The position numbers were made by a program, and so were the translations under genes. The notes below the pieces were generated by a model. That model was not told the DNA's origin, did no database searches, and was given only the letters and a program-made list of their open reading frames with translations. Positions 1-64,000 of a DNA stretch of 64,000 nucleotides are shown here, one piece after another; positions within the stretch are counted from its first letter, which is position 1, and every line of letters begins with the position of its first letter. The stretch is from positions 62,001 to 126,000 of the forward strand of contig JAUPSS010000013.1 in the NCBI GenBank assembly GCA_040285825.1, read 5' to 3'. This DNA comes from Eukaryota sp. TZLM1-RC (lineage: Eukaryota; Protista; Metamonada: BaSk clade).

Positions 1-3000
1 CCGAAGGTAATAGACGACTATATAGATTCTTAAATAATCTTGGAAAATAGTCCAAATTTCATTAGCATAGAATGGCTTCAAAATTAACGTCTTCTTATCC
101 CAATATCGGAGCAAATGTTTGACAAATTTGAAGAAGAAACGGTGAGCACAAACATCCTGTAATTAAAAATACAAAATAAAAATAACAAACCCATGATTTT
201 ACTCTCTGAGCAAATAGACTCTTTTCTCCAGTTACGTGTTGGCCGAAAAGATCTTCTCTTAGATGAATTAGGTCTTGTGGAACTTGGGTTAGTACTGGAT
301 TATCAATGAGAGTGATCAGCCGCTTGGTTGTACCATTGATTGGATGTTCTCTTAGAATAAACCCCATTAGGGCATCTTCTATGATAAGTGATTATTAAAT
401 CAAACCTCCGTCAAATTGTGTATTATGGTAGTTTAAGATATGCTTCAGTACAGACTTCTTATAAATCGCACAAGCCCCATGATTGTAATTAGCAGTTCCC
501 CAGCTTGATTGAAAGTGTTTGGTGTATCCAGCAAGAATGTATTCAAAATCTTGCATCCATGTCAGCAACTTACGTCTTGACCAAGAATAGTTGGGACCTA
601 AAGTCAGTCTCCATTGCTAAAACAAACGCTTTCCTTCTGGTATTGACCCACTGGCAATCGCCTTTACATAATCCTGCTGTTCGGCATCAACAAATGGTGT
701 TGTCTGATCTGCTCTAATGCCAATTACGCCACCAGCAATATCATCATCACTAAGCAAATGAGTTTGCCAATTCATTTTATGGGGAATAATGCAATCATCA
801 TCCATAATGACGACATACTCGATGTGTTCCATCTCCTCCAGAATGTAATCACAAACCCACCTTATTGCTGCAGTTTTGTTTCCAACAGGTGTGTAATAAT
901 ATTTCACAGTGGAGCCCCACTCATAAACCTTTTCCACGATCTTTACAGTTTCGTCATTCGGATTAGGGCGGAGTGATCCTGTGTTATGACAAACAAATAC
1001 ATTGCCATCAGCAACGGACAAACAGGCCATTTTTAAAGATCTTTCAAAAGTTTTCTGAGTTTCTTCCCTTTGAGTCTTAAAATCTTCGTAATTTGGCATT
1101 TTGTGCCATCTTCCTAGTGAATGAGCACTTTTGCTTCTGTTAAAACTATTTTCAATGTCTCGCGGGTCTCTGCCAGATGACATATATGAAGCAATCAGAA
1201 CAGCAACATTGTGGGGGTTCTCTACCACTGTACCCTTACTTGGCTCTCTATGTGGGGTATACGGGTGAGATAGCATTGCAAACACTAAAATTGCGTATTC
1301 TAATGAAAGTATGGCTATTGAAAGCCACCATGAATCAAATTGATGTAGTAAACGTCTTTCATATATAAAATCATTGAAAAAAACTGAAAAAATTAGCAAA
1401 ATTGAAACACCAAATACCAAAAGAACAATTTTTTCAGAAGTAGTTCTATGAGTGGTCTTGATTTTTCGTTCTTTTACATAATGCATCACCATCTTCACCC
1501 ACCTTGAATCATTTAATACAGTTGAGAGCTTTGGAGGTAAATGCTTAGATGATTGACCAGGACCTGGCAGTTGAAATTCTTCTTGTTTAGTACCAGTAAA
1601 GCAATTTGAAGGGGGAGAGGAAAATGAGGCGTAAATAGAAATACCCAATATAACGATAAAGCCAATAGCAATAACACCGTCAAAAAAACTAAACACTGAA
1701 GGAGTCAAGTCAAACGCAATGTAGCTAAGAGACAACTGGTCCAGACTGTACACAACATCCTGGATTAATGGAAGTTGTACTGATATAGTAAAGCCTGTGA
1801 ATGTTCTGTTGAGAATTTGTAAAGAAAAACCCAATTGAGAGCTGGTTGAGAATCCATTGACAAACAAAAAAATATTGGGTATTTTTAAAAATTCTTGTTC
1901 AAATGATACGAAAAAATAGAATAGATTGTCTGAATTAAGTGGGTCGTCAAAACTCCAAGTAACACCACCAGTGCCCAAAATAAAAGTGTCGGTTAATACC
2001 TTCGAATTAGGCAGCAATGAATAATCAAGCAATAAAGTATTAATTCTGGCTTGACTGACAAGGGATTCACTGGTGATGGTAATAAAGGAAGGGGAGGGTT
2101 CTGTGTTTGAATCGATTAAAATATTGGAATGATGATTCTTGAACCCAAAGCCAGTTAAACTATTAATTTCCTTGAAGAAACCATCCTCCAAATTTGTAGT
2201 TAAAGGCAAAGAGTGACTAAATTTTCCAGATTGTTCATTCAATGTCCAATTGGGATCAGTTGCATTAGACAGCAATGGCGAGGAGAAAAACTCAGTATTC
2301 ATCAAATGGTTACAATGTTCTTCAACAGCCATCCAATTCAGTGATAACTGGTCTACTTGACCATCAGTTACTAGACGTAGAATAAAAGACTTTGAATCAA
2401 GTTGAACCAGTTGTAAGTCAAATTTGCTTTTGGATGATATCTGGATACCTGCAATTCCATAAGAAATGGAAGGAGTTGTTTGAAATTCAAAATTAAATGG
2501 TACTTCTAATTGCACAGTGTTGATATCTCCTCCCCCTGTTAGTGACCAGAAAGTCACATCTCCGCTGTCCGTAATGACAGAAGGGGCACATGTATTTGAT
2601 TCCAACCATTCGAAAACATTTGGCAGGGGAAGAAAGAAAAATGCTGATAAAAATAGAAGAATTAAAACAATTCTGCAATCCCAGACTAATTTACCAATTC
2701 TTCCTTTTGGTTTTTCTTTTGAAATATTCGTACTTGCGACATCAATATCAAAAATAGTTTCTGGACATTTTAACCTTTCCTCCACTGCATCCACCTGAGG
2801 TAATTCTGTACCACGAAACAGAAACAATAACAGTAAAGCAGAAGACAAAAACAAAGGGAGAAGAAAGAAAGAAGCAGTTAGGCTGACTTTGAAAAGAAGC
2901 GGTGAAAGTGACACTAAATAAACTAAAACTGGAATTAAGTAAATTTTTAGTTTCCTAATTGAAAATAAAAAGAAGGCAAGGGTGACATTTAACAAAACAC

Positions 3001-4063
3001 AGGCCATAATGAATAAAGTCCAAATCAAGCTATTGGCTGACCAAATAACCTTAATAAAAGAGCAATTATTAACTTCAAAGTTCAAATCAAGATTACTAGA
3101 CACTAAGGAAAAGAATTTGAGTGGACCTTTTACATCACTGAAAGGAAAATTAATTTCATCAAGATTAACCAATACATTCTGATTCAACAAATACGTATCG
3201 TATTCAAAGTCAGCAGAGTTCAACCGAGTTGAGCAAACATCTTTATTGGTGTTAGGAACCCATGCCCAAGACATTAACCAATCATAAGGTTTAGATTCAT
3301 ACTCAATAGAAGTAAGACATTGGTTAGTGGTGGTAATAGTTTGGGAATCTTTGTCGTTCTTAACTGTGCCATTACAAGGGCAAATTAAAGACATTCTACC
3401 CAGTATCACATTAGGATTAGGGTTAGGGTTATTGAATTGTAGTTTTAAAGGTAAATAATTAGGGCTTAATTCAATTGATGTACTGGTTGTATTTAAGACA
3501 ACAGTTTCTAATGAACTTTGCATTGGTGATACTACAACTTCTCCCTCTACATTTCCAATCACTTCCAAGTCAAGAAAGGAAACACAACGAGGAACATCAG
3601 AAGAGAGGAAGAAATGATGCTCAAAGGGAACATCAGTTGGAAGGGAAAATGAAAACGAACTAAATCGATGATTCGATTGGATTTCTGGAACAATCAACTC
3701 AAAAAAGGACAAAAGAATAGGAGAGTCACTGGCGGTGGGCGTTAGGGTTAGATTAAACTCTCCATAAGTTGTGAGAGGAACACTGGTATCCACAGGCTCA
3801 TGTGAAGTAGGAGTTTCAAGTGTTATAGTGGATGATATAGGAGACTCCGATCTGAACCAGACAGTGGCATTGCTATAAGCAGTGAGTATGGTGAGTATGG
3901 TGGGCTCAGATAGCTTAGTTGGTGTTATTAAGATGTTGTAATCATGAGTTGAGGCTTCAATATGATGGTACTCAGATGAATCGACCGAGTAACAATTATG
4001 GGAATCACAAGGAAAGGCGATGGTAGAGACGACTAAATAGCAAATGAGAAGGACAGTCTTCAT
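1..4063 (-). CDS. Multi-pass membrane processive family-2 glycosyltransferase (polysaccharide synthase-like) with signal peptide and extracellular H-type-lectin-like repeats; exons 4063-628, 597-406, 378-191, 156-<1; runs off the window start
   Basis: The 1148-aa ORF continues in frame once three GT..AG introns are removed, giving GT-A motifs VLIASY, GNKTAAI, YVVIMDDD, QDFEY, HGACAIYK, DGEDALMG and FAQRVKSW. The last exon is open to position 1 (1324 codons in window). About 7 hydrophobic segments precede the catalytic domain. Confidence 0.88.
157..190 (-). other. 34-nt spliceosomal intron of GT2 gene
   Basis: GTTTGTTATT...AATTACAG directly after the QRVKSW Trp codon; splicing gives an open exon DVCAHRFFFKF... 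to the window edge. Confidence 0.82.
379..405 (-). other. 27-nt spliceosomal intron of GT2 gene
   Basis: GTTTGATTTAATAATCACTTATCATAG; contains in-frame TAA TAA; splicing creates the catalytic G-E-D motif. Confidence 0.88.
598..627 (-). other. 30-nt spliceosomal intron of GT2 gene
   Basis: GTTTGTTTTAGCAATGGAGACTGACTTTAG; contains the TAG that ends the track ORF and a CTGAC branch-like motif; splicing gives K-R-P-N-Y in frame. Confidence 0.85.
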
Positions 4064-5900
4064 TGTATGAATGTGCTGACGAATCTATCAAATTGCTCGC
4101 AAATCAAAAATTAGTAACAAGCATGATGACATTTAATATATCATGCCTTGGATAAAACAAATGTGATTAATATCGAGTAGAGTAAGAGTAGAATAGACTA
4201 GAAGATGTGTTTGTGTGCTTCAACAACGAAAAATGTCAAACATCCCTTTTATTCCAAATTTATTTATATACTGAATGGACAACTTGTTTCAATTCTTTGT
4301 AAATTTCACATAATGTGAAAACACATTATTTGGGTGCACAGTGTGTATATAAAATAGTTGATGAGGTGTGTAGCATTAGGTTTGAGAGAAGCCATTTTTA
4401 GAACTTCGCTTTGATAATTTGTACAAGTTCAACACCTTTGTGTACAGGTTCCAACACCCGAAAGTTCAACAGTGCAGCTGCAAGAAAATAATTATCAAAA
4501 AAATAACTGTTCCACCCTTTGCATTGTTACATACTGACATGAAGGAGTTTGATTTACAAAACATTGATCTACACGTTAATCTGTTTAATCAAACTGTTGA
4601 GGGAACTACGAGTTTATTAAGAGGTGAAATATTTCAAGAATTCAATATTCCCCAAAAAAATGATTACTCATTAAACGGGGCTAACAACGATCACACATTT
4701 TTATCTGCAGCAGATCAGGAATAAATGTTATCCAAATTCAACTCCAAAGCTGTAGATTTGACACATTGATGCATTATTTTAAACAAAGAATTAATATAAA
4801 TAGAATCGTTCGTAATGGTTCTGCCGGGAAGCGGAAAAAATAAATAAAATTTTAGTTTATTTTATTTTTATTTTTATTTATTTCTGGTACATTTTCCGCT
4901 GTCAGAAAAAAATATTATTTCAGAAATAAAATTTTCATTTTTTTTTCATTGTTTTCAGGTCACTTTTCTGAGAATTGTTAATAAATAAAGTAAATAATTT
5001 GAAATAAAATAAAATACTGTTTCCTGAATGGAAATAGAAAAATTAAAAAAATCTTTTTTTATTTATTTTTTGGCATTTTGAAGCCCGAAATATATTCCCA
5101 TTTATTTCCTTCTGATACGTGTGTTATACACGGGTCTTTGAAAAATTGAATTACCAAGAATTGTGGTTTTTTTAAATTATTCCAATTGACAAAAGTCGAT
5201 CAAGTGACAGATTTTCACGTTAGTCTTAGGTACACGTTTTCTGATAACATTAACCAATAAACACAAATAGATAGAACAAAAAATTTTAACAGTTCTGAAA
5301 AGATCATACAAATTAAACAAAAACTTATAGAAATCAATATTAAGAAAATACTTAAGGTAGGTAGAGGTTATCATTTAAAATTCAAAAGAGTTGCAAAAAC
5401 ACAAGATTAAAGAATGTTGTTGAAAAAAACTGTTGAAAAGATTTTGTAAAAAAAGATTTTCGAGCCCGTTGCTTTGTTTCAATAGTAAGAAATCAAAAAA
5501 GAAATTTTGAATTTTTAAGTGCGATTTGAAAGATCATGCCATGAAAAACACACGAGAAATATATTCGTCACAAAATGTAAATCATGTGAAAGTGAATCAA
5601 CTGGGATCAAAGTGCTTCACTAAATATAATGACAATGGAGGAAACACATGTCAATGGTGGAAACAAAATTCTAGACATACAAAATTATGGATGATAATAG
5701 ATGAATGATTCTTTAAAAAGAGTAACTTTTATTAAGCAAGGAATAGAAATACAACAATCAGATACATAATTAAAGCTTCACATTCTCAAAACCTGCCTCT
5801 GCAACATCAAAACAGTTGATTACTAAAGATTCTGAGAATCGACCAAAGGAAGAAAGTGAATTAGAAATTAATTTCACCATTATTCACAATAACTGTAACA

Positions 5901-6396
5901 ATGGATCTTAACACTTTCAAGAGACTGTTGGTGTCCTCCCTTTTCTGATCTTATCGAAGATATTCTAATGAGGACGACACTGAACAAGTAATGAAGAAGT
6001 TTATTGAAGAGTTCGATTTTGAAAACAACACTGTATGGTTCTGTGATTACATGTATAATGAGTCCCTATCGGGCCCTGCCTTCATGTCCGCAAACAGAGT
6101 AGGTGGTTTCTTGCAACGTTCTGAAAAGCTTGCTAGAGGACACTTCGCATCTATGTGTATCACTCGTGCTCCCGATGCAAGTCATAATGAAATTCACGGT
6201 TTCTGGGTTGTCCCAGGTGCCGAACCTTCGGACGTGCGTGCTGTCCCAGATTCTGAGTCTTATGATTGGCACAAGGCCGATTTGTCCGATGCCGCTCACG
6301 TTGATAAAATTATCAAGCTTGGAGCCTGGTTTGTTTCTCCAAATTACTTATTATAGGACTGTTGAAAACTTCCAAGATGGTAAAATCTTGAAATAA
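5901..6396 (+). CDS. Stand-alone eEF1B-gamma C-terminal domain protein (144 aa); introns 5927-5959 (33 nt) and 6329-6356 (28 nt)
   Basis: Spliced product MDLNTFKRLYSNEDD...WFCDYMYNE...FMSANRVGGFLQR...IHGFWV...PDSESYDW...GAWTVENFQDGKILK matches the EF1G domain motifs FKRxYSNED, FMSxNLIxGxFQR and GKIFK. Confidence 0.9.
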
Positions 6397-6650
6397 GTTT
6401 CTTATACCATTTACTTAATTGTTTATCGTTTTAGTTTATCACTTTTAGATGTCATTCACAATCTTCTGGTATAAACACCTTTCCCCACTTACAATTCAGC
6501 AACATCTTACACTAAATGTAATATGAAAAAAACTCTCACATTTAGAACATAAACTGACCAAATGACATTTGAACCAAAATTTATACAGGAATTATATTAT
6601 ATATTATATTTTTTATATTTAATACAGGAAACAAAATAAAATAATGAGAA

Positions 6651-7115
6651 CTAAACAAAAGACATATTGAAATGCTGTGGAGGTCTCATCAGATTTGGCA
6701 AATGATCGACTGTTTCTCTACGTCGAAACACCAGGGAAGCAGGGGATTTTTTTGCTGGAAGACCATAATAGACTCTATCAGGTGAAGCAGTGGTATAATT
6801 GAGAAAACGACGTCGCACATGTTCATCAACTTGTGGGGAAATCATTAAGATATTATGACGAGAAGGCATTTCTGAAGGAGGAGTTGAGGGAAGCCTGAAA
6901 GAAGGTGAAGATTTTGATGAAGAAACGGACTTAGTCAGAGGTCGAGAAGGAGTTCCCTTTAGCTGAGAACTACTTCTATTATGGCGAACTCCGTCTATGA
7001 ATCGAGAGACATCCTGAAATCTGTTTTGAAGATCTTGTGTAGAAGCACGGTGATCGGACACAAATGTTTCCCATCGTTTACGCTCAGCATCAAGGGATTG
7101 ACAAAGACGATGCAT
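6651..7115 (-). CDS. Hypothetical protein (154 aa), N-terminal coiled coil and Ser/Pro-rich region
   Basis: Clean ATG-TAG ORF with coding-like composition; no family recognised. Confidence 0.6.
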   Translation of the reverse strand: MHRLCQSLDAERKRWETFVSDHRASTQDLQNRFQDVSRFIDGVRHNRSSSQLKGTPSRPLTKSVSSSKSSPSFRLPSTPPSEMPSRHNILMISPQVDEHVRRRFLNYTTASPDRVYYGLPAKKSPASLVFRRRETVDHLPNLMRPPQHFNMSFV

Positions 7116-7145
7116 TGGTATTGTTGAGTTTGTTGTAAGTTCAAG

Positions 7146-7800
7146 TTACTTGGAAACTATACATTGCTTCTCAAATTTCCCATTCGCTGCTCGTGATAAT
7201 GTATTGAGTTTTGGTTGTTGAATCGGACTCATTGGTGTACCATCACCTTCACAATCCTTATCAACATCTCTCTGGCTCTCATCAGTGGGTTCAATAACAT
7301 TGTTTTGAGACTGCTGTCTCTTGAACACCTCTGATCTCTCTCTTCTAGCCAAAATGTCTTCTGCCAACAAATGAATATTTAGTGCAGAATTAGTATCTCG
7401 ATTCCAGAACGTTTTGCATTGCCTCAGACCCCATGGAATTACTTGTCGAACCTTGCAGTTGCCCAATTCATCCTTTTCCAAAAACTTTGAAATACGTTTT
7501 CTTATTCTCTTGTCGGTGGTATTTTTCAATTCTTCGACTAATTCTCTAATTGCTAGACTTCTTTGTTCACTCTTACTCGTATCTGCCTTACTCATAACCA
7601 ACTTTCAGGGACTGTTTCTACCCTTTTCATTGCTTCTTCCAACTTTTCTTTTATTTTCTTTTTTACTTTTTTTGCATTTTTTGAATCTGTCTTTAAATTC
7701 CGTTTTTTCTTTCTGACATGAATATCCCGTCTAATTGAGTTTAATTTTTTCGTAAAGTTGGGATCATCGTATTTGTAGGAAGTTTTCGTGTTACCACTAT
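7146..7800 (-). mobile_element. Fanzor/TnpB C-terminal relic 1 (zinc-finger second half plus RuvC-III), 5'-truncated and frameshifted
   Basis: Translation PWGLRQC-KTFWNRDTNSALNIHLLAEDILARRERSEVFKR matches the Fanzor signature (H/W)GLxxC..C..WNRDxNxAxNI...RP..xxR. An upstream Lys-rich frame (7800-7595) joins through a frameshift. Confidence 0.8.
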
Positions 7801-7844
7801 TAATATTATGACGTTACCAACGTCATAATCTTATGTAATCCTAC

Positions 7845-8051
7845 ATGTATCGTCGCTATCTCCACAAATACCTCCACAACATCCTCGGCATAGACCTTCT
7901 CAACCCTGAGCTAACCAGAGCCACTCCCCTCCTCACCCTCCTCGCCTACATTACTCTCCCTGCCATCATGATCTTTCTCCACATCATTCCGCATCTGTTC
8001 ACGACCCTCATCTCCTCCACACTTATCACCACCTTTACAATCACTTGTTGA
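7845..8051 (+). CDS. Small hydrophobic hypothetical protein (68 aa)
   Basis: C-rich, coding-like ORF with two hydrophobic stretches; no family recognised. Confidence 0.35.
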   Translation: MYRRYLHKYLHNILGIDLLNPELTRATPLLTLLAYITLPAIMIFLHIIPHLFTTLISSTLITTFTITC

Positions 8052-8111
8052 GTTTGTTGAGCACAACAAAGATATTTATTTCATGTTAAGACCTAACTAT
8101 CTGCCACTATT

Positions 8112-8270
8112 ATGTCTTCCCTTTGGACTTTGTTGCCACATTGAACAGGTCTTCTACTCCTGCCCAGGCTTTCTTATCTTCGCATCCTGAATCTCATGAA
8201 GACTCTACACCTGATTCATCCCGTTCAGTATTTTGCTGTTGATGACGCTGCTCCAGAACTTGACAGCCCA
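8112..8270 (+). repeat. Degenerate copy of the ORF start found at 10305 (-); unknown repeat family
   Basis: Frameshifted translation DFVATLNRSSTPAQAFLS...QYFAVDDAAPELD aligns with DFDATLNSPSTAAQAILS...QFFAVNDAAPKPD of ORF 9910..10305. Confidence 0.7.
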
Positions 8271-8279
8271 AAGTTTTTT

Positions 8280-8765
8280 TAATTATTAATTTATTACTTT
8301 CAAAAAACTAAAGAAAAAATTAAACTTGTAAATCTTCTTATCCCAAATCAACCAAAAAGAATTGACTGGAAGTTTTTCCTTCATACAAACGACCAAGAGA
8401 TAATAAAGCAGAAGACAATAACGATACAACACCTCAGAAAATTGAAAATACATTTCTGTTCTGCCAAAACGTTTTGTCAAAAATTCTTCCTGTTCGCTGT
8501 TTTACAATTTCAACAAAATCATCCAAGAAAGATAAAGCAAGTGGTCCAAGCGTGCCAAGTAAGGAAAAAGCAAATGAACAAAGGACATGATGAGTTCGGG
8601 ATTTAGCATTCAAGGAAACCAACTTTGCTTTATATTTATTAATTTTAGAATTTTCGGCAACAGACAGCGGATTTCTGTAAACCATTCTTGTGTTTTGATT
8701 GAGCCAATGGTATGAAAGAATTATTACACACATCAGTTGATCTCACATCAGTAATGATAGTCCAA
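8280..8765 (-). mobile_element. 3' fragment of RLE-type (CRE/SLACS-like) non-LTR retrotransposon
   Basis: FAFSLLGTLGPLALSFLDDF...FWQNRNVFSIF; nucleotide sequence closely matches 30790-31250. Confidence 0.85.
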
Positions 8766-9599
8766 AGTGTATCAATAATATTATCTGGTCAATGATGACT
8801 AATGAAATCAACTAAGAATTTTATATATATGTATATATCAAATATAACTTTTAGACCATTTCTGACTTTGAGCCTTTAAGTTGGGTTTTATCTTAAGATT
8901 AACACTGCATCATTTTCTATCTATTGCAAATATTCTGATGATCTGCTATTGTGAAATGAAAAGTAATTTACCACGATTATCAATAATGTCGTTTGAAGCT
9001 AGAGTGCATATGTTGATGTTGCAAAATGGATTCAGCAGTGATAGGTGAGGGTAAAAGAGAAAGAAACTCATCATGACAGTAATTGAGTATAAGATCGCCA
9101 TCGTTAAAAAGAGGGATATTACAGAAAGGAGTTGTTCTACACCTTTATCATCATCAGGTAGATTTGGCCATTGTGTATTTATCAACAAAGACATCGCAAC
9201 GATGCCTAGAAGATTATTTAGGACGTATTTCAGTGACTATTCGAAGCTATGTTTTGCATACATAAGGTTGGTACTGGATTCACAGTAGAAAGATAAGTGC
9301 ATTAACACAAACCAGAATGAAACAACCAGCACAGAGATATATTGGTAGACCAGTTTTGGGATTTGTGAGGTTTATTCAGAGTAAAATGATTTGGTGATTT
9401 CCGAGAAATAGGTGTGCGCAAGAGGTTGGTGACATGTTTGGGCTGAGTCAAGAACTGTATAAAGGAATTTCAATTGTGAAACTTTATACGAACTCATTAA
9501 ATCTGCAAACACCCTAGATTAAGAGAAATTTTCTGCTGTGACTTAACACTACTTCATCGAATTTGTAATGAACGAGTGAAGTTTGGACTTCATGTCAAA

Positions 9600-10305
9600 A
9601 ACGATGATTCAGATGTTGAAGTTTGTCATTCCCAAGACCCAAAATGTGCTTTCACTACAGAAGAAGAGCTTTTTGTTCTTCCATGAAAACATTCGAATTA
9701 GCTACTTTTAAGTCTTCAAAAGCAATTGAGCGTGCATCTTGTTTGTAGAACTCTTGGCACATTTTGTTAAATTCTGCTCTGCTTAGTGTTTTTGTAGCTA
9801 GCTGGAGAAAGACAACAGGTTCATCTTCAGAGTCATAAACATACGGCATAAGCAAGGAACTGGTGATTTTCTGTTTGTACGCCCCATTAGCTGTTGTTTT
9901 ATACTTGAGCTAAAGTTCACTTTTCTCAACATAGGGATTCGTGTTGCGTTGACAATGTTCAAAGTACAATTTTGCAAAATATTTTGAGAAAACAGAAACA
10001 TTCAGCACGGCTTTATTAGGAGCAACAAAGACATTTAAATTTTTGTCCAAAAAGGTTTGACCACTTTTGATGCATTCGAAAGTCACATCAATGACCTTTT
10101 TCAAGGAGTCATCAAAGCAGGATTTTGAGATAACAAATCTGTCAGGTTTTGGGGCAGCGTCATTAACAGCAAAAAACTGATCGCTTAATGAACGGGATAA
10201 CGCAATTGTGGAGCGTTTACGATATTCAAGATTCAAGGATAAGATAGCCTGTGCAGCAGTAGAAGGACTGTTCAATGTGGCATCAAAGTCAAAAGAAAAA
10301 GACAC
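9600..10305 (-). pseudogene. Interrupted ORF of an unknown repeated family (probable TE remnant)
   Basis: Overlapping broken ORFs 9910..10305 and 9655..9855; second partial copy at 8112-8270. Confidence 0.45.
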
Positions 10306-11152
10306 AATAAGTACAGTTCAAGAAATGCCTGAAATTTTTTATTATTACAATGCTTTGTCATTAAATTTTCATAGTTTATTTTTTGTACAAAATCGAAATA
10401 AAACAATTAACATAAAAATAGAACTCAATATCCTCAATACATACGTCATCCTCATTGAATCTTTTGAGTGCAGGATCTCCATACTCTATTCCTTATTGTA
10501 ACAGTGTTTTTGAAACAAATTCTGAACAGTGATTGCATTTATCAAATTATCAATGAAAACTATATCTTAAGAAAACAGTAGAAGCATTAATCATGATTCT
10601 TTTCCATCTCTTATCAAACACTTTCAAGAACACATTGCTAATCGCACGGTAATTCTACTAGGAAACAGACAGCATACCATATGGTGATCAAAATCAGACA
10701 ATACAATTGTGGAAACACCAGATATTGTTTTAAAAAAATACTGCTCATTCTCCTCACAAGACATGAGATGTTGAAGACGTCATCTCAAGAATTAAGAACG
10801 AAAAAACGTCTTGAAATATGGATGTACAAGATATTAGACGTGTATTTATTGGTCCTGTTGATGATTCAGACACTTCTAGCTTAAAGTTAAAACAAGGGGG
10901 TTGAGATTACTTCTTGGTTGAGTCCTATATTAATCATATATTTTGCAAATTTTATGATTCATACCCATAATTCAATAGATAACTATCTGTAAGTATGCTT
11001 CACTTTCGTAGTATCTCACTGAGAATATTTATGGATACAAAAGTATTGGATATCAATGACTACATAGACATAATTGTCACAATGAACAATTATTTAGATG
11101 CGACAAAAACTGAAACAACAGTATACACCAACTTTACAAACTGAAATCAACT

Positions 11153-13048
11153 TCAAATGTGTTTCTTATGAACACAAACCCGCATATGTTTCGCAATTCT
11201 ATCAGGAACAAAATGCCTGTTGCAAAATGGACATTTAGAGCGATACAAATCTCCCTTCTCTGTAGGAGGAGAGGATATCCCTATTGGCTGAGTTAGATGC
11301 TGGGAGCCTTCGACTGGAAGAGTCACTGGTTCATCTTCTGGAATAACAGGCATCAAATCATTAAACTCAGGTGAAATACGAACTAACAAGTCAAAAACTC
11401 TCCTGGAAAGTTGCTTGTTGTGAAATACCATTTCTTGACATTTGTGTTGATACATTGCTTGATATTCTTCTACCCTAGAGAGCAGTTCGTCATTTTCAGC
11501 CTCTAGTTGATTGCTGAACAACTGCAGATTGCGAATTTCTTCAGATGACTGGCTAAATTGTTCTTCCAAATGTTTAATTGTTACAATTTGCTCTTGTATA
11601 GTTTCCTTCAACATTTTAATCGTTGCAATCTTGTCAAAAACCTCTAACTGTTTGCTCTCCAAGGATTTTTGTAGAGTGGAATAACCATCGGTTAGAATAC
11701 CATACTGACGTTCATTTTCATCTAGCTTTGCTTCAGTAGCACGCAGAGTGTTATTGGCTTCTCTAAGCAACAATGTGTTCTGATGGAGTAAAGCTTCATG
11801 ATGCTCAATCTTTTCCATTAATTCACTGTGTTTGGATCTCAATTGTCTGTCGGATTCTTGAAAGGATAGTACTTCAATTGTATGTTGATTCAGCAATTTC
11901 TGGTTGACATCTTGCTGTTCTTGAATAAGTTTGTCCTTTTCTGCAAGAGCTGCTTCAATAGTGGAGAGTTCCTCGAATTCAGCTTGGTTGATTGAATAAT
12001 CTGAGCAGGAACATCTAAACATATGCTCCATTTCTTCCAAAATGTCATCACAGGACGGTCTTTGTTGTGGTTGCTCACTCAGCATCTTTCGGATCAACTT
12101 CTTGTAGTCTTCATTCGTCAGATCATCAACACTATTCAAAGCCAAAGCTTGTTTCTTGAAAGGTGGAATAAGTTGGGACAAAGACCCTGTGAGTAATATA
12201 AGAAAAAGTGAACCCATAGCAAAAATATCTACGGATTTAGTGGCAGTGGTAGGCTTTCCTTGCTCCACTTCTGGTGCCTTGAAAGGAGAGAATGCGACCT
12301 TGCGATTCAACCTTTCTTCTTCAATAGCAAGGCAGAAATCAGCATCTCCAATCTTAGCATACGCTACTCTTGATGTATTGTTATTGTCAGGAGATACATA
12401 TACACAATCAGCAGTTAGGCACCCATGAATTAAATTTTGATTATGGAAAGCCGATACTCCAAGACAGATATGAAACAAGAGTGTTTTGATATCATTAGAA
12501 TCAAAGCTCACGCCTTGTTCAACCAGCTGACGGAGAGAAGGTCCAATGTATTCTGAGACGGTACCGAGAGGCTCTTGAGTTGCGCCTAGTGTTTCAATTA
12601 CATATGGACTCTGTACTTTACTACTGAGGGCAGTAGCTATAAATACTTGCCGAGATAAATCTTTAGACCTTTCCTCACGTTCCAATAATGGTATAATAGA
12701 TCGCAGCATCACAGGTCTTCCATTATACAACATTGTTTGACAGAGCACATTTTGATGAAGACGCAATACATAGTCCTTGACCAGCGAGGCTTGCTTCAAC
12801 CCTTCACTATCTATTATAGTAGGTGTGAAGATTGTGTTGATGAGGTCTTCCAGTAAGAACACCTTTGTGTAGGAAGAATCGATGTCTACTTCGTAACGGC
12901 ATACCGGACAGCTACTGTTCTCCTTCATCCATTGTTTCAAACATTCTGCTGAGAAGGAGTGACCGCAGCGCAAACTCACAGGATTCAACAAGAGTTTGAG
13001 TGTTACGGGACACTGTAATGTTGAAACGATTTTTAGGAAGGACGACAT
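11153..13048 (-). CDS. RING finger - pseudokinase - coiled coil - C2HC zinc finger protein (631 aa)
   Basis: CPVT...CGHSFSAEC...CPVC RING; kinase fold with LIHGCLTADCVYV, KIGDAD, APE and SVDIFAMG; long heptad region; C-terminal CPFCNRHF...KHMRVC. Confidence 0.88.
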   Translation of the reverse strand: MSSFLKIVSTLQCPVTLKLLLNPVSLRCGHSFSAECLKQWMKENSSCPVCRYEVDIDSSYTKVFLLEDLINTIFTPTIIDSEGLKQASLVKDYVLRLHQNVLCQTMLYNGRPVMLRSIIPLLEREERSKDLSRQVFIATALSSKVQSPYVIETLGATQEPLGTVSEYIGPSLRQLVEQGVSFDSNDIKTLLFHICLGVSAFHNQNLIHGCLTADCVYVSPDNNNTSRVAYAKIGDADFCLAIEEERLNRKVAFSPFKAPEVEQGKPTTATKSVDIFAMGSLFLILLTGSLSQLIPPFKKQALALNSVDDLTNEDYKKLIRKMLSEQPQQRPSCDDILEEMEHMFRCSCSDYSINQAEFEELSTIEAALAEKDKLIQEQQDVNQKLLNQHTIEVLSFQESDRQLRSKHSELMEKIEHHEALLHQNTLLLREANNTLRATEAKLDENERQYGILTDGYSTLQKSLESKQLEVFDKIATIKMLKETIQEQIVTIKHLEEQFSQSSEEIRNLQLFSNQLEAENDELLSRVEEYQAMYQHKCQEMVFHNKQLSRRVFDLLVRISPEFNDLMPVIPEDEPVTLPVEGSQHLTQPIGISSPPTEKGDLYRSKCPFCNRHFVPDRIAKHMRVCVHKKHI

Positions 13049-14267
13049 TGTTTGTCTCTGGTATGAGGTGTAATAAGTGCATGTAGAGGTTGAGTCTAAT
13101 TGCTAAAACGGTGACATGTGACAGAGTCAAACATGTCAATAGACAACGGAGGTTCAACTAGTGGATCACTCAAGCATCAGCTTGAGTCTTGAGCTTAGTC
13201 CTGTTGTCTTGTTGAAAAGCGCTTCTTCACTTTGTGGTACCTACAGTTTGAATACAGCTTGATATTGAGCGATCCTCATTAATTTATATTATATTGTTAT
13301 TTTTACTTATTTCTTAATAGTTTTCATTTCATCGCAATTTCAGAAACATCCAAAAGAAACACCACCGATAGTGGGTATATAATCATTTTATCGCTACTCT
13401 ACAATCGGCTAACAGACTACCACTCATCTTGGCCATTTCTTTTTTATTGACAAACTTTGTGTATGAGTCATTGCAACTTGTGTAAACTATTTGATGCAAA
13501 AAGTGTTTTTTGGATGAGCCCTATTAAGGAAACTTGGGACTAAAAAACCTGAATTTTACCAGTTCCGAACTGGTATAATTTCAATCATCTTAGTTTACTG
13601 ATGATGAATAGAAATCTTTTTAAGCCACAGTTGATAAACTATTGAAATAAGGTGTCACTTTGTTACACAATATAACCAAAAAACAAACGAAAACTATTGA
13701 AAAACCACAACCAAAAAGAAGTTGGTGATTTTTTGATTTCTTTTTGATCATTTATGATAAGAACAACACCACAATTTTTTCACAGTCTTTTGTTAAAATG
13801 AGTTTTCTATTTATTAACCTTTTTGAAGCTTGGAAATAAACCTTTTTCTTTGCTTGAGCTTATTGGAAGTTTTTCCAACCGGTTGATACATTTTAGGTTA
13901 AAATATTGACAATTTTTGTGCACGTCACCCGAAACATCGAGTGGAAGAAACAGCATTATGTTTAAGAAATTTTGCTTTTGACACAATTTTATTATTTTGT
14001 AAATATCTTTTCCGGGCTGTGAGAAGGACACCAGTTTTGAAGCATTCATCACTCATTGAAGCTCTTTATCCAGTATGGCAACAATAGTTGAACGATTTTA
14101 AACCACAGAACAAAACCATTTGACGGAAACCAGTTTTTAAGAAACCATTTTTGATTACTAAGAATTAGATACTGCTAATGGATTCTGATGTGACCTTTGA
14201 GTGATTTTTTTAATATATTTTTATTTATTCCAACAAAAACAAAAAAAGTGAACAAAGAGTGCTTTTT

Positions 14268-14913
14268 ACTTTTAGAAGCAAGGTTCATGATGCTGTAAGA
14301 GACCAGTTATATTGTATTTGTAAATCTCATAGAATTGAATCCTTCTTGGAACCTCTGTTGTCAAATCTGTTTGATGCTGAAAATGATTTTCATAAGAATA
14401 ATAGAGGTGATGTCATATTACCTGGATTAGATGGAAGCTTCATTTTATTGGATGTAATGTCTGCTGATCCTTGTAATGCCTCAAATGAAAGGCTTGTTAA
14501 TTCTGAAATTCATAATCCCCTTTCAAATGCTGAAAATTTTAAATTCAAAAAATACAATGAACCTTTGTTGAAATTGGCCAGTCTACAGCATGCAAAATAC
14601 AATTTGTATCCATTTGTATTTTCCCTTTTTGGTTCACTTGCATCAACTGCTTTACGTTTTTTGGATGATTTTGAAATGATTGTAAAGAGAAGAACTGGCA
14701 GAAATTTCAACAGATTGTTTTGGCAAAATAGAATTGTGTTTTCTATTTTTAAGGGGATGTTGAAGATGGTTTCTGATGCTTTGCTTTCTCTTGGATCTCA
14801 CTATGAGAGAGTTGCATCTAGTATTTTTGTTTTGAGAGAGATGGATTTTTTAGATGTTGATTTATAGGTTTTGAATAAAATTCAAATTTAAATAAAAAAA
14901 AGTTTATGAAAAA
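14268..14913 (+). mobile_element. 5'-truncated RLE non-LTR retrotransposon insertion with 14-bp target-site duplication
   Basis: ORF with HDAVRD, EP, RGD, LDV, KxKKY and PFVFSLFG endonuclease motifs; A-rich tail; AAAGAGTGCTTTTT at both 14254-14267 and 14914-14927. Confidence 0.9.
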
Positions 14914-15054
14914 AAAGAGTGCTTTTTGATCAAAAATAAGATCGTTTTTGATTCAACATTGGTCTGGCTTCAAGCTACATTGTGTCTAGTTTTTTGTTTC
15001 AGCTTCAAAAAAGGAGTATTAGATCTGATTCTTGGTAATCATTGGCCTTATCTG

Positions 15055-15621
15055 ATGTCATCCCCACGATATACATCTCCAACTTATGCTTCTTCTTCAT
15101 CACCTTTCACAGATACTTGTACACAATTCATTCAGAAGGCGTTCTCACCTCTTCCTGGTTATAGCCTACGATCTGTCAGAGATTCAGATTTTATTCCCAA
15201 CATTTACGTCGATGAACCAGTAGTCTCCCGAGAACTGTCTTCACGTTGTTGTTCCAGGTTAGACGACCCTCATGCTAGCTACACTGATCTTCCATGTGTC
15301 AGGGAATCTTTAACTTTCAACGAAATCCGTGAAACTGCCATTCATCTCAAGCCAAAGTTGGAAAAGAAGTGTGACCAGTTTGTTGGTATTAATATAGACT
15401 CTAACCATTCAACATTATCTATTGTTGTTTCAAATTATACTTCAATTAATCATCTCGAGGAATTTATAGAGTTTCTATTCTCTTTAATTTCAGCACCAAT
15501 ATCAATCAATTCTATTTTTGTTTCACTAAGACCTGTCAGTTCTGACTGGAATGTTGTGTGTAGAAAATCTGTCCTGACGACCCGTAGATTTACCTTTAAA
15601 GTGTATGAAACTATTGAATAG
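15055..15621 (+). CDS. Hypothetical protein (probable start MSSPRY at 15055)
   Basis: Open frame of about 188 codons from an ATG; no family recognised. Confidence 0.55.
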   Translation: MSSPRYTSPTYASSSSPFTDTCTQFIQKAFSPLPGYSLRSVRDSDFIPNIYVDEPVVSRELSSRCCSRLDDPHASYTDLPCVRESLTFNEIRETAIHLKPKLEKKCDQFVGINIDSNHSTLSIVVSNYTSINHLEEFIEFLFSLISAPISINSIFVSLRPVSSDWNVVCRKSVLTTRRFTFKVYETIE

Positions 15622-15859
15622 GTTATGTTTTTCCCACCACCTACACTTTTTGTAAATATATTATGTATTTTAACTTTTTTTAAAATTAATAATCTTATGA
15701 ATTCTTTTGTTTTGCTTCAAAACAAACTTTTTAATTTAATTGTTTTTAATTTTAAACTCTTAAATATTAGTTCAAGCCATTTCATATCATGACTAGATGG
15801 TTATGCTAATATTTTAAGCAAAAACTTTTAGGTATATTAAAAGTAATTACATCAAAATT

Positions 15860-16160
15860 AATTCTTGTTAATGTACCATTGGTCTACAATTATCATGAAT
15901 ATGAAAGTACGCAATCCTATACAAGTTTAGAGTCCTATTAACATCCCTATCCCAATAGACGCCACATTCACTGCATTGGTAGCAGTCCATGGCATTGGCT
16001 AGGGCATGGGACTAGTTGGACATTGTCCTTCTTCTGATTCCATCTTTGTTCGACTTCTTTGATTCTTTTTTCATGAATTTTAATAACCTCATCATCATAT
16101 TGCTTCTTTTTGGTTCTTTCTTGCGATTTTTTCTGAAACTGGTCACAGTAACCGATCACA
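15860..16160 (-). mobile_element. Fanzor/TnpB C-terminal relic 2, frameshifted
   Basis: GYCDQFQKK...PSQCHGLL then a one-base frameshift into QCSECGVYWDRDVNRTLNLYRIAYFHIHDNCRP, i.e. zinc-finger CxxC plus RuvC-III RDxN plus terminal RP motif. Confidence 0.85.
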
Positions 16161-16954
16161 GTTATTATAAATAATAATAACCAACACGTCAACAGTCAAC
16201 TTAAATTATGATTATTTAATCATTAATACGTGAAACTTTTTTCAAAAATGTAGATTTTGAAGCACAAATTGTGATCAAATATTAGCAGTTACAAGGTCCG
16301 ATTCTATTTGCATATGAAATGAACAGATTTGACTTCCAGAATTTTTGAATTGACACCAAGATCCTTGTTTCGCATTTGTCACTGTATTTCAAAACACCAC
16401 ATTAGCAGAAACTCTTCAAAAAATGAAAAAAAAAGTTTGTCCGCTACCTAAAAAGGCAACACACAAAGTAAAATTCAATACTGACTGAGTGATGACGCGG
16501 CAGTGATGATGCAATACTTTTTGTTTGACAAGCTCTACCTATAAAATCCATGGAGTCCACATTGGGGAAATATTCAAAAGATAAAGATAAAGAACAAGAT
16601 ACATTTATGAGGAAATTTGGTTGCAACATTCTTGAGGACAAGAACTTCCTATGTGGCTTTCTTACCATTGCTCAGTATGTGGAGTGTCCGATGAAAGAGT
16701 TGGGTTTTTGGTAAATTGTGAAATTTTTTCATTTAGTACAATATTTTTGTTTAAATCAATTAGTAGAAAATGGGGACAGTAACTTGTTGCTACAAAGTAA
16801 TTACTGTGAAGTTCAATGAGGTTTGACATCATCAATTTGGACTGTTGTAGATTCAACCTTTAGAAACTTTACAGTGGGATGTCAAAAGCTTCTGGACCAA
16901 ATTCTAAGTCTCAGTAATCAGTGATTTCTTCTAACATTGCAGGCTATCGGTGAC

Positions 16955-17775
16955 ATGGTTTCAGCAACAATTGTAGTAACTATTATCACTTTGTTATTAT
17001 GCTTTGTGGTCTTATCGATGCGATTAGTCAAGGATTCGGTAGAGCAGTTTATTGAGCGAGATCCTGCAGCTTCATCCAAGCTTATTGTCTTTCTTACATA
17101 TCCTGGTGTACATGCGTTATTACTTCATCGCATATCTCACTTTTTAACAGGTCATCAGTTGGTTTTCTTGGCACATATTGTTGCATATGTATCTCGTGTC
17201 ATTACATCCATTGAGATCCACCCCCAAGCTACTATTGGCAAGGGGTTGATGATTGATCATGGAAGTGGAGTCGTTATTGGTGCTACTGCGATCATTCACA
17301 ACAATGTAACCATTTATTCTAGTGTTGGTATGATATGTCTCCACTTACCTTAGTGTTAGGAGGACGTGCTCCTTCCAAAGCTGAAGTACATAGCAAAAGA
17401 CACCCAACCCTATGTGATGATGCTACCATTGGTTGTGGATCAACCGTTCTAGGTAATATTCGGATAGGCGTTGGTTCCAAAGTTGGAAGTAATTCGGTTG
17501 TTCTTCAGGATGTTCCTGATTATCAAACTGTTGTTGGTATCCCAGCTAGACCTGTGGTCAGTAGTTCATCTCTGGTAAGAGAAAGACATTTTGAACCTTA
17601 TGGAATTTCAAGCAACAGTATTGATCCAATGTGTTTTGCCATCAAGTCCTTGGTTAGTCATGTTCGTCATCTAGAACAAAAGCTTGATGCTCTGGGAGGT
17701 TCTCATTACCCTTACGATGACGACTCATTGAATCAAATTATCCAATCCCTTGAGTGTGTCACTAAGAGATCCTGA
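16955..17775 (+). CDS. cysE: Serine O-acetyltransferase copy 1 (264 aa), intron 17328-17353 (26 nt), N-terminal hydrophobic anchor
   Basis: ERDPAA...YPGVHAL...IEIHPQATIG...IDHGSGVVIG...YSSVVLGG (spliced)...KRHPTL...VVGIPAR; left-handed beta-helix hexapeptides. Confidence 0.93.
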
Positions 17776-18679
17776 CTAATGTAAAATCTGCTATTCAACT
17801 TTGAGCAGTTTATTATCCAATGAATCACCCAATTATTATTATAAGTTTACACATTATTTATTCAACATGTTGGTGAGATAGATTCCAAGTCACGGCTAAC
17901 CAACATTTATTGCCACCGCAATATGAGAAAAATAGAACTGAAGTTTTGCAATTAATAGAATTTCATCAGCAATATATACTACAGTTTTTTGTTACGTCGA
18001 AGTGAGTAAAATATTCGTGTGCTCTAGACTGCTGAAAGGTAATAAATTCAATTCCTAGTATCTTATTAAATAGTCTTTATGATCTTCGGCGTTTTTGAAC
18101 AACTTGCTGTGGTCACTCAAATCTATTTTTTGTGGAGAAGTTTTTCAATCGTGTTACACATGGTTATCCCAATTATCACGATATAGCAAATCATTCCTGT
18201 TTACTTCAAATTCAAAAGAAGTTTCCCTCACCACAGATCATTGCTTATATAAGGATGTTGTTGTTTTAATAGGTGAATTATCCGCTGCAGTGAAACAACA
18301 TTATTTTTTCGACAATGGTTTAACAATATTGGTCTGACTCAATTTCTACATGTTGTGCTTCCTTAATTCTTAAATTTAAAAGAAATTTATGATGATAGAT
18401 ATCAATCCAAGTTATATTCTTATGATAAAATTTGGGTCGTTCTCTGAAGCATTTGGTCACTGGAAGAATATACTGTCGGAAACGCAAATTCTAACTATAA
18501 TTGCATCAAAATATCCAAATTTGATATTCAGCAATGGAGTCACTGTTTGAATCAATCACTTAATGCAATTACGCCTGAAAATTGCCATATCATCAACAAT
18601 TATGTCAACCAATTCAATCACTCCTTGAACACACACAATATTGTATATGGAGAAATTATTGAAATAGTTCACGGTTAAT

Positions 18680-19890
18680 TGCATAGAAAAAGTACGAATC
18701 AAAAATAAGACCAATTGCAATAGGTGAATCATTATCTCGTAGTCTTTCTTCAGCTGTGTTTGGAAGGATTGGTAAAAAGCTAAAGATTTTTTAAGTCGTT
18801 GTCAATTTGGAATTCAAACAGTTGATCGAGCATCATCTGCACCATTGTCTTCTGATGCTTTCTTTATTTTAAGGAAATTCGAATAATATTTTTAATTTAG
18901 ATTTTACAGCACCTTCAATGCAGTGAAGAGGTCATCAATCTTGCCCTTGCTCCAAACTCATTATCTGGCAGCTAAGTCGTTCTTTCACAATGTTTATGGC
19001 TCTCAGTCAACACTTGTATAGGAGCACTTTAATTTGATATCATCATCTGCTGTCAAACAAGATGATCCATTAGGTCCTTTCTTTTTCTGCCTTGTTATCC
19101 ATCCTCTAATGTGTGAATTAAAACAACAATACCCAGAAAAAAAATTACAGCTTATATGGATGACATTTCAATAGTTGGTCCAATTGCTTCATTGAGAAAA
19201 GTTGCTAAAGTTGTTCAACAGCGCTATTATCAATTTGGTCTTTCTTTAAATATTTCCGAAAGTTTGCTGATTGGCAGAGAGCCTGTTGAACTTTTTCCTA
19301 ATGATTTAAGTGTTCCTTTCAACAACTATTTTGAATCAGGTTTTCGATTTTTAGGTTGTCATTTGGGTAACTTTGATGAAATTCGAATTCAACTTTCATC
19401 ACTTTCAGCAAATTTTGAACAGGAACTTGTTGTTCTTTTAGATTTGGATCTTGAAAAACATCTCAAATTCTTATTTTTCAGAATTTATTATTCAGGAAAA
19501 ATTACTCATATCCTACAATCAACCACTTTTCAATATATCTTGAATTTTGCAGAATTGTTAACGAATTAAAAACAAAATTTTTGACTAATTTACTTGAAAT
19601 TGATTCTTCATATGTCAGTAATCATATTTTTTGTAGCACCGAATCAAGCGGCCTACATTTTCACAAATCCAAATATTTGTATAAAGCTGCATTTATTTTC
19701 GGAGGCAAATATTTTATTTTTGAATTTTTGAAACGTTTTCCTGAAAACCAACATCTAATAGAACATTGTATTAGTGATTATGTGATGTCTTTGCAGAATG
19801 AAAGCGAATGCCTCTCTCCTCAAATATGCTCTAAATGCTTTCCTCCCGATGTTCAAAAAATTCCACCCAGAAGTTTGGTTTTTTAAGCAT
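18680..19890 (+). mobile_element. Degenerate reverse transcriptase region of CRE/SLACS-like non-LTR element
   Basis: KIRPIAIGE, QFGI, KQDDPLGPFFFCLVIHP (QGDPL-like), AYMDDISIVG and FRFLGCHLG; several frameshifts. Confidence 0.88.
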
Positions 19891-19924
19891 ACGCCAAATA
19901 TTTGTTTTGAAGTACTGTATTTTT

Positions 19925-20385
19925 ATTGGAAAAAAAATCTATCTAGTATTCAGTATCCTTCAAACAAGCGTCACTATTACTAAACCTAATCACAGCATTA
20001 CGTTCATATTCTACACCAATAGCTAAAAGTGCCTTTGAAATAATTGTTGGAATAGACTTGAAAATGCAAAAAACAATTCTATTTAACCAGAAAGTGGAAT
20101 TCATTGTTTTACCAGATCTATTCAGTAACACTTTTTGAGATTTTCAAAAAAGTGCAACCCTGAAGGTCCAATATTGCCAAAAAGAGAAATTGCAAACGGC
20201 ACAAACTGATGTTTCACATGTTCCACTCTACCTAACTGTGCCAAAGGTTCTTCATATTTTTTATCTTCTTTTTTCGGCGTTAGGTAACAGCGAATCAGCG
20301 GAATACACTAAACGAGCAGCAGAATTTTTGCAAACATCAACTGAGACAACATCTACAACATTGAGAACACCATCGATCCCTGGAG
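19925..20385 (-). mobile_element. RLE endonuclease/3' fragment of non-LTR element, tail-to-tail with the RT fragment
   Basis: APGIDGVLNVVDVVSVDVC...KKYEEP...FVPFAISLFG...FWLNRIVFCIFK across frameshifts. Confidence 0.85.
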
Positions 20386-20474
20386 CTTGAGGATATTGAG
20401 TTCCTTGTGTTTTTTCAAAATTCTGATAAAATTCTTCAACAGTCCTTCAATCAGTTTCCCTTTGCCTTCAACTT

Positions 20475-21334
20475 ATGTTGAGTACTTTGATTGTCTCCAT
20501 TGGGTCACTGATTCTACTGTTCTTGTATTTGTCTTTTCAAATAGTCAAGGATTCGGTAGAGCAGTTTATTGAGCGAGATCCTGCTGCTTCATCCAAGCTT
20601 ATTGTCTTTCTTACATATCCTGGAGTACATGCGTTATTACTTCATCGCATATCTCACTTTTTAACAAGACATCATGTGAAATTCTTGGCACATATTGTTG
20701 CATATGTATCTCGTGTCATTACATCCATTGAGATCCACCCCCAAGCCACTATTGGCAGGGGGTTGATGATTGATCATGGAAGTGGTGTCGTTATTGGTGC
20801 TACTGCGATCATTCACAACAATGTAACCATTTATTCTAGTGTTGGTATGATATGTCTCCACTTACCTTAGTGTTAGGAGGACGTGCTCCTTCCAAAGCTG
20901 AAGTACATAGCAAAAGACACCCAACCCTATGTGATGATGCTACCATTGGTTGTGGATCAACCGTTCTAGGTAATATTCGGATAGGCGTTGGTTCCAAAGT
21001 TGGAAGTAATTCAGTTGTTCTTCAGGATGTTCCTGATTATCAAACTGTTGTTGGTATCCCAGCCCGGCAGGTTATAACAAAAGCTTCAAAGAAAAGTCCA
21101 GCTTCATCTGAAAAGCGTTTTCAACCTTATGGGTTACCATCTCGTGAGACCACATTCCCTATGTGTTTTGCCATTAAGACATTGGTACGCCACCTACATC
21201 GTCTTGAACAGAAGGTCGGTAAGCCATGTTCAAATGACAATGACTCTGGAGAGGATGATTCTCTTGATCAGATTATGGCTTTGATATCTAGTAGTTGTTC
21301 AGAGAAGTCCAGTGATCCAGAGTACTCAATTTGA
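20475..21334 (+). CDS. cysE: Serine O-acetyltransferase copy 2 (277 aa), intron 20845-20870 (26 nt)
   Basis: Same motifs as copy 1; N-terminal hydrophobic segment; ends PEYSI. Confidence 0.93.
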
Positions 21335-22014
21335 GGTTTAATTTATTTCCCATTATTGATTAATAAAATCTTAGTAAAGCTTGGTTTTTTTCCAAGTCTA
21401 GGTGATCTATAAAATCATTTTCACCACATAGTCAATTTTTATTATATGATTGATAACATTTCTAGATGAATGAGATACTTTTGATGACTATTCTGTTCTA
21501 TTCAGCTTCTGTTGAAACTTTAGTTACATTGCTAATTCTAATCTTGTTGTCACTTGTGTATTCAAAGAAATGTTCGCCAGATTGATGAAACAGCACAGCT
21601 TGGGTCATAATAAAGGAAATCAACATTTCTGTACACTTTCTAACTGTCTATTAACTCTAACACCATTTCTCACAAAACTGAAACATATAATAAATATATA
21701 TTACATCGGTTTACTGCCATTCTAGTTGTAGGCTATAATGGAGATCTAGGTATCAAGATATGATATAATTATCAACTATGTTCATAATAAAAAATTTGAA
21801 CTTAACGCAGTCCAAGTACATCAACTATTGCTTGAATACATCTGACTTTGTATTCAGCTCAATTCACCAACAAATGTTCCAGCCATTAGTTTCTTATCAC
21901 GAAGATTTTTCGATTTATCAATGTTTTGTCACTTTATTATGAGAAAACAATCACTATTTCCAAAGAGTATTGAAATGGAGAACTTCAGTTATCAATTGAA
22001 AAAGTCATTCAAAC

Positions 22015-23697
22015 ATGTCAACCATCCTTGTCAAGCTTCCCTCTGGAAAGTCTGTGGAGTATCCTATTTACACCACTGGACTCACTATCCTCAAGGATCT
22101 CAATCCTGAAACATCTTCTATTGATGATGTAGCTGTTGTCCTCATCAATGGACAAATCTACTCTCTCAATGATCCTATTGACATTAACTGTACTTTCAAA
22201 CCTGTTGCTTTCAACACCTCTATTGGATGTGATGTTTACCGCCGTTCTCTTTGCTATGCAGTTGCTATGGTTGCTTCTGAACTGTGGCCTACAAGAAGGT
22301 TGATCATCTCCCACTCTATTGGCCATGGTTTGTCATTTCCATTTACATCTCACTATAGGCCTCTACTACTATTTCGATGGAGTTGAAACCACCAATGATG
22401 ACATTGTTGCACTCAACACTAGACTGCAAAAGCTCTCCAAGGATGCTCTTCCCATTTACCGCAAGACTCTTGCCTATGAAGAAGCAGTTGAACATTTCAA
22501 GCAAGCTGGTCTTTCCCAAACTGTTCTATTACTGGAACATAAGAACGAACCCCGAGTTTACGTATCAACTTGCGGTAACTACTTTGATTTATGGTACGCC
22601 CCTCTAGTCCAGAACACCTCGGCATTGAGTGTTTTTTCCATTGAAAAGTACCAGGAAGGATTGTTGATTAGGTATCCCGACAGCAAGGATCCTTCTTCTC
22701 TTCCTCCCTTTGTTGACAATCCCGTTCTTTATAAAGTTTATAAGGAACACAACCAATGGGGAGCTTGTCTTGACGTGAATTGTGTTGGTGATTTAAATCA
22801 TTTAATATTTAAGGGTAATATTAAAGACTTTATTATGGTTTCAGAAGCTCTTCACGATGGAAAAACTGCCGCAATTGCTGATAAAGTTCCTTCTAGTTGC
22901 AAATTAGTTTGTATTTGTGGCCCTTCTTCTTCAGGAAAAACCACCTTTTGTCGGAAACTTTCAATAGCTTTACGAGCAAGGGGATGGAAACCCATTTCTA
23001 TTTCCTTAGATGATTATTATGTAAATAGAGTTGATACTCCTTTGGATGAGGATGGTAACTGGGATTTCGAAGTAGTAGATGCTTTGGATTTGAAGCTTTT
23101 GAATAATGATTTAGTTGAATTATTCAAGGGAAAAACCATTAGATTACCAAAGTTCAATTTCAAAACTGGTATCAGAGAAGAGGGTGGTTTATTAACATTA
23201 CCAGAAAAAGGGGTGTTGATTATTGAGGGTATTCATGGTTTAAATCCAAGATTAACTGAAAAAGTTCCTGATGATGTCAAGTTTAAAATATTTATTTCTC
23301 CATTAACTCAATTGAATATTGATGATCACAACAGGATTTCCACTTCTGATAATAGGTTAATCAGAAGAATGGTAAGAGATAAGCAATTCAGGGTTATTCC
23401 GCTGAAGAAACCTTTGAAATGTTTCCGAGAGTTCGAAGGGGAGAAGACCTTTATATTTATAGATATCAAGGGGATGCTGATGCTGTTTTCAATTCAGCTT
23501 TGGATTATGAAATTTCTGTTTTAAAAGTATTGGCGGTTCCTCTTTTGCAGCAGATTAAGCCTTCTAGTATTTATTACTCAGAAGCTCGTAGATTGTTGGA
23601 CTTTTTGTCTCATTTTGATGCTATTATGAATGATGATGTTCCTTCAAATAGTCTGATTAGAGAGTTTATTGGTGGTGGCTGTTTCAATGTTCATTAG
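22015..23697 (+). CDS. udk: Bacterial-type ThrRS-N-terminal-like / uridine kinase (nucleoside kinase) copy A; intron 22328-22358; apparent 1-nt deletion at ~23391
   Basis: TGS-like start, YRRSL, ICGPSSSGKTTF P-loop, ISLDDYY, IIEGIHGLN, TSDNRLIRRMVRD, SLIREFIGG; GGG here versus GGGG in copy B shifts the frame. Confidence 0.85.
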
Positions 23698-23771
23698 GTA
23701 AATAAATTAAATAGTTTTTTGTTTTAGTTGGTGGAAAATTGACAATAGAAATTTACACAATGATTTGTCTG

Positions 23772-24120
23772 TTACTATTGAAGAAGCTAATGCTGATAGA
23801 AATACACCACTAGTTTTTATTGCTTTTCCATTTTCGATAAATGGAAGATTATCAGTTGAAGCAGAAACTTTTTTGAATGACTTCCAAAAAATGGTTCAAG
23901 AAAAAACAATGAAAAGATTTGATATTTTTTTATGGCGTTCTCGAATTCAATTTGCCAATATTAATAGATTACCTCGGTTTTTCAATCGAATTAGAGAAGA
24001 CTGTCTTTAGGTAGACAGCAAGTAGATCATATTTTTGTAGAGGAAATCTTGGTTCAATGAATTTCGTCCCATTAGTTGAGATTTTATTTTGTCAAGTGTA
24101 CAAGTTCAATAAATGAATGT
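23772..24120 (+). mobile_element. Divergent RLE non-LTR 3' fragment in the palindrome spacer
   Basis: FIAFPFSINGRLSVEAETFLNDF...WRSRIQFA resembles the PFVFSLFG...FLDDF...WQNRIVFS block of the other copies. Confidence 0.7.
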
Positions 24121-24540
24121 TAATAACTTGGACGAGTGCAAAACATGTGGTACAATTCACCATTGCTAACTACACTTTTTATTGAATTAGTATAGTTAAT
24201 AATGATGAGTCATAAATGACCTTCTAATTAACCACGTAAGAAATCTTTATCGGATTTAGAAGTGAAAAGAAAAATATTTGCCAAAATATTTTCGCTTTTT
24301 GTTAAAGAACTAACATTACTAATACACTTTAACATGTAAGTGATCAGATGTATATCGAAATATTTGGAAGAAGAGCATGAAGTAGAGACCGAAACTAGGT
24401 GAGGTGTCAGCAGTATTGAGCTTGCAATTAATTCATCCATGAATGTATTTGCTGCTGATAACCTATCAGACAAATCATTGTGTAAATTTCTATTGTCAAT
24501 TTTCCACCAACTAAAACAAAAAACTATTTAATTTATTTAC

Positions 24541-26224
24541 CTAATGAACATTGAAACAGCCACCACCAATAAACTCTCTAATCAGACTATTTGAAGGAAC
24601 ATCATCATTCATAATAGCATCAAAATGAGACAAAAAGTCCAACAATCTACGAGCTTCTGAGTAATAAATACTAGAAGGCTTAATCTGCTGCAAAAGAGGA
24701 ACCGCCAATACTTTTAAAACAGAAATTTCATAATCCAAAGCTGAATTGAAAACAGCATCAGCATCCCCTTGATATCTATAAATATAAAGGTCTTCTCCCC
24801 TTCGAACTCTCGGAAACATTTCAAAGGTTTCTTCAGCGGAATAACCCCTGAATTGCTTATCTCTTACCATTCTTCTGATTAACCTATTATCAGAAGTGGA
24901 AATCCTGTTGTGATCATCAATATTCAATTGAGTTAATGGAGAAATAAATATTTTAAACTTGACATCATCAGGAACTTTTTCAGTTAATCTTGGATTTAAA
25001 CCATGAATACCCTCAATAATCAACACCCCTTTTTCTGGTAATGTTAATAAACCACCCTCTTCTCTGATACCAGTTTTGAAATTGAACTTTGGTAATCTAA
25101 TGGTTTTTCCCTTGAATAATTCAACTAAATCATTATTCAAAAGCTTCAAATCCAAAGCATCTACTACTTCGAAATCCCAGTTACCATCCTCATCCAAAGG
25201 AGTATCAACTCTATTTACATAATAATCATCTAAGGAAATAGAAATGGGTTTCCATCCCCTTGCTCGTAAAGCTATTGAAAGTTTCCGACAAAAGGTGGTT
25301 TTTCCTGAAGAAGAAGGGCCACAAATACAAACTAATTTGCAACTAGAAGGAACTTTATCAGCAATTGCGGCAGTTTTTCCATCGTGAAGAGCTTCTGAAA
25401 CCATAATAAAGTCTTTAATATTACCCTTACATATTAAATGATTTAAATCACCAACGCAATTCACGTCAAGACAAGCTCCCCATTGGTTGTGTTCCTTATA
25501 AACTTTATAAAGAACGGGATTGTCAACAAAAGGAGGAAGAGAAGAAGGATCCTTGCTGTCGGGATACCTAATCAACAATCCTTCCTGGTACTTTTCAATG
25601 GAAAAAACACTCAATGCTGAGGTGTTCTGGACTAGAGGGGCGTACCATAGATCAAAGTAGTTACCGCAAGTTGATACGTAAACTCGGGGTTCGTTCTTAT
25701 GTTCCAGTAATAGAACAGTTTGGGAAAGACCAGCTTGCTTGAAATGTTCAACTGCTTCTTCATAGGCAAGAGTCTTGCGGTAAATGGGAAGAGCATCCTT
25801 GGAGAGCTGTTGCAGTCTATTGTTGAGAGCAATAATGTCATCATTGGTGGTTTCAACTCCATCGAAATAGTAGTAGAGGCCTATAGTGAGATGTAAATGG
25901 AAATGACAAACCATGGCCAATAGAGTGGGAGATGATCAACCTTCTTGTAGGCCACAGTTCAGAAGCAACCATAGCAACTGCATAGCAAAGAGAACGGCGG
26001 TAAACATCACATCCAATAGAGGTGTTGAAAGCAACAGGTTTGAAAGTACAGTTAATGTCAATAGGATCATTGAGAGAGTAGATTTGTCCATTGATGAGGA
26101 CAACAGCTACATCATCAATAGAAGATGTTTCAGGATTGAGATCCTTGAGGATAGTGAGTCCAGTGGTGTAAATAGGATACTCCACAGACTTTCCAGAGGG
26201 AAGCTTGACAAGGATGGTTGACAT
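24541..26224 (-). CDS. udk: Bacterial-type ThrRS-N-terminal-like / uridine kinase copy B (550 aa), intron 25881-25911 (31 nt)
   Basis: Intact after splicing (HSIGHG-LYYYFDG); 1653 nt CDS; P-loop kinase motifs as in copy A. Confidence 0.92.
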
Positions 26225-26386
26225 GTTTGAATGACTTTTTCAATTGATAACTGAAGTTCTCCATTTCAATACTCTTTGGAAATAGTGATTGTTTTCTCAT
26301 AATAAAGTGACAAAACATTGATAAATCGAAAAATCTTCGTGATAAGAAACTAATGGCTGGAAGATTTGTTGGTGAATTGGGGGATG

Positions 26387-27972
26387 TGTTGCCTTAGGTT
26401 GCAAAAGTGGTTGAGATAAAGATGATTGACATAAAGTTGATTTATTTTGCCATTATTCTATTTAAGCCTAAAGGCGCCAACACTACTTCTTCCCTTTTTC
26501 AAAATTAATTAACTTTAAACTAATAACTAAACTATAAATATACAAAATACTAATAACTAAATTCTAATGTTTCCTGATGTCTACTATTATTTTCGCACTG
26601 GATTCACAAAAACACGGGTCTTACTTCTTGATAGTTGATGTATTATATCCCTTTAACAATAATGTAGAATAAAGGAGTGAGCATAACGTAAAAGAACTGG
26701 TTCCAAGATCCATGTGTTTGAATACTTTGTTGTATTAGCTTTAGTCGTTACATAATGACGTTCTGCTTTTTCCTTTTTTCGTAGACGAGTAACGTGGTAG
26801 TGTCGTTTAGTAAAGTTATTATGGAATCGAATAATGGATTCGCTAATAAATATGCAGGGTCTATGATGGACTGAAAACAACAGTAAACAAAGTAACAAAG
26901 TTCAAAAATCTGAAAGAGGCATCATTTGTTGTTAAAATACTGCCTATCTACAAAAATTGTTAAAGTGGGAGGGTTAAAATACATCGTCGTTCCCATTCGC
27001 TGGAAGAGATGAGCTCGATGACTGTACCTGTATCCCATTACTTAACCTTGACTTTTTTTTTAAAAAGGAAGGGGGGATGGAGCAACTTCCGTATATCTGC
27101 CCTTGTAAATCATTATTGTTGGAGGTGGAGTTTGTAATCGTAACCTCGTACATTGAGTGGGGGAGGAGGATTCTACACTAGAACCCTCGTAACCCGGTTT
27201 TTTTGTTGTCGTTTTGATGGAGGAGGGGTCTATACCCGTAGCCTCATTTCCAGTGTTTGAAATTCAACGTTCCTACCTCTCTTTTGGATTTGCTTCCATA
27301 AAGGAGGAAGCTGCTCAAACAAACAGTAATCTGTAGGTTCAAGGTGGGCTTCCGCGTCCTTCATTATCTGTTGGCGAAGCTCTTTCTCTTCGTCGTCCAT
27401 TTCTTCTAAGACGGACTGAAGTTCTTCGTAGTCCTTTAAAGCAGACGAAGTATCTGAGCTTAACCCAACATTTTCTTTAGGTGAGGAGGGGGGTGGTCCC
27501 GTTGCTGAAACCTTATCTGGTTTGTTGGACATGGAAGAGGCGGGAGGTGGTTCCGTGCCTTGTTCCGTTGTTTTTGATTTGGAAGAGGCGGGAGGTGGTT
27601 CCGTGCCTTGTTCCATTTCTTTCTCATGAGGAGGGGCGGAGGGTGGTCTCGAGCCCGAGTCCTCTTCTTTATTCGACTCTTCAGTCCCTACTGATGTTGT
27701 ATGTATGCTAGAAGCATCTCTATCGTACTGTTGCATCTGTTCAATGTAAAAAATTTGACTAGAGTCAGTGTCCTGGCGAGGAGAGGCTGACATGATATCT
27801 GCTGAAGATATCCTCTGTTTGATTGCTGTAAATTGTGTAAGCGGTATACCTATAACCTAATACGGCCAATAATTATTGTTGCCTTAGGTTGCAAAAGTGG
27901 TTGAGATAAAGATGATTGACATAAAGTTGATTTATTTTGCCCTAATTCTATTTAAGCCTAAAGGCGCCAACA
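26387..27972 (-). mobile_element. Miniature non-autonomous LTR retroelement (TRIM-like, 1586 bp) with 96-bp LTRs at 26387-26482 and 27877-27972
   Basis: Direct repeats TGTTG...CAACA differing at 2 of 96 positions; polypurine tract GAAAAAGGGAAGAAGTAG abuts the 3' LTR on the minus strand; flanks GATG/GACG; absent from the other palindrome arm. Confidence 0.92.
27230..27793 (-). CDS. Low-complexity ORF inside the LTR element (possible Gag N-terminal remnant)
   Basis: 187-aa ORF starting ~85 nt after the 5' LTR; EQGTEPPPASS duplicated (45-bp period); acidic coiled coil. Confidence 0.55.
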   Translation of the reverse strand: MSASPRQDTDSSQIFYIEQMQQYDRDASSIHTTSVGTEESNKEEDSGSRPPSAPPHEKEMEQGTEPPPASSKSKTTEQGTEPPPASSMSNKPDKVSATGPPPSSPKENVGLSSDTSSALKDYEELQSVLEEMDDEEKELRQQIMKDAEAHLEPTDYCLFEQLPPLWKQIQKRGRNVEFQTLEMRLRV

Positions 27973-28410
27973 GACGGATAAAGTGAGTTGTATTCAAGCA
28001 ATAGTTGATGTACTTAACCCAAAATGGGTTTCAAATGGGAATAAAATGATATGTAAGATATACTTTAAAAGTAATGCAAGGGTATAGGTTGGTGACAAGG
28101 CAGCTTGAACATAAATAATTAGACTGAAGCAATAATGCCAAGTGAATTAACTTTGGGTTGAGCTTTTGTATAATTAAGTTGAAACAAAACAAGTTTTATG
28201 AATTGAATTGATTGTGGAAACGATGAAGAAAATAAGAACATTCATTTATTTGGAATTATCAATCAAATAGATTTACATAATGCAATGACTTGCTCCCAAA
28301 ACTGAGTGTGAAAATAACTAGGCAAAATGCAAAGGTGAAAAAAGTGTTTCCATATTATCTTCAGTATCATAAACTAGAAACACAATCAAAAATGGGGAAT
28401 AAATTAATCC

Positions 28411-29270
28411 TCAAATAGAATACTCGGGATAATTGGACTTTTCTGCACAATTACAATATATCAAAGCCATAATCTGATCAAGAGAGTCGTCCTCTCCAGA
28501 GTCATTGTGATTTGAACAGGGCTTACCAACCTTCTGTTCAAGACGATGTAGGTGGCGTACCAATGTCTTAATGGCAAAACACATAGGGAATGTGGCCCCA
28601 GACGATGGCATCCCATAAGGTTGAAAACGCTTTTCAGATGAAGCTGGACTTTTCTTTGAAGCTTTTGTTATAACCTGCCGGGCTGGGATACCAACAACAG
28701 TTTGATAATCAGGAACATCCTGAAGAACAACTGAATTACTTCCAACTTTGGAACCAACGCCTATCCGAATATTTCCTAGAACGGTTGATCCACAACCAAT
28801 GGTAGCATCATCACATAGGGTTGGGTGTCTTTTGCTATGTACTTCAGCTTTGGAAGGAGCACGTCCTCCTAACACTAAGGTAAGTGGAGACATATCATAC
28901 CAACACTAGAATAAATGGTTACATTGTTGTGAATGATCGCAGTAGCACCAATAACGACTCCACTTCCATGATCAATCATCAACCCCCTGCCAATAGTGGC
29001 TTGGGGGTGGATCTCAATGGATGTAATGACACGAGATACATATGCAACAATATGTGCCAAGAATTTCGAATGATGATTTGTTAAAAAGTGAGATATGCGA
29101 TGGAGTAATAACGCATGTACTCCAGGATATGTAAGAAAGACAATAAGCTTGGATGAAGCAGCAGGATCTCGCTCTATAAACTGCTCTACCGAGTCCTTGA
29201 CTATTTGAAAAGACAAATACAAGACCAGTAGAATCAGTGACACAATAGAGACAACAAATGTGCCATACAT
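28411..29270 (-). CDS. cysE: Serine O-acetyltransferase copy 3 (277 aa), intron 28875-28900 (26 nt)
   Basis: Inverted near-copy of copy 2; starts MYGTFVVSIVSLILL; ends PEYSI. Confidence 0.93.
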
Positions 29271-29375
29271 CCCAGAAACTGACTGCAAAACGTGAGAGTT
29301 TTGAGCTAAAGTTTTTGGTCTTGTTTATTCTGAACAAGTTTTAATGCACAATCCTTAAATAGATAGCTTTAGATT

Positions 29376-29602
29376 ACTAGCGCTGGAACCCTTCAATTAC
29401 GGTATTTTCAAAAATAAACGTCAATATCGCCAAGCAACTTGTTTGTTAAGTTTTTTGAATCTATACAACACAAAATCATACTTGAATGACCTTCCCCATA
29501 ACCAACACAAAACTAAATAGATTCATGGGACCTTGGTTGTGTCAGAGGTTTTCTGATAGGTCAGCATTTTGTCACTAATTTTTCGTTACCAGAAGCGCTA
29601 GT
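29376..29602. mobile_element. Candidate 227-bp MITE
   Basis: Terminal inverted repeats ACTAGCGCT/AGCGCTAGT flanked by TTTAGATT and TTTAGAAT (8-bp duplication, 1 mismatch). Confidence 0.45.
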
Positions 29603-29876
29603 TTTAGAATACGGTAGTGCAGTATTCCAGTAATGACTGAGAATAATTAAAAGGGTTCAACTTGTATAGATATCTACAAAGACTTGAATGAGAGTTTGAA
29701 AGATTGTTGATTGTCAATTTGGCAAGCAATGGCAAAAAGAAGTTTGTGATTATTATTTTTTTAAGGGCAAGAGATAGCATCTAATCTAAAAATGTTGATT
29801 TGATTAGTGTATTTAAAAGATTAAATATATTTTAAAAGTAGATTGTTTGAGTTTGAAAATCACAAAATAATAGTTG

Positions 29877-30274
29877 AAAGGCTTGTTAATTCTGAAATTC
29901 ATAATCCCCTTTCAAATGCTGAAAATTTTAAATTCAAAAAATACAATGAACCTTTGTCCAAATTGGCCAGTCTACAGCATGCAAAATACAATTTGTATCC
30001 ATTTGTATTTTCCCTTTTTGGTTCACTTGCACCAACTGCTTTACGTTTTTTGGATGATTTTGAAATGATTGTAAAGAGAAGAACTGGCAGAAATTTCAAC
30101 AGATTGTTTTGGCAAAATAGAATTGTGTTTTCTATTTTTAAGGGGATGTTGAAGATGGTTTCTGATGCTTTGCTTTCTCTTGGATCTCACTATGAGAGAG
30201 TTGCATCTAGTGTTTTTGTTTTGGGAGAGATGGATTTTTTTAGATGTTGATTTATAGGTTTAGAATAAAATTAA

Positions 30275-30307
<33 letters not shown>
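29877..30307 (+). mobile_element. Young 5'-truncated RLE non-LTR copy with 28-nt poly(A) tail
   Basis: Near-identical to 14488-14890; poly(A) at 30280-30307; AAAGGCT at both ends. Confidence 0.92.
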
Positions 30308-30310
<3 letters not shown>

Positions 30311-31260
30311 TGAAGCTGATTTCACAACTAATCTTTGTTATTCAACAGAGCAGTCACGTACTTACTGAATCACTAAATTATAACTAATTTTATATAAAAA
30401 GAGGTTTGTTAAATGATGTTAAATGGCAAATTAGTAATAAAATCATTAATCTTTTCAATTCCTCAAATTTATCGTCTTTTTGTAGATGATCCCACATTTT
30501 CTTGTACAATACGCCTTTTATATTTCATTTTGTTCAATAACGTGCCTCATCATTTTATTTGCAAATTTGGATCACAAATTTCTCCAAAACACCTGTTTAA
30601 TTGTAAACATTTTATTACTTTCTGATCAAAGGACTATGATGATGTTGAAGATCAACTCTACTGTATGTCAAAATTACACAAATTTTTTTTCCTATTTAGA
30701 ACCTTTACTCTCTCGTTTGGTTGATGAAGATAATTTGAATTCTTTTGGTCACAATAGTGGTAATTTTATGCTTGAAGGTCTTAAAATAACGACTATCATT
30801 ACTGATGTGAGATCCTCTGATGTGTGTAATAATTCTTTTATACCATTAGCTCAGTCAAAACACAAGAATCCGCTGTCTTGCCGAAAATTCTAAAATTAAT
30901 AAATAAAAAGCAAAGTTGGTATTTTTTAATGCTAAATCCCGAACTCATTATGTCCTTTGTTCATTTGCTTTTTTCCTTACTTGGCACGCTTGGACCACTT
31001 GCTTTATCTTTTTTGGATGATTTTGTTGAAATTGTAAAACAAGGTACAGGAAGAATTTTTGACAAAACGTTTTGGCAGAACAGAATTGTATTTTCAATTT
31101 TCTGAGGTGTTGTCCCGTTATTGTCTTCTGCTTTATTATCTCTTTCGTTTTTATGAAGGAAAAACTTCCAGTCAATACTTTTTGGCTGATTTGGGATAAG
31201 AAGATTTAGAATTTTAAGTTTAGTTGTTCGGACAAATTAAAAATAAAAGAAAAAAAATCT
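30308..31260 (+). mobile_element. Older degenerate RLE non-LTR copy (zinc knuckle plus endonuclease)
   Basis: CKFGSQISPKHLFNCKHF knuckle remnant, LEPLL, ITDV and FWQNRIVFSIF; stops and frameshifts. Confidence 0.85.
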
Positions 31261-31372
31261 TTTCGTTAACCTTTTTTATCAGCTTGGAAAGATTGGTACT
31301 TGTTGATCTGATTGACAGCTTAAATAAGGAAAAAATTAAGAAACACCATTGCTATTCTGTTTATTTACAATT

Positions 31373-32491
31373 CTATGCCACAAAAACCCTTCGAAGGTCA
31401 CTTCTACTAAACAACTCACCACTTTCAGGATCCCTTACCATATCTCCTTCAAAGATCAATCCTGAAGACGAATAAACGTTGGAATTAGGCAGGGCATAGC
31501 AAACACACTTTGTAAAGTCCTCTCTACTGACTGGACAATGTAGGACAGTCCTCGTTCTAAAAGAAGGTTTAATTCCAGCCTTCCTTGTGAATTCAGCTAA
31601 AATTCCTTTACAAGTAGGGCAGTTTTGAACAGCTGTTGATTCGTCACAAAAAGGGGTTTTGAGAGTAGCCAGCCCAGTATGAGCACAGATTTCAAGTAAG
31701 GAGCTGTGCCTTCCCAGTTTAAAATAACCAAGCACCTGTCCTGTGAGTATAGTTGAGATATGATCAATTTGGTCTTGAATCACTTGATTGAGGTAATTGG
31801 AATTATTTGCAAACAATAAACACTTTCCAACCAATTTACTCTGATCAATAAGAGGTTCTTTGTATTCTTTGTTAATGTTACGAAGGGAATTTATGGCCAA
31901 AGAAAAGTTCCTATTCCGAACACATACACAAGCCTGAAGTACCACAATTCTGTATACAAGATCGTCCTTCTCCTTGGTAGAGGGGAGGGAATGTAGCCAT
32001 TGAAGTGATGAGTCAGTATTACCTGATCGTAGGTCGTTCAGGAGGGAGTGAAGAAGTTCAAAGACGGGGTTGATCGAAGAGACCAGAGGGTTGGTATGGC
32101 ATGACTGAGTGAAGAGTTGGGCAGCCTTGGTGTATCCTCGACGGTGGAGGTACTCCAAGATGAGCCTATCAATACGAGCAGAATTAACATGTGATGTAGA
32201 AAATGGGGATGAACGTAGCTGTTGTTGAAGATCAGAAGAAAGTAATGAGTTCACTGCCGAAATATATGGTTGCTCATCTTGTGAAACTGATTCTATGCTA
32301 GATGCTATAGAACGAAGTTGTTTAGAGACAGTTTCTGATGTGACATCTTCACCATGAGAATGTGAAAAAAGATGCATGAGATCATTATGAACTGAACGAC
32401 GTCTTGTTCCAGATGAAACAAGTGTATGCGCTGGAACTGTGAATAGTGGGTAGTCGACAGGATGTATCTCTTCAGAGTGCTCAACAGTCAT
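31373..32491 (-). CDS. MAEA: GID/CTLH complex RING subunit, MAEA/Fyv10 (Gid9)-like (372 aa)
   Basis: LisH RIDRLILEYLHRRGYTKAAQLF, CTLH region, GLATLKTPFC...NCPTC, and a degenerate RING CPVS...ALPNSNVYS...DPESGELF ending RRVFVA. Confidence 0.85.
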   Translation of the reverse strand: MTVEHSEEIHPVDYPLFTVPAHTLVSSGTRRRSVHNDLMHLFSHSHGEDVTSETVSKQLRSIASSIESVSQDEQPYISAVNSLLSSDLQQQLRSSPFSTSHVNSARIDRLILEYLHRRGYTKAAQLFTQSCHTNPLVSSINPVFELLHSLLNDLRSGNTDSSLQWLHSLPSTKEKDDLVYRIVVLQACVCVRNRNFSLAINSLRNINKEYKEPLIDQSKLVGKCLLFANNSNYLNQVIQDQIDHISTILTGQVLGYFKLGRHSSLLEICAHTGLATLKTPFCDESTAVQNCPTCKGILAEFTRKAGIKPSFRTRTVLHCPVSREDFTKCVCYALPNSNVYSSSGLIFEGDMVRDPESGELFSRSDLRRVFVA

Positions 32492-33480
32492 TCTTATAGA
32501 GTGTACCTGAAATAAACAAACTTATCTCTCTCACTTTTTTCAAGTGATTCATTCCAGTAACCAAATTGACTGAAAGATAGAGTAGATCAGATTTACCTGG
32601 ATCAGGCGCACCAAGAGTCATATCTTGATGGATTAATGCCGGCTCATCAAAATATTTGTTGTTTTCTATAATTTCTTTTGTAGTTACCAATAATAGTAAT
32701 AAAATGTCTACTGTCTAATTATTGTTCCATTGGTAATGTTAACTGTCTTCCTTCTTTCTTCATCTGTGTTTTCTTTGATGAAAATAAGATTAGTTGCAAC
32801 CCAAGAAGAATTGGCATTTTGATTGTTGTGATTAAGAGAGTCACAGTAAACACCATTATTATCTGCGAAAGAAAGTAGGAGGTTAACAATGATATTTGGA
32901 TTTGAAGCACTTCTCCATTCAAGTCTTTTAAATGTTTCGGGAGTTTGATAATTTGAACAACTGCATAAAATTTGATAGAACGTTGCTGGCCCGAATTGAG
33001 ATAAGGAGCACACTAGGAACAATAATTTAGATCCATCAGGCCTCTACTGGTGAATACCAACGTAAGAAACTGCAGAAAAGATGATTCAATTATTTTAGTC
33101 TTCATAGAAAGTATTGTTTGATTTTGGACATTTGTTACCATAGTTTAAAACTATTAAACAAAACATAAATGGAATAACTGAGGACATTACTAGTACTGTT
33201 GGGTAATGGTTTCCTAAACCGTGAAACGCATTGCTTTGTTTTTTCAGAAAGGTAGTCATTAAAAAAATCATTGTTCGTGGGAAATTAGATACTGTTAATT
33301 TTTGGTTAATTGTGGAATAGCAAAGAACAGATATTTTCACAGCCCAGACTGAACAACCAGACTGACTGGTTTCTTCGAGACCAGGAAATGATAGTTGGAA
33401 GAGCAACAGAACAAATTATGATCTACCCAATGAATTGATACCATTTACAAAAGCAACGTTTTACGAAAACCTAATACAAT
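32481..33480 (-). pseudogene. Broken ORF fragments, probable TE remnant
   Basis: Several overlapping short same-strand ORFs; no family recognised. Confidence 0.25.
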
Positions 33481-34704
33481 TGATATTTCATGTTGAGCAG
33501 TAAATTTCAGAAAATCTCAAAAAGTCACTGGGATATCATTATCCATAAGAAATAGAAATAATAAATAGACAAAACAAAACTTGACCTTGACGGTTCTCTT
33601 TTCTTCGATCAATTTTGATTTTTTCATTCATTTCTACACGGAATTGTAGTTTTCAATACATGGACTTACTCAATTCAAAAAAACTGGCAATTCACAGAAC
33701 CTAAAAGGAAATTGAATTAATGAGTCTCTGACTGATGCAAATGCATTAGCTCTAATCTGGAATAATTATAATCTGGAATAACAATTTTGATCTACAATTT
33801 TGATCTACATTTCTTTTGCCAGCTTAAATTGCACCATTCCAAACAAATTGGTGGGCAAAACAAACACTTATACCTGCCAACAATCGTTGTTGTTGATTTA
33901 ATATTCGATCCAATTTACAAAAATTGTGGAGTTGGTTAACAATGGTCAAGAAACATCACGCTATTTTTAAATAAAGTTCTACTTTTAATTCAAATAAATA
34001 TATTCTATTTTTGAAACATTGATAGTACGTTGTTGGTCGACCTAGGAAAATTTGAACTTTTAGATGGAACATTTGTACAAACAAGGTTCAGACTTGAATA
34101 GGTGTCCAATTAAATTGAACTTCTATTTTTTCCTGATTTTATATAAATTATGTTGGAAAAAATTTGGACTTTTATTATCAAAGCCAGCATAAAATCATTT
34201 AATGTTTAATTCCAATTTTAATCAACTAGAAAAACATTTGTCTGGAAAAATATATAGTTTATAATATAATATAATAATAATATGATTTAATATAAATTAC
34301 AATTATATGGAAAACTTGTGATAATGTTGTATTATTTCTATTTGAGTTGCGTTTAAAGCCTTTAAATTAAAAAAACACAAAATAGTCACATGCATCAATT
34401 TGATAAATAGTCTCAATTATTGAACAATTTAGAAATAATAATAATGAAAAATCAGTTGTACTTACTCTTTGTAAATCATTCGTCTATTGTTGAATTTTGT
34501 ACAGCTCTTGGGAAGCTTTTATACATGATCACTTTTTGTTCTCAGATTATTCCCCATTCCGGGTGAAAGTTTAAGAATAGTTAAACATTAATGGTTCTAC
34601 TTTCAAATTTTCAATTCTGAAAATTGGTCGAAATTGGCAGTTGAAAGTTTCATAATTGTTTTGCAGTTTCAACTTGCAAACTCCAAAACAATTTTCTTTA
34701 TCTG

Positions 34705-36027
34705 ATGTTCACCAACATCTCCACTCACGATCTCTACGATCTGGCTTCAAGCTATCCTATTCGATCAATCGCCCTGCTTTCTTATGCTGTCTCAACCTTA
34801 TGGGGTTACTATCTTTCTTATCGGCAACATCGCCGTTACAAGCAGCTTGATCGCCCAACCAAGCTTGAACCCTATATTCCGGCTGAACAATATCGCACTT
34901 CTCGACTGTACGCTGATGCAAAGCTGAAATTAGGATTCGTCAGCTCTCTCCTTAGTACGACCATGTCCATCCTTTTCCTCACCACCCCTCTCTTCACTTT
35001 CACTTGGAACTGGGCCTATCAATTCCTCACTCGATTTCCTTCCCTGGGCGCAATTGGTGAACTCAAGGTCACCATCACCTTGGTTATCCTCTCTATACCT
35101 TTTTCTCTCATCACTTCTCTCCCTTTTTCCATTTATGGCACCTTTGTTATCGAAGAAAGGTTTGGGTTTAACAAATGTACTCCAAGGACATTTGTTGCTG
35201 ATACAATTAAAGGTCTTTTGTTGAAACTTTTGTTAGCACCCCTGCTTACAGGATTGGTCATTTACGTAATTAAGCACACGGGTCCTCTATTTTACATTTA
35301 TCTGTCTATTGTTTTATTTGTTTTATCTCTTTTATTTTCTGTTATCATCCCTAATTTTATTATGCCAATTTTTAATAAATTCACCCCCATTGAGGATGAT
35401 GAATTAAAAGAAGAAATCAATAAATTATCCCAAAAAACCAACTTTCCAATTAAAGAAGTTTACCAAATGGATGCTTCTAAAAGATCCAAACATTCCAATG
35501 CTTTTTTTATTGGCTTATTCCCTAGAGCCAGAAAGCTTGTTTTGTATGATACTCTAATTGAGCAGTTAGATAATGATGAGATTATTGCAGTTTTGGCTCA
35601 TGAAGTAGGACACAAGAAGAAAAGACACACGTTATTAATGTTGGTTCTTAATCAAGTTTCTATTGTTATTAGTTTGTTTTTGTTTTCTAAAGCGTTAGAA
35701 TGGAAAAGTGAAATTCAGAGTGAATTTGGTCTTAGTTATTGTCCAATTGTACTCTCAATCACTGTTTTCTTTACTATTCTAGGTCCTTCTGATGAATTCG
35801 TCGGACTCTTGGTCAACTTTGTTCTCCGCAGTTTTGAGCGTCAGGCTGATAGATTTGCCGTGAGATTGGGTGGTAACGTTCCATTAGACTCGGCTTTAAT
35901 TAAGTTGAATCTTGAAAATTTAAGTGATTCAAACCCTGATCCTTTGGTAGTAGTGACTAATTATTCCCATCCTCCATTGTTAGATAGGTTGGAGTTTATT
36001 GAGAAGGAAAGGTCAAAGGTCGAATAG
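34705..36027 (+). CDS. STE24: CAAX prenyl protease 1 (peptidase M48, Ste24/ZMPSTE24)
   Basis: TFVIEERFGFNK, IMPIFNKFTP, DASKRSKHSNAFF, LYDTL, HEVGH zinc motif, ERQADRFA and YSHPPL. Confidence 0.96.
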   Translation: MFTNISTHDLYDLASSYPIRSIALLSYAVSTLWGYYLSYRQHRRYKQLDRPTKLEPYIPAEQYRTSRLYADAKLKLGFVSSLLSTTMSILFLTTPLFTFTWNWAYQFLTRFPSLGAIGELKVTITLVILSIPFSLITSLPFSIYGTFVIEERFGFNKCTPRTFVADTIKGLLLKLLLAPLLTGLVIYVIKHTGPLFYIYLSIVLFVLSLLFSVIIPNFIMPIFNKFTPIEDDELKEEINKLSQKTNFPIKEVYQMDASKRSKHSNAFFIGLFPRARKLVLYDTLIEQLDNDEIIAVLAHEVGHKKKRHTLLMLVLNQVSIVISLFLFSKALEWKSEIQSEFGLSYCPIVLSITVFFTILGPSDEFVGLLVNFVLRSFERQADRFAVRLGGNVPLDSALIKLNLENLSDSNPDPLVVVTNYSHPPLLDRLEFIEKERSKVE

Positions 36028-36451
36028 TGTGGTTGTTTTGAATTTGATTATTTGAGTGATTTGAATAAATTGTTTTGCGGTGGCTATCGATTATTTAATA
36101 CGGGAGGTCAAATTATTTGTCATATTAAAATCTCCCAACGACGTTAATTAGGACAAATAGGTCAATCGTGAGGCATCTTTATTCTGCTGCTGAGGAGGTT
36201 TGGGTGGTGGCCAAAACATTTTTCATTGGAGGGCTAAATCTGAGAGTGTATGGAATTCCATAGAACTACTATTTAGTTAATTAAGTAATGATGCGCCGTT
36301 TGTTTCAACCCAACTCTTCTTTCGATATTGGCTTTCATGAACAATATATGAATTGTGGAATCTTCAAACAAATTTGAATTGTCTCCTTCTCCAAAAATTC
36401 CTTCAACAGTAATAAGCACTTGCTTCATTGTTATATACACTATAAACAACA

Positions 36452-39400
36452 ATGGCATCTCATGGAGAAAAGTTTCCTATGCCTCCAGAGCATCTACGCA
36501 AAATCTTTCAAGATCATGGAGATATGAGTGACAAGAAGTTTGCTGCAGATCGCCGTGCTTATCTCGGTGCACTTAAATATGTACCTTATGCGATCTTCAA
36601 ACTCCTCGAATCAATGCCTATGCCATGGGAATCTCAACGTCTCGTCAATGTGGTATATCACTCCACAAGCGCTCTTACTGTTGTCAATGAAACTCCCCGT
36701 GTCATTGAACCCATCTTCCTCGCTCAATGGGCGTTATCCTGGTTATCCATGAGACGAGAGAAGAGAGACCGTCAAAACTTTCGAAGAATGAAGTTTCCTC
36801 CTTTTGATGATGAAGAACCCCCACTTGATTTTGGAGAAAACATCCTCCCTCTCAATACACCAGATCCCATCGATCTTCCTTTAGATAGAGATGATGACCC
36901 TGTGGTTTATGATTGGATATTCCATCATTTACCTTTAATCGAGAAGCAGGGTATTGTCAATGGTCCTTCTTATCGCTCTTATAGACTTCCATTACCGATT
37001 CTTTCTTCCATCTATCGTCTTGCTCTCCCTCTCCTCAACCAACCAACCGACCCAAACTTCAACTATCTTTTTAATAAAGCATCCTTTCTTACTTCCAAAG
37101 CTCTTGGCCTGGCGATTCCTGGGGGTCCAAAGTTTGAGCCTCTCTACCCAATGCTGAGTAGTGATGACGTGGCAGATGAGTTTTCTGACGTCAACAAAGT
37201 AGTCCATCGACAGGGTATTAGGACAGAGCACAGGATTGCGTTACCTCATTTTTATAATGCTAGGCCTAGAGGAGTCGTGACTGGCCCCTATAAATATCCT
37301 ATCAATTTAAAACAACCAATAGATTTAAATGATTTAGAACCAGAAAGTTTGGGGTTTTATTGGAGGAGTGATTTGCATCCTATTCCAGCAGTAGAAGAGA
37401 CCAATCAATCACATGATGATGACGTAGTGATGACGTCATCAATCACACCATTGTTGACCGGTTTCCCCCTTAATCCACCATATTCTTCGGCATGCATTTC
37501 CTTGTTCTTTGCACCCAGTCCTTTCAATAAGAGAAATGGCTACACTAGAAGGTCCATGGATGTTGCTATAATGAAGTCTTGGTATAAGAACAGGACTGGC
37601 TATTTACCTGATGCTAAGCTGAGAGTTGCTCATCAGAAGTTGCTAAAGGATGAAGTAAAGAGGGAAGTTAAAGGAGAAAAGAAGGGATCAAGAAAAGCTC
37701 AAAGAAAGGTGGCTGCCAAATTTTTACAAACTAAATATTTCGAAACCACTACCATTGATTGGTTAGAAGCTGGTTTACAATTGGTAAAGCAAGGTCACAA
37801 TATGTTAACCTTGCTTATTCATCGGAAGAACCTGACATACCTCCATTTGGATTATAATTTCACTTTAAAACCAGTTAAAACACTAACCACCAAGGAGCGT
37901 AAGAAGAGTAGGTTTGGGAATGCTTTCCATTTAGTTCGAGAGCTACTCAAGTTCACCAAGCTAGTAGTGGATGCTCACGCTTTGTTTAGAATAGGTAATA
38001 TTGATGCTTATCAGTTGGCTGATGGTTTGCAGTACTTGTTTACTCATTTGGGCCATTTAACTGGAATGTATCGGTATAAATACAAACTAATGCACCAAGT
38101 TCGCATGTGTAATGACCTCAAATCACTTTATGATCACAGATTTGACCAACCTCCTTTAGTTGCAGGACCTGGTAATGGTTTCTGGCTTCCTACGTGGCGG
38201 ACCTGGATGTTTTTCATGAGGGGTTTGCTTCCGTTAATAGAAGGATGGTTGGGAAATCTTCTAGCTAGACAGTTTGAAGGGAGAGCTCAAATGTCACACA
38301 GCAGAAGTGTTACGAAACAACGTGTTGAGTCTAATTTTGATTTAGAACTTCGAGCTTTGGTCTTACAGGATGTAATGGACGTTATGCCAGCTGGTACTGC
38401 TTACCAAGGGGTTGCCAAGAGAATTATTGCACATTTAGGTGAAGCTTGGAGGTGTTGGAAGGCTAATTTACCTTGGAAAGTACCTGGAATGCCTGGTCCA
38501 ATTGAGGAAATGATATTAAGATATGTTAAAATGAAAGCAGATTGGTGGACTCAATCAGCTCATATTATGAGGGAAAGGGTCAAAAAAGGAGTTGCAGTTG
38601 ATAGAATAATGGCTCGCAAGAACCTTGGAAGAGTAGCAAGACTGTGGCTAAAAGAAGAACAAACGAGGCAGAATATCTATCAAAAAGAAGGTCCATATCT
38701 GTCGATTGACCAAGGGGTGTCCATGTATCGTTCACTAGTGAAATGGTTGGAAAATAGGGAATTTGCTCCAATACCATTCCCTCCTTTGAGTTATAAACAT
38801 GATAACAAGCTACTCATTCTTGCTTTAGAGGGTTTGAAAGAAGCGTATGTGGTTAAGACAAGATTGAATAGAGCTCAAAGAGAAGAACTTGGCCTTATAG
38901 AACAGGCTTATGAAGATCCTCAAACAGCACTGACCAGAATCAAGAAACATCTACTGACTCAACGTACCTTTAGAGAAGTGAAACTTGAGTTTTTTGACTT
39001 ATACACAGAAGTTTATCCCGTTTACGAAATTGAACCATTAGAAAAGATTACAGATGCATATTTAGATCAGTATTTGTGGTATGAAGCTGAAAAGAGGGGT
39101 CTGTTTCCTAATTGGGTTAAACCCTCCGACAATGAGCCCGCACCTCTGCTAGTGCACAAGTGGGCGACTAGCATCAACTCATTAACTAACATTTGGGAGA
39201 CAGAAAGTGGAGAAACCGTAGTCCATGCAGAAATACCATTACAACGAATCGCAGAGAACATTGATCTCACTTTGTTGAATACCCTTCTCAAAGTTATTAT
39301 GAATCCCTCCTTGGCTGATTACATCACTGCTAAAATGAACGTAGTGCTTTCATTTAAAGATATGAGCCATACGAACACTGTCGGCATGGTCAAGGGTCTT

Positions 39401-42400
39401 CAATTTGCTTCATTTGTTTTTCAATTCTACTCAATGGTTATAGACCTCGCTCTTATTGGGCCTAATAGAGCTTCTGAACTACTTGGTCCTGTGGATTCAC
39501 CTAATGAGTTTGCCACGTGGCATGACGTGGAAGTTGAAACCAAACACCCTCTAAGGCTTTATTGTAGAGATGTAGATACTGTGTATATGTTGTTTAAATT
39601 CTCTCAATCTCAATCACGTGATCTGATTAATCGATATTTGACCTCTCATGACGTGGCAGAGTTTGCAGACACGTTTCCAATCAAATCTTCTTGGCCTCCC
39701 GCTGAAAGAATGCGTCTCACCAAGCATGATACCACAGTGGCTAGAGCTTTGTTTTGGAATTTAAAACAACGAATTCCCTCAGCTTTGTGTAATTTATCAT
39801 GGAATGACTCTTTTATGTCGGTGTATTCCTCAAGTAACCCCGCTCTTTTAATTGAACTTTCACAATTTGATTTAAGAATTGTTCCCGTGTCGAGGATTGG
39901 AAAAGATGCTGTCGCTAATAGAACCGAGTCTACATGGGCTCTTCAAGACCAAATCACAAAGGATCGCACGGCACTGGCTTTTGTTCGGGTGTCCAAAAAA
40001 GGAATGGAGAGGTTTAATAATAGAGTTCGTCAGATTTTGATCACTTCTGCCTCCACTACTTTTTCGAAAGTTATCAACAAATGGAACACGACCCTCCTTG
40101 GCATGGTGTCCTACTTTAGAGAAGCTATTGTCCATTCACCTGAACTCCTTGATTTAATCGTCCGCTGTGAAAATAAGATTCACACCAGAGTCAAAGTTGG
40201 ACTTAATTCCAAAATGCCTTCTCGTTTCCCTCCTGTCGTTTTCTATGCACCCAAAGAACTTGGCGGTCTAGGTATGCTCTCGATGGGCCATATCCTCATT
40301 CCCCAGCAAGATATGAGGTATTCCCAACAAACAGTGAGTGGAATAACCCATTTTAGGGCGGGGTTATCTACTGATCAGGAACAGTTAATTCCTAATTTGT
40401 TTAAGTACATAACCCCATGGGAGGCTGAAATCACTGATTCTCAAAGGGTTTGGGCTGGTTATGCCTTGAAAAGACAAGAAGCAGCGGCTGAAGGTAGACC
40501 ATTAACCCTTGAAGATATGGAAGATGCCTGGGAACGAGGTGTCCCGAGAATATCAACTCTTTTCCAGAAGGATCGTCATACTTTAGCCTATGACAAGGGA
40601 TGGAGGGTGCGGGCGGCATTCCGAAAATACCAGTTACTCCGAATTAATGCTTTTGGCTGGACAAACGCTAGACATGATGGTAGACTCTGGAACCTTACCA
40701 ACTATAGAACAGACTTGATTCAAGCTTTGGGCGGTATAGAAACTATTCTAGAGCATTCGTTATTCAAGGCGACAGGGTTTACTTCATATGAGAATTTGTT
40801 CTGGGAGCGTACTTCAGGATTTGAAGAAGCAATGAAGTTCAAAAGGTTGACGAATGCTCAACGAACTGGTTTAAACCAAATTCCCAATAGAAGGTTCACT
40901 TTATGGTGGTCACCTACGATCAACCGAGCTGATGTTTACGTTGGCTTTCAGGTTCAGTTAGATTTGACTGGAATTTTTATGCATGGTAAGATCCCAACAT
41001 TGAAAATTTCGTTAGTCCAAATTTTCAGAGCCCATCTGTGGCAAAAAATTCACGAATCGGTTGTTTTTGATCTTTGTAACATTATCGACCGCGAAATGGA
41101 CAGGTTGGACATTGAAACTGTTCAAAAAGAAACTATTCATCCAAGAAAGTCATATAAAATGAATTCCTCAACTGCAGATATTACTCTCTCATCAAGCTTT
41201 AAATGGCCAGTTTCCCCACCTTCCCTTCTTTCTGCGGATGATTCGTTTGATCTCGCACATAGTTCTAAGTTGTGGATTGACGTTCAACTACGATGGGGTA
41301 ATTACGACCAGCATGATATTGAAAGATATTCAAGGGCAAAATTTTTGGAGTATACCACTGACAGCACATCCATTTACCCTTCCCCGACAGGTATTTTAAT
41401 TGCTATTGATCTCGCTTATAATCGCTACTCTGCCTATGGTAATTGGATTCCGGGACTCAAACCACTTTTACAGCAAGGAATGGATCGGGTAATGAAAAGT
41501 GATCCTGCATTGTACGTGTTGCGAGAACGTATTCGCAAGGCTTTACAACTCTACTACGCCGAACCTACACAAACTTATTTAAATTCTACTAATTATGGTG
41601 AGTTATTCGCAAAGGGAACTACTTGGTTTGTGGATGATTCTGCCGTATACAGAGTGACAATGAGGAAATCTACAGAAGGTAGTGTGATTACCAAACCAGT
41701 AAATGGTGCTGCTTTCTTCTTTAACCCTAGAATTGGCCAACTTTACCTTAAGGTTATGCACACTTCCATATGGGCTGGTCAAAAAAGACTTGGTGGGGTT
41801 GCCAAGTGGAAAACCGCTGAGGAATGTGCTGGGCTTGTTCAATCATTGCCAGAAGTAGAGCGACCTGAAACCATTATTGTCACCAGAAAAGGAATGATGG
41901 ATCCTTTAGAAGTTCACTTGATAGATTTCCCCAATATCTCTTTGAAGGGATGTGAGCTTTTACTACCATTTACTGGGCTCTTGAAGCATCCAAGACTAGG
42001 AAATAGAGTGTTATCGGCAACAGAGCCTCAAATGGTACTCTACAATCTATATGATGATTGGTTGGACTCCATTCCCGCTTACACTGCTTTCTCTAGGTTA
42101 ATTCTAATTCTCCGTGCTCTAACCATTGACCAAGACAAGGCATTTTCGATCCTCAACAGTACCGCCCCCACCACCAAACCTGAACATCTATGGCCAAGTT
42201 TAAGTGGCGAGGAGTGGATTACGGCAGAGCAAAAGCTTAAAGATTTGGTTATTGTTGATTTTGGTGTCAAAAATAGCGTAAATGTGGAGAACTTGACTCA
42301 GTCTGAAATGCGAGACATTATATTAGGGATGGAAATTTCAATGCCCAACACTGTTGAAGAAAAGATCAAAAAGATTGATGAAGAAAGAAGACTACCTTCC

Positions 42401-43345
42401 GAATTGTCAACAGTCACTACGAAAACTCTCACTAGGCATGGTGATGAAGTCGTGGTGACTACCACATCCAAATACGAGCAAGAGACGTTTAAATCAAGAG
42501 CTGACTGGAGACAGAGAGCACTTGCTTGCACCACTTTGGTTTCTCGATGTGCAAATCTTATAGTAAATTCCAATCCGACCACTGAATCTCCATTGTATGT
42601 TTTCCCTCAGAATTTAATTAAAAAGTTTGTTTCTATTTGTGATATAAGGGCTCAAGTGGGTGGCTTTGTTTATGGAATTCAACTCGAGGAAGGAGTTTTT
42701 GAAGTTCGGTCTATTGTCGTTCCGTACCAGTTTTCGGATCACCAATCAATTACTCTTCCTCTGGGTGATCCTTCCCATCCTGCAGTTGAACAATTGGTTC
42801 CTCTTGGTTGGGTTCATTCAGTAACTTATGCTTCATCTGCTTCGTTGTTGTCTCCAGTAGCAGCAGTGAATCACTCAAAAATGATTGTCAATCATTCATC
42901 TTGGGGGTCACATTCAGCTATTTTTGAACTGGTATTGTCAGCCGGAAGCGTGACTCTCTCTTGCCATCATTTAACGTCATCAGGTTTTGACTGGACGAGA
43001 CCTTTGATTGAAAGAGATTCTACTTTTATATTATCAGCGGCAAATTCGGAACAAAATCCATGGAATAATAACTTTTCCATTCTTGGCCAAGTTAGTGTGT
43101 CTTCATCATTTAAAGGATTCTTCTTGGTTCCAGCTGATACTGATGGGTTGTGGAATCTTAATTTTCTTGTTGGGAGGAGAAACTTATTGTCGTCATTGTC
43201 AGAATTTCCAGTCGTTTGTGGAACTCCATTGACATTTTTCGATCCCCTACACAGACCAACTCACTTCATTGGACCTGCAAAATTTGGTGGTAAATTTTCT
43301 AAAAAGAGCACAGTCGGACAAGATTCTGAAAATTTGTTTGAATAG
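36452..43345 (+). CDS. PRP8: Pre-mRNA-processing-splicing factor 8 (2297 aa), intronless
   Basis: MPPEHLRK, PPFDDEEPP, TTKERKKSRFGNAFHL, KMPSRFPPVVFY, QIPNRRFTLWWSPTINR, HPRKSYKMNSS; C-terminal Jab1/MPN domain. Confidence 0.99.
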   Translation: MASHGEKFPMPPEHLRKIFQDHGDMSDKKFAADRRAYLGALKYVPYAIFKLLESMPMPWESQRLVNVVYHSTSALTVVNETPRVIEPIFLAQWALSWLSMRREKRDRQNFRRMKFPPFDDEEPPLDFGENILPLNTPDPIDLPLDRDDDPVVYDWIFHHLPLIEKQGIVNGPSYRSYRLPLPILSSIYRLALPLLNQPTDPNFNYLFNKASFLTSKALGLAIPGGPKFEPLYPMLSSDDVADEFSDVNKVVHRQGIRTEHRIALPHFYNARPRGVVTGPYKYPINLKQPIDLNDLEPESLGFYWRSDLHPIPAVEETNQSHDDDVVMTSSITPLLTGFPLNPPYSSACISLFFAPSPFNKRNGYTRRSMDVAIMKSWYKNRTGYLPDAKLRVAHQKLLKDEVKREVKGEKKGSRKAQRKVAAKFLQTKYFETTTIDWLEAGLQLVKQGHNMLTLLIHRKNLTYLHLDYNFTLKPVKTLTTKERKKSRFGNAFHLVRELLKFTKLVVDAHALFRIGNIDAYQLADGLQYLFTHLGHLTGMYRYKYKLMHQVRMCNDLKSLYDHRFDQPPLVAGPGNGFWLPTWRTWMFFMRGLLPLIEGWLGNLLARQFEGRAQMSHSRSVTKQRVESNFDLELRALVLQDVMDVMPAGTAYQGVAKRIIAHLGEAWRCWKANLPWKVPGMPGPIEEMILRYVKMKADWWTQSAHIMRERVKKGVAVDRIMARKNLGRVARLWLKEEQTRQNIYQKEGPYLSIDQGVSMYRSLVKWLENREFAPIPFPPLSYKHDNKLLILALEGLKEAYVVKTRLNRAQREELGLIEQAYEDPQTALTRIKKHLLTQRTFREVKLEFFDLYTEVYPVYEIEPLEKITDAYLDQYLWYEAEKRGLFPNWVKPSDNEPAPLLVHKWATSINSLTNIWETESGETVVHAEIPLQRIAENIDLTLLNTLLKVIMNPSLADYITAKMNVVLSFKDMSHTNTVGMVKGLQFASFVFQFYSMVIDLALIGPNRASELLGPVDSPNEFATWHDVEVETKHPLRLYCRDVDTVYMLFKFSQSQSRDLINRYLTSHDVAEFADTFPIKSSWPPAERMRLTKHDTTVARALFWNLKQRIPSALCNLSWNDSFMSVYSSSNPALLIELSQFDLRIVPVSRIGKDAVANRTESTWALQDQITKDRTALAFVRVSKKGMERFNNRVRQILITSASTTFSKVINKWNTTLLGMVSYFREAIVHSPELLDLIVRCENKIHTRVKVGLNSKMPSRFPPVVFYAPKELGGLGMLSMGHILIPQQDMRYSQQTVSGITHFRAGLSTDQEQLIPNLFKYITPWEAEITDSQRVWAGYALKRQEAAAEGRPLTLEDMEDAWERGVPRISTLFQKDRHTLAYDKGWRVRAAFRKYQLLRINAFGWTNARHDGRLWNLTNYRTDLIQALGGIETILEHSLFKATGFTSYENLFWERTSGFEEAMKFKRLTNAQRTGLNQIPNRRFTLWWSPTINRADVYVGFQVQLDLTGIFMHGKIPTLKISLVQIFRAHLWQKIHESVVFDLCNIIDREMDRLDIETVQKETIHPRKSYKMNSSTADITLSSSFKWPVSPPSLLSADDSFDLAHSSKLWIDVQLRWGNYDQHDIERYSRAKFLEYTTDSTSIYPSPTGILIAIDLAYNRYSAYGNWIPGLKPLLQQGMDRVMKSDPALYVLRERIRKALQLYYAEPTQTYLNSTNYGELFAKGTTWFVDDSAVYRVTMRKSTEGSVITKPVNGAAFFFNPRIGQLYLKVMHTSIWAGQKRLGGVAKWKTAEECAGLVQSLPEVERPETIIVTRKGMMDPLEVHLIDFPNISLKGCELLLPFTGLLKHPRLGNRVLSATEPQMVLYNLYDDWLDSIPAYTAFSRLILILRALTIDQDKAFSILNSTAPTTKPEHLWPSLSGEEWITAEQKLKDLVIVDFGVKNSVNVENLTQSEMRDIILGMEISMPNTVEEKIKKIDEERRLPSELSTVTTKTLTRHGDEVVVTTTSKYEQETFKSRADWRQRALACTTLVSRCANLIVNSNPTTESPLYVFPQNLIKKFVSICDIRAQVGGFVYGIQLEEGVFEVRSIVVPYQFSDHQSITLPLGDPSHPAVEQLVPLGWVHSVTYASSASLLSPVAAVNHSKMIVNHSSWGSHSAIFELVLSAGSVTLSCHHLTSSGFDWTRPLIERDSTFILSAANSEQNPWNNNFSILGQVSVSSSFKGFFLVPADTDGLWNLNFLVGRRNLLSSLSEFPVVCGTPLTFFDPLHRPTHFIGPAKFGGKFSKKSTVGQDSENLFE

Positions 43346-43757
43346 ATTTGATGAGCACGAAATATTTGATAAATATTATTAGTTTTAGTTTTATTTTATT
43401 TTAAATATACTTGATTAACAAATTGTTTTTTGAGGATACGATAGTAAAAAAAACTTACAAGATTAATCAACAACACACCCACAAGAAAGGATTCTCAACT
43501 TGCACTGTGGTCAATTACTGTTGTAAAAATTTTTAAATTTTTACTGACAGAATTTGTCTTCAACGGATTCTACAACCAATCTGAAATGGAAATTAAATTT
43601 ATTGAATAAAATAATTCACATTCAAAAATGTAAATTTTTCTTTTTCAATTAAAATGAATAAACTTATTATTAAAAGATCAAATTAATTTATAGATATTTT
43701 AAATTTAATAATCTCAATAGTGCTCAAGGAGTTGAAGAACTTTCAAATTACTTAAGT

Positions 43758-45326
43758 TTGACGTATAATCTCCAACTTGATGCGCATTCTTCACTACAGA
43801 CCTGTATCAGGGAGGCATTTCAAGAAGTATTTCATGACGTAAAGCTGTTCCGTCTTCTTAAAATGTACCAATTGGTTACTGATTGTGGATCAGATTATGT
43901 TTCTTTTCTTCAGCTGAATTCCTTGAACCTTCAGTCTGATTTGGTTAATGTGTTGCAGATAAAGTAATAAGCCGCAATACATTTACAACTTCATTTCCCC
44001 TTGTTTCTAGACGGTTTTTAAATCTCTTCTTCACAACACTCCACACGGTGGCCTTTGAAGTTCATGTCCAATATGACCGACATTCTTCTAGATTTCTAGA
44101 GTTTTTAACAAATCTTTCGAATTGCAAAGTTATCGCAACGAACACTGAGTCATTATTGTCATGTAACCACTCTTTTTGCCCCTCGTCCCTTGTGATCAAT
44201 TCAGTTTCAATGCCTGTCTCTCTGTCCTTGTCTGAGTTTATTTGCCAAACCAAGCTTATTTCAGTTGAGCTTCGTGGTAAAGGTGGTTTACAGCTTGTAA
44301 TTGACGAGTTACCACCTTCCGTCAACTGTATTTCATTGGCAGCTGAATCTATTGAGTTCTCCATTCAAGCTGATTTAAGCAGAATCAAAACTCTACACAT
44401 TTCTGATTGTCAGAGACTCTCTGGTGCAGATCAAATACAATTTCTCCAACCTTTGAAACTTGCACGTTCAGAATTTGAAGATTTATGTCAACTTGTTTAT
44501 GAAAATACCTATTTGACTCACCTTCATTTGCTAGAGGTTGGCGCCAAATAGAAATTTAAATCTAAGTCATCATTCAAACTTGTGCTTCATTAAAGTAGTC
44601 AATTTTTCTGGAGGAATGATCACTCTACCTCGAATACGATGTATGAAATCACTCAGTCTTCATCATGATGTCTCGCTACTTGGCTTCCCTGAAGACAGTC
44701 TCGACGCTGACATTGATTTGATGACTACAAACATCGATCATCTCTGTTTGAATCCAGGTACATCACTATTTGAACTACTTGTGGTTAACAAATCATTTCA
44801 GTTGAATCTGTTGCATCTTGAAATAGTTGAATGGAGCAGTGAATCATTGAATGGGTTGGAAGAATTTCGGCAAGTTAAAACATTATCCTTGGTGAGTTGT
44901 GTTGTAGATGATTTATCAAACGTGTCTAAAATGCCTTGCTTGGATGTACTTAATCTTTATGAAGGCATATATTTTTTTGGTCATCTCTCTTTTAGAATAA
45001 GAAAGTTGACATTGGATTTTGCTAGTAAGACACGACTACAACACGTTTTTCCAGGTCTGTTACCATCCCTGGAAATCTTAAATTTAAGATACGATACTTT
45101 TGTTTTTTTAAGAGAAAAATTGGCTTGTTATTCTGAGTTGATGATTCGGCTCATTGATCATGATACTGCTGATATTCCACTACAAAGTGTACTGAAGAAC
45201 CAGCCTTCTGCTATCATTAGATTTGTTGACGCACTTGTTCGCAACAACAGAAACGACATAAGATTTTTTTCTTTTTTTTTCTTTTTTTTCATAAAAAATA
45301 TAGAGTACTGGTTGAAAAGACAATAA
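43758..45326 (+). pseudogene. Leucine-rich-repeat-like gene, interrupted by stops/frameshifts
   Basis: LxxLxL patterns (LTHLHL, VKTLSL, LDVLNL, LEILNL) over ORFs 44048..44551 and 44538..45326 in different frames. Confidence 0.55.
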
Positions 45327-45584
45327 AAGCGATATCTTAATTTGATTTTACCTTTAAATTATGTTCAGCTTATGCAATATGAAATAATGCAGGAAAATGT
45401 TCCTGGTGATGCTTTAAGGTGTCAAACACTATTTTGTGGCTTCAAATTAAAAAATCTATGTTTTATTTTAAATGATTCATTGTAATTATTGATCATTATT
45501 AAAATTTGTAAATTAAATTCATTAAATTTGGAGATCAATTGCTGCATTTAACGATTTTTTTTCTTTTTTTGTGAAAACAAGAAC

Positions 45585-46260
45585 TGAAACTATTTGCATC
45601 AAGCTTCCAAAGCTTCCAAGCTAACCAGATCTACAAGTCCAAATCCTTTTGAAGTTGGTCAATTGGTATTACGAGCTTCCAGCTCCTCCGCTAAGCTACA
45701 TGGAGATTATTTAGGACCATTTCTAATCACCGAAGTTGTATCCAATTCGTCTGTGAATATTAAGAATCTCTGCACCGGTACGATTGTCCAAGCTACCGTC
45801 AAACATTTAACACCCTGGCACTCAAGCCTGCCCACCAACGATGAGTTCCACTCATGGGTCGCTGCAGGTGATGTTGAAGAACACATCATTGAAAAGGTGC
45901 TTAGTCAGGACGGTTACTTTTGCCAAGTGCAATGGCCTGGAAAAGAGATCACCACTGAACACGTTTCTACAGTCCAAAATACTGCCGCGTATAAAGACTT
46001 CATCAAAACTTCAAAAGCACGTCGCCGTACTAAATCCGCTCCTCCCAAGAAGCGTACCAATTCCATTAGTTCACCTCCTGTGTCTAGAGCTTCCAGGGCT
46101 CGTCGCTCGAAAGAGAGGAAAAGGCAGTGTTAGTCTTGAATAGTATTTATAGTTTATTTATATAGTTTATTAGTATTTTGCCTATTAGCTTAAGAAGAGA
46201 GAATACGATTCCTCATCGTAATAATTTTCATTTTTTTTCATTGTATGTCGCAATCTAACG
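45585..46260 (+). mobile_element. 3' remnant of Ty3/gypsy chromovirus-like LTR retrotransposon (integrase C-terminus, chromodomain, PPT, 3' LTR start)
   Basis: FEVGQLVL...KLHGDYLGPFLI (GPY/F motif), IIEKVL...QVQWPG chromodomain-like; purine tract 46109-46127 followed by TGTTAG at 46128. Confidence 0.8.
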
Positions 46261-47451
46261 AGCAAAGACCATCAGAATATTGTTTCAGAAATATTTCAAA
46301 ATTGTCTAGAATGATTACACCTTCGTTTCCGATGGTACCAATAATTGAAAATGCAAGCGAATTGAAATGTGTCTGGAAGACCTGGCATTGAAACCGGTAA
46401 TGACCCGACCAGCGACTGACCTTTGCCTAGTTGACTGACCTTGTTGAACAGTTCGTGTAAACTATGACCATTGCCACGACGAGATATCATCGGTTCGCTG
46501 ACAATAGAATTGTGACCCTCCAGTTGTCGAGTATATTTTCTACCTGTCAGTGCCTATTTAGTATCATTGCAGAGTGAAATTGAATGCCTCTATCCTCGAA
46601 TCTGTTCCAGATTATTCTCTTGCTGACATTCAAGAAATTCTGTCCTGATGTTTGGTTTCATTAAGATTTGCATTCGCCATATTGCAGAAAATAATAAAAG
46701 TTTTTGAAAACTAGGATCTTATTGTTCGACTTACCATGACCAGTAAAAAGAATCCCGTTTGTGCTAACTTTTCAATTGTTGTAGTTCATTTGATGTAATT
46801 AAAAGTAGTTCAAGATATACAAAATGATAATCTGGCTTTCTCTGATTTTTGTTGGAACGCGTCTTTAATTACTCATTTTTTGCAAAGGTCTGGTTTATTT
46901 CTGGAAAGCGGTTTACTTCTTCATGATGCCACAATTTTGGCTGAATGACATCACTTTCAGTTGAAAACTTATTTGAGTTGAAACTATGGTGAGAGTTAAA
47001 GAAGTTTGAGTCTCTTAAGTAACAACAACTAGTCCAATCAGTGTTTTAAATTTTTTTGATTTTAATAAATATTAATTGTTAGTATAGTATGTTTTTCAAT
47101 ACTACATAACAAATACTCTAAATGCTGAGAAAATGGTGAATTTGTGAGCACAGAGCAAATTGGACTAGTAACACTGAAGCAGAATCATTTTTGATAATGT
47201 GGAAATGCAACAAGAATGTGGGAATGGAAAAGGAACGGATTCCAGTTTGATGACTCTATTGAACACCTTGCAGGAATCGTTTCAAGTTGAGATAATCTCC
47301 TGAACTGGACTCAACTGGACTGAACTGGATTCAATTTTTGAATTCTTCTATTTGGAGGTATTCAAACATGAATTACTTTTGTTTTAGAGAAAACTGGAGA
47401 TCCTATCAATCATCAAGGAAATTTACAGTGAATGAACTCTTTGTGAATCCA

Positions 47452-49957
47452 ATGTCCATCATTGGTATTGACCTTGGTACTACCAACAGCTGTGCTTACA
47501 CTTGTGAGCGGAATGGAACGTTTGTCAGTTCTGTTGTTGACTTCAATGGAACTGCCTCGATGCTGCTGATGAAAAGTATCCAACTCATAATTTACGTCAG
47601 AACTCATCGTTTAAGTCAAGATTACGTCACAGAGCGGAACAGGCACGGAAGAGCCTCTACACCGCAGAACACGCTCGTATTTCTCTCAAGGTTGCTAGAG
47701 CAGTTACATTTAGCCGAATGATTCATAGAAGTACATTTGAAAGTCTCTGTCAGCCCATGTTTGATCAATGTATGACGTTAGTTGCAGAACTTTTGAAGCG
47801 CAGAGGCCTGACTTCCAATGATGTAGCACAAGTTCTGCTAGTTGGACTTTTTACCAGAATTTCAAAAATACGTCAAATGTTGACAGATTCTTTTGGTATA
47901 GAGAAGGTAAAAGGAGACCTGAAACTAGACGAAGTTGTTGCTCGTGGAGCTTCTCTTGCTGTCAATAATGCTGAAGCAAATGAGAAAGTGGTGTTGTATC
48001 ACATAACAGCACGTCCCCTTAGAACTGATTTTCTTCGCCAATCTAAACTAATGGGGCTTTCATGCGATGACAACAGCTTAATCTCAGCGCTTTGTTCCAC
48101 AATATCCAATGTTCTTCTCAATCTTGCGGAATGGAACTGTGACAAGTTCGTCGATCAGGTGTGTCACCCGATTATGACTGCCGCTGAGCTCATCGCTAAA
48201 CATTCTGTAATTCTCAAGCCGTTAGGTAGTGTAATAACAGATGTACTCTCTGTCCTCAAACAAGTCAAGTACAACCGTTTTCAATCGGTGGTCTTAGCTG
48301 CCCGACTTCTTCGTCTTACCAAGGCTACCTTTTCTCCCTTAGAGAAGCTTCCCGATCTTTCCAACTCCCCCGCCATTCGCGACACCATTGATAACTTTGT
48401 AACTCTTACTAATAAAATCACCACATACTTAAACCAGTACAACGACTCAAAATGGTACAGAAAGGTCTTTTCCCGAGAGAGGTTCAAGAGAGATTTTGAA
48501 CAACACAACAAGCTTTTAGATGATTTTTCCTCTGAGTTGAATCTAGAGTTTTCTGGTATTGCACTTGAGAAGCTTTCTACTGTGTCATTCTCTAAGATAG
48601 AAGGCATCATTACTCGTGATGAAGAAGTTTTCAAGTTTGCATTAGCTACCTATAACCAGTCAATTCTAGATCAAATCAGTGAACAATATTCAGATTTAGT
48701 GCAGGAAATGCAGGCTACGATACAGACTACACTTAGAGAGGAAATTAAAACACAATCAATGTCTTGTTTGAAGGAAAAGGAAGAAAAGCAAGCAGAAATC
48801 ATCCAATTGCAGAGTTGTGCAGACAACGTTGAAATTGATATAGACAACGATGATCTTGTTGTGGATTGGAAGTCCAAAATTCACAGTGGCCAAGCAGAAG
48901 TCGTATTTGCAGAATACGGGTTAGCCAATGTTGCAATGAAATTTTTCAAGGATGATGAATACATTTCTGCCGATCTTGCAAGAGAGTACCGCATTTTAAA
49001 CTCTCTTCCCAATGTTCCTTCTGTTCCAAGAGTATATGGAATCGCTCGAGTCTATGAGAAAGGGGATGTTCGAATTGGGCTGGTTATGGAAAAACTTTCG
49101 ACTTTTACACAGAGATAAAGTAGGAAAAATTGAATCTGAGAAACAAAAAATTGATATTTTGATTTCATTAGCGAAAACATTGGCGACATGCCACGAATGC
49201 CATTTTCTTCAAAGGGACCTTAAGCCAGATAACATCTTGTTTAGAGACAGAGTTCCTGTAATGGGGCAGTGGGAAAAACACTGGTTCATCTAACATGTCT
49301 CTTTCTCTGGTGCAAAATAGAGTTATTACTCCCAGTTGGACCAGTCCAGAGCAAGCTTCAGGTGAAAGAATTCACAGTGACAGAATCGATGTTTTCTCAT
49401 TTGGACTAATTATGCTATTTGTCTTTACCGGTGAAAGTATCTGGCAAGGAATAGTAGATGGAAACCGTAAAAATCAAATTATTATCGATAACCTGATTTC
49501 TGGTAACATTCCATCTATTCCTCTGCATGAGGACTTACCTCTCAGTTTGTATCCTTTACTTTCCCAGTGTTTGGAGTTTGATTTTACCCAAAGACCAAGT
49601 ATGTCAGAGGTTTGGTCTGTTTTGACTGCTTACAAGAAGAAATTACGTGTTGTGGATTGTTTAACTTATGACAATATGCCACTTTGCCATTATGCACTTG
49701 CATTGATTGATAGTGATTACTTAAGTGATGTAGGTGTGGAAGTTCGTATGGAAATGTACCAGAAATTGTTGGACCTTTTTTCACAATGTTATTCCCAAAA
49801 ACTCGGAACTAGGTACCTTGCAATAATGAAATTTATTGAACAATCTGACCATTTAACCAATGACTTAATTCAAAAGAGAAAAGAAAGCGAATGTCTACTG
49901 AAACAAAGAATTGATGCTTTTGACAAAGTTCCTGTATGTGATGTATCTGTGGTATAG
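47452..49957 (+). pseudogene. Decayed Hsp70-NBD / MLKL-like four-helix bundle / protein kinase gene
   Basis: IGIDLGTTNS start, internal deletion, then RLRHRAEQARKSL...VLLVGLFTRI...DEVVARGA in frame with VKYNRFQSVVLAARL...KWYRKVF...FEQHNKLLDD, then kinase VAMK, QRDLKPDN, WTSPE and DVFSFG with frameshifts near 49100 and 49261. Confidence 0.8.
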
Positions 49958-50513
49958 GAATAAAATTCTCTATCTGTTCAATATGATTCATTAGGTTCTG
50001 TGCCAGTGAATGACAAGAAAAAAGAAGGTAAGCAGTTCAAATACCAGCAAAGTTCTGAGGAAAGTAGTAATATGGAGCACCAGGTTCTGTTGAATCACAA
50101 CGATTATACCGTTGAAGGTGTGACGCAACTAGCCTCACTCATGATATTTCAATCGTGATAGTTTTGTATAGTTTTTCCGCAACGCCATTGAGAATGAATG
50201 TAGTAGAGCATCCACACTTGCTCTTGGATCCTATACACCCTTTCTGATTTGAATCTTGGTTCTCATTGTAGGTCTTAGTGCATGTTTCATCATAAACAAT
50301 AAAAATAATGGACGTACATAAACATAGTTAAGAAAATCAATAAATCTAGACCCAACATTGATGTACCACCGAACGTGCCATAAATTTATTTAAACTATAT
50401 AGAGATAACAGAATTTGACCATTTCATCAGTTCTGTTCCAACTTTCATGATGCAAATAGCAATTCTGAACTTTATTGAGGCTAAATAGCAAAACGGTTAC
50501 CAGTAATTATCAA

Positions 50514-51450
50514 CTACTGAGAGTCTTGCTTTTGGGGTCTATCACGTGGACGTTTGACTTGAAGTGTTGCGAAGGCTGATGGATTTCTGTGTGTTCCTCT
50601 GGAATCAAGAGGTCGTCCTCTAGGTTTTTTTTGGTCTTGGGTGCTAAGGGTACTTCTTGAAGAAAGGTTTGAAATGAAAGGTAATACATTACGAAGATTT
50701 ATGGTACATTTGGGATGGTTATCCTCAGATTTCTGCAAGAACTTTGAAATTGACTTGGCCTTTTCAGGGTCATTGAAGAATAGATGATTAAGAAACCTCA
50801 GAGAAGAATTAAGCATTTATGCAACTATCAAAGATTCATTATTTGAATATTCCATTCTTGTCGCAAATTCAGCATCAATTTCTGATATTCTTCTATTAAT
50901 TTCGTCAATGTTGATAATACCTTCTTTATTTGTGTTTTAACGAACGTTTCATTGTTGCTCAGACCACATCCAAACCAAAATAGATGAAACTTACTGAGTA
51001 CAAACGCAGGACATAATGACAATAATGTTTCTGAGTTCTTCTAAAAAGCCTCGTTGTTCACTACAAGGGGGCAACAACAAACTGAGTTGGTTGAGACACC
51101 CCTTTTGTCAGCAAAATCTTGTTAAAATTCATATCCAAATAACCATATCCGCCATAAACATTTGATTTGGGTTCTTTAAGTGTAGCTTGAGGTTTCCTGT
51201 ACACAGGAGCATTAGCAGTGAAAAAGACTTCTGCTTTCTTTGCTGCATTTACTAATTTAGAAGAAAACTGATTTGCAAAGTTTTCTTCCAAGGGTTTGAG
51301 ATCTGTCTGTCCAATAAGGTTAGTACATCATAGAAGATGCTGTTGAAAGCGAGTTTTGGAAATGCTATACTTCATATAACCACAACGATCGCAAAAGAAG
51401 ACTCCTGTTGAGTTTGCAAAATCTTTCACTCAGACGAGATTCCATATGAA
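50514..51450 (-). mobile_element. Degenerate Mutator (MULE)-like transposase remnant
   Basis: C-terminal KKPRGRP...THRNPSAF resembles the RGRP...STKRxPSxFE tail of MULE transposases; upstream ORFs are fragmented. Confidence 0.45.
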
Positions 51451-52396
51451 TTATGAATATATAAGTGGATATATTAATAATAAATAATAACTCATAATAT
51501 TAATATATTTTTTATATTATTTAATATAATGAAATATGTGATATTATGGATATATACTATATCCATTATATGGGATGGTTGCTTTTTGTACTGTGAAACG
51601 AGAACCCTAAAAAACAGAGTGACTCATAGGGGAACAAAATTGTTTTGGAAAGTTGATACTGTATTGAACAATATGAATAAATCAACTAACTTTTATAAAT
51701 ATTTATTTATAAAAAAATAAATCAACTTGAATTTTTTTATTTTTTACTTGAATTACAAAAAAGTTTGGAATGTGTGTTTTAATTTTTGTATCTAGTTAAT
51801 TGGTAACAATTTGAAATTAGAACTATTCCAAAAATCATGATTTGTCATGAGATCATGACCTGATGTCCTGGTTTTCAACTGCAATGATGAAAATATTTCA
51901 CAATCTAAATAAATTGGTGATGACGTTGCATCACGCATAATTTTACTGGGTTATTCATGCAACACAGCTACCAGAAACAGGCAAAACACTTACTCAGAAA
52001 CATTGTTTATTTTTGGTTTCAATAGTGATTCAGGGTTTGACAATCGAACACATAAAATCTTATGATGGCCAACGTGAATTGACTGTTTAGATCCTTTGGT
52101 GGATAACAAAATAACGCAAGATCCACCCTACAAATGAAATAAACAAAACAAAAACTTGCTAATATCATAAAACAATAATTATGTAAAAAGTCAATCTTTA
52201 GTGAAAATAAAGAAAACAGTATTGAATACAATGATGAATGAGAACCCTATATTTTGATTTCTTAAATTATTCTTTTTTGAGCAGATGATGAATGTCCAAA
52301 TTCTGTAGCTTTCAGCTTTACAAACGACATACAAACTTCAACACTTGAAATCTAGAATTTACTGATTTTTTAAGAAAAAATGAAAAAAATTCTGGT

Positions 52397-52825
52397 TTAT
52401 TTGAACAATAAACACACTCTGTCCACTAAATACTGATGGTATCTTTCAAAAACAAATCCTAACACAGACCATTGCAAGAACATGTCCAACCGAATGGCCC
52501 CATACACACTCCATTTAGATTGGTAATGCCATGGTACTGAGCCAGTGGTAAGTTTCAATGTCATTCCAGTAGCAAACTCAAGTGCAAATATGCATACACA
52601 CCATAATAGAGGTCTGAGGATCGCAAGTAACTTCATAATGGGTACTTTCACTAGTTCCAATAGAATTCCACCCAATCCATATATAAGAAACATCCACAGA
52701 TAAGTTCTGGACACAAGCCGCGGATCTTTGGAGATCAATGATAGTGTCCCTGTGTATAACACCTCCATGAAGACCCCTAGCAGAGAATATGCAGCAAATC
52801 GTTGGTGAATGGGACGTTGTAGCAT
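52397..52825 (-). CDS. TMEM229 / CmpB-like small membrane protein (142 aa)
   Basis: YSLLGVFMEV, WMFLIYG, LEFATG, PWHY and GAIRLD motifs with 4 hydrophobic helices. Confidence 0.85.
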   Translation of the reverse strand: MLQRPIHQRFAAYSLLGVFMEVLYTGTLSLISKDPRLVSRTYLWMFLIYGLGGILLELVKVPIMKLLAILRPLLWCVCIFALEFATGMTLKLTTGSVPWHYQSKWSVYGAIRLDMFLQWSVLGFVFERYHQYLVDRVCLLFK

Positions 52826-53625
52826 CGAGGATATAATGGAAGATGTCTTACATTAATCAGTGAGTTGAGATATCTGGTAACAGAAAAAGTGTTTCTGTCA
52901 AATACCAAGAACGAGTGTAGACAGAGATTATGGATGGAGATGGTGGAGACGAGTCAGAACAACTCTGAGTGTGATGTACTCTCAGTTTCCACTATATTTT
53001 TATATCGAGACATTGATTGATGAAATAAATTGGTGTTTAAACAATAATATATTAAATAGGTTTTGGAAAATACAATTATTATGGTTCCAACTTTACAGTG
53101 AATATTGATAGAAACATTATTTTTCGCAAAATTAATTAATTATTTAATTAGTAAGTATTTCATTATATGCGATGGCTAAATCCGCTCACATGAAATTTCC
53201 TCAACACAGACTGATGGTTGCTACTTTTGGAGGGAATTGGTGGTGCAAGGAGAACATGGCCACTTCTGGAACTTTGTGTGTCTGATCATTCCTTTAATCC
53301 AATACGAAATTGTCGTGATAACCTCATATCAATCAAATATTTGTTTTTCCAACATTGAAGCCAACAACAGCAAAACAAGTTGCATCATCACTTATTCTGA
53401 AACCAGTCTTTGACTTCCTATCTTTAGTTGGATTGAAGCATTTATTGCTCTATATCATTTCTACTACTTTTCAGTGCTCTGACAATGTTCAATGAATCCG
53501 CTGTGAAGAAGACATTGATTTAATATCATTTTAAACAACTTAGCATGTTAAAATTTAAACAAACCCTAATCGAAAACATTCAAATTACTACAAATCAAAC
53601 TTTATTTACAGACAAAAAAACAATT

Positions 53626-56600
53626 CTATTTTGCAAAAGCTCCAGACACCTTATCATGGATAGCCCTCAAATCCCTGAAACAACCAGCTAAAAGAGATTG
53701 TAGACCAGGAACATTACAAATTTCACCAATGACCTTCTCCAATTCCTTTGCTAAATTAACTCTTTCAACTCCATTTAAATGAAGAATCATCTCTTTAACA
53801 GGAGCTGCTTGGTTTGCATCTACAATCTTGCCTGATTTATCAATAATCTTTGCACACCTTTCTATCAATGAGGAGGGCACAGTATCAGGTGCAGCCTCAG
53901 CCAATTGTCTTCTCCTTGCAGTTCTAGGATCATCCTTTTTCTTGGAACCTTCTTTCTTTTGACTAATTGGCTTAATATGAGAGGTAAAGTATAACGGGTT
54001 GTACTGGGTAAGTGAGTAAAAAGGTTTTCCGTTTATGCGTAGTCTGTCAAGACAAATTTCAGTAATATCAGCTGAGACTCCAAATGACGGTTCGTGTAAT
54101 GTATTTGAAACAAAAACTGGAGAGCAAAACAAAAAAGATGGAGTTTCTTCAATTGCAGACTTCAACCCAGCCAAGGATACTTCCCCAATTGAACAATTGA
54201 TGGGAGGCATGATAAAAGAACAAAGTTTTTCACTAGATATCTGAGAGGCTAGTAAATCAATGACTTCTTGATCGATTGGGAAATGACTACAAAGGTTTAA
54301 AACCTCAAAAGTACACCTGAGGGATAACAACTGCTTAATCAATCGCAATCGCTGATCCCTGGTGGTTTCCTTTGTGACATGAAGGTAAAATTTGGGAGTT
54401 CTCAATTGATTCAAACATGTGAGAGAGCTACGATCATTCACTAAGAACCTGTGTACAGGGAGATTAGAAATTGTTAAAGATTCAAGGTTTAATCGAGAAA
54501 AACTACCCATTAAAGAGCTGAAATCACCAAGCGAAATCTTCTGGTGAGCAAAGTTTAGTCTTAAATTGACTGGTACATCAGCTAATTTTAATGGTAAATT
54601 TGATTCTAAAAATAGCATAAAAGAATTTGAAAAGCCAGTGGCACCAAAGCTGAGAGTGATTGGAGCGGGTTTCTTTGGTTTATAACTGGCAATTACGTGG
54701 GGTAACAAAAGCAAAACATCTCTTTCGGAAAAACCACAGTTGGCAATTGAAAGGGATGTTAGCTGACATCTAGAAATGGATTGGACAAACGCGGCAACTC
54801 TTTTGGATTTGAACATAACACCATTCAAGGACAAGTGTTTCAAGTTCTTAATAGTGGGTAGTAATGGAATGATCAGAGCAACATGGAAATCAGTAAAACT
54901 TAAATTCAACCCCTCTAAATAAATAAGAGTGTTTAATACCCCCGCCAGATCCTGAGATTGGCGTTGGTTAAGTTGATTGTAGGAGATGTCAAGGTATTTG
55001 AGTGTGGATTTCAAATAAGAACTACTCAGTAATTGTAGAAAAGCCGAAAAACAACTTGCCAAATTCAAATCACGCAAAGTCAACACTTCTAAATGCTTAG
55101 AGGAGCAAAGATCTAACAGCAGTTCATTAAGTCCATTTGAAGGTAAACCAACTGAATTTAGCTCAAAATGCTTAATTTTTTCGAAATTTCTAGGTGCAGG
55201 TACTGTTGGTGGAATCCAACTAATTTCATTCAATTCAAAAACAATATTGCTCAGTTTGATTACCCTTGGTGGCTGGGCTGAATGGAAAAGATTGGTTAAA
55301 GACTGTAGCAGCAAAGATCTTTTCCTTTTGGTATTAGGCAAGTTCTTATTCTGGTAATTCAATTCAATATCATGTGGAGAAAGATTCTCAAAACTCATTG
55401 CAAAATCGACATCCAAGACATCAATATTGAATAAATAAGGGATGCCAGCAATTAAATCAGTAATGACCGGATCCAAAGTGGGCACCAAGGAATTACTAAA
55501 ACACAAAGGGTGTAACTGCCTGCTTCCTAATCCATGGAGGTCAGAACAATCTTTTAACAGAGTTTGGAGAACGGAAACCAGTCGATAATCACGCCAAGAA
55601 GCTCCACAATCATCGACAAGTAGAAGATTTGCTATATTCGATAACTGAAAGTTTGAATTAACGTTAGCCGGAACAACTTTGGGCTTAATCGGTCCCCTTA
55701 TAGTGCATTTTCTAGCTGGTTGGGGAACCATCGTGTAGTAAGCTGTGATTAAACTCGAAACAAAAACTTCATGGTCGGTTTCGTCAATCAAAAACCTGAT
55801 CCAATAACCATCCTTCATTGCTATCAACAACCCATGACCAACTGGACCCTCACTGGCTTCTGAATGTAGAGTCTCACAACATGGGTCGACTGGAGTATCA
55901 GAAGCAATGAGAGAAAGTTGGGAAAGATGAATAGACTGTCTAATCCATCTCCCATCACCTTGCACTTTAATAGCGTAAATCCTAAATGGTGTAAGCAAGA
56001 GCAAACGATCGCCTTCAGGCTTTTTTCGTACTTTGGTAGCTTTACAATAAGCTTTAATTGTGTCCAGAGTTTCGGGACATTCTTGTCTTATGAAATCTTT
56101 ATCCAAGTCAGACAGGTCAAAGGACATTTCAACGGCTGTATCGCTGATATCAACAGCTGGGGTAGATGACGTTACCACTTCGTCAGAGTGGCCGTGAATC
56201 AAGGCGAGTGACGTGGCATTAGGTGGCATGATTTTATTATAGTAATATACAAACCTGCAGGTAAATACAAAATGATCCTTTTCGTCAAAGAGGAACCGAT
56301 TCCAATATCCATCTCTAGTCACAACCAACAACCCAAACCCTAGTGGTCCATCAGAAGCTTCACGATGAACACTCTCGGGAAGTGGTCGGTGAGGTGTGTC
56401 AATGGAGACAATGGAGAGAGAAGAGAAGGGAATTGACTGGCGAAGTGTTCGGGAGTTACCATTGATCTTGCAAATAAAGAGAGAAGAAGAAGTAAGGAAC
56501 AAAAGTCGATCTCCTTGAGATTTCTTCTTGACTTTGTCAACAATGGCTGAGCAGATTACATGGTCTACTGGTTCCTCAATGGCGGATGATAGAAAGTTCC

Positions 56601-57129
56601 TATCTGTATCAGTGAGGGAAGCGCTATAGTTGCGAGTGAAGAGGTTAGCAGGAGCATCCCCACCTGGAATAAACGACGTGATATCAGAAGGGAACTCAAC
56701 AGGGCCACGGATAACAGCTTTCTTACCACCAGGGGGAAGGAGACGGAGATGAGCACGGAGCATTTCAGAGACAAAACGGATTTGGTCATCAGGTTCAAAG
56801 AGCATTCTGTTCCAATAGCCGTCCTTCAGGCAGATCATTATACCATGACCACGAGGTCCATTGGCGGCTTCTTTGTGAACACGTTCTGAGAGGGGTTCAT
56901 CAGGTGTATCGGTGATGAGAGCAGTGAGTGTGGAGAGATGAATTGTTTGACGGAGGAAACGAGCATCGCCATCTACCTTAATGATGTGTAGATTAGAGGG
57001 GTAAAGAGCGACAAGACGGTTTCCAGCTTCCTTCTTGCGGACCTTTTGTGCAAAGGCATGATCAATAAGCAGTTCAATGGGCTCACTAACCGCTGATTTG
57101 AGGAAGTTTGTGTCGATATCGGATAACAT
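53626..57129 (-). CDS. CARMIL-like protein: three tandem PH-like domains plus RNI-like LRRs (1167 aa)
   Basis: Three ~150-170 aa repeats (LSDxDxxF...KVxKK...RL...RQSIH...DGYW), then LEVLTL, LKYLDISYNQL, LEGLNLS, LKHLSL and LTSLSIANC. Confidence 0.8.
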   Translation of the reverse strand: MLSDIDTNFLKSAVSEPIELLIDHAFAQKVRKKEAGNRLVALYPSNLHIIKVDGDARFLRQTIHLSTLTALITDTPDEPLSERVHKEAANGPRGHGIMICLKDGYWNRMLFEPDDQIRFVSEMLRAHLRLLPPGGKKAVIRGPVEFPSDITSFIPGGDAPANLFTRNYSASLTDTDRNFLSSAIEEPVDHVICSAIVDKVKKKSQGDRLLFLTSSSLFICKINGNSRTLRQSIPFSSLSIVSIDTPHRPLPESVHREASDGPLGFGLLVVTRDGYWNRFLFDEKDHFVFTCRFVYYYNKIMPPNATSLALIHGHSDEVVTSSTPAVDISDTAVEMSFDLSDLDKDFIRQECPETLDTIKAYCKATKVRKKPEGDRLLLLTPFRIYAIKVQGDGRWIRQSIHLSQLSLIASDTPVDPCCETLHSEASEGPVGHGLLIAMKDGYWIRFLIDETDHEVFVSSLITAYYTMVPQPARKCTIRGPIKPKVVPANVNSNFQLSNIANLLLVDDCGASWRDYRLVSVLQTLLKDCSDLHGLGSRQLHPLCFSNSLVPTLDPVITDLIAGIPYLFNIDVLDVDFAMSFENLSPHDIELNYQNKNLPNTKRKRSLLLQSLTNLFHSAQPPRVIKLSNIVFELNEISWIPPTVPAPRNFEKIKHFELNSVGLPSNGLNELLLDLCSSKHLEVLTLRDLNLASCFSAFLQLLSSSYLKSTLKYLDISYNQLNQRQSQDLAGVLNTLIYLEGLNLSFTDFHVALIIPLLPTIKNLKHLSLNGVMFKSKRVAAFVQSISRCQLTSLSIANCGFSERDVLLLLPHVIASYKPKKPAPITLSFGATGFSNSFMLFLESNLPLKLADVPVNLRLNFAHQKISLGDFSSLMGSFSRLNLESLTISNLPVHRFLVNDRSSLTCLNQLRTPKFYLHVTKETTRDQRLRLIKQLLSLRCTFEVLNLCSHFPIDQEVIDLLASQISSEKLCSFIMPPINCSIGEVSLAGLKSAIEETPSFLFCSPVFVSNTLHEPSFGVSADITEICLDRLRINGKPFYSLTQYNPLYFTSHIKPISQKKEGSKKKDDPRTARRRQLAEAAPDTVPSSLIERCAKIIDKSGKIVDANQAAPVKEMILHLNGVERVNLAKELEKVIGEICNVPGLQSLLAGCFRDLRAIHDKVSGAFAK

Positions 57130-57595
57130 GAAATGACTTTAATGACGTTTAAATCAGTTAATTTCCAACTTATGCAAAAATTAATGGGCGACATTTCGAA
57201 AAATTGCTTATGGAGGTAAGATGAGTGGTTTACTGATTGGTTATTGACCATTAATTCCTACAGCATCCATAAATTTGTGGAATCCTTTACATGTAAATCA
57301 TTGAAAATGTACAAATGGACGAGGTAAATCACAGTCCTGTGGGTTTCAATTTGTTTAAAACTTGATCCATTTTTGATTTTTAGATTTTTGGTAGGTACAA
57401 ACGTTATATTGAATTCACAAAAATGATTACACCTGATTGAACGATTTTGAAATAAACCATGATTTCCTGAAATTCTCTTTTTTGAATTTGACTCTTAATA
57501 CAATTATTTAGTTTACACTAAGAGATAGAAAAACAAACACTTACTATTTTATAAGACAATAAATTCAGTTTTCTAGTATTACATTCTAATCAACA

Positions 57596-58270
57596 CTAAT
57601 TATCAATCGGGCTCTCTAATGGGGCTTCCTCCACCTTATTCTTACTAGCTGCCTTTGGTGTTGTAGATCTTGGTGTATGTGGTCGACTCTTGTTACTGCG
57701 GGGAGAACTCTTTGGAGAGACACCAACAGGACTGACGCTACCACTACTACGGACACGGGGATATGAACTGAAGAACCTCTCTGCACTGCCACCGAGACCG
57801 AGTGGTTTAGCTTTTGGAGAGCGCCGGGAGCCAGACTTTGGAGTTTTTGCTGTGCTAAAGTTAGATGGGATTGTTAAAACATACTCATATTGGCCCACAC
57901 CAGGGCCAGCAACCTTGGGCTCCATAAACCTTGGAGAATAACCCAAGCCACCACGTTGCTTCCGTCGAGGGGAGTTGACAGTAGAAGGAGAGTAGTACTT
58001 GGCCGGAGAGTGAGATTTGACGGGTTCAAATCGTGGAGATGTTCCCATGCCGCGATTTAATGGTCGTTTTTTAGGACTGGCGGAAATTGGCTGATAAAAC
58101 TTACCGGGTGATGCAGTAGCTGGGATATAAGAGAGACTGTCGCGAGGAGCTGATCCCCCAAGACGGAATTTGTTAGAGGAGTGCTTCCTAGGGCTAAATG
58201 TAGATTGCGGATCACCCATTGGGATGTCATAAACCTCCCGTGGGCATGCAGGAAGAATAGGATCTGACAT
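57596..58270 (-). CDS. Sperm-tail PG-rich (STPG/SHIPPO/ODF3-like) repeat protein
   Basis: Repeated G..G.SPRF...SPGxxY units including GPGVGQYEY. Confidence 0.7.
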   Translation of the reverse strand: MSDPILPACPREVYDIPMGDPQSTFSPRKHSSNKFRLGGSAPRDSLSYIPATASPGKFYQPISASPKKRPLNRGMGTSPRFEPVKSHSPAKYYSPSTVNSPRRKQRGGLGYSPRFMEPKVAGPGVGQYEYVLTIPSNFSTAKTPKSGSRRSPKAKPLGLGGSAERFFSSYPRVRSSGSVSPVGVSPKSSPRSNKSRPHTPRSTTPKAASKNKVEEAPLESPIDN

Positions 58271-60774
58271 TCTTACAGATATAGTCTATAACAATGAAAT
58301 AGGTGTCCTTTTTACACCAATGAAGAGGGACTGAGTTTTTGAGAGGTGGACGATTTTCTCCTTAACATCCATTATATATAAAGATATGTATATATATTCC
58401 ATCTCTTTAACACCTTCATCAACCTTAACTCAGTGCAGAAATACAGTTCTATCTAAATCATATTACACTTTTGAGCTGTTGATCAATGGGATAAAGAATT
58501 AAAAATACGACTTCATTCTGTAATACATCTGCGAATTGGTCCCAGTATTGCATCAAATTTTCTCATGCTTCTATTGGAAACAGTGTCTCAATTCAGATTC
58601 ACTTAGATTTCAAATTTCCTTTCATTCAAGAAAGATTCACACAATTTCTTGAAATTGGAAGACAGTTTGCATTTGTCGGGATACAAGATTTTTGCTGATG
58701 GAATTTCACTTTTTTAAAAAAAATTCACTCTAATTGATGCCAACTTTCAAATTGAATTAAATCAGTAAATTCAATACTTTATAGTTACCTCTTAGTTTTT
58801 TTAGTCAAAATTGATGGTATTGGGTACTCTAAAGCTTAATAAAAGCTTATTTCAGTAATGGAGCCCTCATGGGGTTGCAGGAAAATTGTTCTATTTGAAT
58901 TTCAAACAGATTCCAATTTTATGGTATGAACAACTATGTGTGTGATGGTCGTTATCAAAGGTATTTGTTGCTGAAATAGACACAACCATGTTGTCTCAAT
59001 TGTCTTTTTCCTTGGTGCGCAACAGTACTCAACGATACATCAAATTCACTTCTTTGTGTATCAAAAAATTGAACAAAAAACAAAGATTCACAAAGCTTGT
59101 ACTTCAAAAACAGATTAGTTTAACTAAAGGGCATTTTTCCTCCTGTATCATTACGTTATTTGTGTTGAGACACTGTCTTCCTTTAATATGCAACTTACTC
59201 AGAAATATGGCTTTAACTTCGGAGATTGTGAATGGGTTATCAATAATGGGGTTTAGTTTAGGTTTGTCAACTTTTGTGCTTCTTCATGATACTGAACGTA
59301 ACTGTGAATTTTCTACAAGTGCTCATTATCACCATTGAATTACATTTTGAGAGTACGTTTTGATAACAATTTCGGTCATGATTCTATCAAAATTGATCAA
59401 GGAAGTAATCAACACATAAACACTTTTTTTGTTTAATAATGATGTTTTAATATGTGGTTTTTTGTTTAATTTGTTTTTTGCAGTCTTTACATCTTGTTAA
59501 TGAAGTAATGTGATGAATTAATCTTGTAAGTAACGTGGTTATCCCCTTTTTATCATAAATGCAAATGAACAAATACCATAGGTAAAACTGTTCTTATGTA
59601 GCTTCACATTTATGAATATCCTTGTTGCTGCAATCAAATTTACAGTATCGATTAATTTTTGCCATTTTTGGTGTTCCAAAATATTGAAATAGATGGGATT
59701 AGTTCTTAATTCTATATTGCCAGACCTAAATTTTTAAAAATTTTTAATTTTTAATTTTTATAGAAAAAAATAGCAAATAATTTTCTGCTTTAAGGGTAAT
59801 GTAGGGTGAAATCGCCTCAAATCACTTTTTCAGGAAGTCTTCCAATTTCCATCCAAAAGTCTGATTCTTTGTTCAAATATCCATTTCTTTAGTTGAAATC
59901 AGAAAAAGACAAAAATCATATTTCAAATTCAATTGATAATTGTTAAATTTGCCCAATTATTGGAGACAGGATGGTATACCTGAACCTATTCAAAGTCATG
60001 GAGATAAGTATCCTCTGAATGCTTTCTACAGACTGTTCCTGACAGAAATCGGCTCCAAGGATTACACTTTGAACTTGATGAGTATTAAAATTTTCTAATA
60101 AAATGAGGAAAAACAGATTAACAAGCTGACAAGGGCGCAAAAATTTGGTCACCTTGGAAGTAGCAGCCTATTAACAGAATGAACAGCATGTACCATGAAC
60201 ACAAACGTAGTATTAGAAGAGTTTTTGTCTCGATACATAAAACCATAAAGCAATCGTTTGGTTCAGAAAGTTGGAAAGGTAATGTAAATGATGAATGAAA
60301 ACCTCCCAGAACCAACATGAGGATAAAAAGCTTGCAAACATAGCCAAAGTAAAATTATTTAATGATTATATTTTCTTAATGATAATTTTGATGGAGTTAA
60401 GTGAGTTGATATGGTGTTGTTTAACTTTTTTGAAATTCATTATTAATTTAATTTTATTTGACATAACATGATAATTGAACAGAAACACTAGTGAAGATTT
60501 GAATTAAACCAGTGGTTTTGAGAATGTTTTTGAAGTGAGATTTGTGTTCCTGGATATAGTAACGAAAAGTTTGCTTGAGTTGATTCAACTTGAATTAAAA
60601 TCAAAGGCTAGACGAAATCTTGGTTCAATGATATTTGTCCCATTAGTTATGAATTAATTTAATTAAGTGTGCATGTTCAATAGATGATAATCAAAGGCTT
60701 CGAAAAATTTATAAACCAACAATTCTCAACAAATTACTACATTGTACTATTTGACATTTTTGTGCTTTTAGCCG

Positions 60775-61284
60775 ATGTCCATATCCGTTTGCACTATAGT
60801 CGAGGGAGACTTGACACGTTTCAAATGTGATGTAATTATACATCAGAGCAATACTGTCCTGCGACGGTCTCATAAGTCTGCAGGTCTTGCCAAGGCGCTG
60901 TTCAAAAGATATCCTTACTGTAACATTTATAAACAACCATCAACACAGGCCAGTGCCATACCTGGAGAAATTGTGATCAGAAGACCCTTTAGGGGCTCCA
61001 CTGGCCCTACCATTATTGCTATAAATGGGCAAGACTCTCTGGGAAGATCTAAAACAGAAGCTGAACGAAACAAAAGATTTGGTTGGTTCAAAGAAGGTCT
61101 GGAGAAGGTGACGCGGTACCTCTCTTCTTCTGAAATTCAACGTAAATCTCTTATCACTATAGCCATCCCATATAACATCGGATGTGGGCTAGCTGGAGGT
61201 CACTGGCCGGTTTATTTTGAGCACATACAGAGGTGGAGTCAATCGCTTCCATCAAACTGTTTAGTTAAAATAGTTCGATTGTAG
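60775..61284 (+). CDS. Stand-alone Macro domain protein (Poa1p/TARG1/DarG-like ADP-ribose-processing family)
   Basis: IVEGDL, IIHQSN, SAGLAKALFKRYP and IAIPYNIGCGLAGGHW. Confidence 0.9.
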   Translation: MSISVCTIVEGDLTRFKCDVIIHQSNTVLRRSHKSAGLAKALFKRYPYCNIYKQPSTQASAIPGEIVIRRPFRGSTGPTIIAINGQDSLGRSKTEAERNKRFGWFKEGLEKVTRYLSSSEIQRKSLITIAIPYNIGCGLAGGHWPVYFEHIQRWSQSLPSNCLVKIVRL

Positions 61285-61981
61285 TTTGAAAAAGTAACCT
61301 TTACAAGAGTTTGAGGTCTCTCTGTTATCTACCAGAGAGACATTGGGTAGCAAATGTTATATACAGAGCTGTTTAATTTTTCATAAACTCAACAAAGTCA
61401 ATATATTTTTTATCAATGCTGTTTGTTTACAATATTTACTTTGTGAACCCGGGATCGTTGATTTTGCCCTTCTGAACAGAAATTCTCACTATAAACATAT
61501 TGTCATTTAGACCGATTAGAGAGTTGTAATAACCCACCACAATGAACACAATTTGAGTGATTATTTCATGTTAGAAATAACTTTGATTGGACGCGGATTG
61601 GTGGACAACAAGGAAGAACTGTAAGGTGACTGCAATCTGATTCAATTATGGAAACTTTTAATTAAGCAGAAAAGCCAAGAGTTTGGCGAAGAAACAAGAC
61701 CTCTACATTGACCCTACATGAGCCACCGAGAAGCAGTTCTGATGAATGTATAGTTTTCAGTTTGAGAAATTTGTTGTAATCGCAACAAATTGGTCTTGAT
61801 TAAATTCAAGGCAACTGTAAAAAATTTCCCGGCTGGGACAGGAAGACCAGAATAGTTTGAAGAGGTAATAATTAGTAGTTTTAACTACAGTGAATCAATT
61901 CATAGACCTATGAACGTCGCATCTTTACACACCAGTGTTTTGGAGGATAAGTTCGTGACCAAAGTTCCATTGGCCAATATC

Positions 61982-63272
61982 ATGTCCTTCCAAGTACCAA
62001 TTAATCCTCTAAATGTAGATCATACTTTTGTTGCATTCGAGTCTTCTGGTAAGCAATGGTTTGCCTCACCTCTTGCTTAACTTCAGGATAGTCAATGTTA
62101 CTGTGTCTGAGTCTGTTTCGGTTTTTGTTGCGTCCACACCATATGACTCCTGCTCTTTCAGTGTAACTATAAAGCTTGTCAATAACACCACTGCCTCGAG
62201 ATCAATTCAACATTCTTTTGACTCCAGTATGGCTACCCCAAAGGGTTACAATTGTTTCACCACCATCTCAAAACTCAAATCTGGTTCTGGCTTTATCAAG
62301 AATAATCAACTCCTCTTTTGTGTAACAATACACAGGTTACACGACGAGAATGTTCCACAAGCAACCAGAATTCCAGAAAGTGATCGAATCAAGAAACTTG
62401 AAGCTGACAATCAAAAACTAACAGAAGACTTATCCAATAAAAACACTCAAATCAAGCAGATGGTTGCTGGCAATTGTAGAATTAGTCATTCTTTACCAAA
62501 ACTATTATCAACTGGTAAAATGAGCGATCAACGTTTAATTTTCAAAGGAAAGAGTTATCATTCTCATAGAGCTATTTTATCGCTTTTTTCTGGTTATTTT
62601 GAATTGTGTTTTTCGCACAATTTTGTTGATTCAAAAGAGCATGAATACGATCTCAGTGAAGATTTGCCAGTTTCTAATGAAATTTTCGAGATTGTTTTAA
62701 AATATTTGTATGGGGAAGAGGTGCTTTTGGATGTGGAAAATTGTTATGAAGTGATGTACTGTGCGAGGTTTCTCAAAATTTCATGCCTTTTACGAAAATG
62801 TGTACAAAAATTTGAACAAAATTTACATTTTTCAGAATGGTTGATCTCTACTCTTCTCAAGGCACAAGAACATGGGGATCACCAAATTTTTAGGGAACTT
62901 ACATCTCAAGTTGACGGCGATATGGAAAATTATTTGGAAAAATTACTACCAAAAGTTCATGATTTTCAGTCTTTATCTCCTCTTGTTTTAAACAAGAAAA
63001 TTTTGCAGTTGTTGGTCAAAATTGAATGTAGCAATCCAATGTTTACTGAATGGTTGGTAAGGTCACTAGTGAAGTCTTACTTAGAAACAAAGAGTGACTG
63101 GACCGTTGATGATTTTGACCATATACTGAACTCTATCAGCGAATCAGCACTGACCCCTTTTAAGTGGAAGTCTTTAATTGTTGATCAATTGGCTCAGGAT
63201 CCAGAATTAAAGAACACCATTTCAGTCTTTTTTGTGCACAAAATTGTTCCTCTTCTATCATGGGATTCATAG
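61982..63272 (+). CDS. MATH - coiled coil - BTB/POZ protein (420 aa), intron 62059-62086 (28 nt)
   Basis: Splicing joins FESSGKQW-IVNV...SVSVFV; KGYNCF...GFIKNNQL (MATH); SDQRL...HRAILSLFSGYF...LKYLYG (BTB). Confidence 0.88.
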
Positions 63273-64000
63273 ATTATTTTGTCTACTTAGTAATGTTAAT
63301 TATATCAATTATTATCTTTTAATGATGTGCCTTTAAAAAGGTGATCCCAAATTGGATTTCTTGTGTTTTATCTAAAATAAACTGAAAATGCGGAGATTTA
63401 TCAATACTTCTGTTATAATGCTGAAAATTAATTTTAATTAATTTTGATTAATTTTTCTAAAAGACAATGAGTTCGAGATGATATTTGTAGAAATGTTTGG
63501 CCGAAACACTGTGGGCGAAGTTTTTTTCCCAAAGTCTTCTTTTCTTTATCACTTTGGTTTCAGTTTGATTTGCAAAACTGAATTGAAAACCATTTCACAT
63601 GCATTTTGACAAATCGTTGTTACCATGAGACGTTTTGTTTTACCTGTATTCACAAGCCTCAATTAAGAAAACAAATTGTCCATGTAGAAGACTTCAACAT
63701 GAGACTGCTCTTGTAATGGTTGAGTCACAAAAAGACTCAAACTTCAAGTACCTCTTTTACAAATACATCTACTTTCCTGTAATGGCCTTGATCATTTTCA
63801 GATCAAGTCCTCGAAACACCATATGGCCAATGTTGAATTTTCTAAAACAGCTCAATGGCTCAAGAAAACTGCAACTTCTTTAACTGTCAACATTTTGGTA
63901 TTTAGAATAAAGTAGTCTTCACTTAAAGATCCGTTTTTTGCAGAGGACTTTAAGTTTAAAATAAACAACAGGTTTGCGCAAATGGCCAACCGCTTGGGCC

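What the first reader, a model, noticed from the sequence alone, without database searches (positions are those of the whole stretch)
1..4063. Polysaccharide synthase (GT2) fused to extracellular H-type-lectin-like repeats
Seen: after splicing, the protein has complete processive GT2 motifs (DDD, GED, QRVKSW). Between TM4 and TM5 (about nt 2515-1708) are two clear and one degenerate repeat of the pattern VxFxxxFxxxPxI...F.....L.W/YxA. Counting helices from the signal peptide puts these repeats outside and the GT domain in the cytoplasm. Established: this pattern is typical of H-type lectins (discoidin C-terminus, Helix pomatia agglutinin), which bind GalNAc/Gal as trimers, and the Giardia cyst wall contains a beta-1,3-GalNAc polymer. 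Inference: this may be a wall or cyst glycan synthase carrying its own product-binding pseudo-trimeric lectin. I do not recognise this architecture from described proteins.
Basis: partly seen in the sequence, partly recalled or inferred. Interest (0 to 1): 0.8.

Follow-up and report, generated by a model that had tools for sequence, protein, structure and literature searches.

The report
Lectin-bearing polysaccharide synthase in Skoliomonas
A soda-lake flagellate related to Giardia has one gene joining a membrane sugar-polymer-making enzyme to three outward-facing lectin-fold modules, a combination I found only in its small clade and in no paper, but in this copy the lectin's known sugar-binding residues are gone.

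Summary
Real. One four-exon gene of Skoliomonas litria (TZLM1-RC) encodes 1440 aa: signal peptide, unknown 325-aa ectodomain, four TMs, three H-type lectin modules, three TMs, a GT2 synthase domain, further TMs. Lectins and DxD motif lie in one exon. The lectin region models as a single-chain pseudo-trimer (pLDDT 74; module rmsd about 2 A to discoidin I and HPA) and lies outside. Among 1.84 billion proteins the fusion appeared only in Skoliomonas and Barthelona, as a paralogue family with swapped heads (kinesin, Hsp70, none, or this one). The scan found the family before on other DNA of this genome. Two corrections: all three modules here lack the pocket Asp/Arg/Trp that sister paralogues keep, so GalNAc binding is unsupported for this copy; and the motifs are variant (first Asp is His, QRVKSW is not QxxRW). 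The enzyme belongs to an uncharacterised protist GT2 subfamily (Perkinsus, a bicosoecid, metagenomes), not to chitin synthases. Best reading: a synthase of a wall or surface polysaccharide, product unknown. No Giardia homologue was found, but those searches were weak; no RNA evidence. The joined spliced protein was not used as a search query.

The parts
628..4063 (-). Exon 1 (1145 aa): signal peptide to the first half of the GT2 domain; holds both the lectin modules and the DxD motif
4016..4063 (-). Signal-peptide-like N-terminus (aa 1-16)
   Evidence: hydropathy; inference
3038..4015 (-). Unknown extracellular head domain (aa 17-342); no Pfam, Atlas or phmmer assignment; same layout in the RCL and GEM-RC relatives
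2807..3031 (-). TM1-TM3 (aa 345-419)
2612..2674 (-). TM4, family-wide helix before the lectin block; its N-side is cytosolic (kinesin/Hsp70 heads sit there in paralogues)
2315..2584 (-). H-type lectin module 1 (aa 494-583), bracketed by invariant Cys492/Cys584; pocket Asp to Gln, Arg to Lys, Trp lost
2015..2275 (-). H-type lectin module 2 (aa 597-683), degenerate, lower model confidence; pocket residues lost
1703..1993 (-). H-type lectin module 3 (aa 691-787); pocket residues lost
1628..1696 (-). TM5
1265..1429 (-). TM6 and TM7, the two helices that precede the GT domain in the wider subfamily too
628..1216 (-). GT-A domain, first half: IASY (aa 957), VCHN (His1026 at the first-Asp position), GNKT, DDD (aa 1088-1090)
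598..627 (-). Intron 1, 30 nt, phase 1, in-frame stop
406..597 (-). Exon 2: QDFEY and HGA motifs, Gly of GED
379..405 (-). Intron 2, 27 nt, phase 1, splits GED; same position in the GEM-RC relative
191..378 (-). Exon 3: catalytic Asp of GED to QRVKSW
157..190 (-). Intron 3, 34 nt, phase 0; same position in the kinesin paralogue P0002
1..156 (-). Start of exon 4 (interface helices and C-terminal TMs); continues 351 nt past the window edge to the stop (L010 16960-17466)

Best explanation
A membrane-embedded GT2 polysaccharide synthase of an uncharacterised protist subfamily, to which the Barthelona-Skoliomonas ancestor added a TM-(H-lectin)3-TM block. Shown: one gene, domain order, lectin fold and pseudo-trimer model, outward topology, family range. 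Inferred: the cytosolic GT-A domain takes a nucleotide sugar, extends a beta-linked chain with the GED aspartate as base, and passes it through its TM helices to the outer or lumenal side, as chitin and hyaluronan synthases do; the product is a cyst-wall or surface polysaccharide. The lectin block ancestrally bound Gal/GalNAc-type sugar (pocket kept in headless paralogues); in this paralogue it has lost those residues and most likely serves as a structural spacer or docking module, or binds another ligand. The swappable heads (kinesin, Hsp70, none, or this signal peptide + ectodomain + 3 TM) probably place each paralogue at a different site, for instance different layers or the plug of the double-walled cyst. 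The donor sugar is unknown.
For: Single exon for lectins and DxD; H_lectin and GT2 Pfam hits; 11 lectin-GT2 relatives, all from Skoliomonas or Barthelona; BaSk GT halves form one branch, SH-aLRT 100, quick tree; motifs GNK, DDD, QDxEY, HGA, GED, QRxxSW kept in 106-116 of 117 subfamily proteins of 400 aa or more; nearest solved structure is oomycete chitin synthase, weak (E 0.057) but with the QxxEY, GA, ED, TxxP and QR motifs in register; GT exons about 40-69% identical to paralogues against 16-28% for the lectins; model matches discoidin I, HPA, SLL-2 per module and fungal single-chain triple H-lectins over 265 residues at TM 0.76-0.80; a sister isolate forms double-walled plugged cysts (PMC11603281).
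Against: No member of the subfamily has a measured activity that I could find. The first Asp is His, and its mutation abolishes activity in PsChs1 (PMC9556331). No RNA run was found. Cysts are reported for TZLM3-RCL only, not for S. litria. The GT and TM part was not modelled, so a channel is assumed.
Confidence: 0.6

Rival explanations
1. One reading: this protein makes a Giardia-type GalNAc wall polymer and holds its product with its own pseudo-trimeric lectin.
For: H-lectin fold and pseudo-trimer; host is a metamonad close to fornicates (PMC11603281); the Giardia cyst wall synthase was still without a gene in PMC2924369 and is called 'tentatively' named in PMC13315228; paralogues P0003/P0007 keep the discoidin pocket.
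Against: Pocket Asp/Arg/Trp lost in all three modules of this copy; no named diplomonad homologue (insensitive); H-type pockets also bind methylated rhamnose (10.64898/2026.06.18.733164), so the fold does not name the sugar; the enzyme's lectin-less relatives are in Perkinsus and a bicosoecid.
Confidence: 0.15
2. The GT domain is a slow or dead enzyme acting as a regulatory or scaffolding subunit (for instance in hetero-oligomers with paralogues) or as a sugar-nucleotide-sensing receptor module.
For: First Asp replaced by His in all ten BaSk homologues and here, against Asp in 103 of 113 motif-bearing subfamily proteins; Arg of QxxRW absent; eroded lectin pocket; long branch of this copy (1.45).
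Against: DDD, GED and the Glu/Arg pair of QDFEY/QR are kept; the His is fixed in the whole clade, including Barthelona, which would leave the clade with no active member; QRxxSW is the subfamily's own invariant form.
Confidence: 0.12
3. A non-processive glycosyltransferase that makes a short oligosaccharide or glycolipid (NodC-like or lipid-acceptor type), with the ectodomains serving adhesion or prey recognition in the feeding cell.
For: Only weak family hits (Glycos_transf_2 below cut-off; sub-threshold PgaC and NodC hits for a relative); bacterivorous host; two unrelated ectodomains facing out.
Against: The channel-entrance motifs and the TMs before and after the GT domain follow the layout of polymer-translocating synthases.
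Confidence: 0.13

Closest known systems
Chitin synthases (PsChs1 of Phytophthora sojae, PDB 7WJM; PMC9556331) and hyaluronan synthases, CAZy GT2
   Same: Membrane GT-A enzyme with DxD, ED catalytic motif, QxxEY and QR motifs, TMs flanking the domain.
   Different: EDR is EDA, VLPGA is NHGA, QRKRW is QRVKSW, first Asp is His; sequence match only E 0.057; no lectin block in those enzymes.
Unnamed protist GT2 subfamily (Glyco_tranf_2_3-like; Perkinsus marinus/olseni/chesapeaki, Bicosoecida sp. CB-2014, eukaryotic metagenome contigs, one giant-virus contig)
   Same: GNK, DDD, QDxEY, HGA, GED, QRxxSW[DE], two TMs before the GT domain and a shared C-terminal TM region.
   Different: None of 134 outside proteins has an H-lectin; they keep the first Asp; the BaSk proteins have two insertions and form their own branch.
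H-type lectins (Helix pomatia agglutinin, discoidin I/II C-terminal domain, SLL-2; PF09458) and fungal single-chain triple H-lectin proteins
   Same: Fold per module (rmsd 2.0-2.6 A over 85-90 residues) and three-module packing.
   Different: Tethered between two TMs of an enzyme; pocket residues lost in this copy.
Giardia cyst wall synthase (activity described by Karr and Jarroll 2004, as cited in PMC2924369 and PMC13315228)
   Same: Related host clade, membrane glycan synthase of a possible cyst wall.
   Different: No sequence to compare; no Giardia homologue found here; donor sugar untested.
Fungal myosin-motor chitin synthases and MIT-domain oomycete chitin synthases (myosin fusion from own knowledge; MIT in PMC9556331)
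   Same: An accessory head that positions a GT2 synthase; the kinesin paralogues are the closest analogy.
   Different: This copy's head is extracellular and of unknown fold; those enzymes carry no lectin.

Membership tests
H-type lectin domain (PF09458) | Profile match above the curated cut-off | tested here: met
   48.1 bits against cut-off 24, two stretches; third module by family HMM, E 0.017
H-type lectin domain (PF09458) | Six-stranded beta-sandwich fold, three modules packed as a trimer | tested here: met
   Model pLDDT 74, pTM 0.71; matches to 2w94, 2ccv, 3wmp and to fungal triple H-lectins at TM 0.76-0.80; predicted, not solved
Gal/GalNAc-binding H-type lectin | Pocket residues (discoidin I Trp235 and Tyr241; Asp and Arg equivalent to HPA Asp55/Arg63, numbering from own knowledge) | tested here: not met
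   Module 1 Gln/Lys/no Trp, module 2 Gly/gap/Thr, module 3 Ser/Gly/Pro; kept in module 1 of P0003 and P0007
Gal/GalNAc-binding H-type lectin | Measured sugar binding | not testable with these tools
   needs a glycan array
Processive GT2 synthase | D,D,D,Q(Q/R)xRW signature | tested here: inconclusive
   Second and third Asp present (DDD, GED); first Asp is His by motif context; QRVKSW has Q-R and Trp but one extra residue and no Arg before Trp
Processive GT2 synthase | Cytosolic GT-A domain flanked by TM helices that could form a channel | tested here: inconclusive
Processive GT2 synthase | Polymer synthesis from a nucleotide sugar | not testable with these tools
   needs an assay
Chitin synthase | EDR, QRRRW/QRKRW and (V/L)LPGA motifs; Chitin_synth profile | tested here: not met
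   EDA, QRVKSW, NHGA; no Chitin_synth hit on any exon
Protist QRxxSW GT2 subfamily (unnamed) | GNK, DDD, QDxEY, HGA, GED, QRxxSW[DE] motifs in order | tested here: met
   Each exon matches the subfamily profile and members
Giardia cyst wall synthase | UDP-GalNAc-specific, encystation-induced beta-1,3-GalNAc synthesis | not testable with these tools
   gene unknown in the papers read; no RNA run

The most novel reading that the evidence does not exclude
The BaSk lectin-GT2 family is a set of cyst-wall synthases that make a Gal/GalNAc polymer, each paralogue aimed at a different wall layer or the plug by its head (kinesin, Hsp70, none, or this ectodomain), and the uncharacterised QRxxSW GT2 subfamily supplies the first sequence lead to the unidentified Giardia-type GalNAc wall synthase.
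Probability: 0.12. Interest if true: 0.9.

Novelty: new variant of a known kind. Interest (0 to 1): 0.6.

Why it matters
Polymer-translocating GT2 enzymes with a built-in extracellular lectin trimer were not found in the papers searched, and the enzyme belongs to a wide protist subfamily with no known product (including the oyster parasite Perkinsus). The host is cultured, is close to the Giardia lineage and has relatives with a cyst type unique among metamonads, so the product, timing and location can be tested. The family offers a natural series (intact against eroded lectin pocket; four kinds of head) for asking what the lectin does for synthesis. If any member makes a GalNAc polymer, it would bear on the Giardia cyst wall synthase, known as an activity since 2004.

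Tried and rejected
Single-sequence fold of the lectin block failed (pLDDT 35); redone with a 12-row alignment. phmmer of the lectin block or module 1 alone found no PDB lectin; only the family profile did. Word searches with exon 1 and with the BaSk GT alignment found only self or one relative, and the wider alignment missed two of its own rows, so these blanks say little. The head domain stayed unassigned: Pfam, Atlas (best 0.82, low recognition) and pairwise tests against the RCL and GEM-RC heads (z 1.7 and 0.1) gave nothing firm. No bacterial or archaeal relative by pattern in GTDB genomes or by tblastn in plasmids. Sequencing runs: DNA only, five identical 151-nt pieces, no RNA. Giardia Myb2-type boxes upstream: three in 1.8 kb, the window average, rejected. 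Chimeric or mis-spliced fusion rejected: one exon, and eleven relatives share the order. No synteny with the RCL or GEM-RC loci. The careful tree did not finish; the quick one is quoted. Searches were input slips and were corrected.

Full report
Source. A neighbouring gene of the window lies on contig JAUPSS010000013.1 of assembly GCA_040285825.1, the assembly that also encodes P0002, named Eukaryota sp. TZLM1-RC, which is the type isolate of Skoliomonas litria, a free-living anaerobic metamonad of soda lakes (PMC11603281). Earlier notes of this scan gave that name first; I checked it as above.

Gene. The minus-strand ORF 4063-617 has 1148 codons. Three short GTTTG...AG introns (627-598, 405-379, 190-157) give four stop-free exons in continuous phase. 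Each exon sits in the database's own 1440-aa product where expected, and exon 4 runs on to a stop 351 nt outside the window. Intron 3 has the same position and phase in the paralogue P0002, and intron 2 in the GEM-RC relative. The lectin modules and the DDD motif are in exon 1, so the fusion does not rest on splicing. No RNA run was found; the DNA runs gave five identical short pieces only. As the operators asked, the spliced model was searched exon by exon, by reference; the joined protein was read and used to check junctions and hydropathy but was not used as a search, fold or tree query. The GT domain as a whole was searched with database proteins of relatives.

Topology. Hydropathy gives a signal peptide and seven TMs in exon 1, and at least two more in exon 4. 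The loops before TM4 and after TM5 have seven Lys/Arg each near the membrane, the lectin block none. Cys492 and Cys584 are invariant in the ten full-length rows of the lectin alignment, as expected of a disulfide. In P0002 and P0004 a kinesin motor, which must be cytosolic (established knowledge), is followed by exactly one TM before the lectins.

Lectin block. Pfam H_lectin matches twice (E 1.3e-12); an HMM from two paralogues finds three modules; the family profile retrieves HPA, HAA, discoidin I and II and SLL-2 from the PDB. AlphaFold2 on a 12-row alignment gives an all-beta model (pLDDT 74, pTM 0.71). Single modules match discoidin I and HPA at rmsd 2.0-2.1 A over 85-90 residues, the whole matches three-fold beta assemblies at middling Z of 7-8 and fungal single-chain triple H-lectin proteins at TM 0.76-0.80 over 265 residues. 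Fold and pseudo-trimer are thus well supported by prediction. The pocket is not: discoidin binding needs Trp235 and Tyr241 (10.64898/2026.06.18.733164), and the conserved Asp and Arg (HPA Asp55, Arg63; own knowledge) complete it. Module 1 of P0003 (GEM-RC) aligns to discoidin I with Asp, Arg and Trp in place, as does P0007; Barthelona P0011 keeps part. In the window protein the three positions read Gln/Lys/none, Gly/gap/Thr and Ser/Gly/Pro (module 2 aligns least surely). The Tyr site is kept in no family member. GalNAc binding by this copy is therefore unsupported, though another ligand is possible.

Enzyme. Pfam GT2 hits are weak. Relatives outside the clade form a large lectin-less subfamily of protists: Perkinsus species, a bicosoecid, many gene-dense eukaryotic metagenome contigs and one giant-virus contig, with GNK, DDD, QDxEY, HGA, GED and QRxxSW in 106-116 of 117 proteins. 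The nearest solved structure is Phytophthora chitin synthase at E 0.057, with channel-entrance motifs in register, but the chitin synthase signatures EDR, VLPGA and QRKRW (PMC9556331) are not met. The first Asp of the processive signature is His in the window protein and all ten BaSk homologues (position assigned by motif context, not by structure). The GT exons are about 40-69% identical to paralogues, the lectins 16-28%, which argues that the enzyme half is under the stronger constraint.

Range. The exhaustive search with exon 1 was used because the claim rests on absence: 20 hits in 1.84 billion proteins. Eleven carry lectin plus GT2 parts and all come from S. litria, Skoliomonas sp. TZLM3-RCL and GEM-RC, or Barthelona sp. 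PCE; their GT halves form one branch (SH-aLRT 100 in a quick tree); none of 134 outside proteins has the lectin block. Heads differ: kinesin (P0002, P0004), Hsp70 (P0012), none (P0003, P0007, P0011), or signal peptide + ectodomain + TMs (this gene, P0009 of RCL, and the GEM-RC locus L009, whose database model P0010 skips that part at T-runs). The heads of this last type share layout and a short juxtamembrane pattern but are not significantly alike by pairwise score, and have no assignable fold. No diplomonad homologue appeared, but the GT searches missed even some of their own rows, so absence from Giardia is not shown.

Literature. No paper with an H-type lectin-glycosyltransferase fusion was among those listed, and the two Skoliomonas papers do not mention lectins. 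TZLM3-RCL forms double-walled cysts with a plug, unique among metamonads; cysts are not reported for S. litria. The Giardia GalNAc polymer synthase had no gene in PMC2924369 and none is given in the passages read of PMC13315228.

Verdict. A real and apparently undescribed domain architecture confined to one small metamonad clade: a new variant of membrane GT2 synthases. Most likely it makes and exports a wall or surface polysaccharide of unknown composition (0.6). The scan had already noted the family on other DNA of this genome; this copy adds a fourth, extracellular type of head and the eroded pocket.

Noticed in passing
window 5901-6396 (+): EF1-gamma C-terminal domain (PF00647) encoded alone in a 144-aa gene, head to head with the synthase gene.
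   Followed up: partly
window 22319-23524 (+) and 24541-25920 (-): Two uridine-kinase-family ORFs with the same domain offsets facing each other, apparently an inverted duplication.
   Followed up: no
window 36452-43345 (+): PRP8 as one 2297-aa ORF.
   Followed up: no
window 47718-49118 (+): ORF with an Hsp70 fragment followed by an MLKL-N-like helical domain (E 8e-7).
   Followed up: no
window 53626-57129 (-): 1167-aa ORF with no Pfam match.
   Followed up: no
L004 2542-4485: A giant-virus metagenome bin (GVMAG) encodes a lectin-less member of the same GT2 subfamily.
   Followed up: partly
L009 10001-13930: The GEM-RC gene is longer than its database model P0010: two frame changes at T-runs (assembly errors or introns) hide the head, TMs and lectin module 1, and the model stops inside the GED intron. 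Several other relatives' models also end at intron positions.
   Followed up: yes
P0043, P0048, P0052, P0088-P0090, P0120 and others: Perkinsus species carry several paralogues of this uncharacterised GT2 subfamily; a candidate for their wall polymer.
   Followed up: no
whole window: CWACAG occurs 86 times against 55 expected; spread evenly, probably codon or splice-acceptor bias.
   Followed up: no

What the first reader, a model, noticed from the sequence alone, without database searches (positions are those of the whole stretch)
47452..49957. Hsp70 nucleotide-binding domain joined in frame to an MLKL-like four-helix bundle and a kinase
Seen: one open frame runs from the Hsp70 NBD C-terminal half and interdomain linker (KVVLYHITARPL) into a segment (about 48205-48550) with the pattern VKxNxxQxxxLxxRL...Y...W..K.......F...N..L.D, then a coiled coil and a kinase retaining VAMK and RDLKPDN. 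The locus has an internal NBD deletion and two kinase frameshifts. Established: that pattern characterises the MLKL/HeLo-like N-terminal domain, a membrane-disrupting cell-death effector; animal MLKL has a pseudokinase. Inference: a relic of a necroptosis-like defence family in a unicellular eukaryote, with the Hsp70 substrate-binding domain replaced by an effector, possibly as an integrated sensor. Caveat: the junction may be an accidental deletion fusing two neighbours, with MGLSCDD as the second gene's start.
Basis: partly seen in the sequence, partly recalled or inferred. Interest (0 to 1): 0.7.

Follow-up and report, generated by a model that had tools for sequence, protein, structure and literature searches.

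The report
Dead chimera from protist MLKL-kinase family
This broken gene joins a scrap of an Hsp70 chaperone gene to the first codon of an MLKL-like bundle-plus-kinase gene, likely by accident; its relatives carry no Hsp70 but form a family of at least 14 genes with interchangeable extra domains in anaerobic Skoliomonas protists, which would make them candidates for a cell-death defence.

Summary
The domains are real, but the locus is a chimeric pseudogene. Bases 47553-48044 match residues 238-401 of a Skoliomonas Hsp70 that has a VWA domain inserted in its substrate-binding domain (72%). The Hsp70 start codon is out of frame after a ~206-codon deletion. Six bases after the Hsp70 match ends, ATG 48051 aligns with Met1 of an intact MLKL_N-coiled-coil-kinase-LRR protein (74%). 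The MLKL call holds by sequence (Pfam above cut-off; family profile collinear with full-length MLKL); the fold test is compatible, not diagnostic. The kinase has two frameshifts, one removing the DWG aspartate. Most likely a rearrangement joined a decaying Hsp70-VWA relic to a kinase-module copy that died later (0.7); a once-functional fusion is not excluded (0.13). The worthwhile result is the parent family: at least 14 genes in two Skoliomonas isolates, mostly with intact kinase motifs and varied LRR, RCC1, B-box or transmembrane additions. My searches found no paper on MLKL in metamonad genomes. Killing activity is untested.

The parts
47452..47552 (+). 5' end of an Hsp70-VWA gene copy (about residues 1-31, phosphate-1 motif GIDLGTT); read on in this frame it stops at 47719-47721 after 89 aa
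   Evidence: tblastn of P0004 res 1-41, E 1e-10; frames
47545..47553 (+). Deletion joint in the NBD: about P0004 residues 32-237 missing, with a frame change; the 8-mer at 47545-47552 repeats 47512-47519
   Evidence: the missing middle has no tblastn hit better than E 0.65 in the window
47553..48044 (+). Hsp70 NBD C-terminal part, interdomain linker and first substrate-binding-domain strand; matches P0004 238-401 at 72%; GGSTR reads GLFTR and HSLG reads RPLR
48045..48050 (+). Chimeric junction: 6 nt matching neither protein, likely 5' flank of the second gene; lies about 6 residues before the VWA domain starts in the donor
48051..48203 (+). Start codon of the MLKL-kinase module and a family-specific N-terminal extension of two helices ahead of the bundle
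   Evidence: aligns with Met1 of P0001; alignment; model helices 7-19 and 30-51
48204..48566 (+). MLKL_N-type four-helix bundle (module residues 52-172)
   Evidence: Pfam PF22215 above cut-off; Atlas 0.95 to an MLKL_N cluster; model aligned to 6zvo 1-121, Z 8.1
48567..48836 (+). Brace / coiled-coil-like helical linker
   Evidence: 68% to P0001 173-262; helix 180-208 in model
48837..49633 (+). Protein kinase domain in three frames: 2 nt short at 49110 and 8 nt short at 49261 (DWG aspartate lost); QRD in place of HRD; fused frame stops at 49116-49118
49634..49957 (+). Family-specific helical region after the kinase, ending at a stop aligned with P0001 residue 639; no LRR tail follows
   Evidence: tails of P0001-P0003 score no better than shuffles against 49955-51500

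Best explanation
The locus is a broken chimera of two unrelated genes: a fragment of an Hsp70-VWA gene and a complete start of an MLKL-bundle-kinase gene, likely joined by a chance rearrangement and likely never a working fusion protein. Shown: two donors, the join at the second gene's own start codon, an out-of-frame Hsp70 start, two kinase frameshifts and no LRR tail. Inferred order: the Hsp70-VWA copy decayed first (long branch, motif loss); a deletion or ectopic repair placed it 6 nt before a bundle-kinase copy; that copy stayed under selection until recently and then took the frameshifts. Inferred function of the intact family: self-contained receptor kinases in which a variable domain (LRR, RCC1, B-box or membrane part) senses a signal, the kinase auto-phosphorylates, and the MLKL-type bundle is released to oligomerise at a membrane and kill or signal. 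I put lytic killing by the bundle at about 0.4, Pm13-like kinase signalling with the bundle as brake or decoy at about 0.4, and other roles at about 0.2.
For: Module start equals Met1 of P0001, with a similar start in most relatives. 0 of 15 family proteins match Hsp70-VWA relatives by blastp, and none has a Pfam HSP70 hit among the 14 close members scanned (P0150 not scanned). A 623-2000 aa search with the bundle found 3 proteins, none with Hsp70. Hsp70-side searches (288-919 aa; 430-1369 aa) found four close relatives, all Hsp70-VWA, and no MLKL fusion but the window's own product. End branch of the Hsp70 piece is 0.29 against 0.084 for P0004; for the module it is 0.17 against 0.14. The module nests with P0001, P0002 and P0003, 3 of 3 LRR-tailed (97/96 support). 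The breaks remove 2 and 8 nt outside homopolymers, and the same window holds intact frames of 2299, 1170 and 1155 aa. The window has several segmental duplications and inversions. 11 of 12 kinase-bearing relatives keep HRDLKPxN and DWG.
Against: The join is in frame and falls close to a domain boundary of the donor (P0004 401; VWA starts at 408). The family does accept N-terminal additions: P0138 has about 600 residues (RCC1 repeats, a TM-like segment) before the same module start, and P0145 has about 170. The Hsp70 piece has no stop in 164 codons; neutral decay leaves it open with probability 0.17-0.64 depending on the assumed divergence. Relative-rate counts for the Hsp70 piece are not significant (12:10, 11:4, 12:4, 12:7, 10:9; p 0.08-1.0), and the module gives 62:43 (p 0.08) with one outgroup and 40:42 with the other. 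No DNA for relatives could be obtained, so gene models starting downstream of an unannotated Hsp70 part are not excluded.
Confidence: 0.7

Rival explanations
1. The fusion was once functional: the shuffling family captured a full Hsp70 nucleotide-binding domain as an N-terminal sensor or decoy that gated the bundle-kinase, and the gene later decayed.
For: In-frame join near the donor's VWA boundary. N-terminal capture at the same module start in P0138. The Hsp70 piece is still open (one search gives 0.17-0.21 at the highest divergence tried).
Against: No second example among 15 family proteins or 4 Hsp70-VWA relatives. The ATP-site loop and linker motif are altered, with a 3.5-fold longer branch than the donor's relative while the module is not accelerated. 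The module keeps its own Met and 6 unassigned bases. The join splits the substrate-binding domain after one strand. Large N-terminal fusions block killing by human MLKL constructs (PMC9709077, passages), though this family already has a 51-residue extension.
Confidence: 0.13
2. The locus still makes a shortened, kinase-less product (355 aa from 48051 or 466 aa from 47718) that works as a stand-alone bundle effector or dominant-negative regulator.
For: No lesion in 48051-49109; kinase-less relatives exist as gene models (P0135, P0140); the 466-aa product is in the protein collection as a predicted gene.
Against: Both frameshifts falling in the last 847 of 1906 nt has probability about 0.2 by chance. 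The product ends inside the kinase fold. Five ATGs (47452, 47513, 47546, 47560, 47569), all out of frame, precede 47718.
Confidence: 0.1
3. The chimera and its breaks are assembly or base-calling artefacts and the two genes are intact and separate in the cell.
For: Raw reads could not be checked. The region has near-identical duplicated segments that can confuse assemblers.
Against: The breaks are 2, 8 and about 620 nt and not in homopolymers. Motif substitutions accompany them. Very long genes nearby are error-free.
Confidence: 0.07

Closest known systems
Animal MLKL (necroptosis executioner; PDB 4btf, 6lk5, 6zvo)
   Same: Bundle-brace-kinase order; a profile of 11 Skoliomonas proteins aligns to 4btf 9-465 as one stretch from profile position 56 to 535 (E 1.9e-16); model residues 52-172 overlay MLKL 1-121.
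   Different: Kinase motifs are intact in 11 of 12 relatives (MLKL is a pseudokinase, PMC11476962 passages); a two-helix extension precedes the bundle; extra helical region and variable tails; no RIPK3-like partner looked for.
Wheat-relative Pm13 / MLKL-K kinase fusion proteins (PMC11297308)
   Same: MLKL N-terminal domain, brace and a putatively active Ser/Thr kinase; multi-copy family made by fusion and duplication.
   Different: The paper says MLKL-Ks occur only in Poaceae, and cell death came from brace plus kinase, not the bundle; no LRR, RCC1 or TM additions described in the parts I read (abstract, Discussion).
Fungal HeLo-like / basidiomycete MLKL-like / Goodbye-like domains and HELL-kinase proteins (PMC12881547, PMC9815663)
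   Same: Four-helix core with extra N-terminal helices as in Goodbye-like and basidiomycete forms; some HELL domains sit on kinases; the top three Atlas clusters are fungal.
   Different: No NACHT/NB-ARC domain in the Pfam scans of family members; amyloid motifs not tested. For the N-extended fungal forms the paper leaves killing activity open.
Hsp70-VWA fusion proteins (prokaryotic, e.g. P0086, P0035; Atlas clusters)
   Same: The donor of the 5' half is an Hsp70 with a VWA domain.
   Different: In the four Skoliomonas relatives VWA is inserted after the first strand of the substrate-binding domain; in P0086 and P0035 it follows that domain. The window keeps neither VWA nor the rest of the domain.

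Membership tests
MLKL_N domain (Pfam PF22215) | Profile score above the curated cut-off | tested here: met
   28.9 and 27.7 bits against 27 for the window; of 14 close relatives scanned, 3 pass the cut-off, 9 score 16-27 bits and 2 have no hit
MLKL_N domain (Pfam PF22215) | Four-helix-bundle fold matching solved MLKL | tested here: inconclusive
   Model pLDDT 82. Foldseek: no hit at E<=0.001; MLKL at ranks 27-28, E 0.65-0.69. VIA: 6zvo Z 8.1, rmsd 3.1, 115 aligned, rank 10, below CheA P1 at Z 11.1
Animal MLKL | Bundle-brace-kinase-fold order | tested here: met
Animal MLKL | Catalytically dead pseudokinase | tested here: not met
   11 of 12 kinase-bearing relatives keep HRDLKPxN and DWG; P0002 does not. 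The window copy is broken by frameshifts
Animal MLKL | Bundle begins at the protein N-terminus | tested here: not met
   51-residue two-helix extension before the MLKL-aligned part
Animal MLKL | Oligomerises and permeabilises membranes on phosphorylation | not testable with these tools
   needs expression assays
Skoliomonad bundle-kinase family (P0001 type, defined here) | Homologous extension, bundle, brace, kinase and helical core | tested here: met
   74% to P0001 over the core; nested in a 100/100 clade with P0001 and P0002
Skoliomonad bundle-kinase family (P0001 type, defined here) | Intact reading frame and catalytic motifs | tested here: not met
   two frameshifts, QRD, DWG aspartate lost
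   0 of 15 family proteins; none. Protein-level only; DNA of relatives not available
Functional Hsp70 | Complete NBD with ATP-site motifs and a substrate-binding domain | tested here: not met
   about 206 codons missing, GGSTR altered, substrate-binding domain absent from the window

The most novel reading that the evidence does not exclude
Skoliomonads run an MLKL-type immune system of one-protein death receptors: a conserved bundle-kinase core with interchangeable sensors. This locus records one such swap, in which an Hsp70 nucleotide-binding domain was captured as an integrated decoy and worked before the gene was inactivated. (The family-level half alone, lytic defence without a functional Hsp70 fusion, I put at about 0.4.)
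Probability: 0.12. Interest if true: 0.8.

Novelty: new variant of a known kind. Interest (0 to 1): 0.42.

Why it matters
The locus itself is most likely a dead end. The family it exposes matters more. MLKL-type bundles on kinases are described in animals, plants and fungi. A survey of 67 protists found no necroptosis homologs using human sequences as queries (PMC7539657, passages). Here at least 14 genes in two free-living anaerobic metamonad isolates carry the bundle, 12 with a kinase, and with varied LRR, RCC1, B-box and membrane additions, the pattern expected of diversifying receptors (inference). If the bundle kills, necroptosis-like machinery extends to a deep unicellular lineage and can be tested directly in yeast. 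The Hsp70 with VWA inserted in its substrate-binding domain, shared by three isolates, is a second lead.

Tried and rejected
No whole genome is held for the window. No sequencing run was listed, so expression and read support are untested. Contigs for P0001 and P0004 are not on record, so no DNA-level comparison or dN/dS was possible. A metagenome scan with the window protein found no relative among 276 pattern matches. A second scan gave 80 kept loci of 396 confirmed, all matching only the kinase region; the family bundle profile hit 0 of those 80. No viral-contig scan was obtained. Single-sequence folding was poor (pLDDT 47) and was not searched. Single-sequence phmmer of the bundle against PDB found no MLKL. 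The four-sequence profile A3 was dominated by P0140's LRRs and was uninformative. The profile included three distant MLKL-like proteins, so I rely. The wide VIA search never ran, so the fold ranking rests on Foldseek's top 1000. Introns as a cure for the breaks: GT-AG candidates exist, but all would cut out sequence that aligns with the relatives' proteins and none supplies missing codons. TAR=Gln recoding is not needed: a 2299-aa frame is open under the standard code. Insertion of the module into the Hsp70-VWA gene: the VWA and C-terminal parts have no hit better than E 0.6 in the window. LRR remnants after 49957: none above shuffles in 9 of 9 comparisons. P0139 (650 aa) has no tail either, so the missing tail alone is not proof of damage. 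Earlier-findings look-ups by this sequence and by place returned nothing.

Full report
Observation. The stop-to-stop frame 47541-49118 (525 aa) exists and hits Pfam HSP70 (E 2.9e-20) and MLKL_N (28.9 bits, cut-off 27); the kinase continues in two further frames to a stop at 49955-49957. The Hsp70 ATG at 47452 is in a different frame and ends after 89 aa; the first Met of the fused frame is 47718.

Two donors. The closest relative of the Hsp70 piece is P0004 (782 aa, labelled Eukaryota sp. TZLM1-RC). Window 47452-~47552 matches its first ~31 residues and 47553-48044 matches 238-401 at 72%, so about 206 codons are missing with a frame change. P0004 is an Hsp70 with a VWA domain (408-581) inserted after the first strand of the substrate-binding domain. 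P0016, P0017 (GEM-RC1) and P0018 (TZLM3-RCL) share this layout. These labels are Skoliomonas isolates, anaerobic metamonads (PMC11603281, passages); the window's organism is inferred to be of that lineage from protein identity only. Six bases after the Hsp70 match ends, ATG 48051 aligns with Met1 of P0001 (919 aa; MLKL_N, kinase, LRR), 74% over the core. Neither the middle of the NBD nor the VWA and C-terminal parts occur elsewhere in the window.

Lesions. Against P0001 the kinase is 2 nt short at 49110 and 8 nt short at 49261, the latter removing the DWG aspartate; HRD reads QRD. The breaks are not in homopolymers, and frames of 2299, 1170 and 1155 aa in the same window are intact, which argues for real lesions; reads were not available. 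No LRR tail follows, although the three nearest relatives have one.

Is it MLKL-like? Pfam passes the cut-off. The Atlas first hit is 0.95 with 210 shared features to a cluster in which 36% of members carry MLKL_N. A profile of 11 Skoliomonas proteins aligns to full-length MLKL 4btf in one stretch from bundle to kinase end (E 1.9e-16), though LRR proteins and LRRK2 rank higher because of the LRR and kinase parts. The model with a 19-sequence alignment has pLDDT 82. Foldseek gave nothing significant. VIA aligned residues 52-172 to MLKL 1-121 (Z 8.1, rmsd 3.1, 16% identity, tied for the highest identity in the list) but ranked CheA P1 first (Z 11.1). The fold is compatible and not diagnostic. 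Residues 1-51 form two extra helices, as described for fungal Goodbye-like and basidiomycete MLKL-like domains, whose killing activity is left open (PMC9815663, passages).

The family. An exhaustive HMMER search gave 18 hits at E<=0.001: the window's own product, 13 close relatives (E<=1.1e-9) and 4 distant MLKL_N proteins. Ten of the 13 were looked up and all are TZLM1-RC or GEM-RC1; P0002 and P0003 were already so labelled; P0143 was not looked up. With P0001 and P0150 this gives 15 proteins, 14 with Skoliomonas labels (P0151, a second product of P0145's gene, not counted). 12 of 15 have the kinase and 11 of those 12 keep HRDLKPxN and DWG. Additions vary: LRRs (P0001-P0003, P0140, P0145), RCC1 repeats (P0136), B-box (P0140, P0142), TM-like tails (P0137, P0141, P0142, P0144, P0150), and in P0138 RCC1 repeats and a TM-like segment before the module. 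0 of 15 match the Hsp70-VWA relatives. In a tree of 13 rows (kinase-less P0135, P0140, P0143 left out) the window groups with P0001 and P0002 (100/100), then P0003 (97/96).

Order of events (inferred). The Hsp70 piece has an end branch of 0.29 against 0.084 for P0004 and differs at 7 of 40 positions invariant in four relatives, including the GGSTR loop and HSLG. The module's branch is 0.17 against 0.14. This suggests the Hsp70 part was decaying while the module was still conserved. Relative-rate counts are not significant (p 0.08-1.0 for five outgroups). An open 164-codon relic is unremarkable under neutral decay (0.17-0.64). The window contains several duplicated and inverted segments at 91-99% identity, consistent with a rearrangement-prone region.

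Against my reading. The join is in frame, near a domain boundary, and P0138 shows that the module can be captured behind another protein. A once-working fusion therefore keeps 0.13. Human MLKL constructs lose killing with EGFP or SsrA at the N-terminus (PMC9709077, passages), but this family's own extension weakens that argument. All tests of relatives are at protein level.

Mechanism of the intact family (inferred). By analogy with MLKL (PMC11476962 and PMC12881547, passages) a variable domain would sense, the kinase would auto-phosphorylate, and the bundle would oligomerise at a membrane. In Pm13 the bundle did not kill and brace plus active kinase did (PMC11297308, abstract and Discussion), so a kinase-output model is about equally likely.

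Literature. Eight searches. 'MLKL' with 'metamonad' gave one paper, where MLKL occurs in a figure legend on a bacterial symbiont's effectors (10.64898/2026.04.11.717937, one passage). PMC7539657 reports no necroptosis homologs in 67 protists (passages). PMC11316075 has no occurrence of 'kinase' or 'pseudogene' in its main text (passages). PMC7159879 passages describe HSP70 in prokaryotic conflict systems but no such fusion. I found no description of this family or of an Hsp70-MLKL fusion in these searches; supplements were not read, and subscription papers are not covered. Two earlier unreviewed scan notes report MLKL-kinase-LRR in a fungus and a ROCO-MLKL in a marine protist; they are leads only.

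Verdict. A chimeric pseudogene (0.7) from a lineage-expanded MLKL-bundle-kinase family: a new variant of a known kind. Interest 0.42, mostly for the family.

Noticed in passing
P0004, P0016, P0017, P0018 (donor family of window 47452-48044): Hsp70 with a VWA domain inserted after the first strand of the substrate-binding domain, present in three Skoliomonas isolates; prokaryotic Hsp70-VWA proteins P0086 and P0035 carry VWA after that domain instead.
   Followed up: partly
P0016, P0017: Both GEM-RC1 Hsp70-VWA models lack most of the N-terminal NBD; P0017 starts almost exactly where the window's post-deletion piece starts (P0004 239). Gene-model error or recurrent truncation; DNA not available.
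   Followed up: no
P0138: Receptor-like layout: hydrophobic start (signal peptide by eye only), RCC1 repeats, TM-like segment at 508, then the bundle-kinase module.
   Followed up: partly
P0145 residues 82-125: Weak second match to the family bundle profile (i-E 7e-4 in a small set), hinting at a tandem bundle.
   Followed up: no
window 8316-31221: Cluster of segmental duplications and inversions: 21860-23774 inverted at 24464-26379 (99.4%, uridine-kinase/PRK family gene); three copies of a hexapeptide-repeat acetyltransferase-like segment (17025-17546, 20486-21361, 28384-29258); 14486-14901 repeated at 29875-30291; 8316-8762 inverted at 30791-31221.
   Followed up: partly
window 45588-46133 (+): 181-aa frame that by eye resembles the C-terminal end of an LTR-retrotransposon integrase with a chromodomain (recalled resemblance); no Pfam hit.
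   Followed up: partly
window 19117-19566 (+): Frame with a YMDD motif, reverse-transcriptase-like by eye (recalled); no Pfam hit.
   Followed up: partly
window 47300-47334 and 47512-47552: Three tandem 10-nt units upstream of the Hsp70 ATG (D4), and an 8-nt direct repeat flanking the deletion joint, possibly a repair footprint; significance not tested.
   Followed up: no
window 11156-13102 (-): RING finger, protein kinase and C2HC zinc finger in one 649-aa frame.
   Followed up: no
window 620-4084 (-): 1155-aa frame with H-type lectin domains and a weak glycosyltransferase-2 hit at the C-terminus.
   Followed up: no
window 52400-52852 (-): Membrane protein of Pfam ABC_trans_CmpB (44 bits, above cut-off), a family I recall as mainly bacterial; gene transfer not tested.
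   Followed up: no
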